Positions 1-63,050 of a stretch of 63,050 nt of DNA are shown here, piece after piece. This DNA is from a virus. The translations under genes were made by a program, and so were the position numbers. Each line of letters opens with the position of its first letter. Position 1 is the first letter of the stretch. The notes under the pieces are model-generated. The model ran no database searches, was not told where the DNA came from, and saw nothing but the letters and a program-made list of their open reading frames with translations. Location of the stretch: the IMG/VR virus record IMGVR_UViG_3300043640_000027, positions 1 to 63,050 of that record; one strand, written 5' to 3'.

Positions 1-292
1 TCATCTTAATTGAGAACGTCTTGGCGTAATCAATCGTCATCGTCACGGGTTCACCATCAATGGTGTCGTGGATGATCTTACCATTCTTATCGTAGTCCCG
101 CACAACTACCTTCGGTTCACGCATGAAGGTAATTTGGTCGCCACCCTTCTGCAAGTCGCCAGTATATTCCGTGGTGGAGATATCACTGTAAACTGTCGTG
201 GTGTAGAACCGTTCCAGCAAGTCCATGCGGAATAGCGGTGTGATAAGACTGTTGCTGTACTGCGGGTAGCCACTTGCGGCAGGAACGGCCAT
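1..292 (-). CDS. major capsid protein, 5' part (gene split by the linearisation point; continues at 62923)
   Basis: ATG at 292 with GGAGA about 6 nt upstream. The frame runs off base 1. Bases 1-127 equal 62924-63050, and the frame is continuous with ORF 62280..63047 (joined product 311 aa). Capsid call rests on size and position right after the scaffold-like gene. Confidence 0.75.
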   Translation of the reverse strand, partial: MAVPAASGYPQYSNSLITPLFRMDLLERFYTTTVYSDISTTEYTGDLQKGGDQITFMREPKVVVRDYDKNGKIIHDTIDGEPVTMTIDYAKTFSIKM

Positions 293-307
293 TATTATTC
301 TCCGGTC

Positions 308-1270
308 TTACTTTTGGTAATCCACACGGCCTTCACGGTCGGCGGCATCATACTCGGACTTGATCTTCTCGTAGTCTTCGTAACTAATTTCCTTGTTAAT
401 GTACTGCTTATGCGCTTCCTTTCGCTTGCTAAATGGTAACATCTTAGGGCTGGTGTCGATCTCTTCATCCGAACCACTGCCGCCACCCGGTAAAGCACCT
501 TCATAACCTGACGCTGTTGGTGCCTTACCTACTCCGTACTTCTCCTTAAACTTATTGAACACACGTACCATTCCAGCTACTTTCTCTTTCGCGAAGTTAT
601 TCTGGATTAGCTCTGCCCATGTGTCGCCTGTATCTGGGTCGGTAGCTTCGGTAAAGTCGCGCCAGTTCTTGTGGCTTGTGCATTCATCGAATTCTGGTAC
701 TTTGTCGCGAACCTGATCGGTGTAGGTCTTAGCTCTTACACCACTAGCTGTCTTAGACGCGCCTTCTGCAAGAGACTTTACTCCGCCTAGGGCTTCTTCG
801 ATAGCATCAATGCGTGCTACGAGCTTAGGGAAGTTCTTATTCAGGGCTTCCTGAACTACCTTCTCTACGAAACTCTTACTCTCTCCGTAGTCCTTAGTCT
901 CGTCGTCTGTGTATTGGACTTGTGCCGGTTCCCACGAATCGACTGCTGCCGCTGCGGGCTTTGCTGCGGGCTTGGGACTACCCTTAGAGCCATCCTCTAG
1001 CTCTGTCAAGCGCCGCGTGAGGGCTTCCACGTCCATTTGAAGGGCTTCGGTGCGCCCTTCGGCAGCACGGGCCTTTCCAGCCGCCGCCTGTAGATCGTTG
1101 AATTCTTCGCGGCTAATAGTAACTTTAGCTTCGGTGGGTTCTGCCGGAGCAGGTGCAGGTGCGGCGGCTGGTGCCGGGACAGGTGCAGGTGCGAGGTCTT
1201 GACCTTGGGACTCTAGTGCAGCCCGACGCGCTTGCATAGAAGCAGGCAGCGCAGATACGTTATCAACCAT
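308..1270 (-). CDS. scaffolding protein (putative)
   Basis: 320-aa acidic, Ala/Pro-rich protein (APAPVPAPAAAPAPAPAEP) with charged helical stretches. AAGGAG lies 7 nt before ATG 1270. Sits directly upstream of the capsid gene. Confidence 0.6.
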   Translation of the reverse strand: MVDNVSALPASMQARRAALESQGQDLAPAPVPAPAAAPAPAPAEPTEAKVTISREEFNDLQAAAGKARAAEGRTEALQMDVEALTRRLTELEDGSKGSPKPAAKPAAAAVDSWEPAQVQYTDDETKDYGESKSFVEKVVQEALNKNFPKLVARIDAIEEALGGVKSLAEGASKTASGVRAKTYTDQVRDKVPEFDECTSHKNWRDFTEATDPDTGDTWAELIQNNFAKEKVAGMVRVFNKFKEKYGVGKAPTASGYEGALPGGGSGSDEEIDTSPKMLPFSKRKEAHKQYINKEISYEDYEKIKSEYDAADREGRVDYQK

Positions 1271-1274
1271 TACA

Positions 1275-1475
1275 TTACTCCTTTACACTTTCGAGGATTT
1301 TGATGAATTCTTCTGCTTCCAATGCCCGCCCACGTAATTCTCTATACATCTCTGGGCTACCGTGAATCAGATTACCTTTCAGTTCTTCTAGTCTCGCCTT
1401 CCAATATACTAACAGGGGTCGATTGACCCCTGTAGCGGTTGCTCTACGTACATCGTCTATCAGACTCTTATCCAT
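1275..1475 (-). CDS. hypothetical protein (head module)
   Basis: 66-aa ORF on the operon strand. ATG 1475 lies 2 nt after the stop of the upstream gene (1478). Confidence 0.6.
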   Translation of the reverse strand: MDKSLIDDVRRATATGVNRPLLVYWKARLEELKGNLIHGSPEMYRELRGRALEAEEFIKILESVKE

Positions 1476-1477
1476 AA

Positions 1478-1720
1478 TTAATCCGACGTGGTAAACCCTG
1501 CACGATTCTTAGCAGGTTTCGGAACTTTTGCCGGGCCAAACTTAACCATAGCTGGGCCTTTACCACCGCTGCTTGGGTTTGCTGGGCCTTTACCCGGATT
1601 CGCAATAGTCTGCGATATGGGTAGACTCTTGGTGGTTATGTTGCTTGTCTCTTCCCTAAAACTGGTGCCGAAACCGCAACTACCTTGCGCACCGGGGTTA
1701 CCTTTAATACTGGTATTCAT
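1478..1720 (-). CDS. hypothetical Gly/Pro/Lys-rich small protein (head module)
   Basis: AGGTGA RBS just upstream of ATG 1720. Low-complexity 80 aa. Preferred over antisense ORF 1488..1739 because all neighbours are on the minus strand. Confidence 0.5.
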   Translation of the reverse strand: MNTSIKGNPGAQGSCGFGTSFREETSNITTKSLPISQTIANPGKGPANPSSGGKGPAMVKFGPAKVPKPAKNRAGFTTSD

Positions 1721-1735
1721 ATATCACCTATGCGT

Positions 1736-3730
1736 TTAACGCGCCATTGAACCTGCTTGTGGGATCGGAGCCAATTGCCCGCCTGTAGGGGGCTGGCTTT
1801 GCGGTGGTAGCGGCACCGGCGTACTTGTTCCACGGTTGAACGCCTGTGTCTGACTTCCTTGCCCTTGACTACCTAAAAGGCTAGCCAAATCCTGTACGTT
1901 TGCCGCCGCGTCCGGGTCAGGTACGATCTTATCGACTGGTAAGCCAGTACCTTGCAGGATGGCCCGCAAGATATAATCCAGCGCGCTTTTATCTATTAAA
2001 CCCTGAGCCGCATACGGAGTCAATAGCTGCAACACTTCGACAGTGCGAGTCTGCGCAAGCTCTCGCTGTAGTAGCCCTGTTGCGCCGCGTGCTACTACCT
2101 TAGCATCTGCTTTAATACCCGGATCACTAGACGTTGACATGTTATAGTAGTAGTACGCACTTACTACCCGAGATATTACATCCCGATCTATATTAAGCTG
2201 TACGTTCTTAATACCCTTTGCTGCATTGCCCATTAGCATAGACAGCCCGCCTAGGGTTCTGCCCGCGCCTGCGACTTGTGGATTACCTAGTACATAAGCT
2301 GGCACACCTGAAAGATCATCAGCAATCTTACTGAACTGCTGGAACACATCCATTAGGTCTTTAGAGATTGACGTAACGTTATGGAATCGGAATGCTGGCG
2401 CACCTGTACCCGTAATGTCTGGGCCTACACGATAAATCTTATAGGGTGCAATAGATAACTCGTCTTCTGTTTCAGCTAGACGATCATTAATTACTTCACC
2501 TATCGGCCCGCTCGCATACCCCATGTTTCGCACAAGCGAACGCACAGACGCATTGCACACGCGCTGTGTATCGTATACTAGGTCAACTACACTCTGGCCC
2601 CATATGCTACCATTGACCTTGGTATACGACGTGCAGTAGACGGGACGTGCCCCTACGGGACTTGGGTTAAGTACCGCACGTATGGTGTAGTTACCGACAC
2701 ACCACACTTCCGCTTCGTAGAATTTCTGTGGGTCGTCAACTACGGCGCCAAACTTAACTAGGTGCTTGCCTAGAATTTTACCGTTGTAGATAACTACTTC
2801 TAATCCTTTCTTATGTCGTAAGATTTTATCCCGATCTTCTAGATCAGCCCGGACATTGTCTTCCATCTTGGTCGGCATGTAGCCGTCTTCATATTCTTTT
2901 AGAACTTGCCGTATAGTAGACTCTACGAATGTGGGTACGCCGATAAGGTTATGAACCTCGGCGTGTCTCCACTCCCGCGCTTCTATAAAGTATTCGCTTT
3001 GTTGGATGCTGGTGGCGTTAGGGGCAGGATAAGCATCGAAAGGACTAATGACCCGCATGTGCGGTACTGCCTTCTGCTTAACCACAAATTTGTCGCCTTT
3101 CCACTCTGGGTCGAGTACATTAACTTCGATAGGCCCACGCATAAAGGCCGTTGGAAATACTGTTAGGTCTTCTATATATCCCGCGTATATATTCAACCAG
3201 TCCGCTTCTGTCATCTGGTCATTGATACGCGTTTCCATACGCTGTGTAGCATCTGTAGCCTGCTTCAAACTAAATTCTTGTAGAGCAGACTTAACTTGCG
3301 TCGCTCGATCTTTCAACGCATCAAACGAATTAAAATTAGGGAGTTCTTGGAGAAGCATTTGTATTGCTTGTTCCATTAACTTCTCAGGTAGTTCTGGTTC
3401 TGGGGTAGGTGTAAGCGTCCAAGGCTTATCCAGATTACTTGAGATAATATCTATTAACCACGAAGACGCGGCTCGCGCTTTAAGCGAACACAGACCCACA
3501 TACACATCGTTGTATGGGCCTAATAGCGTTTCTTCGTCTGGCTGATACTTACATTTCTTCGCCCGTAAGTTTCTTAGCAGACGTTCTGTAATACCGGCGT
3601 TCTGCTTATGCATGCGCGCGTCTACGTAATTGCGCTGCACGAGTGCCGACAATTCATCTTCTAACTTAGTATTAGCAACTTCGCCTAGACCGAACTGACC
3701 TAGTTCCGCTGCGGTTGCTTCAATTGCCAT
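1736..3730 (-). CDS. portal protein (putative)
   Basis: 664 aa, the largest ORF of the head module. Lies between terminase/lysis genes and scaffold/capsid genes. Call by size and synteny only. Confidence 0.6.
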   Translation of the reverse strand: MAIEATAAELGQFGLGEVANTKLEDELSALVQRNYVDARMHKQNAGITERLLRNLRAKKCKYQPDEETLLGPYNDVYVGLCSLKARAASSWLIDIISSNLDKPWTLTPTPEPELPEKLMEQAIQMLLQELPNFNSFDALKDRATQVKSALQEFSLKQATDATQRMETRINDQMTEADWLNIYAGYIEDLTVFPTAFMRGPIEVNVLDPEWKGDKFVVKQKAVPHMRVISPFDAYPAPNATSIQQSEYFIEAREWRHAEVHNLIGVPTFVESTIRQVLKEYEDGYMPTKMEDNVRADLEDRDKILRHKKGLEVVIYNGKILGKHLVKFGAVVDDPQKFYEAEVWCVGNYTIRAVLNPSPVGARPVYCTSYTKVNGSIWGQSVVDLVYDTQRVCNASVRSLVRNMGYASGPIGEVINDRLAETEDELSIAPYKIYRVGPDITGTGAPAFRFHNVTSISKDLMDVFQQFSKIADDLSGVPAYVLGNPQVAGAGRTLGGLSMLMGNAAKGIKNVQLNIDRDVISRVVSAYYYYNMSTSSDPGIKADAKVVARGATGLLQRELAQTRTVEVLQLLTPYAAQGLIDKSALDYILRAILQGTGLPVDKIVPDPDAAANVQDLASLLGSQGQGSQTQAFNRGTSTPVPLPPQSQPPTGGQLAPIPQAGSMAR

Positions 3731-3998
3731 CGGTTTCAGTTCCTTGAATAGTGCCTATGGAATCTAGCTGTCCATAGCACAGCTCTAATTTCGTTCTACG
3801 CTTTTTAGCGACGATGGTAGCTTCTTTAACTGTGTCATTAGTCGGCGTGTCTATAGCGTACTTCTGTAGATACTTTGCCGGAACTGCGATATACTTATAG
3901 ACAGTTACCTTTGTCTCTTTTACCTGTGTCGGCCTCGTCTCTCCGCAACCGCCGAGTACCAAGGCCGCAAGGATTAATAGTCCATAGCGGCGGGACAT
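3720..3998 (-). CDS. o-spanin-like outer-membrane lipoprotein (putative)
   Basis: Start chosen at ATG 3998 (AAGGAG 6 nt upstream). N-terminus MSRRYGLLILAALVLGGC is a signal peptide plus lipobox Cys. Overlaps the 3' end of the upstream TM/coiled-coil gene by 25 nt. Confidence 0.6.
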   Translation of the reverse strand: MSRRYGLLILAALVLGGCGETRPTQVKETKVTVYKYIAVPAKYLQKYAIDTPTNDTVKEATIVAKKRRTKLELCYGQLDSIGTIQGTETDGN

Positions 3999-4354
3999 AT
4001 ATGCTCCTTTAGAACAGCGCACTCAGGCTGCTGCTCAAGTTTATCTTGTTTATCTACGAATACTTTGACCACTTTAGGGCCGGCTTCCTGTAATGCTGTT
4101 AGCTTTTTATTCGCCTCTACTTCCCGTAACTTAGCCGCTGTTTCCTGTTTCTGCGCTTCTACCGTCGCATCATTACAGTCTTTCAACACAGCGTCCTTCT
4201 GCTTATTTGTATCTAGCGCATTGTCTAGTTTGGCCTGCACTATAGCTACATCTTTATGTGCGTAACTATATCCGCCCATAACGCAGCAAAGCGCCAGTAT
4301 CGCTACTAGCGCCAGTTCTGCGATCCATAGGTAGGGTTTAATGCTTTGCAGCAT
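3974..4354 (-). CDS. i-spanin-like type II membrane protein (putative)
   Basis: N-terminal TM helix (LWIAELALVAILALCCV) followed by a charged, coiled-coil-like domain. Immediately upstream of, and overlapping, the lipoprotein gene. Confidence 0.55.
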   Translation of the reverse strand: MLQSIKPYLWIAELALVAILALCCVMGGYSYAHKDVAIVQAKLDNALDTNKQKDAVLKDCNDATVEAQKQETAAKLREVEANKKLTALQEAGPKVVKVFVDKQDKLEQQPECAVLKEHICPAAMDY

Positions 4355-4670
4355 CTCTATTATCCTCTTGGGCTGCCTCTACTGCTGCGCCAGATGCTTT
4401 CACTGCCGCGCCAGATGCTTTGGCCGCTGCGTCAGATGCGGTTGCCGTACTCGTAGACAGTCTACTTATAACTACGTCTTTCTGAGATATGACTTGATCT
4501 TTCTGACCTAATAGGATATTAAACCCGGTGGTCAGTGAATTAGTCTGCTTAGTGCATGCTTCTCTATCTAGGAACGTGGCAGTAAGTAGCCCAATGGAAA
4601 AGGCGCCGATAAACAGCATCAGCGCACCTAACCATCCTTCATGGTTACTATACCACTGCTTAGTGCTCAT
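4338..4670 (-). CDS. membrane protein, holin/antiholin candidate
   Basis: Single TM (WLGALMLFIGAFSIGLLTATFL). ATGA-coupled to the upstream gene. C-terminal AAKASGA-type heptads are encoded by a 3 x 21-nt imperfect tandem repeat (4382-4444). Confidence 0.5.
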   Translation of the reverse strand: MSTKQWYSNHEGWLGALMLFIGAFSIGLLTATFLDREACTKQTNSLTTGFNILLGQKDQVISQKDVVISRLSTSTATASDAAAKASGAAVKASGAAVEAAQEDNRDAAKH

Positions 4671-4987
4671 GCAACACTCGACGTACTCGGAGGTATCCGC
4701 ATCTGTAAATCTTTGACCTGTAGAGATAGCATTGCTACTTGGGTACGTAACTGGCTAATCTGTTCTATAGCCTGATCCCTAGCAGCCGATGCAGCATCAG
4801 CTCTCGCACGTTCCTGCGCGACCTGATCCTGTAGCATTTTGATTATCTGTAGCTGGGCATCATTACCCGCGCGCTCTACAGAGTCACCTGAAAGATATTT
4901 ACGTAGTAGTAAAAATCCTGCTGCTATGCCTGCTACACCTGTGCCAAGAATGCTTAAGATTCCGGTACTGTCCGGCAAATCAGCCAT
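4667..4987 (-). CDS. membrane protein, holin candidate
   Basis: Start chosen at ATG 4987 (MADLPDSTG...). TM ILSILGTGVAGIAAGFLLL, then a coiled-coil-like tail. Overlaps the endolysin stop by 8 nt. The longer track ORF (to 5113) would overlap the endolysin by 134 nt. Confidence 0.5.
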   Translation of the reverse strand: MADLPDSTGILSILGTGVAGIAAGFLLLRKYLSGDSVERAGNDAQLQIIKMLQDQVAQERARADAASAARDQAIEQISQLRTQVAMLSLQVKDLQMRIPPSTSSVA

Positions 4988-5489
4988 TGGCGTAGTCCTG
5001 TGCAACCGCGTAATTCTTGCGCCATTTGGTCTGTATAGCGTCTTTCTGCGTCTGCGTACCACGAGCGTATGCTCCGGGGCGCCAATTACGTACATAGCAT
5101 TTGAATGCACCATCGCTATCTCCTACTTGCGGAAGAGGGTTTGAGTCTGCGTACAGAATCAATCTAGCAACGACGCATGCGAGTTCGTCATTATTAATGA
5201 CTTCTCTGTAAACGGTTTCCCAGTCCGAGATTACTCCTAACTTATTGCACGCGTCTATTAGTATTGGGCCTACAACCTTATGGTTACGTACTGCTTTAAC
5301 GCCATTAGGTTCTTCCTGCCAAAAGCTATGTGCTGGTCCGCCACCTAGCTGTATTCTATCCATGAACCTAGATTCTTGTAGTCCTGTGGTTAGTAGCTGA
5401 ACCCTCGCACTAGGACTATCGAATTTTGGGGCTAGTATTTCTGTCAGTGTTTTATTAACTACCCAAACACCTTGCTCGATACCATTCAT
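4980..5489 (-). CDS. endolysin candidate, SLT-like lytic transglycosylase fold
   Basis: Start chosen at ATG 5489. Motif LQESRF...GGGPAHSFWQ resembles the E-S...GxxGLMQ signature of SLT domains. Heads the membrane-protein/spanin cluster. Confidence 0.55.
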   Translation of the reverse strand: MNGIEQGVWVVNKTLTEILAPKFDSPSARVQLLTTGLQESRFMDRIQLGGGPAHSFWQEEPNGVKAVRNHKVVGPILIDACNKLGVISDWETVYREVINNDELACVVARLILYADSNPLPQVGDSDGAFKCYVRNWRPGAYARGTQTQKDAIQTKWRKNYAVAQDYANG

Positions 5490-5543
5490 TACTTTCACCC
5501 GTGAACCCCGATGACCCCACCCTAGAGACACAGGCGGCAAACG

Positions 5544-7028
5544 TCAAGCCCACAAGACCGGCCCAGCCTTCGCCTTGACCGTGTTATCCCCTAGCGCCCG
5601 CATGCCGCTACCGGCCCCATATCGTGCGTACAGGGCTAGGTACTGTATCGCATCGGCCATATGTGAATACTCATTCTTATCTGCGGTATCTAACACTTTA
5701 CCCTGACTGTTACGTGTTTCCTTCCATACGTAGCCTGCCCCCATCACTTCGCGTGTATGAGTTAGATGCGGACTAATCACGAACCCTTCGTCACGACCTA
5801 GAAAAAAGTCCACGGCTTCTTTGCGCGTACTGAATTTATTAGTCATGGCAGGGTACGTTTTAATACCCCGCATAGTCATCATCTGTATAGCGGTCATCTT
5901 AGTTAAGCCTGACCGCTGACCACCTGCCGGGTCACCGCTAGCCACGATACTATACCCATTATACTTACTTCGTAGTAGTGGTAGTATATATCCATCTAGG
6001 AAATCTTCGAGACTTTCGTCTGTCGCCGGTAACTCATCCAGTAACACCAGTCCTTTGAAATTAAGTTGAGCAATAATACAGGCAGGAGTAAGACCGAAGT
6101 CGATACCAAGAATAATGCTAGTACCGCGTCTCGGCAGTATGATCTCTTTCGATACATGCTTATTCTCTGAGAACTTAGAAAAGATCGGCTTACCCCGCCG
6201 CGTCATCCCATACTCGCCCGCCAGATTAACCCGGATGGCCTCTTCACTCTTAGCCATCTGGCGTATATAGTAGTTGTCAGATAGGTGACTTAAGTTCTCT
6301 GCATCAGGATTAAGCTCCCACCTCTCACCGTTCCAAAACACGGCGGGCGGCTGCTTATACTTCTTCCACCCTTTAGGCGTCTCCCCACCCTCAAACTTTG
6401 TATAGCACCAGTGCGTATTCCTCGGAGGGTTAGAGTCGCATATGATCCCCGGTTCTGTAGCACCGAACGTCCGTACCCCATCCGCATCTTTCTTCGTCTC
6501 TGGGTATCGGTCAATACGCTCTAACAGACCATCGACTATCTCGATCGGTATCTCTCGGGCCTCGTTTATGTACGCACCCGTAAGCTCCAAGGACAATAGC
6601 TTGGATACGTCTTCTGGGGTATCGAGCGCCATGAAGTACACTTCAAGGTGTACGCTTGTCCCATCTGCCATCTTCTGTTTGAACGTACACAGTATGGGCA
6701 TGGAATAGACTACCGGCGCTAGCGCGTTGGGCACCCACTGCTGCCACGTCTTTATAGTTGTCGTTTTTAGCTCTGGATACGTGTTACGCACGAACACCCA
6801 TCGTGAGCGTCTTACATGCTGGTCATCAGGCTGTTGACGCATAGCCCGCATCAGCACTTCCATCATGCACCCAGTAGATTTACCCGACCCTACCGGCCCC
6901 TCGATATACTGTACATCAAGGTTTCGATCATTATGTAGTCGCGTCAGTGTAGGCTCTGCCTTATAGACAAACGCCTGCGCCGCTTTAGCTAACTCTGTTT
7001 TCTTAAACTCTTCGACTGGCACACTCAT
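5544..7028 (-). CDS. terL: terminase large subunit
   Basis: Walker A GPVGSGKST and Walker B-like LTGAYINEA. Nuclease-domain-like motifs ILGIDFG, SGDPAG and HMADAIQY. 494 aa. ATGA-coupled to the upstream small-subunit candidate. Confidence 0.85.
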   Translation of the reverse strand: MSVPVEEFKKTELAKAAQAFVYKAEPTLTRLHNDRNLDVQYIEGPVGSGKSTGCMMEVLMRAMRQQPDDQHVRRSRWVFVRNTYPELKTTTIKTWQQWVPNALAPVVYSMPILCTFKQKMADGTSVHLEVYFMALDTPEDVSKLLSLELTGAYINEAREIPIEIVDGLLERIDRYPETKKDADGVRTFGATEPGIICDSNPPRNTHWCYTKFEGGETPKGWKKYKQPPAVFWNGERWELNPDAENLSHLSDNYYIRQMAKSEEAIRVNLAGEYGMTRRGKPIFSKFSENKHVSKEIILPRRGTSIILGIDFGLTPACIIAQLNFKGLVLLDELPATDESLEDFLDGYILPLLRSKYNGYSIVASGDPAGGQRSGLTKMTAIQMMTMRGIKTYPAMTNKFSTRKEAVDFFLGRDEGFVISPHLTHTREVMGAGYVWKETRNSQGKVLDTADKNEYSHMADAIQYLALYARYGAGSGMRALGDNTVKAKAGPVLWA

Positions 7029-7690
7029 ACGTCATCCTGCTCTGGTACGCGCACGGGGGCAATCACTGGATAGTCTGAGTGGGTCTTCTGTAGATAGTCT
7101 GGCGCACGCTCAAGCACAAATGGATTAGTCTGGTCTAAACTAAAGGTCACTGGCATGTCCTGTACGTTCGCATTAAGCGCCTTCGGATCAGGAGCGGGAT
7201 TATTCGCATTCACCTGCACCGCCGCATTATCCCCTACGATAAACGTATAAGACACGGCGGCTTGTTGTCCAAGTTCTGCGGCACTCTGCCCGTAAGTTTT
7301 CTTATCCTTCTTGCTCGCCATCCAACGCCCATGCTCGATCATAGCCTTAGCCTTGTCCAGATCGAACTTGGTAATAGCGGCTTTCAGCATTACCTCGCCA
7401 TTGCGTATGTAGCCTTCTGCGCTTAGTACGCTGGCCTCTTCCACTTCCCCTTGGTAGCCATTCTCATCTATCCAAGTACGCAACGTGGTGACCGGCAAGT
7501 TAAGTTCGTCCGCCAAGTCGATAATCGTTGCGCCACGGTATAGGAATTCTTTGATCGGTACTAGACCTATCTCCATCAGAAAGGCGTATGGATTGCCTAC
7601 ACCACGGAAGCGTATATTGCGCGCTCTTAAGGCTATCGAGTCCCTGAATGTACTCGGGGTCGGCGGTGGTTGGGTAGCTATAGCTGGCAT
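7025..7690 (-). CDS. terS: terminase small subunit (putative)
   Basis: ATGA-coupled upstream of TerL. HTH-like segment IIDLADELNLPVTTLRTWI. Start uncertain: ATG 7690 chosen, the track start 7762 is a TTG. Confidence 0.55.
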   Translation of the reverse strand: MPAIATQPPPTPSTFRDSIALRARNIRFRGVGNPYAFLMEIGLVPIKEFLYRGATIIDLADELNLPVTTLRTWIDENGYQGEVEEASVLSAEGYIRNGEVMLKAAITKFDLDKAKAMIEHGRWMASKKDKKTYGQSAAELGQQAAVSYTFIVGDNAAVQVNANNPAPDPKALNANVQDMPVTFSLDQTNPFVLERAPDYLQKTHSDYPVIAPVRVPEQDDV

Positions 7691-8004
7691 AGGCACAGTA
7701 TAAAATTCTACAAGGTGTGGGCGATGTACGCGTAGTATGCGGGGTTTGTTGGGCCAGTGCAAGAGTTATAGGGCTGATCGTCGGAGCCGAGAAAAATTTT
7801 TGGGGGAGTAAGATTATATGGGTGATAAATCTCCGCAGTATCCTCGACACATAATTTCTAAAAAGGGTTCAGATATGAGTGTCGGATGGTGGTTTGGCGA
7901 TCCGGCGTGGGGTGCGGTCGGCCCGTGGTCCGCATGGGGGTGGGTCTAGCCCGATTAATCATATGCGCAGCGGGCCTATTAACTAAGCGATTATCTCGAC
8001 CGAG

Positions 8005-8032
8005 TAGACAGGGTTAATAAGGGTGGTATAAT
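8005..8032 (+). promoter_or_regulatory. sigma70-like promoter with extended -10
   Basis: TAGACA (8005-8010), 16-nt spacer, TGgTATAAT (8024-8032). Lies in the non-coding hub, facing ORF 8165..8416 and the plus-strand arm. Confidence 0.5.
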
Positions 8033-8164
8033 TAAATCAGGGAAAGGGCGGGGTATGGTTTGGCCCGCTCCCGATAGGGTATTAGTTATGTGATTAATAC
8101 CCCGCAGTAAAGTCTGCCCCGCAGTTAATCGGGGCTAATCAATTAAACAACTAGGACAAATCTA

Positions 8165-8416
8165 ATGGATCGCATTAATAATGAAGTGTTGTATGGTCTG
8201 GCTCGCCGTATGTCTGGTGTAATGGGCTGCGCAATTGAGCTTGAACGTGGTAGTAAGTTTAATGGCATCGCTTGGAAGTTTGTTTCCCGTAATGGTTCGC
8301 GTACTGAGATAACCGGACAATCGGCCCGTGAGTTATATGAGAAAGCGCACTCGTTTACGTCTGGCTGGTTCGCGCACGAAGATAAGATGGAAGCCGACAA
8401 GCTAAACAAAGGCTAG
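8165..8416 (+). CDS. hypothetical protein (first plus-strand ORF)
   Basis: 83-aa ORF with balanced, charged composition. Weak RBS (AGGAC). Preferred over the Ser-rich antisense ORF 8143..8409. Confidence 0.45.
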   Translation: MDRINNEVLYGLARRMSGVMGCAIELERGSKFNGIAWKFVSRNGSRTEITGQSARELYEKAHSFTSGWFAHEDKMEADKLNKG

Positions 8417-8423
8417 ACACAAG

Positions 8424-9123
8424 CAAGAAACGCGGAAACGCTAAGCGGGGTTATATAGGTAATGGCATATCTAATAATCCCGTGTTTCTTTAATGGAATA
8501 TAGCCGCATAAAAAAGGGTGTTCAAAAATGGGGCTGTGTTTATGTCGATACGGTTTTGTGATTAAGCTAGCTATATACGGCTCTTTTGTATCTTCTGTGT
8601 CTGTGGATAGAAACAAAATGGGTCGGCCATGGGTTAATAAGATCAACAACTTATGACCTACACCGGCCAGTACAGCATGTGCATAACTCCGATGAAACAG
8701 GTGAGATACACCAACGGCTATCCCATTTTCTACGGTTTGTGTTTCTGTTTCTTTTCTAAAAACAGAGGTTCATAGGCAACCCTTGTTTTGGCCACCACAA
8801 CTCACTCGCCTATGAGATTCAGCCCTGTTTCTTTGGTACACCAGACAGCTACAAGAAACGTTCCAGTGGTGTACCAAACACCCTGTATTTTTATACTGCT
8901 ATGTTTGGAAAGCTACAGCGAAACACGAGAGGCTAACCCATTGATTAAACTAAACTCTTTTTGTTTCTTGCACCTTAACGAAACATTAAGAAACTAAGTA
9001 GAATTCCATACTAAACGCGTTTCTTTCGTTTCTCCCTTGTGCAACTGGTACACCACCACGAAACGCTCCATGCCAGCCGTCACCACTGGTACACCTCAAC
9101 GAAACAAGCTACCGCCTAGAAAC
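8424..9123. repeat. iteron array: 18 GAAAC/GTTTC cores, including 8 copies of the 7-mer AAGAAAC/GTTTCTT, plus 4 copies of TGGTACACC
   Basis: GAAAC at 8427, 8435, 8610, 8694, 8855, 8920, 8980, 8990, 9060, 9101, 9119. GTTTC at 8484, 8741, 8747, 8827, 8963, 9019, 9028. TGGTACACC at 8834, 9046, 9087 and inverted at 8868. An AT-rich stretch at 8461-8620 is adjacent. Confidence 0.8.
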
Positions 9124-9150
9124 ACTAGCAGAATCAGTCACATACACCGC

Positions 9151-9179
9151 TTGCCGACCCTAGCCCGATAAGCTACACT
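9151..9179 (+). promoter_or_regulatory. sigma70-like promoter for the early operon (putative)
   Basis: TTGCCG (9151-9156), 17 nt, TACACT (9174-9179), about 50 nt upstream of ATG 9228. The -10 context CTACACTAG recurs at 13706. Confidence 0.4.
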
Positions 9180-9227
9180 AGAACGCGAGCGCACCCGTTC
9201 CACTAACCCACGAAAAGGACACTAGTC

Positions 9228-9560
9228 ATGGCGAAGATCACGAAAGCCAATACCTCACCGCTGGCCCTGTACCGTATTAAAGACTTGCCGCGTGGTGAAT
9301 ACATCCGCCGCGTTGACTTGTGTCCCGACTGTAGAGGGTCAGGCAAGTTTGCTATCTACACCAAAACCGCACACGGCCCAGATTGCGAGTTTTGTAAGGG
9401 AAGCGGTTACGTCAAGGAGTATCCAACGGTATGGGTCAAAGGCGACTACATGCGGTCATGCCTTGTTGCGGGGAAGTATGAGTTAATCCGCTTTGACGAC
9501 ATAAGCCGTTGCATATACAAGCCGGGCAATACGCTGGTGCTGGCAGGCTTCACGTTTTAG
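9228..9560 (+). CDS. DnaJ-type zinc-finger protein (two CxxCxGxG motifs)
   Basis: CPDCRGSG and CEFCKGSG motifs. First gene after the hub; RBS AAAGGA. Confidence 0.6.
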   Translation: MAKITKANTSPLALYRIKDLPRGEYIRRVDLCPDCRGSGKFAIYTKTAHGPDCEFCKGSGYVKEYPTVWVKGDYMRSCLVAGKYELIRFDDISRCIYKPGNTLVLAGFTF

Positions 9561-9662
9561 ATAAGTGGCGATAGGCAAGCCCAGACTAATCAGTAATACC
9601 GCAACACTGGCAATTCAATCGCACTAGGGCGAGTCCTAGTAATACAATCGGAGTCTAATCAA

Positions 9663-11075
9663 ATGGCTGTTATCTCTTTCCCGTTTAAGTCCGCACTGGC
9701 ACTGCGCATTGCCAACCTGATTACTAATGACATTGAGAAGCTGGAACGTGAAGCGTTCGGCACCGTGACTAACTGGCAATCTAAGTATGAGCGCCCATTC
9801 AAAGCACACTATGCCAATGATTTGGTTGCACGCGCCTTGAATATCGACCGTGCCGCGTTCGCGTTAGCGAATGGTATTGGCAAGTATGAAAAGCGCGCCG
9901 AAGCCTACGCGAATAACCCCAACAAAAAGGGTAGGCCATTAACTAGCTTTATCAACGTGGACGATCCGACCGCAGATAATGCCGTAGAGGAACAGATGGA
10001 GTCGGAAGATAACGGACTGGCCGATGAAATCGCCGCGATCCTTTCCGATAATATCCCCGTGCCACAAAGCCGCCAGTCATCCCCGCGTGCGAGTGCTACC
10101 GCAGCACAACCGCAGAACCTACCAAAGCAGCCCACTACGCAAGCCGCGCCCGTTAAGCTACCCGATGGTATTCCCGCCGATGCGCAGAACGCACTGGCCG
10201 CGTTAATGGCGGCGCTTACGCCACAAGCCGCACCGATAGATGAAACCATGATTCGCGAGATTGCACGCGACGAAGCCAAGAAAACAATCAGCCCGACCAT
10301 CGTCATAGTTAATCATGTAGACCCAGACGGCGAGATAACCGTGGTAGATATGGGCGTGCAACATAAAGCGTTTCCGATGTTACTTAAACTGTGCCAGTTG
10401 AAAGACCACGCCGGTTATGCGTTTCCGATATGGTTACCCGGCCCCGCTGGCAGTGGCAAGACGACAGCCGCAATGAACGTTGCAAAGGCGCTTGATATTT
10501 CGTTTCATCATACCGGCGCGGTAGATACCGACTATAAACTAACCGGATATCAGGACGGCGGTGGCTTGTACCATTCTACAGAGTTTCGTGCGGCATACGA
10601 AAATGGCGGGGTGTTTCTGTTTGACGAAGTGGACGCGAGTAATCCTAATGCAATGGTGGCGCTTAATGCCGCGATTGAGAATGGGCGCTGTGCGTTTCCC
10701 GATGCCACCATTGCACGGCACAAGGACTGTGTAGTTATTGCCGCAGCTAATACGTATGGTGGGGGTGCCACGCATGAATATGTCGGACGTAATAAACTGG
10801 ACGCGGCGACAGTTGACAGGTTTATTATGCTGGACTGGCCGTATGATGAAATACTTGAGCGCGCCATCGCGGGAGATAATGAATGGACGACGTATGTCCA
10901 GAGTATCCGGCGAGCGGTTAATAGCGCGGGGATTAAGCATGTAGTCTCGCCGCGTGCCAGTATCAGGGGTAACGCCATGCTAGCCGCAGGGTTTGACAGG
11001 CCGACAGTTATTAAGGCGACAGTACAGAAAGGACTGAGCGCGGAACAGTGGGCTAGCGTGAGCATGAGGGCTTAA
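9663..11075 (+). CDS. AAA+ ATPase, MoxR/CobS-like (AAA_5-type)
   Basis: Walker A LPGPAGSGKTT, Walker B VFLFDEVD, and sensor/Arg-finger region AAANTYGGG...GRNKLDAATVDRF. Pro/Gln-rich low-complexity N-terminal half. Confidence 0.75.
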   Translation: MAVISFPFKSALALRIANLITNDIEKLEREAFGTVTNWQSKYERPFKAHYANDLVARALNIDRAAFALANGIGKYEKRAEAYANNPNKKGRPLTSFINVDDPTADNAVEEQMESEDNGLADEIAAILSDNIPVPQSRQSSPRASATAAQPQNLPKQPTTQAAPVKLPDGIPADAQNALAALMAALTPQAAPIDETMIREIARDEAKKTISPTIVIVNHVDPDGEITVVDMGVQHKAFPMLLKLCQLKDHAGYAFPIWLPGPAGSGKTTAAMNVAKALDISFHHTGAVDTDYKLTGYQDGGGLYHSTEFRAAYENGGVFLFDEVDASNPNAMVALNAAIENGRCAFPDATIARHKDCVVIAAANTYGGGATHEYVGRNKLDAATVDRFIMLDWPYDEILERAIAGDNEWTTYVQSIRRAVNSAGIKHVVSPRASIRGNAMLAAGFDRPTVIKATVQKGLSAEQWASVSMRA

Positions 11076-11077
11076 CC

Positions 11078-11896
11078 ATGAAACTATACACATATAACAG
11101 TCTTGCGGCGTTTACAGTAGACGCAAAGAAAGGCGGGCTAGGCAGCATGTTTATTACCCGTGGAATAGACGCAGAACACTACGGCGGAAGCACGCCAGCG
11201 GAAGCTGCAGCATATGTATTGCGCGGCGCATCGGATAAACAAATGCGCCGCGCTCGCGAGATAATGGACAAGGTGGACGTTAGTTTCCACGACAGAGCAG
11301 AACCGCAATGGGTGCCGAGTATGTGCGGGGCTTATCCGATAGTCGGGGAGTATCTAATGGGGGTGCCGGAACACATGCGGGCGCGTATACCCGTAGAGTC
11401 CGATACTAGCCCGGTCAAACTGGTGTTTGAGGTAGGCGTTAGTCAAGGCATTAGCGTGGAGCAGATAGCCATTACAGGGGCGGCAGTGGCCGCGTTAGCC
11501 ATGCGTATGAGCGAGACAAGGCCAGTGGAGCTATGGGCTATGTCGGCCAATAAAAGCGCACGGACGAACACCGATGTAGTAGCCATGACAAAGTTAGACG
11601 TTAGCCCGGTGTCGTTATCGCAATGTGTAGCGGTGTTCGGTACTCCACAAATGGGGCGCATGCTTTCATTCTCCCATCTGAAATTCGCGGACGGCGATTA
11701 TGGTTCGGGTGTAGGTTGGGCGTTAGGCCGACCGAGTGAGCAGCGTGTTTCCGACATACGCAAAGCGTGCCAGTTAGCGCCGCAAGATATTATATTGCAG
11801 GGGGCGTATTTACCCGACAGGAAATTAATACAGCACGACCCGGTTAAGTGGGTGCATAAGCAAATCGAAAAGCAGCGGAGTATGGACAATGAATAG
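11078..11896 (+). CDS. hypothetical protein, coupled partner of the AAA+ ATPase
   Basis: 272-aa ORF starting 2 nt after the ATPase stop. I could not find a MIDAS (DxSxS) motif, so no vWA/CobT call is made. Confidence 0.65.
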   Translation: MKLYTYNSLAAFTVDAKKGGLGSMFITRGIDAEHYGGSTPAEAAAYVLRGASDKQMRRAREIMDKVDVSFHDRAEPQWVPSMCGAYPIVGEYLMGVPEHMRARIPVESDTSPVKLVFEVGVSQGISVEQIAITGAAVAALAMRMSETRPVELWAMSANKSARTNTDVVAMTKLDVSPVSLSQCVAVFGTPQMGRMLSFSHLKFADGDYGSGVGWALGRPSEQRVSDIRKACQLAPQDIILQGAYLPDRKLIQHDPVKWVHKQIEKQRSMDNE

Positions 11897-12161
11897 GCAG
11901 GACTTGCGCAACGATTACCCATTCCACTTTGCGAGGATCGAACCCATGCACGTCACGTCGATTAATCCGGGCCGAGTTTACCCGCCCATTCAGGGCCGAG
12001 ATAATCAGTGGGCCTATTCCATTGAGTACAACTTCCATCCAACACTAACGCAGATGGTTAGCAGTGGGATTAACTACCCTACTGCCAGCGAAGCTAAACA
12101 TAAGATGCGCGAAGAGGTAACACGGCTGCGCATTAAACACGAACTTCAGGAGATAGGCTAA
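11889..12161 (+). CDS. hypothetical protein
   Basis: 90-aa ORF overlapping the upstream gene by 8 nt, with its stop overlapping the next ATG. Confidence 0.6.
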   Translation: MNRQDLRNDYPFHFARIEPMHVTSINPGRVYPPIQGRDNQWAYSIEYNFHPTLTQMVSSGINYPTASEAKHKMREEVTRLRIKHELQEIG

Positions 12162-12412
12162 TGCGCGGGGCTATCACGTTTCAACCGCTGATTACCGCAG
12201 CAACTAACCATTGCCTGATGGCTGGCATAGTTGAATGTCACGATTGCGGAGATACCAAAACCATGCAGTACGCACTAATGCACGGCTGGAAACAGGTTGA
12301 GCGCGAGCTAGGATCGGACGTGTACATTACCGATTACGTTTGCGATCATTGCTGCGAAGCACGCGTACATGACTATAACCTGATGCTTGAAGAACAGGGG
12401 AATGACCTATGA
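12161..12412 (+). CDS. small Cys-rich (zinc-ribbon-like) protein
   Basis: CHDCGD ... CDHCC motif pairs. TAATG-type coupling on both sides. Confidence 0.6.
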   Translation: MRGAITFQPLITAATNHCLMAGIVECHDCGDTKTMQYALMHGWKQVERELGSDVYITDYVCDHCCEARVHDYNLMLEEQGNDL

Positions 12413-13686
12413 GCCTGACAACTACAATGGGAATCGAACTGACCTATATACCGCTGGCGATTCAGACGGCCATAGACCGTGGCGCGGTGATTAATCCGCA
12501 GCAAAGTTTACCGGGCGAAGAGCATCTGTGTAGCGCATTCGCCCGACTAATGGCGAAGCTGGTAGAGGCGAAGAAAATCCCGACCTACAAAGGCGTGCAT
12601 ACCGATCCGGGTTGCGTGGAGGTGCAGACCCGGCCATATAGGAAACTCACCACGCTGATTAATATAGCGCGCAGGCTGCGCCGTGAGGCCGAAGCATTAG
12701 GCATGGTTACCGAAGCGGCATATACGAATGGTGGCGGCGCGCATATTCATACCGGCATTATCGGTGACAGTGAACAAGAGCGGAATATGTACGCCAAGCG
12801 TATGATGTTGTTTGCCGCTATGAACCCATGGCTATGCTGGGCGACACTTAATGTTAACGACGACATTAACGCCATGCCGATTTGCGAACACCACTTGAAA
12901 AACTGCTACGGCGAGAGCGAAGGAGCATCAGAAGAAACCTATAGCGAACGCGTGACGTACTGCGTTAATGAGCTTGTCAACGAAGAGACCGCACTACACG
13001 CAAGAGGTGCGTGGATGAGCGCGTATACCCGTGAGCGGAATATGCGCGACGTGCGATACGCCCAGCGCGAAGTAATGGGTTTTCGCAAACAGCTATTCTA
13101 TTATCGCCGCGCCAATAGCAAGCAAAGTAATGGCGTAGTAAGCCGTAACGTGAAAGATATTCAGTACATCGGTAACAAAGATCACATGGTAAGGCTCACC
13201 ACCTACGGCAAGTTCGGCACCGCAGAGTTTCGTTGTTTTGAAATGGGCGGCGAAGATAAACTAAAGAGTAATATCATTCTAGCTAATGCGATATGCAAAT
13301 ATGTAGAGCGCTGGGACGTTACACAGTACGACAGCACACAAGTTATGTCCGGCAGTGCCATGCGAAAGATTAAATGGAGTGAGGCGCGCAAAGGTTGGCT
13401 TGATATGCTCACCATGCTAGGACTGGACGCCGCAGACTACCGCAACGAAACGGCACAGATAGCCGCACGCTGGCGCTATGCACGCAGCGAGGGCGAGAAC
13501 CCGACCGCCGCAGAGGTGCCCGCAGCACAGGCGCTGCACGAGCGCAGGGAAGACACTACAGCAAGGGACGCAGCACGCGCCCAACGCCGCTGGATGCGCA
13601 GGCTGACCCGTAGCGGAAGGCATCCGATGTGCCGCGCCGTCGCTCCTACCGCCCCGGTCGACGACATAGCGTCATTGGCCGCTTGA
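12409..13686 (+). CDS. glutamine-synthetase-like amidoligase family protein (putative)
   Basis: GIELTY near the N-terminus, GGGAHIHTG, and GTAEFRCFE. This pattern matches my recollection of the Amidoligase_2 (COOH-NH2 ligase) family. Arg-rich C-terminal tail. Confidence 0.55.
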   Translation: MSLTTTMGIELTYIPLAIQTAIDRGAVINPQQSLPGEEHLCSAFARLMAKLVEAKKIPTYKGVHTDPGCVEVQTRPYRKLTTLINIARRLRREAEALGMVTEAAYTNGGGAHIHTGIIGDSEQERNMYAKRMMLFAAMNPWLCWATLNVNDDINAMPICEHHLKNCYGESEGASEETYSERVTYCVNELVNEETALHARGAWMSAYTRERNMRDVRYAQREVMGFRKQLFYYRRANSKQSNGVVSRNVKDIQYIGNKDHMVRLTTYGKFGTAEFRCFEMGGEDKLKSNIILANAICKYVERWDVTQYDSTQVMSGSAMRKIKWSEARKGWLDMLTMLGLDAADYRNETAQIAARWRYARSEGENPTAAEVPAAQALHERREDTTARDAARAQRRWMRRLTRSGRHPMCRAVAPTAPVDDIASLAA

Positions 13687-13712
13687 CAGGCGTTTGTAGA
13701 ATGTTCTACACT
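13675..13712 (+). promoter_or_regulatory. promoter region (two overlapping sigma70-like candidates)
   Basis: TTGACA (13683-13688), 18 nt, TACACT (13707-13712). Alternatively TTGGCC (13675), 16 nt, TAGAAT (13697-13702). The -35 contains the TGA stop of the amidoligase gene. An 8-bp hairpin at 13712-13738 follows. Confidence 0.4.
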
Positions 13713-13789
13713 AGCCCCGGCCTGATGGTTCGGGGCTAATCACGCGGCACATAAAACCGCACACTTAACGCAGCACGGAGGTTACACCC

Positions 13790-14236
13790 ATGGCACGAGT
13801 ACATCCGATCGAAGAATTGTTGCGCGTACTTAGCGAGCGCGAAGGCCGCCAGAACAAAGAACAGGAGATTGAAAACAAGATCAAGGCCGCAGGCTACACG
13901 GAAGCGGACTGGTACAGGATCGTCATGTTCCACGAGACGTTCAACGATCAGGCCGGGGCGCTTGCCTATTACCTGACCGTGGCGAGCAAGACCGGGGACA
14001 AAGACGCCGCACGTCTAGGCCTGCAAGTCACCGAGTATGTCGCGAAGCGGGCAACGTGGATCGAGTCCGTGTTTAATGCGTCTGGTGTCTCGCTGGCCGA
14101 CATGAACATGCGTACCGACATGGCACAGTTCCGCAACCGTATGCAGCACGCCGCAGGCGTCTTTACCCGCGTCCTGAACGGTGAAGACCTGTCCGGTTGC
14201 ACTGCCGACGACCTGACGAACATGGCCGACGCGTAA
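13790..14236 (+). CDS. hypothetical protein (paralogue A of tandem pair)
   Basis: 148 aa. Shares a K..GY(T/S)EAD(W/Y)R segment and overall layout with 14304..14732. Locally GC-rich. Confidence 0.65.
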   Translation: MARVHPIEELLRVLSEREGRQNKEQEIENKIKAAGYTEADWYRIVMFHETFNDQAGALAYYLTVASKTGDKDAARLGLQVTEYVAKRATWIESVFNASGVSLADMNMRTDMAQFRNRMQHAAGVFTRVLNGEDLSGCTADDLTNMADA

Positions 14237-14303
14237 CAACATCTAGACCGTAGGGATTAATTCTCTGCGGTCTTTTAATTCACCCAGACAAAGGCATAAT
14301 CAC

Positions 14304-14732
14304 ATGGTACAGGCAAAAGGCGGCATTCTTAGCGGTATGCTGGACGCGCTGATGGAAGCCAAGATGAAGGAACGCGAAGCGAAGGACAAATTCAAGGCAT
14401 GCATGCAGAGCCACGGCTACAGCGAAGCCGATTACAGGACGTTCAACACGCTGAAAACGCACTTGTCTGCACTGGTGGAGTGCGGTGGCTGCGCCGCTGC
14501 TATCGCCGTCAACACCGACCATCTGCCTAGCGCGGTCTACGCCGTGGCTACCGCGTCCTATCTGGTCAAGGCGGCGCAGTTCATGTACAGCGTGCTGGAT
14601 ACGTGCGGGCTTGACCCTCACGATTTCGAGTTGCAGAAAGACCCGACCGAGTTTTACCGGGTTCTGGCGGAAAAGAAAGCCGAAGCACAGAGCGTGATCG
14701 ACAAGCACGCGTTTGCCGCGTCCATCGCGTAA
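14304..14732 (+). CDS. hypothetical protein (paralogue B of tandem pair)
   Basis: 142 aa. Motif HGYSEADYR matches AGYTEADWYR of the upstream gene. The equal-length antisense ORF 14280..14708 is treated as a GC-driven shadow. Confidence 0.6.
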   Translation: MVQAKGGILSGMLDALMEAKMKEREAKDKFKACMQSHGYSEADYRTFNTLKTHLSALVECGGCAAAIAVNTDHLPSAVYAVATASYLVKAAQFMYSVLDTCGLDPHDFELQKDPTEFYRVLAEKKAEAQSVIDKHAFAASIA

Positions 14733-15058
14733 TGGACTACTTCACCAGTACCGGCGCTAGGTTTAGTTTTAGCGGGTTCGGTACTGGTGAAGACCCGTTG
14801 ACTTATTTCGACAACAAAGATTATCTAAACTGCTTACACGACTGCATGGTGTTAGTAGACTTATTCGTACCGCGTGAGATTAAACACCTATACCTAGAAG
14901 ATGACGGCTTGTTACATGAGCTTGTGCATTTAAGTTTGGGTATAGATATTTGCACTCACGGAGATTTAATCTCCCTTCGCCAGCATATACAGGACTTAAT
15001 TCATGCCTGCCGTAATCGTCAAGAAAGCCAGCAAGCCCAAGAAAACCAACCCGTTTAA
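14732..15058 (+). CDS. hypothetical protein
   Basis: 108-aa ORF; TAATG coupling with the upstream gene. Confidence 0.6.
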   Translation: MDYFTSTGARFSFSGFGTGEDPLTYFDNKDYLNCLHDCMVLVDLFVPREIKHLYLEDDGLLHELVHLSLGIDICTHGDLISLRQHIQDLIHACRNRQESQQAQENQPV

Positions 15059-15145
15059 CCGACTTCCAATTAATCCGCCGAAGGATTGGATTAAGCCCGC
15101 CCCGGCGCTCCCGAATCAGCATTTCAGGATGCTAGTCCACTAGCC

Positions 15146-15418
15146 ATGCCCGCCGTCTACGACAACCCGGACACAGGATGCCGTGAGATATTCGTTCACG
15201 GCCATCTGGTTACTTATTTCACCGAAAAAGAATTAACCTTTCCTGATTACTATTTCAGGCGCACACCAGTACAAGAGCAGTTCATGGCCTACGCTCAGAG
15301 CTTCGGGGATTACTGTGAAGGCGTAGTGCACGACGATGGCGGTCAGGTTAAGCATATGCCAGCCGATCCGCTGGCGACCACGTTGCACCCACATGACACT
15401 GACTACACGATAGGCTAA
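15146..15418 (+). CDS. hypothetical protein
   Basis: 90-aa ORF on the operon strand. Confidence 0.55.
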   Translation: MPAVYDNPDTGCREIFVHGHLVTYFTEKELTFPDYYFRRTPVQEQFMAYAQSFGDYCEGVVHDDGGQVKHMPADPLATTLHPHDTDYTIG

Positions 15419-15582
15419 GACTATGTGGACTTCTATTGAAGTAAAGATTGACGAAGAGTTTCCGAGTACCACGTTGTTCCGATGTTTGGGCGCGGGCATA
15501 CCCGCGATATGCAATGCTGGTGCAAGCCACACCGCGACACAGTTTCACCTGTGATAATCATACACGAGACGGAGAATTAATC

Positions 15583-15741
15583 ATGGGGATTAAGTACAGG
15601 CTAGAAGCATACGACCCCGCGCTACAGCGCCGCGTACATGTTTGCTCAGAACGGAAACTGTGGTATACTGTCAAGTACGGGCTAGCTGCAAAGCGCCGGG
15701 GACTTAAGTATTTCACTCTGACCATATGGCTAGGCCGATGA
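15583..15741 (+). CDS. hypothetical small basic protein (52 aa)
   Basis: GGAGA 8 nt before ATG 15583. ATGA-coupled to the next ORF. The track ORF 15448..15741 uses an upstream TTG with no RBS. Confidence 0.5.
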   Translation: MGIKYRLEAYDPALQRRVHVCSERKLWYTVKYGLAAKRRGLKYFTLTIWLGR

Positions 15742-15875
15742 AATCAGGCGTACTAATTCGCTGGTACAGTTTATGGATCGGAGTGCATTACTCCCCATAC
15801 AACAAGCGGTTCTGTATTAACCTAATTCCATGCGTGACGATATGGGTCACGCTAGCTGGAGGGACACCGCCATGA
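15738..15875 (+). CDS. hypothetical small hydrophobic protein (45 aa, below track cutoff)
   Basis: Found by manual translation: MKSGVLIRWYSLWIGVHYSPYNKRFCINLIPCVTIWVTLAGGTPP. ATGA overlaps at both ends link it into the chain 15583-16198. Confidence 0.45.
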   Translation: MKSGVLIRWYSLWIGVHYSPYNKRFCINLIPCVTIWVTLAGGTPP

Positions 15876-16198
15876 TTACGATTGACGAGCATGTGCCATA
15901 TGTACCGCCGCAGACCACGACGGAGATAATTAATAACGCTCTTGAGCGGCGCAAGATGCGAGACGCAGGCGTACAGATCGACAGTGTACCCCTGCCAGCG
16001 GAACAGACTAAGCACAAGATGGATCGTGGGTTAAAGGCTATCGTGTCCCGATTCACCGAAGCGTACAAACGCGTGTATGGGGTGCCGCCTACCGTGCGTT
16101 ACGATAAGCCATGGCTACAAATCAGCGGCACAGAACACAGAGTCAGCAGGCAACGCTTGCTGGAAATGGCAAAACAACTGGAATATAGGGCAGGCTAA
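15872..16198 (+). CDS. hypothetical protein
   Basis: Start chosen at ATG 15872 (MITIDEH...), which overlaps the upstream stop (ATGA). Confidence 0.55.
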   Translation: MITIDEHVPYVPPQTTTEIINNALERRKMRDAGVQIDSVPLPAEQTKHKMDRGLKAIVSRFTEAYKRVYGVPPTVRYDKPWLQISGTEHRVSRQRLLEMAKQLEYRAG

Positions 16199-16202
16199 GA
16201 TT

Positions 16203-16673
16203 ATGTCAGACTTTAATCGCGAAGACCGTTACTTTGTATTCAAGCGTAGCGACGTGCCAGCATCCGCGATACCTGTACTTGAATCGCTGCGCGAAACCGC
16301 AGACCATCTGCGCGGTATGAAAGGCAAACCGCCGCTTGTGTGCGTGGTAGTCGAGTCCGACTGGCCGGAATACGAAAAGACGTGGCAGATGATCGAAGAC
16401 AGGGTTAATCCTACCGCTAACTTCCATAGCAGCGATCCAGTGTGGAAGACCGAAGCCGAACACTACAAGGCCGCAGGGTTTATTGTGGACACCACCTGTT
16501 ATCCGTGGATAGCCTACAAAGGGCCGCGCTTTGCCCCCACCGAATATAAGTGTATTAAGACAGACCTTGAATCGCAGTTGAACGCTCAGGTTCAGCGCCA
16601 TAGTTATATCAATCCGAGTCTACACGCGCAGATGGCGGCAGGTATGGGACGCACGCACAGCGGAGACGATTAA
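16203..16673 (+). CDS. hypothetical protein
   Basis: Start chosen at ATG 16203 (MSDFNRED...), 4 nt after the upstream stop. 156 aa. Confidence 0.6.
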   Translation: MSDFNREDRYFVFKRSDVPASAIPVLESLRETADHLRGMKGKPPLVCVVVESDWPEYEKTWQMIEDRVNPTANFHSSDPVWKTEAEHYKAAGFIVDTTCYPWIAYKGPRFAPTEYKCIKTDLESQLNAQVQRHSYINPSLHAQMAAGMGRTHSGDD

Positions 16674-17104
16674 TGTTTAATCCCGCCGTAACCATAGACA
16701 AAGAATCTGCCGAGTCGCGAGTGATGCGCCGGGTTAAGTCTGTCTGGACGGAAGCCAAAAACACCTATCAGATTCACGAGCCGCACGATTTTAAGCTTGC
16801 GTTTATGAACCATTCGACACTGGCACGGGTATCTAATCATCCGTCCGCAGCGGCTTGCGCCGTGGTGTTGCGTGGCGAGCGTGAGAGGCCGATGATACTG
16901 GTCAGGATTAATAAGTCTGCGATAGAGCAGAATTTGCAAGCCGTGCTTGACGATGTAATCCCGCATGAACTGGCACATATCGTCTGCGACTTCCGGCCAC
17001 AACACGGGCATAGCCACAACCACGATGAAGGCTGGACGAAAGTCTGCAAGCGGCTGGGCGGGACAGGCGCAGCGCAGTACCCGGCAGGAGTATTTAATCT
17101 GTGA
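16673..17104 (+). CDS. SprT-like zinc metallopeptidase domain protein
   Basis: HELAHIV (HExxH) followed by GHSHNHDEGW...CKRLGG, as in SprT-family proteins. TAATG coupling. Confidence 0.6.
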   Translation: MFNPAVTIDKESAESRVMRRVKSVWTEAKNTYQIHEPHDFKLAFMNHSTLARVSNHPSAAACAVVLRGERERPMILVRINKSAIEQNLQAVLDDVIPHELAHIVCDFRPQHGHSHNHDEGWTKVCKRLGGTGAAQYPAGVFNL

Positions 17105-17388
17105 ACGCCTACCAGAAACGCCACCTAGCCGCCATGGACGCAAGGCAGCGGGCAAAGGCCGACCGCACGGCAGCGAGTGACCTAAAGCGCATGGAAGCCC
17201 ACGCCGTAGCCAAGCGCTACGAAGCCGCGCACCTAGCAGCTACAGGCGAAACAACGGACGTGCGATACACGAACGGATGGTTTAGGTTCAAGGGGTCGAT
17301 GCACCGCAAGGCCGATCTAGAGCGCATGACCGCAGTGCTGGAAGCCCGCGCCGCCGACCTGATAAACCCAGACGACGAAAGTAGTTGA
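17101..17388 (+). CDS. hypothetical protein
   Basis: 95-aa ORF with a GTG start overlapping the upstream stop (GTGA). Arg/Ala-rich and helical. Confidence 0.5.
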   Translation: MNAYQKRHLAAMDARQRAKADRTAASDLKRMEAHAVAKRYEAAHLAATGETTDVRYTNGWFRFKGSMHRKADLERMTAVLEARAADLINPDDESS

Positions 17389-17413
17389 CAACCTGAAATC
17401 AGCATGGTCTACT
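17385..17413 (+). promoter_or_regulatory. sigma70-like promoter (putative)
   Basis: Perfect TTGACA (17385-17390) containing the TGA stop of the upstream gene. 17 nt later comes TGgTCTACT. The downstream context TCTACTAGC resembles 13706 TCTACACTAGC. Confidence 0.35.
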
Positions 17414-17489
17414 AGCTCCACACCGGCAAGAGCTAGACCGCAACACCGAGCCGGATTTGCGACACTAACCCAGAGTGAGGATTAATCCC

Positions 17490-17966
17490 ATGAGTTTTGA
17501 ATTCGTTATCGAAGATGGCGTCAGCATCCCCAAGCGTGAAATCGAGTTTGCGCCGCGTGGCAGTCAGTACCCGCTGGAACAGATGAAGCCGGGCCAGTCT
17601 TTCCGCCTTGATGTTGTGGGCGAAGAGAACGCCACCAAGCAGGACGGCACCCCGCTTACTGTCGAGGAAGACGCGAAGCGTAAGGCCGCACAGAAGCAGA
17701 GCTACTTTAGCTCGCTGGGCAAGAAGTTGGGTATCAATGTTGTGACCCGCTATTTCCCGAACGGTGAGCCGGATGCAGACGGCAACGAGTCGGGTAACCC
17801 GGAACTGCGCGTGTGGCACAACGGCGAGCGTACCGCCGAACAGAAGGCGAAGGACGCAGAGAAAGCCGCACAGGCTGGCAGTGCTGATGCGGGCGCAGAA
17901 GTCGCAGAAGGCGAGTATGCCGAACAGGGCGAAGGCGAAGACGACCTGAACCTCGGCGACGAGTAA
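17490..17966 (+). CDS. hypothetical protein with strongly acidic C-terminus
   Basis: Start chosen at ATG 17490 (GAGTGAGG RBS). C-terminal AEGEYAEQGEGEDDLNLGDE. Followed by a 13-bp hairpin. Confidence 0.6.
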   Translation: MSFEFVIEDGVSIPKREIEFAPRGSQYPLEQMKPGQSFRLDVVGEENATKQDGTPLTVEEDAKRKAAQKQSYFSSLGKKLGINVVTRYFPNGEPDADGNESGNPELRVWHNGERTAEQKAKDAEKAAQAGSADAGAEVAEGEYAEQGEGEDDLNLGDE

Positions 17967-17977
17967 TAAGCATACTT

Positions 17978-18008
17978 GTACCCCGGCGAATCAACTTCGC
18001 CGGGGTAC
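17978..18008 (+). terminator. hairpin terminator candidate
   Basis: Perfect 13-bp stem GTACCCCGGCGAA / TTCGCCGGGGTAC with a 5-nt loop, 12 nt after stop 17966. The trailing T-tract is weak (TTGCGTT). Confidence 0.45.
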
Positions 18009-18077
18009 TTGCGTTCCCGCTTCAAAGCCTGTAGCATATTCAACAAGTCGCCCTGTACGCGGCGCGGAGCCTCACCC

Positions 18078-18242
18078 ATGCCATCCCCTGACCCGATCAT
18101 TGCGCAGCGCGTGGCAGACCTGTTAGGCAGGCTCACCATCATGGACAGCCTGTTACCGCAGATTACAGACCGGACACTACGCAACACGTTTGCCCTAGAG
18201 ATTATCCAGCTACGGCAAGGACTACAGCAGTTACAAGATTAA
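18078..18242 (+). CDS. hypothetical small protein (54 aa)
   Basis: ATG 18078 with GGAG 8 nt upstream. The longer track ORF (from 17976) would start inside the terminator hairpin. Confidence 0.35.
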   Translation: MPSPDPIIAQRVADLLGRLTIMDSLLPQITDRTLRNTFALEIIQLRQGLQQLQD

Positions 18243-18352
18243 TTAGAGGTACGCTAGAACCCGGTAGGCAAGCCGCCTATCAGACCCAACCTACTTACAG
18301 GTAGGTAAAGGTCGCCGCTGTAACGGTAGGAGCGTCTAGCGGACCTCTAATT
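18241..18352 (+). other. 112-nt multi-branched stem-loop element (possible structured RNA or complex terminator)
   Basis: 18241-18258 pairs with 18335-18352 (17 bp plus 1 mismatch). This stem encloses hairpins 18263-18281 (7 bp, one G-U) and 18289-18306 (6 bp), plus a weak third. TTTT follows at 18355-18358. Confidence 0.4.
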
Positions 18353-18374
18353 AATTTTAATCGGGGCTATCACG

Positions 18375-18617
18375 ATGCCACGCAAAGAACCACGGGACTA
18401 CAAGGCCGAGTACACAGATTACCACGGCAAGCAGTCTCAGATTAATAATCGCAGCCAACGGAATAAGGCTGTGCGCAAGCTGGATAGGGAAGGTTCAGCA
18501 AGCAAAGACGGTAAAGAGGTTGACCATAAGAGCGGATCAACCAAAGGAAGTAAGTTAAGTAATGCAGGAAGCAATTTACGCGTAGTAAAGAAACTGACTA
18601 ACCGCCGCAAAGGCTAA
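18375..18617 (+). CDS. small basic protein (possible degenerate HNH-like motif)
   Basis: 80 aa, Lys/Arg-rich. Segment EVDHK...SNLRVV...NRR loosely resembles an H-N-N/H motif. Confidence 0.55.
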   Translation: MPRKEPRDYKAEYTDYHGKQSQINNRSQRNKAVRKLDREGSASKDGKEVDHKSGSTKGSKLSNAGSNLRVVKKLTNRRKG

Positions 18618-18628
18618 GGGGTCATCCC

Positions 18629-18823
18629 GTGAACGGATTTAAGGGTAGAGTTAAAGCACTGGCGATAGCCGCACTGCACCTACTATTAAGCGGGTGCTTT
18701 CTTGCGGCTGCTACTTTCTTTTTCCGCGATGAAGCCTACTCTATCGCTGGCATACTTACGCTAGCCGGGGTAGTGTGTTTCGCAATTGGTGTCGATATTG
18801 TTAAGGAGAACTACGGTGAGTGA
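18629..18823 (+). CDS. small membrane protein
   Basis: GTG start with AAGGGG upstream. Two hydrophobic helices (ALAIAALHLLLSGCFLAAATFFF and IAGILTLAGVVCFAIGV). Confidence 0.5.
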   Translation: MNGFKGRVKALAIAALHLLLSGCFLAAATFFFRDEAYSIAGILTLAGVVCFAIGVDIVKENYGE

Positions 18824-18977
18824 AGTTAATATAAGGCTGTACCCGAAAAAGATGCGCCGTGAACTGCATGAGCTTAACAAGCATCCGAAGCAAAGGGTTA
18901 TGCAGTTGAGTGAAGTCAAGCGCCCGCAATACGTGACCCAGACTAATGGGCTGCGTGTTAAATATGAAGGACCGTAA
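18816..18977 (+). CDS. hypothetical small protein (53 aa)
   Basis: GTG 18816 preceded by AAGGAGA 6 nt upstream. Overlaps the upstream stop by 8 nt. Confidence 0.45.
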   Translation: MSEVNIRLYPKKMRRELHELNKHPKQRVMQLSEVKRPQYVTQTNGLRVKYEGP

Positions 18978-18979
18978 CC

Positions 18980-19159
18980 ATGGACTTCTCTCCGAGATTA
19001 ACTCAGGTAAAACCGCCGCATAGTTGCAGGCTGGTACAATCGGGGAGGCACGTAGAGAACCGTGAGATTTACATGGCGCAGTCCAAACTCACAAAGAACG
19101 GCCAGCGTGCGGAACTGCCCACACTGGAACAGGCCAGAAAAATTAACAGGGGTAACTAA
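18980..19159 (+). CDS. hypothetical small protein (59 aa, below track cutoff)
   Basis: Manual translation MDFSPRLTQVKPPHSCRLVQSGRHVENREIYMAQSKLTKNGQRAELPTLEQARKINRGN. Fills the gap exactly, and its stop overlaps the next ATG (TAATG). Confidence 0.5.
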   Translation: MDFSPRLTQVKPPHSCRLVQSGRHVENREIYMAQSKLTKNGQRAELPTLEQARKINRGN

Positions 19160-19383
19160 TGAAACCTAACGGTACTGCCCATCCGACGCTTGCCAAGTTC
19201 TTTGCGAGCCGGGGCCACTACACGCATATCAGCGCACCCATCATAGAGAACCCGCTAGCGATTATCGCACGGGCCAAGAACGAGATTTTCCACGGGCCCC
19301 AGATGGTTGTAGGCCACCGCAAGACCCTGAATGCTGGCCGCAATCAAGCCAAGCGTACACAGGCCACGCGGAGATACGGCTAA
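19159..19383 (+). CDS. hypothetical basic protein
   Basis: 74-aa ORF; TAATG coupling at both ends. Confidence 0.55.
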   Translation: MKPNGTAHPTLAKFFASRGHYTHISAPIIENPLAIIARAKNEIFHGPQMVVGHRKTLNAGRNQAKRTQATRRYG

Positions 19384-19736
19384 TGAACGGGACGTACTAT
19401 CGACTGCTGGTAATAATGACGATTAAGCATCCACAGGAAGCCCAAGACGTTGTTATGAAGATCAGTAGAACCCTCCCGTTTCAGCCCGTAGAAGGTATGA
19501 CGTTAGTAATAACTAACGACGAAAGCGAAGAGTACGAATTAACTCTAGGCCCACCGCGCTACGAGTTCGCAGAATCAGCCTTTGTGGAGTATCAGGAAGA
19601 TGAAACGCTGTTGGAATACATGCGTGCTGGCGACTACTGCCCTGCTAATCGAGATTCACTATACAGTTATTACGCTAGCTTCGGGTTTGAGGCTGTACTT
19701 CCGAGAGTGGTTATAGAGCAGAGGGCGATAGCATGA
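19383..19736 (+). CDS. hypothetical acidic protein
   Basis: 117-aa ORF coupled to its neighbours. Confidence 0.6.
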   Translation: MNGTYYRLLVIMTIKHPQEAQDVVMKISRTLPFQPVEGMTLVITNDESEEYELTLGPPRYEFAESAFVEYQEDETLLEYMRAGDYCPANRDSLYSYYASFGFEAVLPRVVIEQRAIA

Positions 19737-19990
19737 CTACTCAAGCAAGGGTATCCACGACGCGAAGGTTTGGGGTGGTACACGCGCACGGCGATTTGGT
19801 GCAGTTTAGCGCGCCAGAGAATATGTCTTACGTGGTCATGGTTACAAGGGACGTAATGGACGGCGACCAACAGTTTAACGGTGTGACTCTCACCACAAAT
19901 GGACTTAATCTGATAGGCGAGTACGGTAATAACTACGTTACAGACCAGTTCGTTAAGTTCACGGGTACGGTAGAGCTTACATCGGAGTGA
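19733..19990 (+). CDS. hypothetical protein
   Basis: 85-aa ORF, ATGA-coupled. An 8-bp hairpin (19998-20021) follows. Confidence 0.6.
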   Translation: MTTQARVSTTRRFGVVHAHGDLVQFSAPENMSYVVMVTRDVMDGDQQFNGVTLTTNGLNLIGEYGNNYVTDQFVKFTGTVELTSE

Positions 19991-20042
19991 AGGGTTAAGG
20001 GTATGCCCTTACACATACCCTATTAGTTGGAGTTAAAACCCA

Positions 20043-20180
20043 ATGAATGAGATTGACGCGGCCATTAAGAAATTAGCGGAACGAGCCGCAAAAGAGGACG
20101 TTAAACCGCATGAAGCCATGCAGCTAGCGCAAGCCGCACTTAATTTTGCGCAGACTAAGGCCATCTTGAAGAATTCGTAA
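20043..20180 (+). CDS. hypothetical small helical protein (45 aa, below track cutoff)
   Basis: Manual translation MNEIDAAIKKLAERAAKEDVKPHEAMQLAQAALNFAQTKAILKNS. GGAG about 13 nt upstream. Confidence 0.4.
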   Translation: MNEIDAAIKKLAERAAKEDVKPHEAMQLAQAALNFAQTKAILKNS

Positions 20181-20463
20181 GCATGCTGGTGGCAGGCATG
20201 TCAGCCCCTTGACTCCGGTCGAGGCACAAGGAAACCGTGTGTTAACGGGACCAGTCTGCACGGCGTTTGCCTCCCACCGGGAACAGACCGCTACTCAAGC
20301 GAGAGTGTTTAGACTTCAGACCCATCTAGACATAGAGCGTTAGCGACACGATAAGAGCAGTTAGCCACGCACCATCCACAGGTATATCCTAGTTAGCGCT
20401 AGGACGTAGCAGTATTAACCTATTGGACACCCAAGGTTGTAAAGGGTGCGTGCATAATTTCTG

Positions 20464-20559
20464 ATGTAGGTGGCGAAATGGTAGACGCGGCGCAAGCTGC
20501 CCTTATATAGAGCGGCCGATCTTGAGGGCGTACAGGTTCGATTCCTGTCCTACATCCCA
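20464..20559 (+). tRNA. tRNA-like element with aberrant anticodon region (type-II/Leu-like D arm; possible pseudo-tRNA or processing signal)
   Basis: 7-bp acceptor ATGTAGG/CCTACAT. Leu-like D arm GCGAAATGGTAGACGC. Canonical T arm ACAGG-TTCGATT-CCTGT, discriminator C and encoded CCA. The 43 nt between the D and T arms (20489-20531) does not fold into a 5-bp/7-nt anticodon arm; it forms a long hairpin at 20498-20530 instead. Confidence 0.45.
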
Positions 20560-20572
20560 TTCGGAGATAATC

Positions 20573-20818
20573 ATGTTCGGTATTATGCACCATCTAAAGG
20601 TGACCATCTGCGAGAACGCAATGGACGCCATCGCTAAGGGCTATTCCAAAGAAGCAACCTACAAAGACTATAAGCCTGTCAACATAGAGGAAGTAGTCGT
20701 GGTGCGTGACGGTACAGAAGGCGGAAACTCTACCGCCGATCTTGTTCTTGTAGACCAAGAAGGCAATAAATACGTCGTCATGGTCACAGGTAATTTACTT
20801 AAGGCTTTGCCGGTATAG
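20573..20818 (+). CDS. hypothetical protein
   Basis: Start chosen at ATG 20573 (GGAGA 5 nt upstream, 14 nt after the tRNA-like CCA). The stop TAG lies 10 nt inside tRNA-Thr. Confidence 0.55.
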   Translation: MFGIMHHLKVTICENAMDAIAKGYSKEATYKDYKPVNIEEVVVVRDGTEGGNSTADLVLVDQEGNKYVVMVTGNLLKALPV

Positions 20819-20884
20819 CTCAGTTGGTAGAGCAATTCACTTGTAATGAATAGGTCGTGAGTTCGATTCTTACTATCGGCACCA
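20809..20884 (+). tRNA. tRNA-Thr(UGU): tRNA-Thr (anticodon UGU)
   Basis: Manual cloverleaf: GCCGGTA TA GCTC AGTTGGTA GAGC A ATTCA CTTGTAA TGAAT AGGTC GTGAG TTCGATT CTTAC TATCGGC A CCA (76 nt). Confidence 0.9.
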
Positions 20885-20897
20885 CTAAGGATTAAAT

Positions 20898-21140
20898 ATG
20901 GAACGCTGGGACGATACTGTACCGCCGTTAATGTTGTTTACCCCCGAAGAGTTCGCCCGTGTACCAGATGGTACAAAGTTAGAGGCTATTGACGGAGAGA
21001 TAGTAACCAAAGGCGAAGATCACATAGACGACGATGTTAGATTCGGTTGTCTAGCTTTCGGAAGTAGGGACGAAGAAGTGCAAAAGTTAGCGAGTGTGGC
21101 GGAATTGGTAGACGCGCTAGATTTAGGTTCTAGTAGTTAA
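20898..21140 (+). CDS. hypothetical protein whose last 16-17 codons and stop lie inside tRNA-Leu
   Basis: AAGGA 7 nt before ATG 20898, 14 nt after the tRNA-Thr CCA. The ORF runs 51 nt into tRNA-Leu(UAG). Confidence 0.5.
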   Translation: MERWDDTVPPLMLFTPEEFARVPDGTKLEAIDGEIVTKGEDHIDDDVRFGCLAFGSRDEEVQKLASVAELVDALDLGSSS

Positions 21141-21174
21141 CACTGTGCGGGTTCAATTCCCGCCATTCGCACCA
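21090..21174 (+). tRNA. tRNA-Leu(UAG): tRNA-Leu (anticodon UAG)
   Basis: Manual fold: GCGAGTG TG GCG GAATTGGTAGA CGC G CTAGA TTTAGGT TCTAG, 13-nt variable arm, GCGGG TTCAATT CCCGC CATTCGC A CCA (85 nt). Confidence 0.9.
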
Positions 21175-21191
21175 AATACAGAGGCATCATA

Positions 21192-21491
21192 ATGGAAATC
21201 AAAGTAGCGCCGGAAGATATTAATACCATGCTGGCGGACGCGGTACTCAAATCCGCCATAGGTAAAGAACTACATCAGGTCATTCTGTCTAAGCTTAATG
21301 ATTATACGTTCAAGCGCGCCATCGAGGAGACGGTTATTTCAGTTGTAAGGAATATCGCGATAGACATGGTTCATGAGAACGAAGAAGTCAAAACTAGAAT
21401 CAAGGAAGAAGTGGCTAAGTACATGGAAGGCGGCGCAATGAAAGATATTATCGCTAAGATAGGCGATAAAATAACTGTGGCTAACTACTAA
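21192..21491 (+). CDS. hypothetical protein
   Basis: 99-aa ORF. AGAGG RBS; the start lies 18 nt after the tRNA-Leu CCA and the stop 5 nt before the next tRNA. Confidence 0.6.
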   Translation: MEIKVAPEDINTMLADAVLKSAIGKELHQVILSKLNDYTFKRAIEETVISVVRNIAIDMVHENEEVKTRIKEEVAKYMEGGAMKDIIAKIGDKITVANY

Positions 21492-21496
21492 ACTAT

Positions 21497-21573
21497 AGGC
21501 GGTTAGCTCAGTTGGTCAGAGCAGGCGACTCATAATCGCTTGGTCGTGGGTTCAAGTCCCACACCGCCTACCA
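21497..21573 (+). tRNA. tRNA-Ile2/Met(CAU): tRNA with anticodon CAU (probably lysidine-type tRNA-Ile2; elongator Met not excluded)
   Basis: AGGCGGT TA GCTC AGTTGGTCA GAGC A GGCGA CTCATAA TCGCT TGGTC GTGGG TTCAAGT CCCAC ACCGCCT A CCA (77 nt). The A1-U72 pair and the anticodon arm match my recollection of E. coli ileX. Confidence 0.85.
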
Positions 21574-21600
21574 TAAATGCAACATAACCAAGGCACGGAT

Positions 21601-21885
21601 ATGTCTAAGGCAGTAGCAGTAACTCAGATGGTTCTGCACAACGCGAATATACCGCGAGTGCTTTGCGACCACATGCTAGGCGAACACCATACAACGCGAC
21701 ACCGCATGCTTGTGGGTACAGTAGTTATGCTTTGCGGGGTATTAATCGCAAAGACCACAGGGCATATTCACTCCGAAGTAGTCGAAGTGATGGGCGATCT
21801 GACAGGTTATCTTGTGCATGGCGTAGGAGCCGTACCTTACGTGGATGCGTTAGTTATAGCGGTACGGCGTAGCAGCGGAGATTAG
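21601..21885 (+). CDS. small membrane protein
   Basis: Start chosen at ATG 21601 (AAGG upstream). Two hydrophobic helices (MLVGTVVMLCGVLIA and LVHGVGAVPYVDALVIAV). The track start 21577 lies 4 nt after the tRNA. Confidence 0.5.
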   Translation: MSKAVAVTQMVLHNANIPRVLCDHMLGEHHTTRHRMLVGTVVMLCGVLIAKTTGHIHSEVVEVMGDLTGYLVHGVGAVPYVDALVIAVRRSSGD

Positions 21886-21886
21886 A

Positions 21887-22057
21887 ATGGCTAAGTCCAT
21901 GAAGGGTGCAGGCTTCAAAGCTGTGCAAAGTAATATCGCTAAGAAAGAAGGTATCCCGATGAAGAGCGCGGGCGCTATCTTGGCGAAGTCCAGCCGCAAT
22001 GCCAGCGCCAAAGCGAAGAAAGCTAACCCAGCACTCAAGAAAGTTAAGGGTTACTGA
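21887..22057 (+). CDS. small Lys-rich basic protein (56 aa, below track cutoff)
   Basis: Manual translation MAKSMKGAGFKAVQSNIAKKEGIPMKSAGAILAKSSRNASAKAKKANPALKKVKGY. Fills the gap and its stop overlaps the next ATG (TGATG). Preferred over antisense ORF 21850..22038. Confidence 0.5.
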   Translation: MAKSMKGAGFKAVQSNIAKKEGIPMKSAGAILAKSSRNASAKAKKANPALKKVKGY

Positions 22058-22497
22058 TGGCTAAGGTCAAGTGGTTAGAGAGGGAGCTATTCCGCTCCCC
22101 CGTGTATTATTGTCTCTGCACTACCGAAAAAGAATACACAGAAGAGTTTGTTCGATTAGACGTTAAGTATCCGGGTGAGTGGTTGAAGAATGACCGATCC
22201 GGCGCTTGCACGCATTTCGCCACACATAAGGACTATGGTACAGTCGCTATCGTCTGTATGCCAATAGAGCCTAAGCGTACATTAGTAGAACTTAATGCGA
22301 TGCTTGTGCATGAAGGGACGCATGTTGTCCAAGAGGTAATGGACAACATAGGTGAGAAGCACCCTAGTGGAGAGTTTCAAGCGTACCTAATGCAGAAAGT
22401 ATGTTTGGAACTAATGGGGGAGATGATGCGCAAGCTATACACTAAACCCAAACTGCTAGCTAAGATTATGGCTAACCAAGCGAAGATATATAAATGA
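22057..22497 (+). CDS. hypothetical protein with HExxH motif (possible small zinc metallopeptidase)
   Basis: MLVHEGTHVVQEV contains HEGTH. 146 aa. Confidence 0.5.
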   Translation: MAKVKWLERELFRSPVYYCLCTTEKEYTEEFVRLDVKYPGEWLKNDRSGACTHFATHKDYGTVAIVCMPIEPKRTLVELNAMLVHEGTHVVQEVMDNIGEKHPSGEFQAYLMQKVCLELMGEMMRKLYTKPKLLAKIMANQAKIYK

Positions 22498-23063
22498 GCG
22501 AATTAATTACCACTACAGCGAATAGAGTCAAAGCTGGTGGTTACTGGTGCGAGGATGCCACAGCGATTACGCAGGCAGCCTTAGATAAGACTGGACTAAG
22601 TTGGGACGATGAAATTCCCGTTACTTGGGGGTTCAATAACCTAGGGCTGGCAAATACTATTCTGGCCCTAGGTTCTGTTCGTCCGAAGTTTCAGAAGCGA
22701 GCAGATGTAATTACTATTAAGTTACTGAAAGAACTACATAGCATAGCTTTGAAGCTATGCGAGAAAGTAGGATTTACGGTAACTGATGTGGGGCATTGGC
22801 TGGGTAACCCGGATCGTGTAGGTAGCCGGAAGACGCAGTATAGTATGTGGCAACAGCTAGGACAGTCTGCCAGTATGCCGGTCGATAAAGCCCTGATAGA
22901 AGCCATGGCAGTCCTATTTAGCGAACAGCCAGACCACCTTAAGTGCGTCCATGCAAGTAAGCAGATACTATTTGTAGCGCGAGCCTTGAGCGGTGATGCA
23001 GGAGCCGTACAACTACGGTACGAGATAATCAACTTTCTACACACGGAGCTAGACAATGGATAA
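22494..23063 (+). CDS. hypothetical protein
   Basis: 189-aa ORF, ATGA-coupled. Confidence 0.65.
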   Translation: MSELITTTANRVKAGGYWCEDATAITQAALDKTGLSWDDEIPVTWGFNNLGLANTILALGSVRPKFQKRADVITIKLLKELHSIALKLCEKVGFTVTDVGHWLGNPDRVGSRKTQYSMWQQLGQSASMPVDKALIEAMAVLFSEQPDHLKCVHASKQILFVARALSGDAGAVQLRYEIINFLHTELDNG

Positions 23064-23463
23064 GATCGAAACGCGGTACTGGAAGCGCGCGCGCCATGAC
23101 TTAGACAGGGACACGAGAGAAGTTATTTACTTCGCTACCGATACAAACGCAGCGCATGCCCGCGCAGAGAGCGACCCACACGCACAGGAATGCGGCTTCC
23201 GCGAGTACAGCGACAACGTACCGGAGCAGGTACACAACGGCGCAGATCGCAGCCCAGCCCCCGTGGAACTGGTAGACCCGCTAGTAGGTAAACAGCAGGC
23301 ATGGGAAGCGTTGCAGGCATGGACTCATTCGCACGGTGACAGCGTAGCGATTCAAGACCAGATCGCCATGCTTGAGCTTTGGAAGCACCAGTTATGCATG
23401 TGGGCAACAAGCACCATGGCTGCGCAGCTTAAGCCCGATGGAGCTAAACCTAATGTCAACTGA
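23056..23463 (+). CDS. hypothetical protein
   Basis: 135-aa ORF overlapping its neighbours by 8 and 11 nt. Confidence 0.6.
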   Translation: MDKIETRYWKRARHDLDRDTREVIYFATDTNAAHARAESDPHAQECGFREYSDNVPEQVHNGADRSPAPVELVDPLVGKQQAWEALQAWTHSHGDSVAIQDQIAMLELWKHQLCMWATSTMAAQLKPDGAKPNVN

Positions 23464-23989
23464 TCTAATGATCGACATTGAAACACTCGGCACAGCAAAT
23501 AATGCCCATGTGTTGTCGGTCGGCATGGTGTGGTTCGATATTAGGCATCCCGATGAATCGCTAGTAGAACTTCCGATCTTACACCCCGATATGGCGCAGC
23601 CGCTTAGTATGATCGACGGCGACACGGTAGCGTGGTGGATGAAGCAAGGTACGGAAGCCAAGCAAGTATTTGCGGACACAGTAGAGCGCGAAGCTCTTTC
23701 CGTGGTCGCCGAAAAAGTATATCAGAATGCCAATAACGCCCAACGTATATGGGCAAAAGACCCGGACTTCGATTGCATTATTCTGGCTAACTTCGTTCAG
23801 AACTATCTGAGCAAGAGTATTAAATGGCCGTACTGGAAAGGCCGCAGCGTCCGCACCATGTTGGATGTACTGCCAGCCACCAAGGAAATGCGGTTTGAGG
23901 GCGTCCAACATAATGCTTTGGCCGACGCGGTTCATCAAGCCAAGCAGATGCAGGCGGTGTTTAGTCACCTACAATTGAGGAACTACTAA
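23453..23989 (+). CDS. DEDDh-type 3'-5' exonuclease
   Basis: Start chosen at ATG 23453 (MSTDLMIDIETLG). ExoI motif DIETLG and ExoIII motif HNALADAVH. Confidence 0.7.
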   Translation: MSTDLMIDIETLGTANNAHVLSVGMVWFDIRHPDESLVELPILHPDMAQPLSMIDGDTVAWWMKQGTEAKQVFADTVEREALSVVAEKVYQNANNAQRIWAKDPDFDCIILANFVQNYLSKSIKWPYWKGRSVRTMLDVLPATKEMRFEGVQHNALADAVHQAKQMQAVFSHLQLRNY

Positions 23990-24156
23990 TGACTGTATGC
24001 AGAGAGTGCGACGGCGTAGGTGAGATTATGTGCGACGAGTGTGGTGGTTCGGGTCTAGGCGATAGCGACAAAGGCACTTGTGAAGTATGCGACGGCAACG
24101 GCGTATTGATGTGCCAGGACTGCGGCGGTATGGGCGAATTAGAAGACGAAGATTAA
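23989..24156 (+). CDS. DnaJ-type zinc-finger mini-protein (55 aa, below track cutoff)
   Basis: Manual translation MTVCRECDGVGEIMCDECGGSGLGDSDKGTCEVCDGNGVLMCQDCGGMGELEDED gives four CxxCxGxG repeats. TAATG coupling. Ends 7 nt before tRNA-Leu(UAA). Confidence 0.6.
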   Translation: MTVCRECDGVGEIMCDECGGSGLGDSDKGTCEVCDGNGVLMCQDCGGMGELEDED

Positions 24157-24163
24157 TAGTATT

Positions 24164-24247
24164 GCGCGGGTGGTGGAACGGTATACACATGAGACTTAAA
24201 ATCTCACGGCGAAAGCCTTGCGGGTTCGAGTCCCGCTCCGCGCACCA
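24164..24247 (+). tRNA. tRNA-Leu(UAA): tRNA-Leu (anticodon UAA)
   Basis: GCGCGGG TG GTG GAACGGTATA CAC A TGAGA CTTAAAA TCTCA, 13-nt variable arm, GCGGG TTCGAGT CCCGC TCCGCGC A CCA (84 nt). Confidence 0.9.
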
Positions 24248-24259
24248 TAGGAGAGCAGC

Positions 24260-24469
24260 ATGGATCGTGTATACTTCGATAGTCCTATATCTCCCGCAGG
24301 TCAGGACTGGATGCACTGCGAAGTGCGTAGTACCGTAAATAATGTTTTGCGGGTGACAGTACAGAGCGGCGGATACGGTCATGGGACCATCATGGGACCA
24401 CCATGGAGTTTCCGATGGCTAGGGTGCACCGAATTGAATACGGCGATAGCAGGCGGTAGTTATGGATAA
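24260..24469 (+). CDS. hypothetical protein
   Basis: AGGAGA RBS immediately after the tRNA CCA. 69 aa. Confidence 0.55.
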   Translation: MDRVYFDSPISPAGQDWMHCEVRSTVNNVLRVTVQSGGYGHGTIMGPPWSFRWLGCTELNTAIAGGSYG

Positions 24470-24863
24470 CCATAGATACGACGCCATGCGGTACATGCTA
24501 GAAGCCGCTGCCTGTGAACCGTATTTTAATTTTACTGAGCAGATGCAGAACCCGTTTAAGCACGAACTAGGCGAACAGATTCCGCTGCCTATGGAGAGGA
24601 AAATCCTCGGGCGGGAAGTAATAGATCATACCAGATTAATGGCTATGGATATTACGCAGAGAGGAAGTTATGTTAGAGCAGCTACAGCTAGAGGGATAGC
24701 CTTAGTGCTAGAATCGCCGGGTATTATGGACATAACGGAAGAAGTAGACATGGACAGATTCGGAACTATATGCACGGGTTCGGTATACGTGTTTAACGAA
24801 GAACAGATGCGAAGTTTTATACGCGACATAGAAGATGCAGTCAAGGAGAGTTTGTCAACATAA
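24462..24863 (+). CDS. hypothetical protein
   Basis: 133-aa ORF overlapping the upstream gene by 8 nt. Confidence 0.6.
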   Translation: MDNHRYDAMRYMLEAAACEPYFNFTEQMQNPFKHELGEQIPLPMERKILGREVIDHTRLMAMDITQRGSYVRAATARGIALVLESPGIMDITEEVDMDRFGTICTGSVYVFNEEQMRSFIRDIEDAVKESLST

Positions 24864-24864
24864 T

Positions 24865-25053
24865 ATGTTAGTCATGTCCCATACCACAGGCGACGTTATC
24901 CATATTGGCGACGACATTAAAGTTGAAGTCGTACAGTGTGGGGGTGGCCGAGTGAAGCTAGGATTTACAGCGCCGAAAGAGACACGCATTTTGCGTGATA
25001 AAGTTAAGCGCAGAATAGAGGAAGAAGGCCGTGACCGTATTCAAAACGATTGA
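24865..25053 (+). CDS. csrA: CsrA/RsmA-family RNA-binding protein homologue
   Basis: Start chosen at ATG 24865. MLVMSHTTGDVIHIGDDIKVEVVQCGGGRVKLGFTAPKETRILRDKV aligns without gaps to E. coli CsrA [47 protein letters not shown] (from memory). 62 aa. Confidence 0.75.
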   Translation: MLVMSHTTGDVIHIGDDIKVEVVQCGGGRVKLGFTAPKETRILRDKVKRRIEEEGRDRIQND

Positions 25054-25717
25054 AGACTGCGGCGTAGAACTAATCGCAAGCACGACTATGCCTGATGGTG
25101 AGAGCGGAGATAACTTTCCAGCTACAGCAGCGCGAGTTAGTTTTGCCAATGATCGCCTAGTATACGACGAGAACAAAGACCTCAAGCTGATTAAGTACCT
25201 AGCGGATCACCAACACCTTACGCCGTTTGAGTATCAGCATGCTACTCTTATGATTGAATGCCCGCTGTTTATACGCAGCCAGATTCATCGGCACAGGACA
25301 TTTAGTTTTAATGAAATCTCGCGACGCTACACCAGTGAACAGCTTGAGTTCTGGATGCCTACTACATGGCGCAAACAAGCTGAGAGTAATAGGCAGGCTA
25401 GCGATGGAGAGATACAGCACGTTATTCACTGCGACGACGTATATAGAGGCCAGTGCTACAACGCCTTAGCGTCGTATGAAGAACTGCTAGAATGCGGTGT
25501 GGGTAGAGAACAGGCCCGCGCCGTACTGCCGCAGAGTTTACTGACTCGATTCTATATGGGCGGTAATCTACGGAACTGGGCGCATTTCCTAGAACTACGG
25601 TTAGACAGTCACGCGCAGTACGAAGTACAAGTAATAGCAAGCAAGGCGAAGGGCATCCTTGATAACCTATGGCCCAACTCATTAGAAGCATTAATGAATG
25701 AAACCCCTACTATATAA
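25031..25717 (+). CDS. thyX: flavin-dependent thymidylate synthase ThyX
   Basis: ThyX signature RHRTFSFNEISRRY (RHRxxSxxxxSxR). GTG start overlaps csrA by 23 nt. Confidence 0.85.
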   Translation: MTVFKTIEDCGVELIASTTMPDGESGDNFPATAARVSFANDRLVYDENKDLKLIKYLADHQHLTPFEYQHATLMIECPLFIRSQIHRHRTFSFNEISRRYTSEQLEFWMPTTWRKQAESNRQASDGEIQHVIHCDDVYRGQCYNALASYEELLECGVGREQARAVLPQSLLTRFYMGGNLRNWAHFLELRLDSHAQYEVQVIASKAKGILDNLWPNSLEALMNETPTI

Positions 25718-25763
25718 CCCACAACTGTTTGCGTACACCGCGCAACGCATAATGGAGACCCAA

Positions 25764-26561
25764 ATGAGCAATGTCGAATCGCCGCAGCACTACACTTCTG
25801 GCTACATCGAAGTGATCTACGCTATCCATGACGTACTTGGCCGCGAAGGTTTCAAGGCGTTCTGCATGGGCAACTATATCAAGTACAACGCTCGCGCCAA
25901 CCACAAGGGTCTGAAAGCAGAAGACCTCGCCAAAGCCGACCAGTACCTAGAGTGGGCTACCAATGGACTACCCGCGCCGGTCGATGGCCGTGTACCGCGC
26001 CAGCCCGAGCGCTTCGGTTATCTGTCTCCGTCGATGGGGTGGAATGCCCTAGACACCGGGGAAGCGATTCACGAGGCCGTAGAGCGTGCTGTGCAGGCTT
26101 CGCCCGCGCTAGGCGCAGGGTATGGCGATGCGGGGCAAACTTTCCCGAATGACGGTAGCCAAATGGGTGAGGCATACAAACGACTAGACAGCGCACTAGA
26201 AGCATACGAAGCCCGACACGCGGAAGCCGCTATAGGTGACGGCTCCGAAGGGCGCGGCGAGGCTCCTAAGCTCGATGTGCGTAGTGGCCCGACAGCGAAG
26301 ACCGTAGCCAATGCCATCGGCCCCGCTATTACCGCAGCGCTAGGTTCGGAGATAATGAAGAGTGTACGCTTGCGCGTTACTAAGAACTTGAACCAGTGCC
26401 CGGAACACGGCGACTCAATCTACTTTGTGGCCGAAGTGTACGACCGCGAAGACAATGACCAGATCAGTAGCGCCATGATCTTGTCAGATGAACCTGACGA
26501 AGTGGTATGCGGTATGGTGGGTAGCGTTCTGGCTGGCGACATTCAGCACTACTTTAGCTAA
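25764..26561 (+). CDS. DUF3310-like domain protein with long C-terminal extension
   Basis: Start chosen at ATG 25764 (GGAGA 5 nt upstream). N-terminal PQHY..G.IEVI....VLG...F..GNYIKY..R...KG...EDLAKA.QYL matches my recollection of the DUF3310 pattern. Confidence 0.55.
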   Translation: MSNVESPQHYTSGYIEVIYAIHDVLGREGFKAFCMGNYIKYNARANHKGLKAEDLAKADQYLEWATNGLPAPVDGRVPRQPERFGYLSPSMGWNALDTGEAIHEAVERAVQASPALGAGYGDAGQTFPNDGSQMGEAYKRLDSALEAYEARHAEAAIGDGSEGRGEAPKLDVRSGPTAKTVANAIGPAITAALGSEIMKSVRLRVTKNLNQCPEHGDSIYFVAEVYDREDNDQISSAMILSDEPDEVVCGMVGSVLAGDIQHYFS

Positions 26562-26600
26562 TTAAACACAGGCCAAGGACGGCCTAACTAACGGTGTATT

Positions 26601-28586
26601 ATGAAAGCTATTGTACTAGACTTCGAAACATTCTATGGCGATGGCTATAGTCTTAGTCTCAGAGACATAACCACAGAAAGCTATGTCCGTGATGCACGAT
26701 TTAAGTGCCACGGTGTAGGTATTAAAATTGACGGTGGCCCGAGTAAGTGGGTCACGGCTCGTCTGGTTAAGCCGGTACTGGACAAGCTAGAACTACATAA
26801 ACATATGGTCATCGGACATAATCTACAGTTCGATGGTAGCATTCTAGGGTGGAAGTACGGTATCTATCCTAAGCTTTACGTCGATACATTGGCGCTATCA
26901 CGCGCGCTTGTCGGCCCACATTCAGTACGTCATGGTCTTAAGTACGTAGCAGAACTGCTATGCGGCATGACCAAGATGGACGAACTATCCAAGTCGTATA
27001 ATGTTCGCGACCTAAGCCCCGCGTTAGAAGCACGTATCGCAGATTATTGCGTAGGCGCTCCGCGATGGGTAGAAAGCAAGTTCGATGCTAAGATCGACAC
27101 GGTAATACCAAGCCACATGGAGGCGGGAGACACAGAACTAACGTGGGCAGTGTTTAAGAAATTAATGCCATACTTCCCACGTTCTGAAATATCGTCTATG
27201 GACTGGACAATTCGGGCGTTCACCGATCCAAAGCTATTGCTAGACACAGACATGCTAGCGCAGTACCAAGAAGAGTTAAAGATACAGAAGCAACAAGCAT
27301 TAGAAGACGCAGGATTACAGACCCGCGAAATACTAATGTCGAATCCAAAGTTTGCAGAAGCATTGGAGAAGTTCGGTGTCCGACCACCTACCAAGATCAC
27401 CAAGACGGGACGGGTTACATTCGCCTTCGCTAAGACAGATGAAGGGCTTAAAGATTTACTTGAACACGACAACCCCGCAGTACAAGCTTTGGTTGCAGCG
27501 CGACTTGAACACAAGTCTACGATTGAAGAAACACGCACCACGCTATACCACGCCGCTAGTTTACGTGGCCTATGGCCGGTTGGGTACAACTACGCAGGCG
27601 CGCAAGTCACGCAGCGCTATTCTGGTAACAAAGGCGGTGGTGGTAATCCGCAGAATCTTAAGCGGGGCGGGACACTAAGGCGCTGCATATACGCACCAGA
27701 AGAATTCGTACTAGGCGTAGCTGACCTTAGCCAGATCGAAGCCCGCATTACCCTATGGCTGGGTATGCAGATTTCAGGCCCAGATGGCGAAGAAGCCAAA
27801 GCACTAAAGGTTATGGAAGAGGGCGGCGATATATACGGCTGGTTCGGTACACGTATTTACGGCAAGCCGATTAATAAAAAGGACACGCCAGCAGAACGCC
27901 AAATAAGTAAGTCCGCTGTGTTGGGTCTAGGTTTCGGCATGGGGGCGGAACGATTCATTGACTACTGCAAGCAGTCCAACATCTATGGCATTACACCAGA
28001 ATTCGCAGAGTTTATTGTACAGCTATACCGAGGTACGTTTACAGGTGTAAGAGCTTTCTGGAAACAATGCAATAGGGCCATCGACGGATTAATGCAAGGT
28101 GTCGTAGATACGCCACTACCGATGCAAGGTGTAGAACTAGTACGCACCTGCCTTGATCCACTATTCCAGCAACCCGCTATTATGTTGCCTAATGGACTGT
28201 GTGTTAAGTATCCGGGGCTAAATAAGAATGGCGATGGCGAAGTAACCTATCTAGACGGTAAGAAGCTAGTTAAGTTATTCGGTGGTAAGACTACAGAGAA
28301 CATTGTCCAAGCCGTCGCAGCATTAGTTATGCGCGAGCAGAAGGCGGAAGTTAACAAGTATTATCCTGTACAGATGACGACGCACGATGAATTAGTTTCG
28401 TTAGTGCCGGAAGCTGATGACGACATTAGAGAGTGGAACGAAGACAAACAGGAGTTAGTAGTTACCAAGGTAGGACCGTACACAGAGCTAGTGAATAGAG
28501 TTATGACTAGGCCCATTTCTTATCTACCGGGACTACCTTTAGGTATCGAGTCAGATACCGCAATCAGATATGGAGACGCTAAATAA
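26601..28586 (+). CDS. family A DNA polymerase with N-terminal 3'-5' exonuclease domain
   Basis: ExoI VLDFET. Motif A DLSQIEARI, motif B RQISKSAVLGLGFGMG and motif C TTHDELV. Confidence 0.9.
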   Translation: MKAIVLDFETFYGDGYSLSLRDITTESYVRDARFKCHGVGIKIDGGPSKWVTARLVKPVLDKLELHKHMVIGHNLQFDGSILGWKYGIYPKLYVDTLALSRALVGPHSVRHGLKYVAELLCGMTKMDELSKSYNVRDLSPALEARIADYCVGAPRWVESKFDAKIDTVIPSHMEAGDTELTWAVFKKLMPYFPRSEISSMDWTIRAFTDPKLLLDTDMLAQYQEELKIQKQQALEDAGLQTREILMSNPKFAEALEKFGVRPPTKITKTGRVTFAFAKTDEGLKDLLEHDNPAVQALVAARLEHKSTIEETRTTLYHAASLRGLWPVGYNYAGAQVTQRYSGNKGGGGNPQNLKRGGTLRRCIYAPEEFVLGVADLSQIEARITLWLGMQISGPDGEEAKALKVMEEGGDIYGWFGTRIYGKPINKKDTPAERQISKSAVLGLGFGMGAERFIDYCKQSNIYGITPEFAEFIVQLYRGTFTGVRAFWKQCNRAIDGLMQGVVDTPLPMQGVELVRTCLDPLFQQPAIMLPNGLCVKYPGLNKNGDGEVTYLDGKKLVKLFGGKTTENIVQAVAALVMREQKAEVNKYYPVQMTTHDELVSLVPEADDDIREWNEDKQELVVTKVGPYTELVNRVMTRPISYLPGLPLGIESDTAIRYGDAK

Positions 28587-28759
28587 TGAAACGCTTACTT
28601 ATACTACTGTACGGAATAATTTCTTTCCTAGCTGGCGTGCCGTTTTTGGTAGCCGGGTCTATGTGGTACGAAATAAACTCCGCGTTTTGGGCAGGTAGTG
28701 GCATGGCGCGGGAGTTGAATAGGAAGTTCGAGCGCGAAGCGAATGAGAGGAAATACTAA
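28586..28759 (+). CDS. small membrane protein (57 aa, below track cutoff)
   Basis: Manual translation MKRLLILLYGIISFLAGVPFLVAGSMWYEINSAFWAGSGMARELNRKFEREANERKY. TAATG coupling at both ends. Confidence 0.5.
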   Translation: MKRLLILLYGIISFLAGVPFLVAGSMWYEINSAFWAGSGMARELNRKFEREANERKY

Positions 28760-29034
28760 TGGCAGACGTAGAGAGGGCGCTAAAGGTAGCGCAGAAGATC
28801 GGAGAAGCCATAGTTAAGAAGTTCCCTAAGCATACCTTGTTCGTGCGACGTACAGACTTAGGTGACGCAGGGTTCGTGGAAATCGCTTTGCGCCCCGAGG
28901 GTGGTTCGTATAACCAAGAAATTAGCACGGCATATAGTGATGAATACTTCGCCAGTGCTACTACGCCAGAAGTGCTGCAAGAGAAAGCCAAGCGCATACT
29001 TAAGGACTTTCGTACCCACTTCGGCCAAGTTTAA
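28759..29034 (+). CDS. hypothetical protein
   Basis: 91-aa ORF. Weak similarity to the next ORF (AYSDEYF vs AYSEAFL). Confidence 0.6.
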   Translation: MADVERALKVAQKIGEAIVKKFPKHTLFVRRTDLGDAGFVEIALRPEGGSYNQEISTAYSDEYFASATTPEVLQEKAKRILKDFRTHFGQV

Positions 29035-29291
29035 TGGGTGATGAACGTACCCACAAAGCGCACAAGGTAGCGTGCGCTTTGAACAGGAAGCTGGGGATTG
29101 ATCTTAGCGTAAGACGTATGCCGCTAGTTAATAACCACATAGCGTTCGAGTTCGTGAGTGGTAATAAATCAGCAGCATACAGCGAAGCTTTTCTTGAGAC
29201 CAACCTAGCTCAGTTCGCTACCCGACTAATGGCAGTATTCGCGGAGACAACGCATGGACATAAAAAAGGTGATGCTAGCCGTAAAGGCTAA
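29034..29291 (+). CDS. hypothetical protein
   Basis: 85-aa ORF with TAATG coupling. Overlaps the ligase start by 38 nt. Confidence 0.5.
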   Translation: MGDERTHKAHKVACALNRKLGIDLSVRRMPLVNNHIAFEFVSGNKSAAYSEAFLETNLAQFATRLMAVFAETTHGHKKGDASRKG

Positions 29292-30153
29292 AGAGTTTGA
29301 GACTCTAAACTACCCTTTACTTGCTTCGCCTAAGATCGACGGAGTACGTGCGACTAATAAGTCCGGCGCGCTAGTATCTCGCACCATGACATTAATCCCA
29401 AATGGGTTTACGCAGCAAGCATTTAATAGTCCGATATGGGCTGGGTTCGATGGCGAGTTAGTAGTAGGCGACCCGAACCATCCGAACTGCATGCAGAATA
29501 CCATGTCTGGTGTTATGTCTCGCGAGGGCACTCCCGATGTAACGTGGTACGTATTCGACCGTTGGGATATAGACAAGCCATACATGCACAGGGCCAGAGC
29601 CGCTAAGGAAGCCATAGAGCAGGCAGGACTAGAGAATATAGTCTGGCTACCTCAGACGCGTATCCGTACCGTGGAAGAATTATATGCCTACGAAGATGCG
29701 CGGGTAGAAGAGGGCTACGAAGGTGTTATCTTGCGCGCCCCTGATGGCAGATACAAGCAAAACCGTAGCACGATTAAAGAAGGTTTGATGTTGAAGGTTA
29801 AAAGGTTCCACGATAGCGAAGCGGAAATCGTCGGCGCCTACGAGTTAATGCATAATAATAATGAGGCCACGACAGATGCCCGAGGATTCACTAAACGATC
29901 TACCCACGCTGCAAACAAAGAAGCTTCCGGCGTACTTGGTGGTTTTAATGTACGCGATGTATATGATGGAAGAGAGTTTGATTTGGGTACGGGATTCACC
30001 CTTGAACAGCGTAAGAATCTTTGGCAGGCGTGGTTAAAGAACCAGAATCACTTACTAGGGATTATATGTAAATACAAACACTTCCCTATTGGCGTAGTAG
30101 ATAAACCTAGGCACCCTATCTTTCTAGGGTTTCGCGACAGGCGTGATATGTGA
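29254..30153 (+). CDS. ATP-dependent DNA ligase
   Basis: Motif I SPKIDGVRA (KxDG), motif IV EGVILR and motif V MLKVKRF. 299 aa. The start could instead be ATG 29272. Confidence 0.85.
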   Translation: MDIKKVMLAVKAKEFETLNYPLLASPKIDGVRATNKSGALVSRTMTLIPNGFTQQAFNSPIWAGFDGELVVGDPNHPNCMQNTMSGVMSREGTPDVTWYVFDRWDIDKPYMHRARAAKEAIEQAGLENIVWLPQTRIRTVEELYAYEDARVEEGYEGVILRAPDGRYKQNRSTIKEGLMLKVKRFHDSEAEIVGAYELMHNNNEATTDARGFTKRSTHAANKEASGVLGGFNVRDVYDGREFDLGTGFTLEQRKNLWQAWLKNQNHLLGIICKYKHFPIGVVDKPRHPIFLGFRDRRDM

Positions 30154-30503
30154 TGGGGCTACCTGAGTTTGTATCCAGTGTAAAGCAGTTACTAGAGGCC
30201 GAGTACGCCAGACTAGGATTTATACTTGTTTCTATCCGCACTGTAACTGATCCGTGCGACTACGAGACATACATGCAGGGGGAAATAATCTGTCCTTGCG
30301 GCGGTATGGAGCATTTCACGTTTCGATTTTCTGTAGCCCGACTAGATCGAAACCGGGTAACAGGGATAGCGCATTTAGTATTAAAGAATACGGCGAGTCG
30401 CGCACATCTAGAACTAGATGTACTAAACGGCTTACTGCCCGCATCAGCGTTGGACGGCAGTACCTACAAAGGTGAACTAATGGAGACATACAATGCAGAT
30501 TAA
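30153..30503 (+). CDS. hypothetical protein
   Basis: ATG 30153 overlaps the ligase stop (TGATG); the track start 30150 is a GTG one codon upstream. Confidence 0.6.
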   Translation: MGLPEFVSSVKQLLEAEYARLGFILVSIRTVTDPCDYETYMQGEIICPCGGMEHFTFRFSVARLDRNRVTGIAHLVLKNTASRAHLELDVLNGLLPASALDGSTYKGELMETYNAD

Positions 30504-30654
30504 CTTTAGCGTAGTCGCCGATGACAGCGACGACATGAAACAGAAACTAGATGTAGCCCTGTTCAAGCTAGCAAAGAACCTTGACCAGATTACGCGACTC
30601 AAAATAGGCGAGCAGATTGAGATTGACCACGTTGCAGTGCTCAGGAGCGAATAA
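30493..30654 (+). CDS. hypothetical small acidic protein (53 aa, below track cutoff)
   Basis: Manual translation MQINFSVVADDSDDMKQKLDVALFKLAKNLDQITRLKIGEQIEIDHVAVLRSE. Fills the gap, and its stop overlaps the next ATG. Confidence 0.45.
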   Translation: MQINFSVVADDSDDMKQKLDVALFKLAKNLDQITRLKIGEQIEIDHVAVLRSE

Positions 30655-31079
30655 TGGATCAGAGAACAGCAGTTGCCGCAGACGAATTAGTTTCGCACTT
30701 GTTCTCTGGCGCTTCGGTTAACCGGGCTTATCATGGCCTTAGTGATTTGCAGAACATCTGTTACACGCTATCTAAGAATGCCGGATGGCACAAGTTGCCA
30801 GCTAGCAACCCGGAAACCTTCGCCACGAAGATAGCACTTATCCATTCTGAGGCTAGTGAGGCGCTAGAAGGTTTTCGTAAGAATAAGCAGGACGATCATC
30901 TGCCGCACAGAAAAGCAGTTGAGGTAGAGTTAGCTGACTTAATTATCCGCGTTCTGGATTTAAGTGGCGCATTAAATCTCGATCTTTCTGGTGCGATCCT
31001 AGAGAAGTTAGTGTATAATCAGAGTCGAGTTGATCACAAACCCGAAGCCCGCGCAGCAGAAGGCGGCAAGAAGTTCTAG
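30654..31079 (+). CDS. MazG-like nucleoside triphosphate pyrophosphohydrolase
   Basis: EASEALEGFRK ... EVELADLIIRVLDL pattern (EExxE/D-type metal-binding helices) typical of small MazG proteins. Confidence 0.65.
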   Translation: MDQRTAVAADELVSHLFSGASVNRAYHGLSDLQNICYTLSKNAGWHKLPASNPETFATKIALIHSEASEALEGFRKNKQDDHLPHRKAVEVELADLIIRVLDLSGALNLDLSGAILEKLVYNQSRVDHKPEARAAEGGKKF

Positions 31080-31087
31080 GAGTTCTA

Positions 31088-31777
31088 ATGGCGCGGATTA
31101 TACCTTGGTCATTCAGTAGTTGGAGCGCGTACCAAACTTGTCCGCGTCAGTTCTATGAACTTAGGATAGCTAAGACTGTAGTAGAACCGCCGTCCACGCA
31201 AATCATCTGGGGTAACGAAGTACATAAAGCTCTAGAAAACAAAGTTAAGTTAGGTGCGCCAGTACCCAAGACGATGGCCCACATGGAACCGATGGTGCAG
31301 CGTATTTTAGACGCGCCCGGTGAGAACCATGCAGAAATGGAGCTAGCCTGTACGGAAGACTTAAAGCCTACGGGGTTCTGGGACGACAATGCGTGGATGC
31401 GCGGTAAGGGCGACTTGATTAAACTTAATGGAGCTAAAGGCGCGGTCTTCGACTACAAGACCGGAAAGCGCAAGCCGAATAGTTTGCAGCTAGACATGAT
31501 GGCTATACTAGCCTTTGCTAAGTTCCCCGATCTAGAATACTTGCGTACATGTTTTCTATGGTTCCAAGAACCGTCTAAGCCCACGATTGCAGAGTACCAC
31601 CGCGACAGAGCGCCAGCGCTACTTGACCAGTTCATGCCGGGTGTAGAGGATATGGTGTGGAGTATGTCGGAAGATGTGTGGCCCGCTAAACCGTCAGGTC
31701 TATGTCGTCCTAATCCCCGTACAGGCTTTGCAGGTTGTCCGGTTACGTCTTGTCCGCATAATGGCCGAAAGAAATGA
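31088..31777 (+). CDS. PD-(D/E)XK exonuclease, Cas4-like with four-Cys cluster
   Basis: N-terminal CPRQFY. Catalytic-like GKGDLI...FDYKTGK. C-terminal CRPNPRTGFAGCPVTSCPH, giving a 1+3 Cys arrangement as in Cas4/AddB Fe-S nucleases. Confidence 0.7.
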   Translation: MARIIPWSFSSWSAYQTCPRQFYELRIAKTVVEPPSTQIIWGNEVHKALENKVKLGAPVPKTMAHMEPMVQRILDAPGENHAEMELACTEDLKPTGFWDDNAWMRGKGDLIKLNGAKGAVFDYKTGKRKPNSLQLDMMAILAFAKFPDLEYLRTCFLWFQEPSKPTIAEYHRDRAPALLDQFMPGVEDMVWSMSEDVWPAKPSGLCRPNPRTGFAGCPVTSCPHNGRKK

Positions 31778-31968
31778 AACAGCCGATGTTCAAAGTAACA
31801 GGGTTTGAATTTCGAGATACCATCACTGTATACGAAGGCGACACCATAGAGTACGACTGGAAGCGCAAGAAGGCTATGGTAGTTAGCAGTGTCGGCAAGG
31901 TGCGCACGTCTACAGATTTTAAGGTAGTGGAGCTAGATAATGGGGAGAGCGCTACAGCCGGGGCGTGA
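31774..31968 (+). CDS. hypothetical protein
   Basis: 64-aa ORF, ATGA-coupled. Confidence 0.5.
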   Translation: MKQPMFKVTGFEFRDTITVYEGDTIEYDWKRKKAMVVSSVGKVRTSTDFKVVELDNGESATAGA

Positions 31969-32338
31969 TAAGATCAAGGAAGAGTGGGTTAAAGACAAGG
32001 TTAAGGACATACTAAAGACGTACAAACGTATCAAGGTTGATATGCCCCCAGCAGCCATGTACGGCAGTGCTGGCCGACACGACTTTATTGTGTGCCAGCG
32101 TGGGCTATTCTGGACAGTGGAAACCAAGGCTGGTAAGAATAAGCTGAGTGATCTACAGATTAGCTACGCAGAAGACATACAATCCGCAGGCGGTATATGC
32201 TTAGTGATTAATGAATTTAATTTCTTAGAAGTTGGCGCAGTAGCTTGCTACATAGAATCCATGGGTGAGCTACCTTACCATCTTAATCACAACTTCCGCG
32301 AATACAAACCACCGAAGCGGCCAAAACATGCTAGTTAA
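31940..32338 (+). CDS. VRR-NUC domain nuclease
   Basis: GRHDFIV...WTVETKAGKNKLSDLQ (D...ExK core). GGAG 7 nt upstream of the ATG. Confidence 0.7.
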   Translation: MGRALQPGRDKIKEEWVKDKVKDILKTYKRIKVDMPPAAMYGSAGRHDFIVCQRGLFWTVETKAGKNKLSDLQISYAEDIQSAGGICLVINEFNFLEVGAVACYIESMGELPYHLNHNFREYKPPKRPKHAS

Positions 32339-33872
32339 GAACGGCGCACTACTAATGTCGGTGGACCAACCATCCTCGATAACAGTACATATACCTACTG
32401 CGAAGGCCATTAGGTACAAGAACCGTAATATAGTCGCAGTTAAGCACACGCTGGATAGTGTAAAGGTACTGCGTAACTTAGGACTTAATGCCCCAAGCCC
32501 GATGTTGTACGATGGGTTTATATTCGGCGGACGATACAAGCCGATGGCGCACCAGACCAAGACGGCCGAGTTTCTTACGTTGCATCGTAGAGCGTTCGTG
32601 TTTAACACCATGGGTACAGGCAAGACCGCCGCAGCGCTATGGACGATGGACTACCTAAAGCAGCGCGGCCATATAAAGAGAGTGCTGATTATATCGCCGC
32701 TGTCAGTCATGGATGTGTGGGCTAACGAGGCGTTTAGCGTAGTACCTCAGTGGTCAGTCGAACAGTTAGTAGGCAAGAAAGACCGACGTGTAAGCCTACT
32801 TAACGCCGGTGCAGACATATGCGTTATTAACTACGACGGTTTGGTGTCCATACAAAAAGATATACTTGCGTGGAAACCAGACTTAATTATCGTAGACGAA
32901 GCTGATGCGTATTGCAACGCCCAGACCAAACGATATAAAGCTTTAAAGGATACACTAGGCCCAGACACACGGTTATGGCTGCTTACGGGAACACCTATCG
33001 CCAATGCGCCTACCGACGCCTACGGCCTCATTAAACTGGTAAATCCTTCCGCGATTGCTGCTAGTTTTAAACTGTTCCAAGAAACATTAATGCGTAAGCA
33101 TGGCCCGTATAAGTGGATAGCCAAGCCGGGTGCCGAAGAACGCGTCTACGAATTAATGCAGCCCGCGATTAGATTTTCCAAGAAGGATTGTCTAGACTTA
33201 CCGCCCGTTACATTTAGTTCTAGAAAGTGTGTTATGTCAGATGCACAGCAGGAAGTATTCGATAACGTAAAATCTGCCATGAAGCACGAGGATCAGGAAG
33301 CCGGTTACGAGATTAAAGCTGTCAACGCCGCAGTAAAATTAATCAAGCTACAGCAGATTATGTGCGGTGTGGTGAAAGATTCGAATGGCGACCCGGTAAT
33401 GCTAGACCCGAAGAACCGATTGGAAGTAGTAGATGAACTAGTAGCAGGTTCCGAAGCCAAGGTTATTATCTTCGTGCCATTCGTTAATGTGATGCACTTA
33501 GTTAAGAACCATCTGAGTAAAAAGTACGAAGTGGTATTAGTGAACGGGGATGTAAAGAAAAATGAGCGGGACGAAATCTTTAAGCGGTTTCAGTCTGACC
33601 AAAAAACTAAAGTGCTGGTGGCTCATCCAAAAGTGGCGGCGCATGGACTTACATTAACAGCCGCTAACACGATTATATGGTACGCGCCTATGTTCAGTGT
33701 TCTGCAATACAGTCAGGCAAATGCTCGTATTGACCGTACTGGACAGACCCTAGCAATGAGCATATATAATCTGTGGTGTCATCCAGTTGAACTAGCGATC
33801 TATACATTACTACAAGCTAAAGAGAACATGCAGTCTCGCGTTATGGAACTATATGGGGAAGCGCTTGCATAG
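32325..33872 (+). CDS. SNF2-family (DEAD/H-like) helicase
   Basis: Motif I TMGTGKT, II IIVDEAD, III LTGTPIAN and VI QANARIDRTGQ. Start uncertain (32325 or 32355; the track start 32265 overlaps VRR-NUC by 74 nt). Confidence 0.85.
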   Translation, partial: NMLVKNGALLMSVDQPSSITVHIPTAKAIRYKNRNIVAVKHTLDSVKVLRNLGLNAPSPMLYDGFIFGGRYKPMAHQTKTAEFLTLHRRAFVFNTMGTGKTAAALWTMDYLKQRGHIKRVLIISPLSVMDVWANEAFSVVPQWSVEQLVGKKDRRVSLLNAGADICVINYDGLVSIQKDILAWKPDLIIVDEADAYCNAQTKRYKALKDTLGPDTRLWLLTGTPIANAPTDAYGLIKLVNPSAIAASFKLFQETLMRKHGPYKWIAKPGAEERVYELMQPAIRFSKKDCLDLPPVTFSSRKCVMSDAQQEVFDNVKSAMKHEDQEAGYEIKAVNAAVKLIKLQQIMCGVVKDSNGDPVMLDPKNRLEVVDELVAGSEAKVIIFVPFVNVMHLVKNHLSKKYEVVLVNGDVKKNERDEIFKRFQSDQKTKVLVAHPKVAAHGLTLTAANTIIWYAPMFSVLQYSQANARIDRTGQTLAMSIYNLWCHPVELAIYTLLQAKENMQSRVMELYGEALA

Positions 33873-33893
33873 TCGAGAGAAACCCTGTAGAAT
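33865..33893 (+). promoter_or_regulatory. sigma70-like promoter (putative)
   Basis: TTGCAT (33865-33870), 17 nt, TAGAAT (33888-33893). The -35 overlaps the helicase TAG stop. Precedes RBS AAGGAGG and GTG 33932. Confidence 0.45.
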
Positions 33894-33931
33894 CTTCAAC
33901 CCCAAACCCAGAAAATGCAAGGAGGTGTATC

Positions 33932-34321
33932 GTGGCACAGGTTAATGTCGATACCGTTGTCCAAGCCTATGTTAAGCTCCGCGATCAGCGTGGCACATTA
34001 AAGAAGGCATACGACGACGAAGACAGTCTACTCAAGCAGAAGATGGAACGCCTTGAGACTTGGCTGATGACACAGATGCAGCAGACGGGAGCCACGCAGC
34101 TTGGTTCACCGCACGGTACTGCATATCAGCAGACCGTATTCAAGGGTAACTGTTCTGACTGGCCGAGCTTCTGGAACTGGCTGGCAGAGAATGGCCGCTT
34201 CGATATGATGGAGAAGCGTGTGTCAGTGAAGACCATTCAGGAATACTACCAAGAGTCCGGCGAAATGCCGCCCGGCATTAATGTCAACCCAGAGCTTCGC
34301 GTCATTATCAGGAAAGCGTAA
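33932..34321 (+). CDS. hypothetical protein (replication/recombination module)
   Basis: GTG start with a strong AAGGAGG RBS. 129 aa. Confidence 0.65.
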   Translation: MAQVNVDTVVQAYVKLRDQRGTLKKAYDDEDSLLKQKMERLETWLMTQMQQTGATQLGSPHGTAYQQTVFKGNCSDWPSFWNWLAENGRFDMMEKRVSVKTIQEYYQESGEMPPGINVNPELRVIIRKA

Positions 34322-34584
34322 TGGCTGAAATCTCAATACCCCTACTAGATGCGATACATCGGGACATAGACGCGAAAGCAGAGCGTGCGGCTAATACTTT
34401 GCTTGTCAGCTTCACCCACGTACTGCACTATGAACTACGTAAACTAGGTGTTTCAGGAGACGACGCGAAGGACGAATGCAACGCACTAAGCGCTAAGTAT
34501 CTACCTAGCGTGCTACAGAGACAGAAGAACTACATGTTTAACCAGTGCGTCGCCAATATAACCCGCACCGAACAAGAATTCTAA
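34321..34584 (+). CDS. hypothetical protein
   Basis: 87-aa ORF with TAATG coupling. Confidence 0.6.
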   Translation: MAEISIPLLDAIHRDIDAKAERAANTLLVSFTHVLHYELRKLGVSGDDAKDECNALSAKYLPSVLQRQKNYMFNQCVANITRTEQEF

Positions 34585-34598
34585 CGGAGATAATTTCA

Positions 34599-35720
34599 AT
34601 GTCAAATGATCTACTCATTCAAGGTAACGGCCCAATGAACCTGCCAGCCCATTTGGCTGGTACGAACTTCGGCGTTACTACAAACCTGATGGAAGGCATG
34701 TTTACGGCAGGCAACCGTATCGGCCTGAAAGGTTCACGCTTTCGACTTGTGGTAGGTGGTATCGAAGAGTGCGTGATCCAAGAACCGTACCTAGACGTTA
34801 TCTTCCTAGGTGCAGCCCCAGCAGTGAGTCGCGTGTACTATGAAGGCGCATACAAGCAGGGTGAGAACGCTGCACCTACCTGTTACAGTGCCGATGGTAT
34901 CGTGCCTAACGACGACGTGAAAGCAAAGCAAGCCGATAAGTGCATGACCTGCCCGCAGAATGCCAAGGGCAGCAAGATCGTAGACGGCCAGCAGTTCAAG
35001 GCTTGTGCCTACTTCCGCCGTGTCGTGGTTATGCTGGCGGGTGACATAGATCAGCAAACCGTGTTCAAGCTTGACGTGAAGGCTCAGGGCTTGTTCGGCG
35101 AAAGCACCGCGAATGAAAAGAACCTTAACGAATACATCAAGATGATCGCAACTCGTGGCGTCGATGCTGGTGCAGTAGTTACCCGCATTAGTTTTGACAC
35201 CGATGCCAGTGTGCCGAAGCTTCTGTTTAAGGCTGTGCGGTTTATCTCGGTGGAAGAGATGGGTGTCGTGTCTAACTTGGTGCAGAGTGAAGAAGTAATT
35301 AATCTCAAGACTGTTTCCATGTCTACGCTTGACTCGTCGCATGAAGAGCCGACAGGCGGCGATGAACCCGCAGCAGAGCAGGAAGCGCCCCCAGCGCAGA
35401 CCCAGCGGCCAGCGGCCACGCAGCGGCCCCAGCAAGCGGCCCAGACGGCGAAGCCTGCAACGCAAGCGGCCCCAGCAGCTGCCCAGCGGCCAGCCGCGAC
35501 CCAGCGTCCCGTACAGGCGGCGGCAACCACGCAGCGAGCGGCCCCGGCCACGCAGCGGCCCGCGACAACTACCCAGCGTCCGGCAACACAGACCGCTAAA
35601 CCCGTTGTAGAAAGCAGCGTACCGGCACCACAGCGTACAGCAACTAAGGCGCCGGAACCCGTAGTGACCGAAGTAGGAACCGATGACGAACTGGCTGACC
35701 TGCTAGCGAGCCTTGAGTAA
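34599..35720 (+). CDS. single-stranded DNA-binding protein-like (putative; Cys4 cluster, disordered Q/P/A/T linker, acidic C-terminal tip)
   Basis: Start chosen at ATG 34599 (GGAGA upstream). Cys cluster C-x22-CxxC-x18-C. About 110-aa ATQRP-type repeat linker. C-terminus DDELADLLASLE. Architecture is analogous to SSB/gp32/gp2.5-type proteins. Confidence 0.45.
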   Translation: MSNDLLIQGNGPMNLPAHLAGTNFGVTTNLMEGMFTAGNRIGLKGSRFRLVVGGIEECVIQEPYLDVIFLGAAPAVSRVYYEGAYKQGENAAPTCYSADGIVPNDDVKAKQADKCMTCPQNAKGSKIVDGQQFKACAYFRRVVVMLAGDIDQQTVFKLDVKAQGLFGESTANEKNLNEYIKMIATRGVDAGAVVTRISFDTDASVPKLLFKAVRFISVEEMGVVSNLVQSEEVINLKTVSMSTLDSSHEEPTGGDEPAAEQEAPPAQTQRPAATQRPQQAAQTAKPATQAAPAAAQRPAATQRPVQAAATTQRAAPATQRPATTTQRPATQTAKPVVESSVPAPQRTATKAPEPVVTEVGTDDELADLLASLE

Positions 35721-36001
35721 TGGAACACATAGCCACTAGGATTACAAATACGCTCAAGCGTTCCGGGTTAACCGCCCGGAACCTAGCGGCTATCGCGAAT
35801 GTTCATTACACAACGATCTATTTAATCACAAAGAAAGGGGAGCGGGCTAAACCGCTTCCCGCGATTAGTGAGTCTCTAGACCGCGCGCTAGCCGTGATTA
35901 ACCAACTCGTAGCCGAGAATAAACTGCCGATGCCTACTAGTCTTTCGCAAGAGACGAAACAGGAAAAGCTATCTCAGCTTGTCGTCGAACATACTACGTA
36001 A
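35720..36001 (+). CDS. helix-turn-helix DNA-binding protein (XRE-like)
   Basis: LTARNLAAIANVHYTTIYLITKKG resembles an XRE-type HTH. 93 aa. Immediately upstream of the primase/helicase. Confidence 0.55.
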   Translation: MEHIATRITNTLKRSGLTARNLAAIANVHYTTIYLITKKGERAKPLPAISESLDRALAVINQLVAENKLPMPTSLSQETKQEKLSQLVVEHTT

Positions 36002-36010
36002 GGGGCACTC

Positions 36011-38902
36011 GTGCAATCACAACGGGAGTTCTTCGGCTCGATATTAGCGAGCCAAGGTAAGCCTTGCCTTGCGTGGCTAGTTAATCGCGCAGGTGACAAG
36101 CCCTACTTCAAACACAAAGTCTTTGAGTCCGTAGACCAATTCTGCATATTTCTCGATAAGGTAGATTTTACTAAGTCCAATTACTACTTCTGCATTTCGA
36201 CATTAAAGCAAGGCAGCATCGAAGTGAAGGGGAAAGACCGCATACGCGTACAGCAGAATATGCAGTACACACGATGCTTTGTACTGGACGTAGATATTCG
36301 ACCCGAGAAAGAAGGTTTCTATGCAGATGTAGACAGCGCCCTACAAGGTGTAGCAGATGCGTGCGAGGCGTTAAGTCTCCCGCAACCGACCATAGTTAAT
36401 AGTGGGTTCGGACTGCATGTTTACTGGCCTATGGCGGACGGCGTAGACTCAGAAGTATGGACAAAGGCAGCACGCAAACTTAAGAAAGCGATCGAATTAA
36501 TCGTACCCATGTTGGTGGCCGATGGTTCCCGCGTGTCCGACTGTGCAGGCGTGTTGCGTATACCGAACAGCTTTAATCTTAAGAGCGACCCGCCCACACC
36601 AGTAGAGGTTATACAGACCTTCTCTGACTTTGTGGACTTCGGCTCTTTGCGTCTTATGCTTGACCGGATCGCACCCAGCGAAGGCGAGAATAAGAACACG
36701 GTAGAACTAGGTACTACGTTCGTAGACTACGGCGCTACCGATCTGACCCAAGTAATTAAAAAGTGCAATTGGGTTAAAGATTATATGGTTCACCAATCCA
36801 CGGCAGCCGAACCAGAATGGTACGCGATGCTAGGACTGGCGCAGTTTATGGAATACAAGACTAAGGGCGGTGCGGTTCTCGAACGCGAAAAGATCGCGCA
36901 CATACTATCTAAAGGTCACCCAGACTACGATGGCGAGCGCACTTATCTAAAATACATGCAGGTCACGGGTGCCCAGAGTGGCCCGACTACTTGCGCTAAG
37001 TTTCAATCCGTGGATGCCAAACGCTGCAAAGGGTGTCCATTCCTAGGTATCATTAAAACGCCGCTGCAAGTAGCGCGTATCGAAGCCCCAGCAACTGAAG
37101 CCAAGACTGTAGAGACTACCGTAGTAGATGAAGGTGGTAACCAGACAGTAGAAACAGTAGTTATCCCGCTGCCACCCAAGCCGTATTTTCGTGGCGAAGA
37201 CGGTGGAGTGTTTATCCGTAAGAAGATTAAAACGGAAGAAGGGTTTGACGACATTATTGATCGTGTCTACGATTATGATATGTACCCGACTAAACGTCTT
37301 CGCACAGAGACTACAGAATCAGAGGCCATGGAAATTCATCTATGGCTACCTAAAGATGGGCTTAAGAAGTTTCGGTTACCGACACAGTACCTAGCCGATG
37401 GTAAGAAGCTTACGCAGTTCCTATCAGATAAGGGCGTAGTACCAGAGTTCAACAAAGCACCTGCGGTAACCAAGTACCTGATTGACTACATAAGGCAGTT
37501 ACAGATGGATAAGGCAGCAGAAGTCGAGTTCTCACGGTTTGGTTGGCGTGATATTTACAGTGCCGATCCCAAGTTTGTACTCAGTGATGGTTACATGTCT
37601 AATACCGGGGCTATCACGAACAGCGGCATTTCACCGCATCTACGGGACGCTGCGCCTAATGCGACCGTGGCAGGATCGTTAGCCAAATGGAAGCAAGGGT
37701 TTGACGTATACCGGACGATAGATGACTCTGACCCGTACATACTAGCCATCATGCTAGGGTTCGCAGCTCCATTAATGCCGCTAACAGGATATAGTGGCGT
37801 GATGTACAATATCGTAGGAGACAGTGCGGCAGGTAAGTCTACAGCTTTGCAGGTGATGACTAGCGTATGGGGCAAGCCCAATCCTAATCAGCTACGTACA
37901 GAGGATACAGACAATGCCATATTTAATTTTATTGGTTACCTTAGCAATGTACCTATTGCTTTTGACGAAGTTACTAAAATGGATGGTGACAGACTTAGTA
38001 CGTTTGTACTGGCGTTCACAGGGGGTCGAGGTAAGATGCGCGCAACGCGTGACGGCCAGAACAGGGCTAATGATATTTATTGGGACACTATTATTTGCAG
38101 TACCAGTAATGTAAGCCTGTACGATAAGCTCGCCAATGCACGACGCGGATACACAGCGGAAGCCATGCGAGTATTTGAGCTTCATGTGGATAAGTCCCAC
38201 GACGAGAACAAGGCTAAGATAGACGCGGCAATGAAGCTACTCAAAGAGAACTACGGGCAGGCGGGCCGGGACTTTGTAGCCTACGTGATGCCTAGGATTA
38301 ACCAGATTAAACCGCTAATCGAGAAGGCTACCGCAGCACTGGTACAGAAAGGCGGACTGCGTAATGAAGAACGATTCTGGGGCGCGCTGTTAGCTTGTGC
38401 CTTAGTTGGCGGCAAGATAGCCCGTGACATACTTAAACTTCACAGTTACGATATAGAAGGCGTCGTGAACAGGGTGCTTGGGTTTGCGCCAAAGGTACGG
38501 CAGGCGGTAGCCACTACGGTTTCTGACCCTACTTCTACGCTGGCCGAGTTTATTAATGCTAACCTTAACTCATTAATCCGTATCAGCGATGGCAATGTAG
38601 ACCTTACGGCCATGAACGGAAACATGAACATGGTGAAGGGTAGACTCGAATACAGAGACGGTAAAGCAGACGTGGCGTTTATATCTGTCCAGTCCATACG
38701 GGAATACTGCGATCAGCGTCGAATCGACAACGCGTGGCTTCGCAGAGAATTGGTGGAGCTAGGCGTTATCAAGGACGGCGCATTCCAGAAGCGGCTGACG
38801 GCAGGAACCAAACTACCGCAAGTCAATGTGAAGGTTTGGGAAGTAGCGTTGCAACATGAGAAGCTAACTAAATCACTTGAAGAACTACAGACCACGGAAT
38901 AA
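36011..38902 (+). CDS. primase-polymerase (AEP-like) fused to SF3/D5-like helicase
   Basis: N-terminal FVLDVDI ... GFGLHVYWP (prim-pol-like DxD and sxH motifs). Central Walker A GDSAAGKST and Walker B IAFDEV. 963 aa, GTG start. Confidence 0.75.
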   Translation: MQSQREFFGSILASQGKPCLAWLVNRAGDKPYFKHKVFESVDQFCIFLDKVDFTKSNYYFCISTLKQGSIEVKGKDRIRVQQNMQYTRCFVLDVDIRPEKEGFYADVDSALQGVADACEALSLPQPTIVNSGFGLHVYWPMADGVDSEVWTKAARKLKKAIELIVPMLVADGSRVSDCAGVLRIPNSFNLKSDPPTPVEVIQTFSDFVDFGSLRLMLDRIAPSEGENKNTVELGTTFVDYGATDLTQVIKKCNWVKDYMVHQSTAAEPEWYAMLGLAQFMEYKTKGGAVLEREKIAHILSKGHPDYDGERTYLKYMQVTGAQSGPTTCAKFQSVDAKRCKGCPFLGIIKTPLQVARIEAPATEAKTVETTVVDEGGNQTVETVVIPLPPKPYFRGEDGGVFIRKKIKTEEGFDDIIDRVYDYDMYPTKRLRTETTESEAMEIHLWLPKDGLKKFRLPTQYLADGKKLTQFLSDKGVVPEFNKAPAVTKYLIDYIRQLQMDKAAEVEFSRFGWRDIYSADPKFVLSDGYMSNTGAITNSGISPHLRDAAPNATVAGSLAKWKQGFDVYRTIDDSDPYILAIMLGFAAPLMPLTGYSGVMYNIVGDSAAGKSTALQVMTSVWGKPNPNQLRTEDTDNAIFNFIGYLSNVPIAFDEVTKMDGDRLSTFVLAFTGGRGKMRATRDGQNRANDIYWDTIICSTSNVSLYDKLANARRGYTAEAMRVFELHVDKSHDENKAKIDAAMKLLKENYGQAGRDFVAYVMPRINQIKPLIEKATAALVQKGGLRNEERFWGALLACALVGGKIARDILKLHSYDIEGVVNRVLGFAPKVRQAVATTVSDPTSTLAEFINANLNSLIRISDGNVDLTAMNGNMNMVKGRLEYRDGKADVAFISVQSIREYCDQRRIDNAWLRRELVELGVIKDGAFQKRLTAGTKLPQVNVKVWEVALQHEKLTKSLEELQTTE

Positions 38903-39030
38903 GGCGCGCTGTACGGCGCTTCGTCGGCCACCGATGCCCAGCCGGGAACGCAGAATGCCCCTGTCGCGGGCATCGGAATCGACCAGACTATCGAATACGT
39001 CTTGCGGCAGGTATCAGTTTACCTGCATTT

Positions 39031-39063
39031 AGGCCCGGTACATTACGTACCGGGCCTCTTTTT
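39031..39063 (+). terminator. intrinsic terminator hairpin at the convergence point of both arms
   Basis: AGGCCCGGTAC / GTACCGGGCCT 11-bp stem with a 5-nt loop, followed by CTTTTTG. Lies 3-9 nt beyond the minus-strand stop (39066) and about 130 nt beyond the plus-strand stop (38902). Confidence 0.7.
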
Positions 39064-39065
39064 GT

Positions 39066-42000
39066 TCAATCTTTGGGGAAGTCCGCCTGCGCCTTCTCTA
39101 TCGCTGCGCGCATCTGGGTATCCAACTGTTTGCGGACTAACTGTTTTCTAGTATCTGACATTAACTTATTATTCCGCAGTTCGTTTATTTTCTGTTGGTA
39201 CGCCTTGCGGGCATTATCCAGTGCGCGGTACGAAAGCAGTTCTTTCTTAAACTGCGGATCGCGAGATACGATCTGATCGGCCTGTGCTTTGGCTTGTGCA
39301 TCAGACGATCCATTATCCTTAGCTCGTGATACAATGGAGCTATACCGACGTCGGGAGTCTTGTAGCTGGTCAAGGGTATCATACATCTCATTCTGCATAT
39401 AATGACTTGTGTCTACATATACCTTGCTACCGCCCATACGGCTGGAGTCCGCCACGCCCGCATCGGTCTCCCTGCTACCTGCTACCTGCCGTATTAAATC
39501 ACTGGCCCACTGACCGCCGTAGTTCTGCGCGAAGTAGCGTATGTCTTCGGGAGCGTAGTCTACTTTATGGTCGGTACTATCCGCTAACCACTGCGCAATG
39601 TCCTTAAACACCCGCGGTGTGTTAGCCCGACCGGCATCACTGGGATACTGTCCACTACGTGTTTCCGTGTGTATAGACGAATCGAACGCCGTGGTGTTCC
39701 TACTAACGTCCACGACAGGCCGGACTATGGTAGGAGTAAACCCTAGGATATAGGACGCTAAGAAATTAGTAGGCGTATTGTCTTTGTTACCTGCGGGGGA
39801 TATAGGCCCGTTGCGCGCCAGAGTGTTCATGTAAATCTTAGCGGCTTCTTCTGGTTTAATGTGGCCGTTATTAACCGCCGCCATAAGTATGCCGGGGGCC
39901 ATCATTACTTGCGGCATACCTAGACCGATATTAATACCTATAATCTTACCATCTGGCCCCGGTATCATCATCTTCTGGGTTAGCAAGTTCCCATCTACTT
40001 TCTTAAGTTCGTCGTCACCTAGCATGGCCGCAGCAGCCATATATAGCCCCGCGCCTGCGGCACCTAAAAACCCCTGCCACGCAGCCATCTTTTTATAGTC
40101 TAGTCCGCCAGTCTTCTTAGTGAACGCACGGCGCATAGCATCTGCACTGGTCATACCCACACGGAAGAAGGCAAGCCAACTATTAATGCGACGCCCCTTG
40201 GTGCCAGAGTTGGAGTAGTCCAGCGTTCTGCGTACATCTACAGCGGCTTCTCGTTCGGGCACCCCCATTTCGACCTTAGTCTTAAATAAGGCCACACGAC
40301 CTACGCCTTCCAAGAAGTTAGCGTAGTTACCCGTGTACTCTAGGGCTTCTTGCCACGTCCACTTAGCTGCGTCCAGTACCCCGCCTACGTCCTGTAAGCG
40401 CCTCTGCATCAAGCGCTCTATACCCGCCACGTCGAACCCCTGCGTGAAGTAGTTAGCCCCGCCTGCGGCCTCAAAACGGCGTGTCCAACCCGCCCAGCTA
40501 TCCGGGGAGGCTTCGCCCATTTCGCGGGGCGTCTTGAGTCCTAGCGCCTTAAGTGCTTTGGGGTTATGCGCCAGTAGGTGCGGTAGCAGTGTGGGCAGGG
40601 CTTTATACGCCTGCAAGACATTGCCGTAATACTTACCCAGAGTCGGTAGAGAATTAAATGGGTTGTCGTGCTTAGTTACCGCGTCTGTAAGTGGTATGGT
40701 GGTTAAGTCACGCACAAAACCGCTGAACGTCTGCCAACCGGGGTGCAGCGTTGTATAGAGTCGTGCTAGCCCATTGGTGGGATGCGATAGCCATGATTCC
40801 ACGACATTAGGCTTTTCTACTTCGTTCAGCTTTAGAAGTCCCCGCATTAATTGGGAATCTTTCGGTGCAGTAATGACGTAGTGCGTATCCCCATCGTTAA
40901 CTATAAAGCCGTTCATGGGAGCCTTTAATCTGTCTACCTGCTCGCCTGTCTTGGTATTCGTGAATCCGTCTTTATAGCCGCCCTCAAACGCGTGGACTTG
41001 ATAGCCGGACTTAGAATCCGCATCCATTATGTCTGTAGTCAGTTCATAGGCGGTGTTCTTAAGATGCGCATCAGCTTGTGCTGATCCAGCACGGGTCATA
41101 TCGGCGAATAGCCGAGCAAAGGGACGCTCCGCAAAACTAGTGCGTCCTTCCATGGCCTTCATCTGCTTATTTAATCTGGCAAGGGCTATGTTCTTGGTGG
41201 GTATCATGTCGAAGTTTGCGGCATCCGCTCCGTAGGCCGACCCCTTAAGCGGGACTTGCCATTTCCAGCCGTAGTAGTCAGAATACGGATCGTCCGCAGT
41301 GAACTTACCTGCGGCTATTAAACGTTCTGTCGTTCTAGCCCTAGCTAAATCCATCAGTTTATTTAGGTCGCCCATAGACTTCTGATCCATGCCGCTTTCA
41401 TCGGCTAGCTTCTTAAGCTCGGCCTTGAGCGTGTCTACTGGCATACCCTCGTGCGTCATCCACTCTTCGGGGGTATATTCTGCGTGCTTGTTAGCTAAAG
41501 CCACAATCTGTTTTCGTGCCTCAGTTCCGGAAATCTCCCCGCTACGCATGCTATCTAGCACATCTGCACGGTCTAGCGTGCCCTCAAGTCCTAGCGGCGA
41601 TTCGTTATACCAACTTGTGTACCCACGCTCTAGCCAGTTAGTATTATGGAAGAACTTATTAACTTTCGTCAGCATTTCCGGCATGTTCTTCGCGAACTTA
41701 TGCTGGTTATCGTACATCCAATTCTCGGAAGGGGCATACGCTTCGGCTAAATCTTTATTATTATACTCACTCTGTAAGCCATTCTTCGCCGACGCCGCGC
41801 GGTCTACATCATTACTTTCAGTTATCTTTACCCCTAACTTGCGGGCGTTCTGTACGGCCTTCTCTAGCCCATGCCCCGCCGAAGCGTAGCTTTCAATAAA
41901 GTGCTGCCCTGTGGTTATTGCCCCAAGATTCTTGTTAGAGTTCTTAGCGCGTACTACTGGGGCCTCTTTCTGTAGTGTGGCGTCTACGTCGGAATTTTCC

Positions 42001-45000
42001 GCAGTCTCGTAACCTAGGGCTTCGTCGGAAGGGTCTTCCCCTTCCTGTTCTGGGTCTATCTTCTTTTCGTCATTAAAAGACTTACGCTTACTAGCCAGCA
42101 TCTTAGGATTATAGTCTTCCCCTCTAGTTTTAAGGGTATCATTAATAGCCTTAATCACAGCGCTATTACTATCTAATCCTAGCAGAGATTTTACATGCTG
42201 GACAAACTCTTTCATCCACGTCTGTAGTCTAGCACGGACTGATCCTGCCTCATAGCGCCCTTCCAGTATACGTGTACCTTCTACAGCAAAATACTCACTA
42301 GGGTTGCTGTATTTATAGTATTCGTCGTAGGGAATATCTTTCTGCTGGGTACGCATAAGCAGCGACATTTCCCGCTGCCCTTCGGCAGATGGATGCGCGT
42401 AACCTTCTATGGCTAGCTGTATATATCGCTGCGCAGTCTTATTGCCGGACTTCACCACCTGTTTGTATTTATTCTGTAGGCGCCCTAAGTATTCTCCACG
42501 TATATTATCCTGTAGCTCAGACGGCATTAACTGTTCTGCGCTATGCAGAATTTCGTGTACCGCCGTGCCGGTATTAGTATTCTTGGAGTTAATAGACACT
42601 AGACGTTCAGACGGAATAAACTGACCCACTGCACCTTCCCCATCTTTACCTATACTACGAATACGCAGCGCGAGATAGTTAGCTAGATTCGGGTTCTTCT
42701 CTAGCAGCCATAGACCGAACTTACCCGCTTCGTAATGGTCACTACCCTCTGCATTATCCGAAATCATTTTCTGTAGGCGGGAACGTACATACTCCACACC
42801 GCGACGTTCGGGACGTACCGCATCACGTAGTCTGCGTTCCATCGTTGACTTTTCCATGTCATCGCGTAGACGCTGTAGCTTCTTGCCTGTCTCGTGTATA
42901 TCCGCACCTTCGCGAACTTCGTCCACGATCTTGCCCACGCGGCGCTTAACCTGTACGGGCGCTACACGATCTGGGGCTAGATCGGACTTAGCCGCACTCT
43001 TACGACTGGTATCATTTAGCGCTTCGGCCTCTTCAAAGCTAGGCTTCTGGACTTCGTCATGTACGCCATTTAATTCTTCGCGGGCACGATTAATCTTACC
43101 GCTAGCAACTTCGCGGCTTATATCATCGCCGTGTGAAAGTACAGTCCACTCATCTTTACCCACTCCGCGCTGCACTACGACTTCACCTGCACGGGCATGG
43201 GTATCTACGGCATCTACGCCATGCATGGGTTCGACTGATCCATCACGTCGAATTATAGCGCGCGTCTGCCCACTAGTCTTTTCATCGGCTAAGCGGTGTT
43301 GGGCTTCTAGGGACGCGCTGGACTCGCCGCTGGCGTTGTTCTGAATATCCTCTAAGGGATTTTCTTTGCCTAGCGTCTTGAGCCATTTAATGTCGGCTTC
43401 GCTTACTTCACCATCATTAGCACGTAGCCCTGCGATTTCGTCTAGCAATTTATTACTATCGCCCATCCTAGCTTCGGACACGGCATCATGTATTGAGTCT
43501 AGACGTTTTAGCGGGAGCCTACTTCCGAATCGTTTACGTAACTGCGATTCTAGCGGAGTGGCCCCGGCTTCATCAGTCGGGGCTTCGGCTTTTGGGCTTT
43601 TGGGTTGCCTCTTTAGTGTTTTCTTAGGCTCCGCTACCGGCTCTATATTAGTCTTCTTAAGCTTGCTACCTTTCGGTTTAGTAGGCGGAGTTTCATCAGG
43701 ATTAGCGACAGGTTCTATATTAGCTTTGCCTTTACCTAATCCTTTCTTAGCCGGTGCGGGTGTTTCTGCACCGTTAAATGTGTTGGCTAGCTTCTGCAAG
43801 TGAGTCATAGCCTGCGCTACAGTCATCTGCTTAACTGCGGCTGGGTCTTCGCCTAACTTAGTTAGCGGGTCTACCAGATTGTCGCGCACAGCTTTGCGAG
43901 CCTGCACTATCTCAGACTTTGTACTCTTGCTACCTAGTAGCGCGCCTATCTGTTTATTCTCGTGTCCAGCTAAGGCGTCCCCAACTGTATTAGTTCCCTT
44001 CTGCTCTTTCAGGAACCGGCCCACGTCTTCGGCAGATGTTATCTTGCCTTGGCGCATGGCTTCGGACGCAGCATTAAATGCCGGGTCTTGGCGAAGCGCG
44101 GTTTCGGATGCATCTGCGGGGGCACTATCTCTATTAGCTAGAGCTTTAAGATACGCTTGATTGTACTGCTTCTCAGTCTGCTGCTTAACAGTAGCCTTAA
44201 GCTTATTCTTCTGCGTCTCGGGTGTAGATGTATCGGCTAATACTTCCGTAACTGTATCTGCTACAGCTTTCTTAGTCGTTTCAGCACTAGGCGCGATCGG
44301 TTCGGCCACAACTTTAGCTGCGGTCTTAGCCTTTAACTTATTGCCTTTTGCTGAATTAGATGCGGCCGTGTCTATTAGACCGTCGAACTGTTCGCGACTG
44401 GTTATCTTACCTGCTGTTACTGCATCGCGTAACATTTTCAGCGAAGGCGATAATGGCCCCTGTTCTGTAGGCTCAGTAGCGCGTGCCCACAAAGCATCAT
44501 ACTTCGTATTCGGAGTATATTCAGAAATCGGCGCGGTAGCTTGCGGTACGGTATCTGGTACTTGCTGTCCTTGAATGTCGGAAGGTAACGGCTGCTCCGT
44601 AATAGGTGGCGCGGTATTTGTAGGTTCTGCGGGATTACGTAGAGTCTGTAGATGGGCATCTATGGACTCCATATCTACTTTGGCTTTCTTACCCAACCAC
44701 GCGGCCATTGTATCTACAGTCTGGGCGCGTTGATCGCCACTTAGAGCGTCCCATTGCTTGCCCGTAAAACGCTGCGCGAGCGTCCACGCGTTCTGCGCTA
44801 TCTTTTCTGGGGTATTGGACGCTTTAATGGACGCCGCGACCGCAGCTTTCTTAGCCGCTGTATTAGCTTTCTCTAGCGCCGCAGCCTGCAACTTAATAAA
44901 TGCTGGTGTCTCAATACCCTCTGCCGGAGCGGTGTTAAGCATGATTTGGTAGAAGTCAATCGGCGTGCTTGTCGGCTTCGCGCCGTCCCCGGTCGGGGGC

Positions 45001-46376
45001 GTACCCTCTGGGGCTGCGCCTGCGTTCGCTGGCGGGGTTTCGCCGCCTGTCTGTGTGGGTTCGGGTGCGCTACCCTCTTTGCCGCCCTTGAGGACGTTCC
45101 CACCCTTGCCGCCGAGCAACACCGCCATAGCGGCCTGCAAGCCGATCTGCGTTATACCTAGCGGGCTAGTAAGTGGGTTTTCCACTTTGTTGTTCGGGTT
45201 AACGGCAGCGTCTAAATTCTGCTGCGCTAATGTCTGCGCAGTACCTATGCCCGCGCCTGCTACAGCACGAAGGATCTTACTACCACTGCTTATGCTACCC
45301 GGCATGCCCATAAACGCTAGGTTAGCAGGTAGGTCTACCCCAAACTGCTTTAGTACGTCTGCTTGACTATCGCCGCGATTCTGATTAGCTGTAGCTTGCT
45401 GGTCGGTTATCTTCAATGCCAGCGGGGATTGCTCCGCTACATTAAGTCCGAACTTCGCAAGTTTACTAGCGCCCGCTGCGGCTCCCGGTAGGTTACCTAC
45501 TTTCTTTGTAAGTATCGCCTGCGCCAATAGACCTGCTACATCGCCTGTGACGGCGCCATACGGGTTTGTTTTATACGCATAGTCGGACAGTTGCTTTTGC
45601 ACCCCACCTACACCCGGTACATTACTATTCTTACCCGCCCCTTGTGCTTCTAGTTTAGTCTGTAGGTCTTTATATGCAGGATCGCCATAGTTATGGCCCA
45701 TGATTAGCTTGGCAAAGTCTTGGCCGGCTTGTTGATCTGTCTTGCCAGACGAAATCGTATTTGGGTCTACGCCATACTTAAACAGTGCATCTGATACTGC
45801 GTTAGGAGCATTACCACCTAACGAGGTTAAGCCGCCTAATGCTTTGGCGGCGAATGCTGCGGTTCCCGGCACTACTTGGTTAAATGCTTCTGTACCTGCG
45901 GCACCTAGAAAATTTCCGACGCCATTAGAATGCGCAGCCGCAGCGGCCTGCGCCGCATAACGCTGCTCACGTAGATGCTGCACTTGATTATCGAATGAAG
46001 CCACCTCTGCTTCCACATTGGCTTTCTTGCCCTTGAACTGAGCATTAAGCGCTGGGACGGCATAGTTAGTCTTATAGTCATTCGTAAACTTATCGAATTC
46101 TTCCGGTGTGAGCGGACGACCTAGACCTGTTTCAGCATTCTTTAGTACTGCCAGAAACGGCGGCGGATGTGAACCGGGCGGTAGTGCATCAGGCGCGGTT
46201 GAGGTCTGCGCAGCCGGTTGAGGTGCGTAGTTAACGGGAGCCGGTAAAGTTGGCCCTGTAAACTGTTGCGGCGCGACCTCTTGGTATCCGGCTGGCGCTG
46301 CGAATTGCGTGGGCTGCAACCCCGGCGGCGGTAAACCTGCGGGCGGTACATTAAAACTCTGTAGTCCATCGGCCAT
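39066..46376 (-). CDS. giant virion-associated multidomain protein (2436 aa) with zincin-like HExxH domain and C-terminal TM segments; putative ejected/internal protein
   Basis: Last gene of the structural operon. Pro-rich N-terminus and Gly/Ala-rich region. Internal repeats (KxNIEPVAxP twice; GKITS(R/A)E modules). HEILH at residues 1274-1278 with SNPSEYFAVEG about 85 aa downstream. Hydrophobic segments AAWQGFLGAAGAGLYMAAAAMLG and GLGMPQVMMAPGILMAAV. Confidence 0.6.
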   Translation of the reverse strand: MADGLQSFNVPPAGLPPPGLQPTQFAAPAGYQEVAPQQFTGPTLPAPVNYAPQPAAQTSTAPDALPPGSHPPPFLAVLKNAETGLGRPLTPEEFDKFTNDYKTNYAVPALNAQFKGKKANVEAEVASFDNQVQHLREQRYAAQAAAAAHSNGVGNFLGAAGTEAFNQVVPGTAAFAAKALGGLTSLGGNAPNAVSDALFKYGVDPNTISSGKTDQQAGQDFAKLIMGHNYGDPAYKDLQTKLEAQGAGKNSNVPGVGGVQKQLSDYAYKTNPYGAVTGDVAGLLAQAILTKKVGNLPGAAAGASKLAKFGLNVAEQSPLALKITDQQATANQNRGDSQADVLKQFGVDLPANLAFMGMPGSISSGSKILRAVAGAGIGTAQTLAQQNLDAAVNPNNKVENPLTSPLGITQIGLQAAMAVLLGGKGGNVLKGGKEGSAPEPTQTGGETPPANAGAAPEGTPPTGDGAKPTSTPIDFYQIMLNTAPAEGIETPAFIKLQAAALEKANTAAKKAAVAASIKASNTPEKIAQNAWTLAQRFTGKQWDALSGDQRAQTVDTMAAWLGKKAKVDMESIDAHLQTLRNPAEPTNTAPPITEQPLPSDIQGQQVPDTVPQATAPISEYTPNTKYDALWARATEPTEQGPLSPSLKMLRDAVTAGKITSREQFDGLIDTAASNSAKGNKLKAKTAAKVVAEPIAPSAETTKKAVADTVTEVLADTSTPETQKNKLKATVKQQTEKQYNQAYLKALANRDSAPADASETALRQDPAFNAASEAMRQGKITSAEDVGRFLKEQKGTNTVGDALAGHENKQIGALLGSKSTKSEIVQARKAVRDNLVDPLTKLGEDPAAVKQMTVAQAMTHLQKLANTFNGAETPAPAKKGLGKGKANIEPVANPDETPPTKPKGSKLKKTNIEPVAEPKKTLKRQPKSPKAEAPTDEAGATPLESQLRKRFGSRLPLKRLDSIHDAVSEARMGDSNKLLDEIAGLRANDGEVSEADIKWLKTLGKENPLEDIQNNASGESSASLEAQHRLADEKTSGQTRAIIRRDGSVEPMHGVDAVDTHARAGEVVVQRGVGKDEWTVLSHGDDISREVASGKINRAREELNGVHDEVQKPSFEEAEALNDTSRKSAAKSDLAPDRVAPVQVKRRVGKIVDEVREGADIHETGKKLQRLRDDMEKSTMERRLRDAVRPERRGVEYVRSRLQKMISDNAEGSDHYEAGKFGLWLLEKNPNLANYLALRIRSIGKDGEGAVGQFIPSERLVSINSKNTNTGTAVHEILHSAEQLMPSELQDNIRGEYLGRLQNKYKQVVKSGNKTAQRYIQLAIEGYAHPSAEGQREMSLLMRTQQKDIPYDEYYKYSNPSEYFAVEGTRILEGRYEAGSVRARLQTWMKEFVQHVKSLLGLDSNSAVIKAINDTLKTRGEDYNPKMLASKRKSFNDEKKIDPEQEGEDPSDEALGYETAENSDVDATLQKEAPVVRAKNSNKNLGAITTGQHFIESYASAGHGLEKAVQNARKLGVKITESNDVDRAASAKNGLQSEYNNKDLAEAYAPSENWMYDNQHKFAKNMPEMLTKVNKFFHNTNWLERGYTSWYNESPLGLEGTLDRADVLDSMRSGEISGTEARKQIVALANKHAEYTPEEWMTHEGMPVDTLKAELKKLADESGMDQKSMGDLNKLMDLARARTTERLIAAGKFTADDPYSDYYGWKWQVPLKGSAYGADAANFDMIPTKNIALARLNKQMKAMEGRTSFAERPFARLFADMTRAGSAQADAHLKNTAYELTTDIMDADSKSGYQVHAFEGGYKDGFTNTKTGEQVDRLKAPMNGFIVNDGDTHYVITAPKDSQLMRGLLKLNEVEKPNVVESWLSHPTNGLARLYTTLHPGWQTFSGFVRDLTTIPLTDAVTKHDNPFNSLPTLGKYYGNVLQAYKALPTLLPHLLAHNPKALKALGLKTPREMGEASPDSWAGWTRRFEAAGGANYFTQGFDVAGIERLMQRRLQDVGGVLDAAKWTWQEALEYTGNYANFLEGVGRVALFKTKVEMGVPEREAAVDVRRTLDYSNSGTKGRRINSWLAFFRVGMTSADAMRRAFTKKTGGLDYKKMAAWQGFLGAAGAGLYMAAAAMLGDDELKKVDGNLLTQKMMIPGPDGKIIGINIGLGMPQVMMAPGILMAAVNNGHIKPEEAAKIYMNTLARNGPISPAGNKDNTPTNFLASYILGFTPTIVRPVVDVSRNTTAFDSSIHTETRSGQYPSDAGRANTPRVFKDIAQWLADSTDHKVDYAPEDIRYFAQNYGGQWASDLIRQVAGSRETDAGVADSSRMGGSKVYVDTSHYMQNEMYDTLDQLQDSRRRYSSIVSRAKDNGSSDAQAKAQADQIVSRDPQFKKELLSYRALDNARKAYQQKINELRNNKLMSDTRKQLVRKQLDTQMRAAIEKAQADFPKD

Positions 46377-46696
46377 TAGACTGATTCCAGCAATTTACGC
46401 AGATAGTTACGGATGGTCTTTGGTTCTTTAGTATTCAATCGTGCGCCAAAACTAGGTTTAAGTAGGTCGAACGGTTCTGTTCCGTCCGGCACTACCACTG
46501 CTAAGTCCATGCCGTACTGGTTGTCTAACTCTGTGATATTATCCTTCGGGAAGAACATATCTACATCGTCTCTATTATTGTGCCGCCCCATACCAAAGTA
46601 TTTAGGGTTTTGACCCTTCATATCTTTAGTACCTTCGATCGCTTTATCTCGCATTATATTAAATGCACCTAGCCCTTCTTGCAGGCTAGTAGACAT
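46376..46696 (-). CDS. hypothetical virion-module protein
   Basis: ATG 46696 (1 nt after the upstream stop) chosen; an alternative ATG 46723 is possible. The stop overlaps the start of the giant gene. Confidence 0.55.
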   Translation of the reverse strand: MSTSLQEGLGAFNIMRDKAIEGTKDMKGQNPKYFGMGRHNNRDDVDMFFPKDNITELDNQYGMDLAVVVPDGTEPFDLLKPSFGARLNTKEPKTIRNYLRKLLESV

Positions 46697-46697
46697 T

Positions 46698-47327
46698 TTA
46701 TTCCCTGTTCGCAAGATATTCATCTAGTCCAGCCTCTAATGGTGTGCCTTTTGTTACGTATCGAACATACGATAGTACGGGTTTAACTGCTTTGCCATGT
46801 ACGCTAAATGGTTTATCCCACTTAGTAGGATCGTTGGCTAGTGCAGGTAGGTAGTGCGCTGCTATAGCTTTATATGGATCACCGTCATATGTAGCTAGTC
46901 TATGTACTATATCTTCGCGAAATCTTTGGTCTTGTACAGCTGGTGGAGCTAGAGCCGCTTTAGGGTATCCACCATAATTATTCCACGTAGAGTCGGTATA
47001 TTGGTACGCGCCGCTAGCAGAACTCTTAGGATTAACCGCTTGGTAGTTATCCGTAGATTCTCTAGCCTTAATAATCTTGGTAAGCGTTTTAGCCATTCCC
47101 GCAGAACTATCGTCTGGCCGAGTCGGGCCTAAAGACGCGTCATAGGGAGTAATCCCCCGGTTTCCGTACTGCGGTAAACTTACCACGTTATTATTCGGTA
47201 CAGGAGGCATATAGTCATCCATGCCTATACTCGCATCCGTAGCTGTTTGCTGTGGTTGCGGTCGTTGCCCTTCTGCGAGATTAAACAGGTTCTGCTGCGA
47301 CACAAAATCCTGCACCGGATCAGCCAT
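46698..47327 (-). CDS. virion-associated lysozyme-like/transglycosylase-like protein (putative)
   Basis: SASGAYQYTDSTWNNYGGY resembles the G-x-Y-Q-F...(S/T)-W signature of transglycosylase-like domains. Located among internal-protein-like genes. Confidence 0.45.
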   Translation of the reverse strand: MADPVQDFVSQQNLFNLAEGQRPQPQQTATDASIGMDDYMPPVPNNNVVSLPQYGNRGITPYDASLGPTRPDDSSAGMAKTLTKIIKARESTDNYQAVNPKSSASGAYQYTDSTWNNYGGYPKAALAPPAVQDQRFREDIVHRLATYDGDPYKAIAAHYLPALANDPTKWDKPFSVHGKAVKPVLSYVRYVTKGTPLEAGLDEYLANRE

Positions 47328-48094
47328 TACAGTCCGCCCCCTAAATTGTAGTCCCCTAGATTATCCGCCGCTGGCTGTTGCTGCGGCTGGGGCTGGGCTT
47401 GAGGCGGTGCATAGTAACTAGGGTCAGATAGATCGTTAGGCATGCCGCTACCAAATAGCGATCCACCATTAATGCCCCCTGCGTTCTGGTAGTACCGGCC
47501 CATTGCCCCGTACATACGCGCATCTTGCCCTGTAGCATAGGCGTCATTACGTGTGGCGGTATTCTGTAGCATTCCAGACTGATACATCTGCTGATTCTGT
47601 AACTGGCGAGCTTGTATATCTCGATTCCAGTTTAAGTAGTCTAGCACATGCTGGCTTAGATTAGGCTGCTCCGATACCGGGACGGGATTGCCATTTGCGC
47701 CATTCATAAATAGCGTTGTGGTCGGAGGCCCATTACCCGTAGACACATTAGCAGGCTGCACACCGAAATACTGGTACGCTAAATGTTCTAATGGTGCTGG
47801 AGTATTAAACATCTGCGCAAAATCGCCTGCCTGCCTGTGCAGTGTATCGTATCTGTTTGCCCGCGCTGTGTCTAACGCATAGGGCGCTAACGCCTGCTGA
47901 TACGGTAGTGTCGTTTTACCTAGTTGGTCTTCGCGCTGAATGGCCGCAAGTCGATACGGCGCTATGGTATTAAAATCATAGTCCTGCGCACGGGCTTGAC
48001 GTACCGCACCCTCTTGCTGAATCTGTCGGCCTGCGCCTTGGTCGAAACCTTGCGTGTAAGAGCCGAACGGATCGAACATAACTTGACGTGCCAT
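47327..48094 (-). CDS. hypothetical virion protein (Gln/Asn/Tyr-rich)
   Basis: 255-aa ORF with stop/start overlaps on both sides. Confidence 0.65.
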   Translation of the reverse strand: MARQVMFDPFGSYTQGFDQGAGRQIQQEGAVRQARAQDYDFNTIAPYRLAAIQREDQLGKTTLPYQQALAPYALDTARANRYDTLHRQAGDFAQMFNTPAPLEHLAYQYFGVQPANVSTGNGPPTTTLFMNGANGNPVPVSEQPNLSQHVLDYLNWNRDIQARQLQNQQMYQSGMLQNTATRNDAYATGQDARMYGAMGRYYQNAGGINGGSLFGSGMPNDLSDPSYYAPPQAQPQPQQQPAADNLGDYNLGGGL

Positions 48095-48849
48095 TATCTA
48101 TTTACTCCGTTCGTAGCTTTCTTGACTTGGTTTCTAGCGTCATTACTACCGCTATACGCAGCATATCCATTACCTATGGTAGCCACTGCGTCACCTAGAG
48201 AATCGTAACTGCTAGCTAGTGACGATACAGACGCGGCTAGCCCGTCTCTAACTATATTACCCATACCGATACCCACATTAACTACAGCCACTTTGCGATT
48301 AAATGCGCGGTTATTATGGTCATCAGCCCAATTAAGTTCGTAGCGTATGCCTGCGTTCCAGCCTGCGGTTACCGCGTGCGCTCGCGCTATACCCATATCG
48401 TAGTCAAGACGGCGCTGTTGGCCGATATTATACTTAGGGATTAGTCGTCTGGCTTGATACCATTGCCTATCTACTGAGTTAACCTTAGCAATAGCCGCTG
48501 GTACAGATGCATAATAATCATAATTGTAAGTAGGATTAAGCGCACCGAAAGCTTCATTTGCTGTGCTACCGATAGCGGGCTGGTGGACGTTCTGGAAGAA
48601 CTGGTAGTCTTTCTTATTAACGTCGTAGTAGTCGTTAGCAAGGTCTGTGGCTTTGCGCTTTAGTGCGACTTCTGCGATGGACACTGCAAGTAGCGCAAGG
48701 CCGCGCATACCACCTTTATTAATCGACTGCGTAAGGCTAGCCACGGATGGACCGTCAGCCATGAACTGATTTTGTGTTGTGCCCGTATAGCCATTCTGCC
48801 CCGTATTTGGAGCCGTCGCTTGCGTAGTATTAGGAGTAGTAGTAGCCAT
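48094..48849 (-). CDS. hypothetical virion protein
   Basis: 251-aa ORF, coupled. Confidence 0.65.
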   Translation of the reverse strand: MATTTPNTTQATAPNTGQNGYTGTTQNQFMADGPSVASLTQSINKGGMRGLALLAVSIAEVALKRKATDLANDYYDVNKKDYQFFQNVHQPAIGSTANEAFGALNPTYNYDYYASVPAAIAKVNSVDRQWYQARRLIPKYNIGQQRRLDYDMGIARAHAVTAGWNAGIRYELNWADDHNNRAFNRKVAVVNVGIGMGNIVRDGLAASVSSLASSYDSLGDAVATIGNGYAAYSGSNDARNQVKKATNGVNR

Positions 48850-49586
48850 TACGCTGTATTCCTAGCACGATCGTAGTCCATGCTTATATCTCGGTCGGGA
48901 ACCTTCATAGAGACTGGCCGAGAGAATGATGTTCCCCGCGAAAACTCATCTGCGGTATCTGCTAGTCCGCGACGATAGCCAGCGTACTTCGCTATTCCGT
49001 TAGCGTATGTAGCTAGCTGCGAAGACAGGTCATGCATATTATCTTGGTAGCCTGCGACCGCACCAGACAGCGCCGCAGATATAGCCGTGGCTTGTTTAAT
49101 ACCTACGTTGTGCAGAGTTAATCGGTGACTCCACCGCGTATCGTTGCGCACATCCGCCCATAGTTCCTCAAACCGAAATAAGTAGTTCGCCCAATCGGCA
49201 CGAATTCTGGCGTTATCTACTTCTAATTCTGTGATGTCCGGGTCTAGGGTTTGCGCGTACATTCCAGCATGCCGATTAACCCACCCCGGTACATCGGTTA
49301 TTGCTGTGCTTAGTGGCCCCGTAGCTGGATTAAACGCAGTAGCTATGCGACTTACGTAATCTATTACGTAGGCGGGTTCTCCATAGGCTTGCGCAGCTAG
49401 AGTACGCTCCGCGCCATTCTGGAAAACATTGTAGTAGAACTGTCGCTGTTGATTATATAGATTATAGTATTTACGGGCTAACTGGATGGCTTGCAGTTCA
49501 GAGACAAGCGAACCTATACCGCCTAATGCTTCGGCGGCTTGGGTAAGTATTTCTGTTTCATCAAAAATGAAGCTCTGCGTAACCAT
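48849..49586 (-). CDS. hypothetical virion protein
   Basis: 245-aa ORF, coupled. Confidence 0.65.
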   Translation of the reverse strand: MVTQSFIFDETEILTQAAEALGGIGSLVSELQAIQLARKYYNLYNQQRQFYYNVFQNGAERTLAAQAYGEPAYVIDYVSRIATAFNPATGPLSTAITDVPGWVNRHAGMYAQTLDPDITELEVDNARIRADWANYLFRFEELWADVRNDTRWSHRLTLHNVGIKQATAISAALSGAVAGYQDNMHDLSSQLATYANGIAKYAGYRRGLADTADEFSRGTSFSRPVSMKVPDRDISMDYDRARNTA

Positions 49587-49590
49587 TATA

Positions 49591-50109
49591 TTAGCCTAGA
49601 AAGTACGGGGCTAGATCGTTCTTTAGTGGTAGGGACTCAATACCCATTAACTGTGGGCCGCCGACTAAATAAAGTACCATGGAGAATATCTCTAGCGCCA
49701 CGATACGTGCTGATCCCATGAGTTTATCGTAGATAGCGTATTCATTCATTTCTTGCCGCTGCACTGCCATATCCACGTAATCTTTATGGGAGTTAAGTAT
49801 AATGGTCAGAACTGGAACTAGTACCGGCGCATTCTTCAACCAAAACTCATTAGCATTTAACGCGTAGGTTAAATCTGTCATAGCCCGAAAGGCTCTACCA
49901 GACTCGGGGTGATTAGCGGCCAGAATGATATTGGCTAGCGATACCCCCACCTCTACCGCGTATAACGCGTAAGCTTTATATCCGGGATTGCCTTCTGAAT
50001 TATCCCCGTCGATATGAAAATGAGCCTTGAAGATATTACGTAGAGCTTCATCAACTACTAGTTGCTGTTTTACTGTTTGTTCGAGTTTAGCCTTCGATTC
50101 TGCGTTCAT
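49591..50109 (-). CDS. hypothetical virion protein
   Basis: 172-aa ORF, ATGA-coupled to the upstream gene. Confidence 0.65.
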   Translation of the reverse strand: MNAESKAKLEQTVKQQLVVDEALRNIFKAHFHIDGDNSEGNPGYKAYALYAVEVGVSLANIILAANHPESGRAFRAMTDLTYALNANEFWLKNAPVLVPVLTIILNSHKDYVDMAVQRQEMNEYAIYDKLMGSARIVALEIFSMVLYLVGGPQLMGIESLPLKNDLAPYFLG

Positions 50110-51914
50110 TGTTCCGTTAATTCCTCAATAGAAGTAGCCATGTGGATTTCATGGACTGTAGCGGTTCCATGCACTTCCACTTCCCATGTTACGCCTACTA
50201 CGGACGGCGGTAAAGCAAAAGGTTTGCTACCCGGCGCATTCGTATCATACACACAGATGCCATCGCAATAGATTTTGAGCCGCACAAACCCATCACAGTC
50301 ATGTACTACTTTAGCAAACGCGAATGTAATCTCACCCGGAAATACATACTTCTTGGATTTCCATACATAACATTGTTTCGGTGAATTGTGGTAACTATCC
50401 TTGCTCACCATGTTAGGGAGCGCCATCGTCCATACAGCATTATTAACCAATACCGCTAACCCATCATTGGTCATGCAATGGCTAGTCACCTTACCGGGCG
50501 GATAATCGAAGGTAGCTAATCTTTGCTCTGGATGACTTCCGTCTAGCGTGCTTCCGGTATCGAACAGATACCCTACGGATAAGTAAACACCATTATCTAC
50601 GGTGGCTGGCGAACAGAACCCGAAATAGGTGCCTCGAAAGTAAGCTGCATAATTGGTGTCTTGGAAACTAAGATCAGTACACTGCTGCGTAGTATCTGCC
50701 GCTGTGTACTTTACATGGTATAGGGGGCGAATGCCATTGGCTACTGACGCCGTTACGACGCGCATGCCTTCCTGCGATAGGGCCACAAGCCCCGCTGCGG
50801 ACGCGTACAGCGCGCCGCCGCCTGTCCGGGTCATAGACCCCGGCAAGCACGCGTAGTCTTCGTGGAACGGCTTAACGCTGATCTGGGCCGATAATGCATC
50901 GCCGGGGGCGACCGCCAGAATGTAGGGGAAATGGTCTGTGCCTACGTAGACGTTATCGTACTGCGCCACTAACCCAGTTATGGTGCCGGGTATAGAGATA
51001 TTATTCTCGGTCGGCCATGCATGCGTCATGTACCGTTCGGACAAACTAATATGCCCATCAGTAGTAGCTACTGCTAGCCAACCGCCTTCTGTAGCCGTTA
51101 GATACTTGTATGTGTACCCATGCGGCGGGTAGAAGTGTCCCGCGAGATAGTTATCCAGTGGTTGTGTTACAGGCGAACCGCCATCTATGTAGACATACTC
51201 ACGGAATACGCCCGCAGAATATGCGACATAATTCTTTAGTTCGGCCAGTAGATACCAATCTGTGTCTAGTGTATTGGCTATTTCTTGCCCTGTCTCTAGC
51301 GCCGAAATACTACGATACAATCTTACATAGCATCGCTCTCGTACAGGAGCATCAGCTATGCGTAAGGTCACATTTGTAGCATCTCCTTCGTAAAGTACCG
51401 CCGAAGGGTCTTGTTCTGGGATTAGCGCTAATGCAGATTCTTCTAATTTACCGTAGTTTTCTCGAACTAATGACGCCGCATACATTCGGCTCACAGGTTT
51501 TATAGAGAAATGTTCTGGGGTATGGGTTATATTAGAGAACGCCGATATTACTGGCGGCGGTACTCCGACCTCTAGAACAGCATCTATCTGAGTATGAGAA
51601 TTCTGGTAGCAGAGATTAGACCTATCGCTATCTACGATAGATGGATTAAGCCCTACAAATGTGCCGGGTACGTACACCGGGGCATCTAGTGCTGTAGCTT
51701 GCTGTAAATTCTTCGATACTATATTAGTACCGTCAAAAATAATAGTGTACCTATTACTAAGCCCACCTTGATTGCTTATCCATTTAGCTAGCGGGCGTAA
51801 GGTGCCGTCCCATAATAGACAGTTATGAGCTACTTGGGCGACGTCTTCTCGACTCAAGCGAGCCGAGACTTCTGTGTTTATTCCGCCGAACTGCTGAATG
51901 CGTACACTTGGCAT
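50106..51914 (-). CDS. large tail/virion structural protein (putative)
   Basis: 602-aa ORF directly after the fibre-like gene. Call by size and position only. Confidence 0.6.
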   Translation of the reverse strand: MPSVRIQQFGGINTEVSARLSREDVAQVAHNCLLWDGTLRPLAKWISNQGGLSNRYTIIFDGTNIVSKNLQQATALDAPVYVPGTFVGLNPSIVDSDRSNLCYQNSHTQIDAVLEVGVPPPVISAFSNITHTPEHFSIKPVSRMYAASLVRENYGKLEESALALIPEQDPSAVLYEGDATNVTLRIADAPVRERCYVRLYRSISALETGQEIANTLDTDWYLLAELKNYVAYSAGVFREYVYIDGGSPVTQPLDNYLAGHFYPPHGYTYKYLTATEGGWLAVATTDGHISLSERYMTHAWPTENNISIPGTITGLVAQYDNVYVGTDHFPYILAVAPGDALSAQISVKPFHEDYACLPGSMTRTGGGALYASAAGLVALSQEGMRVVTASVANGIRPLYHVKYTAADTTQQCTDLSFQDTNYAAYFRGTYFGFCSPATVDNGVYLSVGYLFDTGSTLDGSHPEQRLATFDYPPGKVTSHCMTNDGLAVLVNNAVWTMALPNMVSKDSYHNSPKQCYVWKSKKYVFPGEITFAFAKVVHDCDGFVRLKIYCDGICVYDTNAPGSKPFALPPSVVGVTWEVEVHGTATVHEIHMATSIEELTEQ

Positions 51915-53335
51915 TAGAATATAATCGCGGCTAGATTAGCTGATGTAATCGACGCACCAGATGGGAGCGCTGTAGTAGTGACTGCTATATTTGTAGAGTA
52001 CGCGCCAGAAAGTACAAATACCATAACTTGCTTATTCTGCGTAACAATCTTGGAGCCGTACAATTTAACACCGCTAGACGCAAATACGGCCACACCGAAC
52101 GCTACCGGAGTAAGAGGAGTGGAAGCATCCACCGCTTCCACTTCTGCTACTATCAGAATCTTCTGACTTGCTGTGGTATTAAGTGTTACCGCTGTAGTAG
52201 ACACGGCGTTATTATACAAAGCATCCGCTTCACCATTAGACGACCCCGCTCCTAGCAGCGTAGAACCCGCTCCTGCTAAGGCTTGTACTAACATCTTAGG
52301 TGTTACAGCGGTACTATCATCGGCTGGATTAGGTGCAGCAGAACTGTCTGCGAGCGCTACGATACCTTCAACACCTACGTCTGCATTATTAAGTGTTATT
52401 GTATACGCGGTGCCGGATAGTGTAGCCGAGCCACCATTAGTCAGAGTTAGTGAACCTACCGGCGCATACCCGCCCGTGACTCCTGTTAGCTGACCTTGGG
52501 CATTAAACGTGAATCCACCGTAAGCCCCTGCGGCCACACCTGTATTAGATATAGAGAGCGTTGGGTTAGTATTCGGTGAACCTGTTAGAGATAGACCCGT
52601 GCCAGCATTAACTGTAGTGACTGTGCCCGTACCGCCACCGCCACCACCTGTGATTGTGTAGCCATCTGCCCATGAGCCAGATACGGTTACGCCACCTGTG
52701 CCTTGAAAGGACGGCGATGGTAGTGTTAATGTTAGAGTCTCTGCGGATATGCTAGCTTGCAGAATGGAACTTACGACAACTACCTGATTAACTCCACTTC
52801 CGCTAGTACCACCGCCTCCACCGCAGCACCCACTATCCCCCGCCCCTTCGTAGGCGAAGTTTAGGTTAGGCCATACTCCTTGTATACTTATACCATCGGA
52901 GCCGGTAAAATTGGGTGGTGTTACGGTTGCGATATATGTAGTAACGCCCCCTGACGTAGAAGCTTGCGTAGTAACCAGTCCTTGTCCGACCACGTTCACG
53001 TCTACGGTAGCAGGGGTAGCGGCTATTAAATCCTGTATGGCTTGTGCGCCGAAATGATCGTATAGTACTGTATCAACGGCGCTAAATGTCTTAGCTGTCG
53101 AGCCAGACTGCGCGCGAGTTACTACCAAATACGTAGTTTGGGTATTAATTACTTTAACTTCTTCCGAATATATATCATTCGTAATAGTTAGATACGTCCA
53201 GTCTCCCGCGCCGAAGTTTAGATTAGCGGTTACATTGGATAGCGTATCCGCATCTACGGGTATAAGAGTAGTGGCCGCCGAAATATCAGCAGTCAATAAA
53301 CCATTAATTTTGGTATACAGAATCTTAAGAGCCAT
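51914..53335 (-). CDS. tail fibre-like protein carrying the shared N-terminal module
   Basis: The N-terminal ~170 aa are paralogous to 56080..56634, 58252..59205 and 59189..59677, and end in SGCCGGGGG. Gly/Thr/Ser-rich repetitive C-terminal part with poly-Gly runs. Confidence 0.65.
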   Translation of the reverse strand: MALKILYTKINGLLTADISAATTLIPVDADTLSNVTANLNFGAGDWTYLTITNDIYSEEVKVINTQTTYLVVTRAQSGSTAKTFSAVDTVLYDHFGAQAIQDLIAATPATVDVNVVGQGLVTTQASTSGGVTTYIATVTPPNFTGSDGISIQGVWPNLNFAYEGAGDSGCCGGGGGTSGSGVNQVVVVSSILQASISAETLTLTLPSPSFQGTGGVTVSGSWADGYTITGGGGGGTGTVTTVNAGTGLSLTGSPNTNPTLSISNTGVAAGAYGGFTFNAQGQLTGVTGGYAPVGSLTLTNGGSATLSGTAYTITLNNADVGVEGIVALADSSAAPNPADDSTAVTPKMLVQALAGAGSTLLGAGSSNGEADALYNNAVSTTAVTLNTTASQKILIVAEVEAVDASTPLTPVAFGVAVFASSGVKLYGSKIVTQNKQVMVFVLSGAYSTNIAVTTTALPSGASITSANLAAIIF

Positions 53336-53351
53336 GGCTATTCCTAACTAC

Positions 53352-53558
53352 TCAGTTAAATGATATTTGACCCTGCGATCCACCGCCGCCCCCGCCGCTA
53401 GCAGGCATGATACCTATACCTATAGCTTTTGCAGCCAAATCACTAAATAGTGAAGTTACAGCCGCAGTCTTCATAAGAGTAGACGCATTTTTAGGTGCGA
53501 ACCCAGAATTAGCGAAGTCTACTAATAGCTTAGGAACTGGTATGACTATGACTGCCAT
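53352..53558 (-). CDS. hypothetical small protein
   Basis: 68-aa ORF with a GGGGGGS run; stop/start coupling. Confidence 0.5.
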   Translation of the reverse strand: MAVIVIPVPKLLVDFANSGFAPKNASTLMKTAAVTSLFSDLAAKAIGIGIMPASGGGGGGSQGQISFN

Positions 53559-54472
53559 TACTGAAACTTCATAAGTAGAGAATATAGGGTGTTATTGGGT
53601 AGTGCTGCCCCCATCGCCCCGCTGCCGATCATTATATAGTCCTGCGCCGCTCCCACTACTGCGGTGTGCGCTGTCGCTCCCTGCGCTGTTTCCGCTATCA
53701 AACCCTGTATAGCCCAATTAACTGGGGTTATTAGCGGTAGACACGCAAAACACGGGAATACTTGAATATCCCCACTAGGTATTGCGGTAGCGGTTAATGC
53801 ATATGGCGCTAACGAGAAATAAGAAGTGGTACTGTAAGCCACTCCTGTATCTGTGTTCATGCAATACATGACCCACGGATTATTCTGCGGTGTACCGAAC
53901 GCCGCAGTGTTCTTTAGGAAACAGTACCCACCACCTATATAATTTCCGCTGCTATCCGAAGGCCGTCCGATCATAAATGCTGCGTTCGGCCATGAGCCGC
54001 CATTGTACGCACTAACGCCTTCCAGTTTATGTACTACCCCCAAATAACTCCCGTCGAAACAGAAGTAGGATTGATAGGGCGTACTTGTTGAGCGTATGCC
54101 GCCAGCGGCTCTATCGTAAGGATTCATCGGGGTACGTGCAGATAGATTGCCGCCTAAAACCCCCGCTCCACTTGTGGTTGTTCCTACAGTTATCCATATA
54201 TTAGGTTGTGCGACAACCGGACCTGAACCGTACTCTATCTTTATAAATATAGGGTACGTGGATTGTAAGGCATCAGTAAACTTATAAATCTCATACCCCG
54301 CAGCGGTGTTAACTACTGTGGGACGTAAAACTGTAGTCCAATTAATCTGACCTGTATCTGTTGTTTGAGAAAGCCCACACGCCTGTAGCGCAGTAGAGAA
54401 CTCAAGTCCCCACGTCCTAAAATCTGCGTCTGTAGTATTGGCGAACACGGTAGAGAAGTTTTGAGTAGCCAT
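53558..54472 (-). CDS. hypothetical tail/receptor-binding-like protein (tandem paralogue 2)
   Basis: The N-terminal ~90 aa closely match 54474..55415 (e.g. TDTGQINWTTVLRP, AAGYEIYKFTDALQ). Confidence 0.65.
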   Translation of the reverse strand: MATQNFSTVFANTTDADFRTWGLEFSTALQACGLSQTTDTGQINWTTVLRPTVVNTAAGYEIYKFTDALQSTYPIFIKIEYGSGPVVAQPNIWITVGTTTSGAGVLGGNLSARTPMNPYDRAAGGIRSTSTPYQSYFCFDGSYLGVVHKLEGVSAYNGGSWPNAAFMIGRPSDSSGNYIGGGYCFLKNTAAFGTPQNNPWVMYCMNTDTGVAYSTTSYFSLAPYALTATAIPSGDIQVFPCFACLPLITPVNWAIQGLIAETAQGATAHTAVVGAAQDYIMIGSGAMGAALPNNTLYSLLMKFQ

Positions 54473-54473
54473 A

Positions 54474-55415
54474 TTATTCCCACAACATTAGCATGGAGTA
54501 GTTATTATTGGACGGTAGTCCCCATCCAGCCGATGCCGAACCTGTCATTAAATACGTATGCGAAGCCGACCCTACAGGAGTGGCTTTTATAGTTACACCT
54601 AAAGGTAATTCTGCGTTTAACCCATACAGTAACCACTGATTAGGGGATACTTCTGGGTATACTCCGTAAGTAGGGAACACCTGAAACTGTGCCCCACCTA
54701 CTGCGGAAGTAGTCATTTGGTATGGCACCCAACTAAAATATCCGCCTGCTTGAGAGTACATTATACCAGTTACTGTATTTATACAGAAAGTCTGCGCTAC
54801 ATCGAAGAATGTGGATGCTGGGTTAGTAGCGTCTTGCATACACGCCATTATCTTGCCGCCTATATACGCCCCAGTATTATCTACTGCGCGTCCTATAGTA
54901 AACATGGTGCTCCCGCCTACTTGACTAGAGTACGTATTATACAGCCCACCTACCTTTAATGCGACGCCCAAAAAACTTCCATTGAAACTTACGAATGTGG
55001 GGTACGACACGGTGTTATATCCTATGACCCGCGCGTTCTGTCCTCCCGCATTGCACATTATCTGTATCCGTGTAGTAAGCACGCCTGTTAATGTGCCTGC
55101 TCCATTCGAGCCTTGCCCTATAGTTAGCCATAGCGCTGGGCTATCGAAATTTGTATGCGTACTACCTGTACCGTACTCTAGTTTTACGAATATGGGGAAG
55201 GTAGCTTGTAGTGCATCGGTAAACTTGTAAATCTCGTATCCCGCAGCAACGTTATTTCCGGCAGGACGTAATACCGTAGTCCAATTAATCTGTCCTGTAT
55301 CTGCGGTCTGTAAAAGCCCGCAAGTCTGCATAGATGCAGAAAGCGCTGAACCCCACGCTCTAAATTCTGCGTCTGTTGTATGTGACCATGCGGTAGAATA
55401 GATAGCTGTGGTCAT
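54474..55415 (-). CDS. hypothetical tail/receptor-binding-like protein (tandem paralogue 1)
   Basis: 313 aa, collinear paralogue of 53558..54472. Confidence 0.65.
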   Translation of the reverse strand: MTTAIYSTAWSHTTDAEFRAWGSALSASMQTCGLLQTADTGQINWTTVLRPAGNNVAAGYEIYKFTDALQATFPIFVKLEYGTGSTHTNFDSPALWLTIGQGSNGAGTLTGVLTTRIQIMCNAGGQNARVIGYNTVSYPTFVSFNGSFLGVALKVGGLYNTYSSQVGGSTMFTIGRAVDNTGAYIGGKIMACMQDATNPASTFFDVAQTFCINTVTGIMYSQAGGYFSWVPYQMTTSAVGGAQFQVFPTYGVYPEVSPNQWLLYGLNAELPLGVTIKATPVGSASHTYLMTGSASAGWGLPSNNNYSMLMLWE

Positions 55416-56080
55416 ACCCTTTTCCCAAAAAGCGCTAAGTTAAACCATGTAGCCGTACTAGCAGATTTAATCACAATTTCTACGAGTGCGCCTCTCGGAA
55501 TGTTTACACTGTCCCAAGTAGACAAATTTATCGAAGAGTTGTAGGTTGACCCAGCTATAGTGGGAAAGTTTCCGGCACCTACTATAGTCGATGTAGCGCT
55601 ACCTAGTGTTCCTACTTTCACGTCTACAACTACTGACCCAGATGGATCGCACTGTATACTCCATCCTGTCAATTGGTACGCTGCGGTGGATATTCCCGTT
55701 ATACCGTCGCCGGACTTTAATTCCGCGCCGCCTACTGATCCATACGAAGCATTTATTCCCCCTGCTACTGGTGTAGTGGAAGTGTAGATAGGAGCTTCTG
55801 GATTGGTATTATCTATGGTTAAATTATTACCCGCTACAGGGACTGGTACAGATACTTTAGGGTTATTAACATCGGAGGCATCTACGACTACCCCACCTGT
55901 TCCAGCTACTATAGTTTGCACCGATTGGCGTAAAGCTATGTCGGCTACTTTGGCCGCTGTACTTTGTTGGCTAGCACCTGCGCCCGTACCGGCTTGTATC
56001 TCAACCAGTTCTGTGCCCACTAACTCACTAGGGCCGGGAGGCAAGTCCGATATTAATTTTACTGTTGTGGGGTCGGCCAT
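55412..56080 (-). CDS. tail fibre-like protein (putative)
   Basis: 222 aa, Gly/Thr/Ser/Val-rich and beta-rich in composition; coupled within the tail gene block. Confidence 0.55.
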   Translation of the reverse strand: MADPTTVKLISDLPPGPSELVGTELVEIQAGTGAGASQQSTAAKVADIALRQSVQTIVAGTGGVVVDASDVNNPKVSVPVPVAGNNLTIDNTNPEAPIYTSTTPVAGGINASYGSVGGAELKSGDGITGISTAAYQLTGWSIQCDPSGSVVVDVKVGTLGSATSTIVGAGNFPTIAGSTYNSSINLSTWDSVNIPRGALVEIVIKSASTATWFNLALFGKRV

Positions 56081-56634
56081 TAAATATATCCCCTATAACT
56101 TCCATCGGTAGTTACTCGATAGTAGCCTTCGGTTACGATTCTTAGATCAAAGTATGAAAGTGGTATAGGTGGAGGTTCAGAAGACGCGGCGCATCCAGCA
56201 TTATCAGGTATATCCTGTATTAGCCACTTGCTGCCGTTCCCTTCTACGCTTATGCCACCTATACCAGCTAACCGGAAATTTGCGTACCCTAGAACACCGT
56301 CGCTATTTACTATGGGGTATTGGGCATCTATGATTACTTCCGTGTAAACTACAGCGTCTTCTATTTCTGCACTTGTCAACCTGTATCCTATGCGGGTTCC
56401 ACTAGGCCATGTTTTGCGTTCTGTGCCGTCTACTCCGCGTACTACCAGCGCAAGATTAGGCGCTTGCACGGATTGTACTCTAACCACTTCCCGCTTGTCT
56501 ATTACTAGATAACAGTAATCGCTGTCTAGCAGATTAGATATATAGGCCCATGTAGCAGGATCGAGCGCTAAAGTATTATCCTTAGCACTCACTAGACTAA
56601 CTACGGTTCCGGCTGCTAAGTATGCGCGTTTCAC
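56080..56634 (-). CDS. protein carrying the shared fibre-anchor-like module
   Basis: 184 aa. Motifs DYCYLVI, EVVRV, RGVDGT and WPSGTRIGYRLT are shared with three other ORFs. GCA replaces GCC at the module end. Confidence 0.6.
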   Translation of the reverse strand: MKRAYLAAGTVVSLVSAKDNTLALDPATWAYISNLLDSDYCYLVIDKREVVRVQSVQAPNLALVVRGVDGTERKTWPSGTRIGYRLTSAEIEDAVVYTEVIIDAQYPIVNSDGVLGYANFRLAGIGGISVEGNGSKWLIQDIPDNAGCAASSEPPPIPLSYFDLRIVTEGYYRVTTDGSYRGYI

Positions 56635-57221
56635 AATTGATCTGTCTGTAGTTTTATTTGGAGCCTATTTATCCCATTCATATCTACGCGTACCAATGTG
56701 CCTCCTACACTCTCCCTAAGTAGAAGTTCCGCTGTATACCTGTCTCGCTGTCTACGGTGGTACAGACTACCGTTACGCGTGTATAGTAGCAGAATATCCG
56801 AATTAACAATCTCCCAAGCTCTGCGGTCATCTAGGCACACTCTACAGGATGTAACCGCCGTGGGCAAGTCACTTATAACCATACGGCCCACTAATGGGTC
56901 GAACCACCAGTAGTGCCATTGGTTTGCATAACTATACGCCAAGAATGGATTCATATTCTGGTCGAATGTGCCGACTATTTCCTGTACTACTCCGCCTACT
57001 TGAAGTAATTGTATTCGTCCAGAAGTATTTGGCGCCGAGACATATATAGTATCCTCTATAGCTTCGAATACCCACAATTGGTACTCTAATCCTTTAGTAG
57101 TATTGTTAAGTGCTATCCCACCTATCTCGTAGTCCATTAGGGCAGTAGGGTCTGGTTGGGCTACCCCCTTCCACATATAGTAGACTACTACTTGTGAAAG
57201 GGAGTTATTAGGCATAGCCAT
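56631..57221 (-). CDS. hypothetical virion protein
   Basis: Start chosen at ATG 57221, overlapping the upstream stop (TAATG). The track start 57320 would overlap the upstream gene by 100 nt. Confidence 0.55.
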   Translation of the reverse strand: MAMPNNSLSQVVVYYMWKGVAQPDPTALMDYEIGGIALNNTTKGLEYQLWVFEAIEDTIYVSAPNTSGRIQLLQVGGVVQEIVGTFDQNMNPFLAYSYANQWHYWWFDPLVGRMVISDLPTAVTSCRVCLDDRRAWEIVNSDILLLYTRNGSLYHRRQRDRYTAELLLRESVGGTLVRVDMNGINRLQIKLQTDQL

Positions 57222-58252
57222 TATGGGTATCGCCCCCACGAACACCGGAAGTTGCATTGCAGTTGTTGCCCCAGTGTTTTTATGATCGGGGCGCTTAGCA
57301 ACCCGAACTGATACGCCCACATATGGTACGAAAAAGTAAACGACGCTATCGTCCCTGTCCCATTATTAGTGGGGAACGTACCTTTTATATCTATGTAGCA
57401 TGTACCAGAATTAGATAGGTCATTTACAAACTGTATTATAGGTATTGAATATATGTTGCTATTTATACTACCTAGTTGCCCCGTAGGACTTCCACTCAGC
57501 GCGGGTACTATGGCGCCGGAATATAGGGTGATAAGTTTGTATCCTGCTTTAGTATTTCCTGTATTCGCTAATTGTTGGGTCGCCTGCCATAGACGGTATG
57601 TGCCCGTTATCGGACTGCCGTTCAAGTTAAAGCTAAACGCGTGATCTGTAACGTCTAAATACCAACGTAGTTCCCACGTGACTGTTAGAATCTCGTCACT
57701 AAGTACGGTAATAGCTGTGGGGTTCCCTGCATCGTCTAGTATTAATGCGCGGCTAAACAAGTCAGAACTAGCCGATGCGCCGCCCGGATAGGTGCCGACT
57801 TCGGTTAGGTTGCCCGCTGCCGCGCCTGTACCGAACTGGTAGTTGTATCGGGCATACCAGTAAGCTGGATCGCCTCCCGCCGCTGCCACGTAGCCCGCTG
57901 ACGACTTGCCGGGGTATCCGCCAGTGCCACCGCCCGTAGAACTAGAAACGGCGGCTCTAAAAGCCGCTAATTGCACGTCTGTAGTTAGCGGGGTTGTATT
58001 GCCTGTACCTACACAGCAATTAGACGCTATGTCACCAGTGTCGTCGAAAGACCCCGCGTGTGGTAAACTATACCATTCTACTAGACCCCTATCCGTGATG
58101 ATATTCTTAAACCACCCGGTATCTTTAGTTACTTCCATAGTTTCCGCTTTGCGTACTTTCGCACGGTAGTACCCTGCTGCACCAGCATGCATGTGCAAGG
58201 TGTTTTCCGGTATCCGCAGAGACTTCCTTTGGGGTAGTATGATTCTTCCCAT
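57221..58252 (-). CDS. hypothetical tail protein
   Basis: 343-aa ORF with TAATG coupling to the upstream gene. Confidence 0.6.
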   Translation of the reverse strand: MGRIILPQRKSLRIPENTLHMHAGAAGYYRAKVRKAETMEVTKDTGWFKNIITDRGLVEWYSLPHAGSFDDTGDIASNCCVGTGNTTPLTTDVQLAAFRAAVSSSTGGGTGGYPGKSSAGYVAAAGGDPAYWYARYNYQFGTGAAAGNLTEVGTYPGGASASSDLFSRALILDDAGNPTAITVLSDEILTVTWELRWYLDVTDHAFSFNLNGSPITGTYRLWQATQQLANTGNTKAGYKLITLYSGAIVPALSGSPTGQLGSINSNIYSIPIIQFVNDLSNSGTCYIDIKGTFPTNNGTGTIASFTFSYHMWAYQFGLLSAPIIKTLGQQLQCNFRCSWGRYP

Positions 58253-59205
58253 TATGATAACGTCCAGTCTAGTAATTTTATTGTGGGGAGTACGTACTTA
58301 TCTAGTGCGCGTGGGTAATCTACTTGCCCACCGAACATTAGCATTTCCAGTGGATACGCCCCTCTCGCTATGTACTTCTCTGGAGGAGCTGTAAAATCTG
58401 CTTCCCCGCCAAACTTATACCAATCGTCGAATACCCCGACCCCTATATCCTGCGATATGTACTTTTCCGTAGGGGCTGTAAAAGATGTTTCACTACCGTA
58501 GTTCTCCCAATCCAGCAACCCTACTCCGTGACTGACATACTTATCTAGTATAGATGGTTGTACTAGAAGCCACCAATCAGAATTAAAGTATATCGGCGGT
58601 ATCGGATTTCCTAATCTATCTTTTGGGTTAGGAGTTACTAACTCTATTACTTCTTGGGGGTACAGCATACTAGTTAAGTAGAAGAACGGGCCGGGTATAA
58701 AAGGTGCGCCAGTTACTCCCCCATCGCAGCACCCAAACATACCTATTTTATCGAATATAACTAATTCGTTCCCTTCTGTTCTAGCCTCTATTCCACCTAC
58801 GGTATCCGCGTGTATAGCGTCTGCGCCGATAGTCCAATTACCATTACCCCCGGATACGTTCGCGAATCCATACCCACTAGCGTATATATTATAGTTGGCT
58901 GCTGTAGTAGCGTCTTGGATTTCTACGCCAGTTAATCTGTAGACTATCCTAGTGCCTGTAGGAAAACCCTGCGTACAAGTGCCATCTTGTCCTCTGTCTA
59001 CTCTAAATCCCGAGTAGTCCTTGCGTATTTTGATTACTTCTAGAACGCATTCGTTAACTAGAGTAAGGTAGCAATGGTCGCCCAACCCTAGAGTGTCTAG
59101 TAAGTCAGCAATATCTCCATCTACTGCCACGTCTTCGGACGCCTTGCTTAGAGGCGCTAATAGTATTCCATTAGCTAGATATAGTCTCTTAATCACAACA
59201 GCCAC
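58252..59205 (-). CDS. tail fibre-like protein carrying the shared N-terminal module
   Basis: 317 aa. Motifs DHCYLTL, LEVIKI, RGQDGT and FPTGTRIVYRLT, with the module ending in FGCCDGG. Confidence 0.65.
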   Translation of the reverse strand: MAVVIKRLYLANGILLAPLSKASEDVAVDGDIADLLDTLGLGDHCYLTLVNECVLEVIKIRKDYSGFRVDRGQDGTCTQGFPTGTRIVYRLTGVEIQDATTAANYNIYASGYGFANVSGGNGNWTIGADAIHADTVGGIEARTEGNELVIFDKIGMFGCCDGGVTGAPFIPGPFFYLTSMLYPQEVIELVTPNPKDRLGNPIPPIYFNSDWWLLVQPSILDKYVSHGVGLLDWENYGSETSFTAPTEKYISQDIGVGVFDDWYKFGGEADFTAPPEKYIARGAYPLEMLMFGGQVDYPRALDKYVLPTIKLLDWTLS

Positions 59206-59677
59206 TTACCAATGGTGCGGATAGCACAAAGTTAGGGAACCCCCCACCCACTAAAACTTTATCCGACTCAGACACTATGGTTACCGGGGGCGCGTAGATA
59301 CTGTAACTAGTATCGGAAGTCTTGGTAACTTCTATTATACCTGTGCCGGTTAATGTTATCTGGCCTAGCATGCGGTCATTAATCATATCTGCGATGGCTT
59401 GATCCCCCATCACAAATTCTACAGTAGTACCTGATGGAAACGCCTGTTCTACAGTACCATCTTGCTCACGTATGATTGCTACATTGTTACCGATAAACCC
59501 ATTGGTGCGCACAATCTCATAAGCTGTAGCGGTCTTGATTATTAGATATGTGTAATCTGAACCTTTCAGGCCCAAGCGTAGTTTCCCTAGCAGTTCGTCG
59601 TCTACAGTAATTGCCGTAGCAAAGTCTGTTAGTGACGTCGCTAACTCCCCGCAAAGTCCGTATAAACTCTTAAACAT
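59189..59677 (-). CDS. stand-alone copy of the shared fibre-anchor-like module
   Basis: 162 aa. Motifs DYTYLII, YEIVRT, REQDGT and FPSGTTVEF. The protein ends exactly at SGCCD. Confidence 0.6.
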   Translation of the reverse strand: MFKSLYGLCGELATSLTDFATAITVDDELLGKLRLGLKGSDYTYLIIKTATAYEIVRTNGFIGNNVAIIREQDGTVEQAFPSGTTVEFVMGDQAIADMINDRMLGQITLTGTGIIEVTKTSDTSYSIYAPPVTIVSESDKVLVGGGFPNFVLSAPLVSGCCD

Positions 59678-60107
59678 TTGCGCTACCTGCTATACTTGGA
59701 TCATTCTTATTGTACACTAGGTACGAACAAGATATGTACGTACCTTTGTAGTAGAAGTCTGCCCTATACCATCCACCGTGCATATTAAACAGTGTATCAT
59801 CGAATACGAAAGTGAATCGGTTTTTCTTTTGGTCTACTGGTGTGAAATCTACGGGATTAATCGGTGCGCTCGCTCCACCATTGCCCCCCGAATAGTATGG
59901 CGGTATGTTATACTGCGACGTATAATCTGGCGGCATATTTAGCGAAGTAGGGTCAGGCGGTATATCTGTACCATTAGTATTCTTCCATACGCGGTATATC
60001 TGCAACTTGGTGTCTCCGGTCGTAGTGATCGAAGACAAGTCAGCATTAGATACTGCAATATAGAAAAATGGACTCTTCTTACACACGATGGGGTATGGGT
60101 TCTTCAC
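59670..60107 (-). CDS. hypothetical virion protein
   Basis: 145-aa ORF, coupled. Confidence 0.6.
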   Translation of the reverse strand: MKNPYPIVCKKSPFFYIAVSNADLSSITTTGDTKLQIYRVWKNTNGTDIPPDPTSLNMPPDYTSQYNIPPYYSGGNGGASAPINPVDFTPVDQKKNRFTFVFDDTLFNMHGGWYRADFYYKGTYISCSYLVYNKNDPSIAGSANV

Positions 60108-60742
60108 AGTATTCGCACCGGCTTCATAGAGTTACTATCTACCTTACGATTAGACACTGATAACGCACGCGCAGATAGCAGCATGCGTTCGTAGTCTAGT
60201 TCATACTTCCTAGCCAGATTTGGGTTAGTCCATTCTTTGTTAGGTAGGCACAATAAGTCCGCTACTACTCCGCGCCCTATTTTCTGCCCGAACGGGGTTG
60301 ATATGCTGCGAGGCATGTAGCTTATGCAGTCTTTAGGTATCAGGGTTACATAAACCTTTAGCCCGTCCTTCTGGTCTACGCTTGGTATCTGGCGCAGCCG
60401 AATGCAGTTATTGTCTACTACATCGAACTGGGTTTTCCACCCAACACGTTCATAGCCGTACCAGTAGTACCCATATCGACCCCCCTCTATGCCTACTATA
60501 GAGTATATCTCGTGGTCATCTGGTGCAGTTAGATAGTAGTCTGGTACGCCCGACTGGTAATCCTGAGTTATCTCACAGCACAAGATTCGAGTACGCCGCG
60601 CAAAGTCTATATACTTCTGGCGTAGTAAATCCAGCGCCATAGCCTGCGGTATTTTAGGTACGAACGGAAGTACGTGCCTAAGCATATTATGCAATGGCAC
60701 GCTATCTTGGTAATCTACCGATGTAACATTAGGCGTACTCAC
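60104..60742 (-). CDS. hypothetical virion protein
   Basis: 212-aa ORF, ATGA-coupled. Confidence 0.65.
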   Translation of the reverse strand: MSTPNVTSVDYQDSVPLHNMLRHVLPFVPKIPQAMALDLLRQKYIDFARRTRILCCEITQDYQSGVPDYYLTAPDDHEIYSIVGIEGGRYGYYWYGYERVGWKTQFDVVDNNCIRLRQIPSVDQKDGLKVYVTLIPKDCISYMPRSISTPFGQKIGRGVVADLLCLPNKEWTNPNLARKYELDYERMLLSARALSVSNRKVDSNSMKPVRIL

Positions 60743-61446
60743 GGGCCTGCTCTCCGGTCACCATCGCCTATCTTGCCTTGGTAGTAACCCGATCCATAGC
60801 GAGAAGACTGCTTATAATTAATACCTAGCACGGAATAGAACAATCGTAGGTGTTCGCGACTCTCTGTTTGCGAACTTACCGATTCCATATTAAGTGACTT
60901 AGCCTTACCTAATATAAAGTCCATCAAAGCATTTATATATTTGGGCGGTATGTTGTGGGCTGTATCCCAATCTGATAACGTGAACTGTAGTGCCGCACCA
61001 TCTGTGGTCGCCCACACTGTCGGAGCCATACCCATCGGAACGGGCGGCTCTACGATAAAAGCTCTGGGGTTTTCTTTGCGTATCGCATAGGATACTGCCC
61101 GATATACTGGCGATCCATTTACGAACGAAATATCTGCCGGACAAATATCATAGACAGCAAAACTCTCTGACAATTCTTGATCCATCACTGTCAGAGGCGA
61201 ACCGTCTTTATTATTAGTGACGGAGATTATATTATTAATGGTATCTACACTTTGCTCACGCCCCGGCTTTAGCGTTACTTCTGTACTTTTGGTAAAGTCG
61301 TCTGGGAAATATGTGCATATCTCCGACAGTCCAAGATTCATGTAATCCAAAAGCAAGCCGCGCCCCCAACGAGTGAAGGCGCGGCCATAACGCTGGTCAT
61401 TAAGCTGGGTAGATGCGTGAGTAAGATACTGACCAACTGTATTCAT
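60739..61446 (-). CDS. hypothetical virion protein (head-tail joining region)
   Basis: 235-aa ORF, ATGA-coupled downstream. Confidence 0.65.
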   Translation of the reverse strand: MNTVGQYLTHASTQLNDQRYGRAFTRWGRGLLLDYMNLGLSEICTYFPDDFTKSTEVTLKPGREQSVDTINNIISVTNNKDGSPLTVMDQELSESFAVYDICPADISFVNGSPVYRAVSYAIRKENPRAFIVEPPVPMGMAPTVWATTDGAALQFTLSDWDTAHNIPPKYINALMDFILGKAKSLNMESVSSQTESREHLRLFYSVLGINYKQSSRYGSGYYQGKIGDGDRRAGP

Positions 61447-61473
61447 TACCCACTCCTAGTTAACTGCACCTAC

Positions 61474-61653
61474 TTAAGCATCCTCGCCGGTTTCTTTCTC
61501 TTCTTCGGAATCTTGTTCTGTTTCAGATTCTTCGACCGGATTCGGGATACAAGCCTCAAAATTACGATTGCTTTCGAGGTTCCTTTCGTACAGATAAATC
61601 TGCCCTGTACGTGTATCCCGAAGGTACACTTTACCCTCTTCGTACTCAACCAT
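61474..61653 (-). CDS. hypothetical small acidic protein (59 aa, below track cutoff)
   Basis: Manual translation MVEYEEGKVYLRDTRTGQIYLYERNLESNRNFEACIPNPVEESETEQDSEEEKETGEDA. AAGGTG RBS 5 nt upstream. Preferred over the plus-strand ORF 61417..61665. Confidence 0.5.
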   Translation of the reverse strand: MVEYEEGKVYLRDTRTGQIYLYERNLESNRNFEACIPNPVEESETEQDSEEEKETGEDA

Positions 61654-61661
61654 AAGTCACC

Positions 61662-62261
61662 TTAGAAGTTAGTGGCGGTGTTTTCTCGGGCCTGAACAAT
61701 CAGTAACGAATAGTTCAAACGGAGATTACCGAAACCTGCAAGACCGGCAGTAGCCTTTGTAGCCAGCACTAACTGTGCCATATCAGGCGTTAATACCGCC
61801 TGTGCGGTAGCTAACGACATGGGGCCACTAGCCGCAACCCATGCACCATTAGGGGCGGCGAATCGTCCCGCAGCTACGGCCAGATCGACCGCTACACCCG
61901 CGCCTGCTGCTCCGCCGAACGCCGCGCCCGAAGCCGTAGCTAGTGAAGCTGTAATAGCCCCACCGTCCGCTGCACGCTCTACTTCAAAGTACGCCCCAAG
62001 TACCAAGCAACCCTTTGGGATGAATACTAGGTTGAGTGTATCTGTGGCTGCGATAGCGTTGTTATTCACGTAGTTCCGTAGACCCACGTCATTCTTGAAG
62101 TCCAGCACTCGGCGCAAAACCGCATACGGCGTACCGTAATGCTGCGCCACGTCGATGTTCTGTAGCTTCGCGTCGCCAGAAGCGAACGTATACGAAGGGA
62201 ATTGAGCGCGGGTGTAATTAGCTACGCTCGGGCCACCTTCCCATAACTGATGAGTTGCCAT
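61662..62261 (-). CDS. hypothetical head protein (decoration/accessory candidate)
   Basis: 199-aa Ala/Gly-rich ORF directly downstream of the capsid gene. Confidence 0.6.
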   Translation of the reverse strand: MATHQLWEGGPSVANYTRAQFPSYTFASGDAKLQNIDVAQHYGTPYAVLRRVLDFKNDVGLRNYVNNNAIAATDTLNLVFIPKGCLVLGAYFEVERAADGGAITASLATASGAAFGGAAGAGVAVDLAVAAGRFAAPNGAWVAASGPMSLATAQAVLTPDMAQLVLATKATAGLAGFGNLRLNYSLLIVQARENTATNF

Positions 62262-62279
62262 TTCTTATTACTCCTGCTA

Positions 62280-63050
62280 TTAGGCTGTGGCGAAGGTAGC
62301 GTACAAGTGAACCAGTGCGTCCGGGTACAGAACCTTGAAGCCGTACACCGAAAGACCCTGATAGTAGTTCGCCCAATCGTCTTTATCGGTAACGACGCGG
62401 CTATCTTCGATCTGTGCCGCGAAGGCCGTAGCCATCTTGACACCGGCGACGATATGGTACGCACGAACTGCCCCGTCCATTACGCTAGGTACGTTCTGCG
62501 ATTCCAAGATGATAAAGCCGGCAACATCGCCCTGTAGCTTACCATTAATCATCGGGGTGCTATTTAGCCCGGTCGCGTAGGCTAGACGTAGTTCGCTATT
62601 CTTTAGCACTGTAAGTGCCGCCGACGGAAGTACGATGAATCGACCTTCACGCGGGGCCAGTGCTTCGTCTAGCACCTGCCAAATCTGCGACAGTACCAGT
62701 ACGGCGTTAGCCGAAGTAACCGCAACCGGGGTGCCAGTGACGCCCAAGTTGATATTCTTCGATACTAGACCTGCGGTTGCGCCCTGATTATACGCAGCGA
62801 CATTTGTCCACATTTCTGTGAGTAACTGCGGATCAATGGCGCGCGTCAGTTCATAGCCCGCAGACTTAAGGAAGGCAGCCTTCCAACGGTCGAAGTTCTG
62901 AATCTGGCGTTCGTCGATATGGTTCATCTTAATTGAGAACGTCTTGGCGTAATCAATCGTCATCGTCACGGGTTCACCATCAATGGTGTCGTGGATGATC
63001 TTACCATTCTTATCGTAGTCCCGCACAACTACCTTCGGTTCACGCATGAA
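62280..63050 (-). CDS. major capsid protein, 3' part (upstream part is at 1..292 through the circular junction)
   Basis: The frame stays open to the window end. 62924-63050 duplicates 1-127. The track ORF start (M at 63047) is an internal Met of the joined 311-aa product. Confidence 0.75.
   Translation of the reverse strand, partial: FMREPKVVVRDYDKNGKIIHDTIDGEPVTMTIDYAKTFSIKMNHIDERQIQNFDRWKAAFLKSAGYELTRAIDPQLLTEMWTNVAAYNQGATAGLVSKNINLGVTGTPVAVTSANAVLVLSQIWQVLDEALAPREGRFIVLPSAALTVLKNSELRLAYATGLNSTPMINGKLQGDVAGFIILESQNVPSVMDGAVRAYHIVAGVKMATAFAAQIEDSRVVTDKDDWANYYQGLSVYGFKVLYPDALVHLYATFATA
62924..63050. repeat. 127-bp exact duplicate of bases 1-127 (circular-contig overlap)
   Basis: Base-by-base identical (TCATCTTAATTGAGAACG...CGGTTCACGCATGAA). 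Lies inside the capsid coding sequence. Confidence 0.95.

Follow-up and report, generated by a model that had tools for sequence, protein, structure and literature searches.

A giant cysteine-free protein at the end of a podovirus structural operon is a probable ejection protein of the LPD38 polyvalent family

Escherichia phage PTXU04 encodes a 2,197-aa 'putative polyvalent protein', gp25, for which an LPD38 domain is the sole annotation, and this 'Fit' gene is one whose knock-down strongly reduces plating efficiency (PMC11879866). In the temperate lambdoid Stx phage phi24B, gp47 (vb_24B_48) is abundant in purified virions yet invisible in cryo-EM maps; its authors suggest a function in ejection (bioRxiv 10.64898/2026.04.10.717836). 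A further group of giants, annotated as 'DarB-like' in Bcep22-like and PEp14-like phages, includes Pavtok gp27 (5,007 aa) and JC1 gp69 (4,515 aa), each the terminal gene of a podovirus structural module; JC1 gp69 has a reported LPD38 domain and was found to be virion-associated by mass spectrometry, with 51 unique peptides (PMC9144972). In the two classical systems, the N4 virion RNA polymerase gp50 is ejected after two smaller ejection proteins, has a density that is invisible in the capsid and contains an HExxH region inside its C-terminal part, the part that encapsidation requires, and T7 gp16, acting with gp14 and gp15, is the largest ejection protein and the product of the last internal-protein gene, is cysteine-free and is associated with a peptidoglycan-cleaving activity. 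Giants of the LPD38 family occupy 10-25% of many podovirus genomes and at least one is required for infection, and neither a biochemical role nor a structure has been established for any of them.

The protein described here is encoded within a window of 63,050 nt, which is positions 1 to 63,050 of IMG/VR virus record IMGVR_UViG_3300043640_000027. The window is a complete circular assembly with an exact 127-nt overlap between both ends, giving a genome size of 62,923 bp. As initially annotated, a single ORF of 2,436 aa takes up 11.6% of the window; it has an ATG start and encodes a protein of 264 kDa with a pI of 8.2 and zero cysteine (Table 1). A nucleotide search of a phage collection with this ORF gave no match, and PHROGs and NCBIfam assigned no family to the whole protein. 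At least eight independent metagenomic homologues are, however, collinear with it at lengths of 2,378-2,662 aa, those designated P0001-P0007 and P0017-P0019 being full-length. The ORF is therefore not a frameshift fusion, and these independent contigs speak against the sequencing or assembly error that had been raised as a concern.

Table 1. Features of the giant gene and its surroundings, in window coordinates
Feature	Residues (aa)	Position (nt)	Strand	Basis or remark
Six small cysteine-free genes (172, 245, 251, 255, 209, 115 aa)		46376..50109	-	directly upstream of giant gene
Giant ORF		39066..46376	-	last gene of minus-strand structural operon
Pro-rich, probably disordered N-terminus	1-75	46152..46376	-	composition
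N1, conserved N-terminal segment	60-150	45927..46199	-	kept near N-terminus in 37/161 C-module proteins
N2, Gly/Ala/Asn-rich, subfamily-specific	150-480	44937..45929	-	composition
Pro/Thr/Glu linker 1	435-472	44961..45074	-	
M1, conserved middle segment	480-640	44457..44939	-	present in 40/161 C-module proteins
Pro/Thr/Glu linker 2	581-622	44511..44636	-	
Two tandem ~120-aa modules	620-740 and 741-860	43797..44519	-	each centred on GKITS-x-E motif
Lys/Pro-rich linker with duplicated K(A/T)NIEPVA(N/E)P unit		43554..43766	-	units at 43626-43727
B domain	1013-1096	43089..43340	-	starts with motif NNASGESSASLEAQ (aa 1013-1026)
HExxH (putative zincin-like) domain	1160-1440	42057..42899	-	HEILH at 42543-42557; S-E of SEYFAVEG at 42276-42299
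C-module	1481-2431	39084..41936	-	conserved, mostly alpha-helical, ~950 aa, always C-terminal in giant phage proteins
Two hydrophobic segments	2097-2120 and 2145-2168	39873..40088	-	Kyte-Doolittle
Pfam LPD38 (PF18857) match	2134-2299	39480..39977	-	62.1 bits against cut-off 27, E = 9.4e-17
Predicted C-terminal long helices	2323-2430	39087..39410	-	AlphaFold model residues 874-981, pLDDT 65-80
GC-rich hairpin, 11 pairs		39031..39057	+	9 nt past giant-gene stop, between convergent genes; T-run on plus strand

LPD38 (~170 aa) is the only part modelled by Pfam of a longer C-terminal module, the C-module, which aligns collinearly with distant polyvalent proteins along ~900 aa. Only four proteins came back when the C-module alignment was used in a word-indexed search, whereas an exhaustive HMMER search with the C-module profile revealed the family, which numbers 13,779 cluster representatives at E <= 1e-3, with 4,735 of them reaching E <= 1e-30. 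The module ends no more than 30 residues from the C-terminus in 160 of the 162 top proteins, cysteine is absent from 145/161 family representatives, and the conserved landmarks include a YVPL motif (Q-V-P-L in the giant protein, aa 1707-1710), R-D at 1889-1890, G-G at 1972-1973, E2023/R2027 and N2227. LPD38 was present in all 16 sampled members, adjoining variable cargo such as ART, Sno-type helicase, HATPase, GNAT and C5-methylase, and a RadC domain is also fused to the C-module among relatives, besides ART, DNA methylase and helicase. On sequence grounds the giant protein is an ordinary member of the very large and already known LPD38 'polyvalent protein' family, and taken alone its gene adds one more member to thousands of representatives. 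Two features of the LPD38 phage polyvalent class of Iyer et al. (2017) were found, a domain above the gathering score and a late, virion-gene position; of the two or more disparate activities that 'polyvalent' implies in its strict sense, a single putative enzymatic domain (HExxH) is recognisable, and the B domain, N1, N2 and M1 carry no assigned activity.

The two C-terminal hydrophobic segments recognised at the outset are indeed strongly hydrophobic, and are the only places in the giant protein where 19-residue windows have a Kyte-Doolittle mean above 1.4; the first is kept hydrophobic across the family (mean 1.49). Their insertion into a membrane is speculative, and they could instead be buried core helices. 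The coiled-coil-like end proposed in the initial annotation corresponds to the last ~110 aa, which are predicted to form long helices. Two AlphaFold models of mediocre quality (pLDDT 60 and 70) predict an alpha-helical protein, globular with linkers, and not a fibre. Foldseek searches of both models against the PDB gave no match at E <= 0.001, zincin and channel folds included, and the PDB likewise yielded none when searched by sequence and by profile, using the whole protein and the C-module alignment. Matches at rank 22 (cyanophage A4 pre-ejectosome, E = 2.5) and rank 4 (botulinum neurotoxin complex BoNT-NTNH, E = 1.0) were discarded as no evidence.

Among the described systems, PTXU04 gp25 is of the same size class, has no cysteine and no recognisable effector cargo, as in the giant protein, and lies at the downstream end of its structural operon, with only two small ORFs after it and six cysteine-free small genes before it. 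Profile A1 (E = 4.6e-22) and a broadened profile (E = 1.9e-40) both detect the C-module in gp25, supported by a BFVD fold match, at an identity too low for BLAST, and gp25 differs in having no HExxH motif and none of the N1, N2, M1 and B segments. The full-length C-module was also found in phi24B gp47 and its 933W-type homologues (2,807 aa; E = 2.7e-83), and gp47 is similarly the terminal late gene of a podovirus; its N-terminal 1,900 aa, however, are unrelated and are reported to hold LPD1, LPD5 and a metallopeptidase of another type ('MuF-C'), and gp47 has two cysteines. With both proteins the match is collinear, covers the whole module and lies at the extreme C-terminus, which places the giant protein in the same C-module class. 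Compared profile to profile with phi24B gp47, P0009, P0012 and Rhizobium phage RHph_TM3_14A gp084 in their N-terminal parts, the giant protein showed no homology, and its own N-terminal ~1,100 aa are subfamily-specific.

The remaining systems are more distant. Pavtok gp27 resembles the giant protein in its HExxH domain (~31% identity, aa 1162-1441) and in having no cysteine, but the JC1 and Pavtok proteins bear cargo that the giant protein lacks (lytic transglycosylase, methyltransferase and helicase), and the Pavtok C-terminus (LPD37, LPD39) showed no homology to the C-module in profile-profile comparison. N4 gp50 is likewise giant, cysteine-free and terminal in an SU10/N4-style structural operon, and its linker-separated 'beads-on-a-string' layout is matched by the domain layout of the giant protein; it differs in its RNA-polymerase domains, covered by four Pfam vRNAP families of which none was matched here, and in its membrane segment, which is N-terminal whereas the hydrophobic segments of the giant protein are C-terminal. 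In T7 gp16 the transglycosylase is fused, while here a transglycosylase-like protein is encoded by a separate gene, and the giant protein is twice the size of gp16. Profile-profile comparisons of the giant protein with the N-terminal, HExxH and C-terminal regions of N4 gp50 and with T7 gp15 and gp16 gave no homology (hhalign probability below 1% for gp16). The comparison with T7 gp16 and the N4 virion polymerase made in the initial annotation therefore stands as a functional analogy and not as a detectable sequence relationship. Pfam searches found no RNA polymerase, helicase, methylase or lysozyme domain in the giant protein, in accordance with the earlier failure to recognise polymerase motifs, and no SLT domain in the giant ORF, so that assignment to the N4-type virion polymerases or to the T7 gp16-type internal virion proteins was rejected. 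When ten segments were searched one by one against Pfam at E <= 10, sub-threshold noise was all that appeared.

The phage encodes SU10-type portal and adaptor proteins and is thus a podovirus, and portal, terminase, adaptor, fibres and internal virion protein share one strand with the giant gene. The suggestion that internal-protein-like genes lie upstream is borne out by an 'internal virion protein' PHROG match at 50106-51914. The giant gene was also said to follow a lysozyme-like gene; a transglycosylase-like gene does lie upstream at 46698-47327 (Pfam PF06737, 29.9 bits, cut-off 27), but a 115-aa ORF (46376-46723) stands between the two. Both belong to the set of six small genes listed in Table 1, a block that recurs in L005 and in PTXU04, and the giant genes of contigs P0002, P0009 and P0016 and of phi24B, PTXU04 and N4 likewise close the structural operon or lie near its end. 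Not one cysteine occurs among the 3,483 residues encoded by the giant gene and the six genes upstream of it, whereas the rest of the genome has 1.32% (P about 1e-20). Cysteine is likewise missing from N4 gp50/51/52 and T7 gp15/16, whose ejection is proven, although the signature is not specific, since it can also be found in the capsid and scaffold proteins of these two phages. The six small genes are proposed to encode co-ejected proteins.

Taken together, these observations are best explained by a giant internal ('ejection') protein of a short-tailed phage, belonging to the LPD38 class of polyvalent proteins, a reading that is considered likely. The initial proposal of a virion-packaged, ejected protein gains support from the LPD38 domain, from C-module homology to phi24B gp47 and PTXU04 gp25, and from JC1 gp69; presence in virions, suggested then as a check, is positive for the relatives phi24B gp47 and JC1 gp69. 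By analogy with these relatives, the giant protein would itself be present in virions, be ejected and be needed for infection, and we infer that it may serve in a trans-envelope conduit. Under this explanation, the protein would be synthesized late, as the product of the last gene of the structural operon, and a few copies would be packed in the capsid as loosely folded domains joined by Pro/Thr/Glu- and Lys/Pro-rich linkers. At infection it would be expelled through the tail along with the six small cysteine-free proteins encoded upstream, one of them transglycosylase-like. The C-module would be a constant, family-wide 'chassis', probably for encapsidation, ejection or anchoring in the inner membrane via the conserved hydrophobic helix, and the HExxH domain would act as a zincin-like metallopeptidase that either cuts the giant protein at its linkers, a speculative self-processing step, or acts on envelope or host proteins.

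The variable N-terminal and middle parts agree with what had been read from the sequence at first. Pro makes up 21% of aa 1-100, and the ~400-aa Gly/Ala/Asn-rich region falls at aa ~100-500, with G+A at 27-34% and N at 6-9% as far as aa 400; neither a family nor a fold match was found for N2. The predicted Pro/Thr/Glu linkers were located (Table 1). The repeated modules, represented by AVTAGKITSREQFDGLI (aa 652-668) in the first copy and AMRQGKITSAEDVGRFL (aa 773-789) in the second, are similar above chance, with a local score of z = 4.5 that was reached by 0/300 shuffles, and a related G-x-I-T..E-E-F motif occurs ~109 aa upstream of HExxH in nine distant relatives. A SHOCT-like reading of the GKIT motif obtained no support when the segments were searched against Pfam at E <= 10. 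The duplicated K(A/T)NIEPVA(N/E)P unit (aa 884-893 and 908-917) is also above chance (z = 7.2; none of 300 shuffles).

The central HExxH domain is present as annotated, with HEILH at aa 1274-1278, and the H, E, H, E and S-E positions are invariant in nine diverse homologues. Its best Pfam match, Astacin, is below the cut-off (E = 0.027), no Pfam peptidase family scored above threshold on the giant protein, and neither a PDB profile search with the HExxH alignment nor a fold search gave a match for the domain. It is a putative zincin-like domain, for which activity as a peptidase is speculative. A possible elaboration of the best explanation, which keeps packaging and is judged unlikely though it survives better than the other alternatives, is that the giant protein is a packaged polyprotein whose own HExxH peptidase cleaves the Pro/Thr/Glu and Lys/Pro linkers before or after delivery, freeing effectors and structural pieces, with the KxNIEPVAxP repeats as sites that could be cleaved. 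The invariance of H-E-x-x-H and of the downstream S-E across distant homologues is consistent with this, as is the location of a duplicated short motif within a linker; Iyer et al. put forward zincin-like peptidases as the processing enzymes of polyvalent proteins and point out that P1 DdrB undergoes processing before it is packaged. However, N4 vRNAP, ArdC and TraC1 are transferred unprocessed, the peptidase type is present in only 86/161 top C-module relatives, and the copy number of KxNIEPVAxP in homologues (0-2) falls to 0 in P0004. Processing is in any case not general to the family, as PTXU04 gp25 has the C-module without any HExxH.

It is improbable that the packaged protein stays in the head as a static core, DNA organiser or pressure modulator. 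The ejection of phi24B gp47, which is inside virions yet unresolved, is its authors' proposal, and N4 vRNAP density is similarly invisible in the capsid, both of which would be compatible with a static protein. Against this, the cysteine-free signature is common to proven ejected proteins, relatives join the C-module to enzymes that are sensible only inside a host (ART, DNA methylase, helicase, RadC), and the genes next to it encode transglycosylase-like and hydrophobic proteins, of the kind that crossing the envelope would call for. Slightly less credible again is an accessory anti-defence effector that guards incoming DNA against restriction or CRISPR, the function annotated for the Erwinia and Burkholderia phage giants. 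The family has been discussed as conflict weaponry, and the only tblastn matches in cultured phages are the 'DarB-like antirestriction' proteins of Pavtok, PEp14 and Stean, but the likeness to these is confined to the HExxH domain, the Pavtok C-terminus is unrelated and no methyltransferase or helicase was matched in Pfam, so that the DarB-like class was rejected. Further, PTXU04 gp25, with LPD38 only, is needed to infect a laboratory host, which points to a core function more than to an accessory one. A tape-measure or tail protein (ruler or fibre) or an assembly artefact, suggested by size, repeats and late structural-module position only, is effectively refuted by the SU10-type portal and adaptor, by the predicted globular fold with linkers and by the independent collinear contigs; the scan of structural ORFs turned up no family of tape-measure, tube or sheath proteins, as the initial annotation had observed, and domain searches matched LPD38 and no tape-measure family of Pfam or PHROGs.

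Beyond its probable role as an ejection protein, a broader proposal is put forward tentatively, namely that the ~950-aa module, cysteine-free, always C-terminal and annotated (as LPD38) over only a sixth of its length, supplies the third ejectosome component that is missing for a very large podovirus group, as the functional counterpart of T7 gp16 or of the N4 gp50 N-terminal domain, and is in addition a universal carrier that brings N-terminal fusions into the cell. If this were true, the giant protein would be close to a minimal chassis, composed of carrier, peptidase and the 85-aa B domain, and the seven consecutive genes without cysteine would together encode everything that is ejected. 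With no recognisable effector cargo, the giant protein is, like PTXU04 gp25, a clean subject for the study of C-module function, and the absence of cysteine could be a cheap sequence marker of ejected proteins in uncultured podoviruses. The B domain, predicted to fold as one helix and four strands, is among the two best-conserved stretches of the protein (mean identity 0.79-0.81), with only aa 2051-2100 higher (0.87). It also occurs as stand-alone proteins of 100-200 aa, and since these are found beside terminase genes, the domain could be a capsid-targeting or portal-docking signal.

On the criteria that can be tested, the giant protein is a member of the LPD38 polyvalent family. It is translated from an ATG into 2,436 residues (264 kDa, pI 8.2), within which LPD38 (aa 2134-2299) was the sole domain recognised by Pfam, while manual alignment showed that, from aa ~1480 onwards, all of the sequence is collinear with the C-terminal parts of widely differing giant proteins that carry SLT, helicase, RadC, ART or methylase domains. 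A profile of this C-terminal region, the C-module (aa 1481-2431), was scored against 1.84 billion cluster representatives and recovered 13,779 proteins at E <= 1e-3, with 4,735 at E <= 1e-30. The module ended no more than 30 residues from the C-terminus in 160 of the 162 top proteins (median 3), LPD38 was present in all 16 members sampled, beside variable cargo, and one helix was hydrophobic throughout the family. The majority of these proteins have lengths of 1,800-2,800 aa, with a few stand-alone modules of ~900 aa such as P0016, encoded by the penultimate gene of a podovirus structural operon, after a Peptidase_M15-containing protein. Both the real extent of the LPD38-annotated module (~950 aa) and its strict C-terminal placement may go beyond published accounts.

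On the N-terminal side of the C-module lies the HExxH domain (aa ~1160-1440), which is ~30% identical to that of the 'DarB-like' giants of Erwinia phages and also occurs in other polyvalent proteins. Invariant in it are the H, E and H of the motif, together with a further E close by and an S-E downstream; a zincin fold is suggested at the level of motifs only. The B domain ranks in the top two stretches of the giant protein for conservation and is also found as stand-alone proteins of 100-200 aa; this highly conserved domain, too, may not feature in published accounts. One stand-alone version is encoded between a putative small terminase gene and the large terminase gene (8001-8540 of contig L010), in a phage contig that has a P22-type portal. 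Just ~40 of the 161 top relatives share the N-terminal ~1,000 aa (segments N1, N2, M1 and the repeats), and no match was found outside these.

The composition-biased regions, linkers, repeated modules, HExxH motif, hydrophobic segments and coiled-coil-like end described in the initial annotation were all located in the protein (see table). Both repeats were above chance in shuffling tests (z = 4.5 for the GKITS module and 7.2 for KxNIEPVAxP, with 0 of 300 shuffles as high in each case). The latter unit, in the form KxN(I/V)(E/K)PVxxP, is present in 0 to 2 copies across the close homologues P0001-P0006, and may be a cleavage site or binding motif.

An assembly artefact or frameshift fusion, named earlier as a possible source of the length, was ruled out by collinear full-length homologues from independent metagenomes (41-73% identity, 2,378-2,662 aa), some of them on contigs of 47-64 kb that share the gene order. 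In one homologue, P0005, the last ~100 aa are wholly divergent and hold its only three cysteines, probably reflecting a frameshift within the contig rather than a real variant. A tape-measure function was likewise rejected, given the SU10-type portal and adaptor and the absence of tape-measure, tube or sheath families among the structural ORFs scanned, in agreement with the initial reading of the gene context. The tests for an N4 vRNAP, a DarB-like protein and a T7 gp16 were negative as well. The comparison with T7 gp16 and N4 drawn in the initial annotation holds as an analogy of function: in its position and composition the giant protein resembles N4 gp50 and T7 gp16, yet no homology to either was detected with the tools used.

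Closer parallels came from the family itself. The complete C-module is contained in phi24B gp47 (E = 2.7e-83) and the module is also contained in PTXU04 gp25. The former, a 2,807-aa product of the terminal late gene, is abundant in purified virions and invisible in reconstructions, and its authors proposed an ejection role for it (bioRxiv 10.64898/2026.04.10.717836). PTXU04 gp25 is the nearest characterised analogue of the giant protein; it is 2,197 aa long with LPD38 as its sole annotation, and its knock-down strongly lowers plating (PMC11879866). JC1 gp69 (4,515 aa), with LPD38 near its C-terminus, is virion-associated by mass spectrometry (PMC9144972), and Iyer et al. argued for packaging and injection of polyvalent proteins. 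Among cultured phages, Rhizobium phage RHph_TM3_14A gave the closest portal match. It too has a giant gene (2,307 aa, with an InPase domain and no cysteine), for which no similarity to the family was detected; the HMM built from full-length close homologues gave E = 0.31.

Cysteine is missing from the giant protein and from the products of the six genes directly upstream (46376-50109), against a frequency of 1.32% in the other genes counted (53 larger ORFs); its absence from all 3,483 residues has a chance probability of about 1e-20. This cysteine-free block before the giant gene recurs in the contig of homologue P0002 and in PTXU04 (gp19-gp25), and 145 of 161 family representatives were cysteine-free. 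The same is true of experimentally established ejected proteins, namely N4 gp50, gp51 and gp52, with no cysteine among 4,294 residues, and T7 gp15 and gp16, with none among 2,065, and the trait was absent from portal, tail and replication proteins. We infer that the missing cysteine supports passage through the tail channel and periplasm, although capsid and scaffold proteins can be devoid of cysteine too. A cysteine-free run may serve as a marker of ejected proteins, and the finding of such a gene block may likewise go beyond published accounts.

AlphaFold2 models built from shallow alignments were mostly alpha-helical for the C-module (pLDDT 60) and helix-rich for B plus HExxH (pLDDT 70). 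Neither matched any PDB entry, and profile searches of PDB sequences were negative. Against predicted viral structures, the C-module model matched 40 entries at E <= 1e-3, mostly later split segments of large proteins; Ralstonia phage Alix and Escherichia phage PTXU04 were among the phages represented, and entries with names were mostly labelled LPD-domain proteins.

The best-supported picture for the giant protein is drawn by analogy from the model for N4 and the scheme that applies to podoviruses in general, in which the giant protein leaves last, loosely folded, as beads on a string. Several proteins would be stored in the head and, once expelled ahead of the DNA, would assemble into an ejectosome that spans the envelope. 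Of the six small proteins without cysteine, one is transglycosylase-like and another (49591-50109) has a strongly hydrophobic segment; together the six may supply channel and wall-cutting parts, and the giant protein would exit after them. Judged from sequence, the hydrophobic C-module helix is the best candidate for encapsidation, ejection or membrane anchoring, and the putative HExxH peptidase may process the giant protein itself or attack a target.

The exact end repeat indicates a circular assembly and a genome of 62,923 bp; once the overlap is removed, a coat-like gene of ~311 aa crosses the junction. The giant gene is the final gene of the minus-strand structural operon, and the hairpin beyond it is oriented as a terminator of the convergent DUF927 gene and could act for both directions.

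Positions of features in the window and in the giant protein
Feature	Window	Strand	Remarks
End repeat	1-127, 62924-63050		identical, 127 nt
SU10-type portal	1736-3730
Five tRNA genes	20464-24247	+	Ala-TGC, Thr-TGT, Leu-TAG, Met-CAT, Leu-TAA
DUF927 gene	36011-38902	+	963 aa; converges on giant gene
Hairpin	39031-39057		GC-rich, 11-bp; 9 nt past giant-gene stop codon; T-run on plus strand
Giant ORF	39066-46376	-
Pro-rich region			N-terminus
Gly/Ala/Asn-rich region			aa ~100-500
Pro/Thr/Glu linkers			aa 435-472, 581-622
GKITS motifs			aa 652-668, 773-789
Duplicated K(A/T)NIEPVA(N/E)P unit	43626-43727
B domain	43089-43340		85 aa, aa 1013-1096; starts NNASGESSASLEAQ, then GVDAVDTHAR motif
HExxH motif			HEILH, aa 1274-1278
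Hydrophobic segments	39873-40088		aa 2097-2120, 2145-2168
Coiled-coil-like end			C-terminal ~110 aa, helical in AlphaFold2 model
Transglycosylase-like gene	46698-47327
Tandem paralogues, structural operon	48094-48849/48849-49586		27% identity
'Internal virion protein' PHROG match	50106-51914
Tandem paralogues, structural operon	53558-54472/54474-55415		43% identity
Tail-fibre-like genes	56080-56634, 58252-59205, 59189-59677		common N-terminal phrog_8469 domain
SU10 adaptor	60739-61446
Coat-like match	62280-63047		weak P22_CoatProtein match

The phage also encodes several tail-fibre genes, and the N-terminus common to three fibre-like genes suggests several alternative fibres docking at one site. 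The DUF927 gene and those for an SNF2 helicase, a PD-(D/E)XK nuclease and DUF3310 recur in the same arrangement beside the gene for P0009, a giant with unrelated cargo, suggesting a large clade of related podoviruses. The tRNA genes belong to the early or middle part of the genome.

Follow-up and report, generated by a model that had tools for sequence, protein, structure and literature searches.

Why does a phage encode four proteins that begin alike, one of which stops where the likeness stops? The question is raised by four open reading frames (ORFs), here called A to D, in the window (the whole 63,050-nt stretch that was analyzed; the genome is a ~62.9-kb circular assembly). A preliminary description had portrayed them as virion proteins in which a common adaptor of ~100-170 aa is fused to alternative heads. 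All four lie on the minus strand, with exactly the coordinates and lengths reported there.

59189..59677, minus strand: A, 162-aa module-only paralogue (ORF)
59378-59677, minus strand: docking domain of A, aa 1-100 (AF2, Foldseek)
59192-59377, minus strand: two-repeat beta segment of A, aa 101-162
59195-59200, minus strand: Cys codons of A, which ends G-C-C-D-stop (codons checked)
58252..59205, minus strand: B, 317-aa paralogue (ORF), module at aa 1-160
58726-58731, minus strand: Cys codons of B (codons checked)
56080..56634, minus strand: C, 184-aa paralogue (ORF), module at aa 1-148, ending G-C-A
56191-56193, minus strand: single Cys codon of C (codons checked)
51914..53335, minus strand: D, predicted complete fibre of 473 aa (ORF), docking domain at aa 1-105, beta segment at aa 106-171 ending SGCC
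52823-52828, minus strand: Cys codons of D
51917-52228, minus strand: predicted C-terminal jelly-roll knob of D, aa ~370-473 (AF2, Foldseek)

The N-terminal module shared by A, B, C, and D spans 150-170 aa and is detected by BLASTP with E values of 2e-17 to 6e-6: 7e-07 for A-B (aa 1-97), 2e-17 for B-C (aa 5-177, the alignment passing through the Cys), and 6e-06 for A-D (aa 2-150). Profile-profile comparison of orthologue alignments links all six pairings, both in the N-terminal domain (E 5e-22 to 2e-39) and in a second sub-domain that includes the Cys (E 7e-06 to 1e-17), so the clear homology that had been noticed earlier is borne out for both halves of the module. Columns invariant in the four-way alignment (A numbering) include K3, Y6, G10, D26, D41, Y44, L45, E54, R70, G74, I95, D97, G159, and C160; these agree with the motifs listed earlier, except that D has FSAVDT in place of (F/W)P(S/T)GT. 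The docking domains of the paralogues are only 22-33% identical to each other. Among 204 matches at E<=1e-10, four length classes were found (155-177 aa for A-type, 290-331 for B-type, 178-192 for C-type, and 430-552 for D-type orthologues), with gene order conserved across relatives. A is the most widespread class, and in divergent lineages (L018-L021) it directly precedes a D-type fibre gene, B and C being absent. Since the length classes, the synteny, and the A-D adjacency in L018-L021 are all conserved, we read A to D as paralogues of ancient origin within a tail-fibre anchor family and, by homology, as presumable virion proteins. The idea that A is a truncation was rejected, the class being the most widespread and adjoining D in lineages without B or C.

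What the module does is best read from its first 100 residues. The sole PDB sequence match of the module profile (E 4.6e-06) is 8jov_1, which covers the 116 N-terminal residues of the tail fibre of phage GP4 and has 18 copies in the portal-tail complex. The same entry is the top Foldseek match for the AlphaFold models of both A and D (TM 0.66-0.67 over 116 modelled residues; E 2e-04 for the D N terminus), and pLDDT exceeds 90 over residues 1-100 in both models. In PHROG, the module matches tail-fibre families 8469 and 6427 (B matches 8469, 'tail fiber protein', at E 1.4e-07 over aa 11-104), and its BFVD matches are tail fibres from GP4-like and Bcep22-like phages. Residues 1-100 are thus a beta-barrel tail-docking domain, whose homology to the GP4 fibre N terminus shows both in sequence and in predicted fold. 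The following ~60 residues comprise two beta-hairpin-like repeats closed by G-C-C and are missing from GP4 and BcepIL02 fibres, which confines the proposed adaptor to aa 1-100; residues ~100-165, with the vicinal cysteines (CC), appear from their sequence to be a clade-specific shaft segment of beta type. In A, this sub-domain is poorly modelled as a monomer (pLDDT <60 for 105-162), as expected if it is intertwined in a trimer.

The four genes lie between genes for a tail body.

60739-61446, minus strand: SU10-type adaptor, 235 aa (PF24175 SU10_adaptor, on orthologues)
60104-60742, minus strand: second adaptor-like protein, 212 aa
59670-60107, minus strand: small 145-aa protein just before A (these three upstream tail-body genes occupy 59670..61446)
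50106..51914, minus strand: Cys-rich nozzle protein, 602 aa with 11 Cys (8jov_A)

Among the upstream genes PHROG 399 and 437 are represented, the adaptors resemble GP4 proteins of 220 and 206 aa and also have matches in BcepIL02, and the 145-aa gene has the position of a 93-aa gene ahead of the GP4 fibre genes. The nozzle matches PDB 8jov_A (577 aa, 6 chains; sequence E 1.2e-07), the GP4 577-aa protein (2.4e-11), and BcepIL02 gp63 (9e-11), and seven of its Cys are conserved in all three orthologues. With a portal of the SU10 type as well, gene content and similarity identify the source as an uncultured podophage that has a tail distantly related to the GP4/Bcep22 type and an SU10-type portal and adaptor. 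At the genome level, similarity to GP4 is very low, with no nucleotide match, and tblastn with B against 50,697 phage records gave none either.

How much of this arrangement is already known? The 439-aa tail fibre of Ralstonia phage GP4 (PDB 8JOV chain 1, 18 copies), which we take to be the 'fibre III' of Zheng et al. 2023, has the same ~100-aa docking beta-barrel, and its genes, as here, lie just upstream of the homologous nozzle gene. However, GP4 has two genes with the docking domain rather than four (the 439-aa fibre and a 295-aa paralogue, 47% identical over aa 2-103), none of them module-only, and no second beta segment or Cys node follows. In BcepIL02, a Bcep22-like Lessievirus and a ~60 kb podophage that, like the source genome, also encodes a giant virion protein, the domain starts gp58, gp59, gp61, and gp62, all before the nozzle gene; unlike here, these are four full-length fibres (292-339 aa) containing collar and HxH-repeat regions; none is module-only, nor does any have a conserved Cys after the docking domain. 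Bcep22-like phages have been described as having '3-4 tail fiber proteins' ahead of the nozzle homologue (PMC9144972); no discussion of a shared N terminus of these fibres was found in the literature examined. The tail of Escherichia phage SU10 has six fibre sites on its adaptor and six on its nozzle (PMC9509320). Its portal and adaptor families are common to the source phage, whereas its nozzle is unrelated in sequence to the one here, and PDB searches revealed no similarity between the module and SU10 fibre proteins. These comparisons uphold a multi-fibre tail as the frame, with two docking-domain fibre genes upstream of the nozzle in GP4 and four in BcepIL02. The multi-fibre design and the docking domain were therefore already known, and neither GP4 nor BcepIL02 has the clade-specific CC segment or a module-only paralogue. 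The locus is thus a variation on an established design and not a novel type of system.

Beyond the module, D continues from SGCC into a poly-Gly hinge, a degenerate repeat of the beta segment (~aa 193-224), and a beta-rich shaft. Its CC directly precedes a poly-Gly/Ser region with pLDDT <50 (<50 for 164-182), and the model recovers to ~95 for 370-473, where Foldseek gives weak TNF/C1q/BclA/CBM-like matches (E 0.004-0.07). D is modelled as a complete fibre whose C-terminal jelly-roll knob is predicted with confidence, and the nozzle is presumably the docking partner of at least D. After the module, B has GAP-x-IPGP-FFYLTS and four ~28-aa (D/E)KY(V/I) repeats, and C has a PPPIPLSYF motif and a short YRVTxDGxYR tail. 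Genes without the module follow both.

57221..58252, minus strand: conserved fibre component of 343 aa, PHROG 4176 (E 8e-53), without module
56631..57320, minus strand: conserved fibre component, PHROG 4950 (E 4.6e-45), ORF of 229 aa
53352..56080, minus strand: variable cassette, without module

Homologues of the PHROG 4176 protein occur in 125 phage records, for example Pradovirus f30-Xaj gp52, whose gene comes directly after the first tail-fibre gene; the PHROG 4950 protein is 35% identical to f30-Xaj gp51 (E 3e-29), and pradoviruses too have the 4176/4950 pair after the first tail-fibre gene. By analogy, the PHROG 4176 protein may be the distal partner of B; the C-terminal domain of B has no significant similarity to f30-Xaj gp53, the first pradovirus tail-fibre protein. 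The cassette encodes a 222-aa protein with a conserved N-terminal peptide (xxDLPxxxxLxGxELxEIQ), a 43%-identical paralogue pair of 313 and 304 aa, and a 68-aa Gly-rich ORF. L001 has a 355-aa gene in its place, L004 has genes of 193 and 867 aa (Laminin_G_3), and the same cassette recurs in L013, whose A is only 57% identical. The cassette thus varies and moves between lineages while its N-terminal peptide stays conserved. The adaptor-with-alternative-heads idea survives as a multi-fibre frame, but the distal parts of B, C, and D belong to the conserved clade core; it is the genes between C and D, which lack the module, that are hypervariable, and these likely encode the receptor-binding proteins. 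C would be a short adaptor for the cassette directly downstream. T7-like phages use comparable anchor-branch systems (the SP6/K1-5 adaptor, KP32-type tailspikes), in which a small docking protein carries receptor-binding proteins that lack a docking domain and have a short conserved N-terminal docking peptide. The same logic may apply here, with A and C in the putative docking roles and the cassette proteins in the peptide-bearing one, although the module does not match PF03906 (the T7 gp17 N-terminal domain) and no T4 gp10-like branching domain was detected.

We then asked what the cysteines might do. The modules end in SGCCD-stop (A), FGCCDGG (B), AGCAAS (C), and SGCCGGGGG (D), confirming G-C-C in three proteins and GCA in the fourth, with the first Cys at residues 160, 159, 148, and 170, respectively. 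We counted proteins matched over the full module, pooling 90%-identity clusters and 50%-identity representatives: 75/82 A-type (ending in CC plus 0-3 residues), 31/33 B-type (as GCC), and 29/34 D-type cluster representatives have CC. The C-type representatives show 6 CC, 5 CxC, and 6 single Cys, the first Cys being 94% conserved and the second position variable. Both Cys columns rank among the ~10 most conserved of A and B, with flanks at 24-57% (50%-identity representatives alone). The motif is thus conserved in homologues of A, B, and D, a pattern indicating strong selection on CC. Losses exist: about five A-sized representatives stop ahead of the motif (e.g. ...FPNFILK-stop), A of one lineage lacks Cys entirely, and B and C of one lineage have a single Cys each. 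CC must therefore be dispensable as a knot in some backgrounds. Nothing observed bears on the earlier suggestion of an acylation site, and phage hosts are not known to have acylation machinery for it.

The arrangement that we favor, and consider probable on balance, combines anchor paralogues, a division of labor among them, and CC as an interchain disulfide knot at a hinge. Each ~100-aa beta-barrel would dock a trimer onto the tail body, the docking role being shown by homology to the nozzle-bound GP4 fibre N terminus. In this arrangement, 1) D would be a self-contained fibre with a jelly-roll knob, encoded beside the nozzle gene, 2) B would form the proximal section of a composite fibre, with the PHROG 4176 and 4950 proteins encoded downstream supplying the rest, 3) C would be a short stub bearing the exchangeable receptor-binding cassette encoded right after it, and 4) A would be a head-less stub, the ancestral partner of D, with its own set of docking sites and serving as a structural collar or strut rather than as a receptor binder. 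The trimer state, the docking sites, and the pairings of B with 4176/4950 and C with the cassette are argued from gene order and analogy. Three chains would place six Cys close to one another on the axis of the trimer, where the common module ends and beyond which A chains would stop and B, C, and D chains would enter a flexible Gly/Pro-rich hinge; after lysis, the six Cys would oxidize into a knot that keeps the short shaft from fraying. Type III collagen has such a C-terminal cystine knot, GPCCG, in which a Gly and a pair of neighboring Cys close a trimeric rod just ahead of a flexible region, giving six Cys per trimer. The analogy is functional only, since the proteins here have no Gly-X-Y triple helix; some paralogues have one Cys or CxC, and the two are evolutionarily unrelated. 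Putative disulfide rings in the connector of phage Bas63 offer a precedent (PMC12609058).

The main rival to the disulfide knot, possible though in our estimate unlikely, is that the Cys instead form a metal site on the trimer axis (Cys3 per layer, two layers with CC). What B, C, and D share almost universally is one Cys following a Gly; many C-type and some D-type proteins have another residue at the second position or a shifted second Cys (CxC), and a homotrimer with one Cys per chain has three, an odd number that cannot be fully disulfide-bonded and better fits a trigonal Cys3 site. Assembly takes place in a reducing cytoplasm, and the GP4 and BcepIL02 paralogues carry HxH repeats, not Cys, after the docking domain. 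In the tip of T4 gp37, repeats of this kind hold iron along the axis of the fibre; a Cys site here would have its counterpart in the His-metal sites that stiffen the fibres of other phages. However, the conserved unit in A, B, and D is CC, neighboring Cys on the same chain have a geometry ill suited to a single ion, and no other conserved ligands (His, Asp) are nearby.

That head-less A trimers cap or compete for the docking sites of full fibres, as had been proposed, and in this way tune the number of each type per virion seems to us rather improbable. A has the whole docking domain and nothing distal, its stop overlaps the B start (suggesting coupled expression), and four paralogues are more than the nozzle could seat with the six sites known from GP4, where 8JOV shows 18 fibre chains. 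We do not favor competition because A is the most widespread class and is directly paired with D where only one full fibre exists, leaving little to regulate; in addition, 22-33% identity is divergence enough for distinct sites, and an SU10-type tail has at least two docking levels.

We give still less credence to co-assembly, in which CC would covalently link different chains (A with D, or A:B:C) into a branched fibre. The motif does sit exactly where the shared module ends in all classes, and docked fibre trimer chains occupy non-equivalent environments in PhiXacm4-11, which could favor sub-functionalized paralogues. The lineage whose A lacks both Cys has a B without the second Cys, D keeping CC, but this co-loss happened only once in evolution, L001, L013, and L015 belonging to the same lineage; likewise, the Cys of A:B:C would add up to an even number (2 or 6) in four of the five lineages compared, but the total in the window is odd (5). 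Moreover, A occurs with D alone in several lineages, which excludes an obligatory A:B:C trimer, the D shaft and knob need three D chains, and module lengths differ, as the Cys positions show. Least probable is that A acts outside the virion as an assembly factor, templating docking-domain trimerization of D, B, or C or transiently masking docking sites: A is small and lacks any distal domain, and small assembly chaperones often accompany phage fibre genes, but these are usually encoded downstream of the fibre and act on C-terminal domains, whereas A retains a full docking domain and CC, constrained just as in the structural paralogues, and its gene sits within the structural operon, with tail-body genes on one side and fibre genes on the other.

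Two gene starts may need revision. The true start of the PHROG 4950 gene is probably an internal MAMPNN, since relatives have 194-195 aa against 229 aa for the ORF, and B may instead start at a GTG at 59196, which would give an 8-nt overlap with the A stop (GTGATTAA).

The four genes for which the preliminary description had proposed a shared N-terminal module are all present, and all lie on the minus strand. We refer to their products as A to D.

59189-59677, minus strand: A, 162 aa
58252-59205, minus strand: B, 317 aa
56080-56634, minus strand: C, 184 aa
51914-53335, minus strand: D, 473 aa

The proposed relationship of their N-termini holds, with BLASTP E values of 7e-07 for A-B, 2e-17 for B-C, and 6e-06 for A-D, and the B-C alignment reaches residue 177 of B, Cys included. 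The list of shared motifs is reproduced by the invariant K, Y, G, D, D, Y, L, E, R, G, I, D, G, and C columns of a four-way alignment. When profiles built from a separate orthologue alignment for each class were compared with one another, the first ~100 aa (docking domain) matched in all six pairings at E values of 5e-22 to 2e-39, and the following ~60 aa including the Cys (beta segment) at 7e-06 to 1e-17. Since both halves are significant, the entire module is homologous, beyond its start alone. Its ends are as first described, with verified codons: SGCCD-stop in A, FGCCDGG in B, AGCAAS in C, and SGCCGGGGG in D. These findings show that the four proteins are ancient, conserved paralogues. Recent duplication or gene conversion is ruled out since the paralogues are 22-33% identical and orthologues within each class are far closer, and an A-B frameshift fusion is ruled out since B has its own complete module and both the length and the C-terminal Cys pair (CC) of A are conserved.

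The first half of the module could be assigned by sequence, fold, and gene position. PHROG 8469 ("tail fiber protein") matches B, A, and C with E values of 1.4e-07, 7e-05, and 1.6e-04, respectively, and PHROG 6427 matches the three across the same residues; D alone has no PHROG match and is linked to the others by the profile comparison. A Pfam scan of all ten tail-region proteins gave nothing significant: PF03906 (T7 gp17-type N-terminal domain) was unmatched, A to D have no Pfam family at E <= 0.1, and no T4 gp10-like branching domain was found in these proteins with Pfam or PHROG. A four-module profile has a single sequence match in the PDB (E 4.6e-06, positions 9-110), the "putative tail fiber protein" 8jov_1, present as 18 chains in the portal-tail complex of Ralstonia phage GP4. 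By tblastn with the 8jov_1 segment, its source is the GP4 439-aa tail fibre, and 131 phage records spanning many hosts contain the domain. For A and D, AlphaFold2 predicts the docking domain with pLDDT >90, and 8jov_1 is the top Foldseek match in the PDB for both (TMt 0.67 and 0.66, rmsd 3.1 and 2.9 Å, TM values being over the 116 residues modelled in the GP4 cryo-EM structure). Lesser matches are to N-terminal regions of tailspikes and baseplate or tail-tip proteins, while BFVD matches are tail fibres of GP4-like, Bcep22-like, and many uncultured phages. The module HMM matches all four fibres of phage BcepIL02 and both GP4 fibres (1e-9 to 1e-11), and the A-D genes lie in the tail operon downstream of the adaptors and upstream of a nozzle gene homologous to that of GP4. 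These findings show that the docking domain is homologous to the one seen bound in the GP4 portal-tail complex, which bears out the earlier suggestion of a docking adaptor.

This domain and the multi-fibre arrangement are already known from GP4 and Bcep22-like phages. BcepIL02 (gp58, gp59, gp61, and gp62) and GP4 (two genes) share the domain between several genes, all upstream of the nozzle, so carrying it in several genes per genome is not new. The paper on the GP4 structure reportedly describes a "fibre III" on the nozzle. As far as the contents of PDB 8JOV and secondary descriptions go, "fibre III" is attached there (PMC11445570, PMC12609058). The GP4 295-aa protein lacks a separate entry in the PDB, and its C-terminal part resembles 8kec "Long tail fiber" and 6ov6; the GP4 568-aa protein had no match in a PDB sequence search.

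The two ends of the window are identical (1-127 = 62924-63050, 127 nt), which makes it a circular assembly of ~62.9 kb whose junction falls within the major capsid gene (62280-63047, resuming at the window start). By family match the window encodes an SU10-type portal, and also a family A DNA polymerase, an SNF2 helicase, and a DUF927 protein that is probably a primase-helicase. Other features are as follows.

60739-61446: SU10-type adaptor (PHROG 399; PF24175 on orthologues)
50106-51914, minus strand: 602-aa nozzle protein, directly downstream of D
39066-46376, minus strand: 2436-aa giant protein, sole match Pfam LPD38 (aa 2134-2299), no PHROG match
20464-24247, plus strand: five tRNA genes (Ala-TGC, Thr-TGT, Leu-TAG, Met-CAT, Leu-TAA)

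The giant protein occupies the same position as the giant DarB-like virion protein of GP4/Bcep22-like phages. The 602-aa protein matches 8jov_A (577 aa), which is present in six copies at the nozzle position in GP4, and two adaptor-region proteins (60739-61446 and 60104-60742) match GP4 and BcepIL02 counterparts; the tail is therefore distantly related to the GP4/Bcep22 type. Neither a nucleotide search with 51000-60000 nor tblastn with B found a relative among 50,697 phage records, so the clade is without a close cultured one. When 1.84 billion cluster representatives were searched exhaustively by profile, 204 matched at E<=1e-10 (3849 at E<=1e-3), none of the 204 being found at the nucleotide level in INPHARED, and a search for related loci with a narrower profile found eight in IMG/VR and none in GTDB species genomes. 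These representatives delimit a podophage clade that is large, diverse, and as yet uncultured; its tail carries between two and four paralogous anchors, which derive from the docking domain of GP4/Bcep22 fibres. Near-complete genomes are present in samples such as ERZ27251300, SRR30199787, and IMG 3300025233.

What distinguishes this clade is the second half of the module. An HMM of residues ~100-170 found nothing among GP4 and BcepIL02 proteins, in whose fibres the docking domain is followed instead by a collar and HxH-rich repeats (HNHGVSDPGHAHGVSDP...; 6572-7459 in the GP4 record and 11589-13378 in that of BcepIL02), with no Cys beyond it; the second half and its Cys pair are thus specific to the clade. 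In A, the segment consists of two ~23-aa repeats with the consensus ...ITGxGIVTVTKxGxNxYxISAP and ISITSESDKVLVGGEFPNFVLSAP, followed by LVSGCCD. In D, a degenerate second copy follows the Cys, and most D-type profile matches have two matched stretches. Monomer pLDDT in the segment is poor for A (<60) and moderate for D (75-81), as would be expected of an intertwined trimeric beta shaft.

The best 150 matches sort into four length classes that correspond to A, C, B, and D, and the vicinal cysteines are conserved in homologues, as would follow from the preliminary description.

Table. Cys state at the module end by class, counted only in proteins with a match across the entire module.
Class; length; Cys state
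A; 155-177 aa; CC in 75/82
B; 290-331 aa; CC in 31/33
C; 178-192 aa; CC in 6, CxC in 5, single Cys in 6
D; 430-552 aa; CC in 29/34

Among 50%-identity representatives, the Cys columns are within the ~10 most conserved in A and B: the Cys are 90-100% conserved and the preceding Gly 86-100%, surrounding columns only 24-57%. The pair of A-type proteins is always inside the last one to three residues. One exception is a lineage (loci L001, L013, and L015) in which A ends ...SAPVIS with no Cys and only D retains CC, B and C each being left with one Cys; this co-loss across paralogues is one event only. About five further A-sized representatives stop just short of the motif. These findings show strong purifying selection on the CC, which lies at the end of the shared module. 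Among distant relatives, a Cys-rich VCxMDCCP comes straight after the docking domain. Among P0146, P0157, and P0198, which are such relatives, some are ~214 aa long with two tandem docking domains, each then followed by a Cys motif (VCAIDNC..., VCQMDCCP-stop), and another has VCETDCCPAAC right after a single docking domain. Given these motifs, Cys clusters recur at the exit of the domain, with different spacings. A literature search gave no description linking tail fibres with vicinal cysteines, nor one of the G-C-C node. The novelty lies in the extended module and the conserved G-C-C node it carries, in the conservation of a module-only paralogue, and in how large the uncultured clade with these features is.

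Gene order in related contigs is conserved: adaptor, 212 aa, small protein, A, B, PHROG 4176, PHROG 4950, C, a variable cassette, D, and nozzle. The cassette encodes proteins of 222, 313, and 304 aa and a candidate one of 68 aa in the window, a single 355-aa protein in L001, and a 193-aa protein plus an 867-aa Laminin_G_3 protein in L004. Two elements of the window cassette are as follows.

53558-55415, minus strand: adjacent paralogues of 313 and 304 aa (43% identical, E 2e-77; no Pfam or PHROG match)
53352-53558, minus strand: 68-aa ORF ending SGGGGGGSQGQISFN, between the rest of the cassette and D

L013 has the cassette of the window (222, 313, and 305 aa, 8943-11468) despite its A being only 57% identical, which indicates exchange between lineages. 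In the window, L001, L004, L008, and L013, the first cassette gene starts with a conserved xxDLPxxxxLxGxExxExQ N-terminal peptide and then diverges, a probable signature of exchangeable receptor-binding proteins plugging into a conserved partner. There is a likeness to anchor/adaptor-plus-branch systems: A is module-only, C nearly so, and the cassette proteins lack the domain, the first of them starting with this peptide. Conserved anchors (A, B, C, and D) can now be separated from the exchangeable receptor-binding cassette, which is needed for annotation and for predicting host-range determinants.

The two genes between B and C (56631-58252, minus strand, in the window; 1306-2804 in L016), PHROG 4176 and PHROG 4950, are common to Xanthomonas, Stenotrophomonas, Xylella, and Pseudomonas podophages (125 records). 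Since the pair also trails the first tail-fibre gene in pradoviruses, e.g., f30-Xaj gp53-gp52-gp51, we suggest that B, PHROG 4176, and PHROG 4950 may form one composite fibre. The C-terminal half of B has no significant similarity to f30-Xaj gp53, so this pairing is one of gene order only. The pair looks like a mobile two-gene distal-fibre unit combining with different anchors. The PHROG 4176 protein of the window had no match in a PDB sequence search. The PHROG 4950 ORF (56631-57320, minus strand; 229 aa, GTG start) overlaps the upstream gene by 100 nt, and orthologues have 194-195 aa; the ORF as listed is probably too long, with the orthologue starts corresponding to an internal MAMPNN.

Not every lineage has the B-to-C block. 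In L018 (62 kb), L019, L020, and L021, which are divergent, a D-type gene comes straight after the A-type gene, B, C, and the cassette all being absent, and the class tally among representatives is A 42, D 35, B 21, and C 17. On this basis, A and D form the core, and the block looks like an addition. An obligatory A:B:C heterotrimer is ruled out by the lineages with A beside D alone. In L018 (10001-13782), the nozzle homologue appears split into ORFs of 439 and 178 aa.

D has the features of a complete fibre. Its CC leads into a poly-Gly/Ser hinge (pLDDT <50 for residues 164-182), beyond which lie a beta-rich shaft and, at the C-terminus, a beta sandwich of ~100 aa with pLDDT ~95. Foldseek matches of this knob are consistent but weak (E 0.004-0.07), to carbohydrate-binding modules and trimeric TNF/C1q-type jelly rolls (GITRL, 4-1BBL, a TNF-like lectin, and the BclA and C1q heads). 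The model supports D being a homotrimeric fibre with a binding knob.

We propose that each paralogue would form a trimer on the tail. Docking sites on SU10-type tails come in two levels of six or more such levels (PMC9509320), and at 22-33% identity the paralogous domains are divergent enough for separate sites. D would be the fibre closest to the nozzle, B and C would be proximal stubs to which further components attach, and A would be a head-less stub with a structural role; this conserved anchor-only protein poses, for this tail type, the concrete question of its own docking sites. By analogy, we favour an inter-chain disulfide knot for the CC, a compact, very strongly conserved motif at the fibre hinge: six Cys would meet on the trimer axis just before the hinge or chain end and be oxidised after release. 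The GPCCG knot of collagen III is a functional analogue. As there, a G-C-C (in A, B, and D of the window and most orthologues) would close a trimeric rod, here a predicted one; the preceding 60 aa differ in being beta-strand repeats with no Gly-X-Y periodicity. Putative disulfide rings have been reported in the connector of phage Bas63 (PMC12609058). If it is a cystine knot, the node would offer trimeric beta fibres a simple natural staple, of possible use in engineering stable fibre or tailspike fusions.

The leading alternative is a Cys-metal site, which would widen the known His-metal theme of phage fibres. Many C-type proteins, and B and C of one lineage, have a single Cys, which favours metal since the three Cys of a homotrimer cannot all pair. 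It is improbable that the pair couples different paralogues, covalently or via metal, rather than chains within homotrimers, be it A disulfide-linked to D (and to B and C where present) or mixed trimers for the three non-equivalent positions of a docked fibre, since the occurrence of A with D alone in several lineages weakens this reading. If true, it would mean a covalently branched fibre hub made of sub-functionalised paralogues, and we know of no such architecture described in a phage tail. Acylation, another role suggested at first for the CC, is rejected, as is Rab-like C-terminal prenylation, with no such machinery in bacterial hosts and the motif internal in B, C, and D.

Beyond the anchors, we found no conserved Cys in the adaptors, the small protein, or the PHROG 4176 and PHROG 4950 proteins. 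The nozzle has 11 Cys, of which seven are conserved in 3/3 orthologues compared, so disulfides or metal sites may be a wider theme of this tail.
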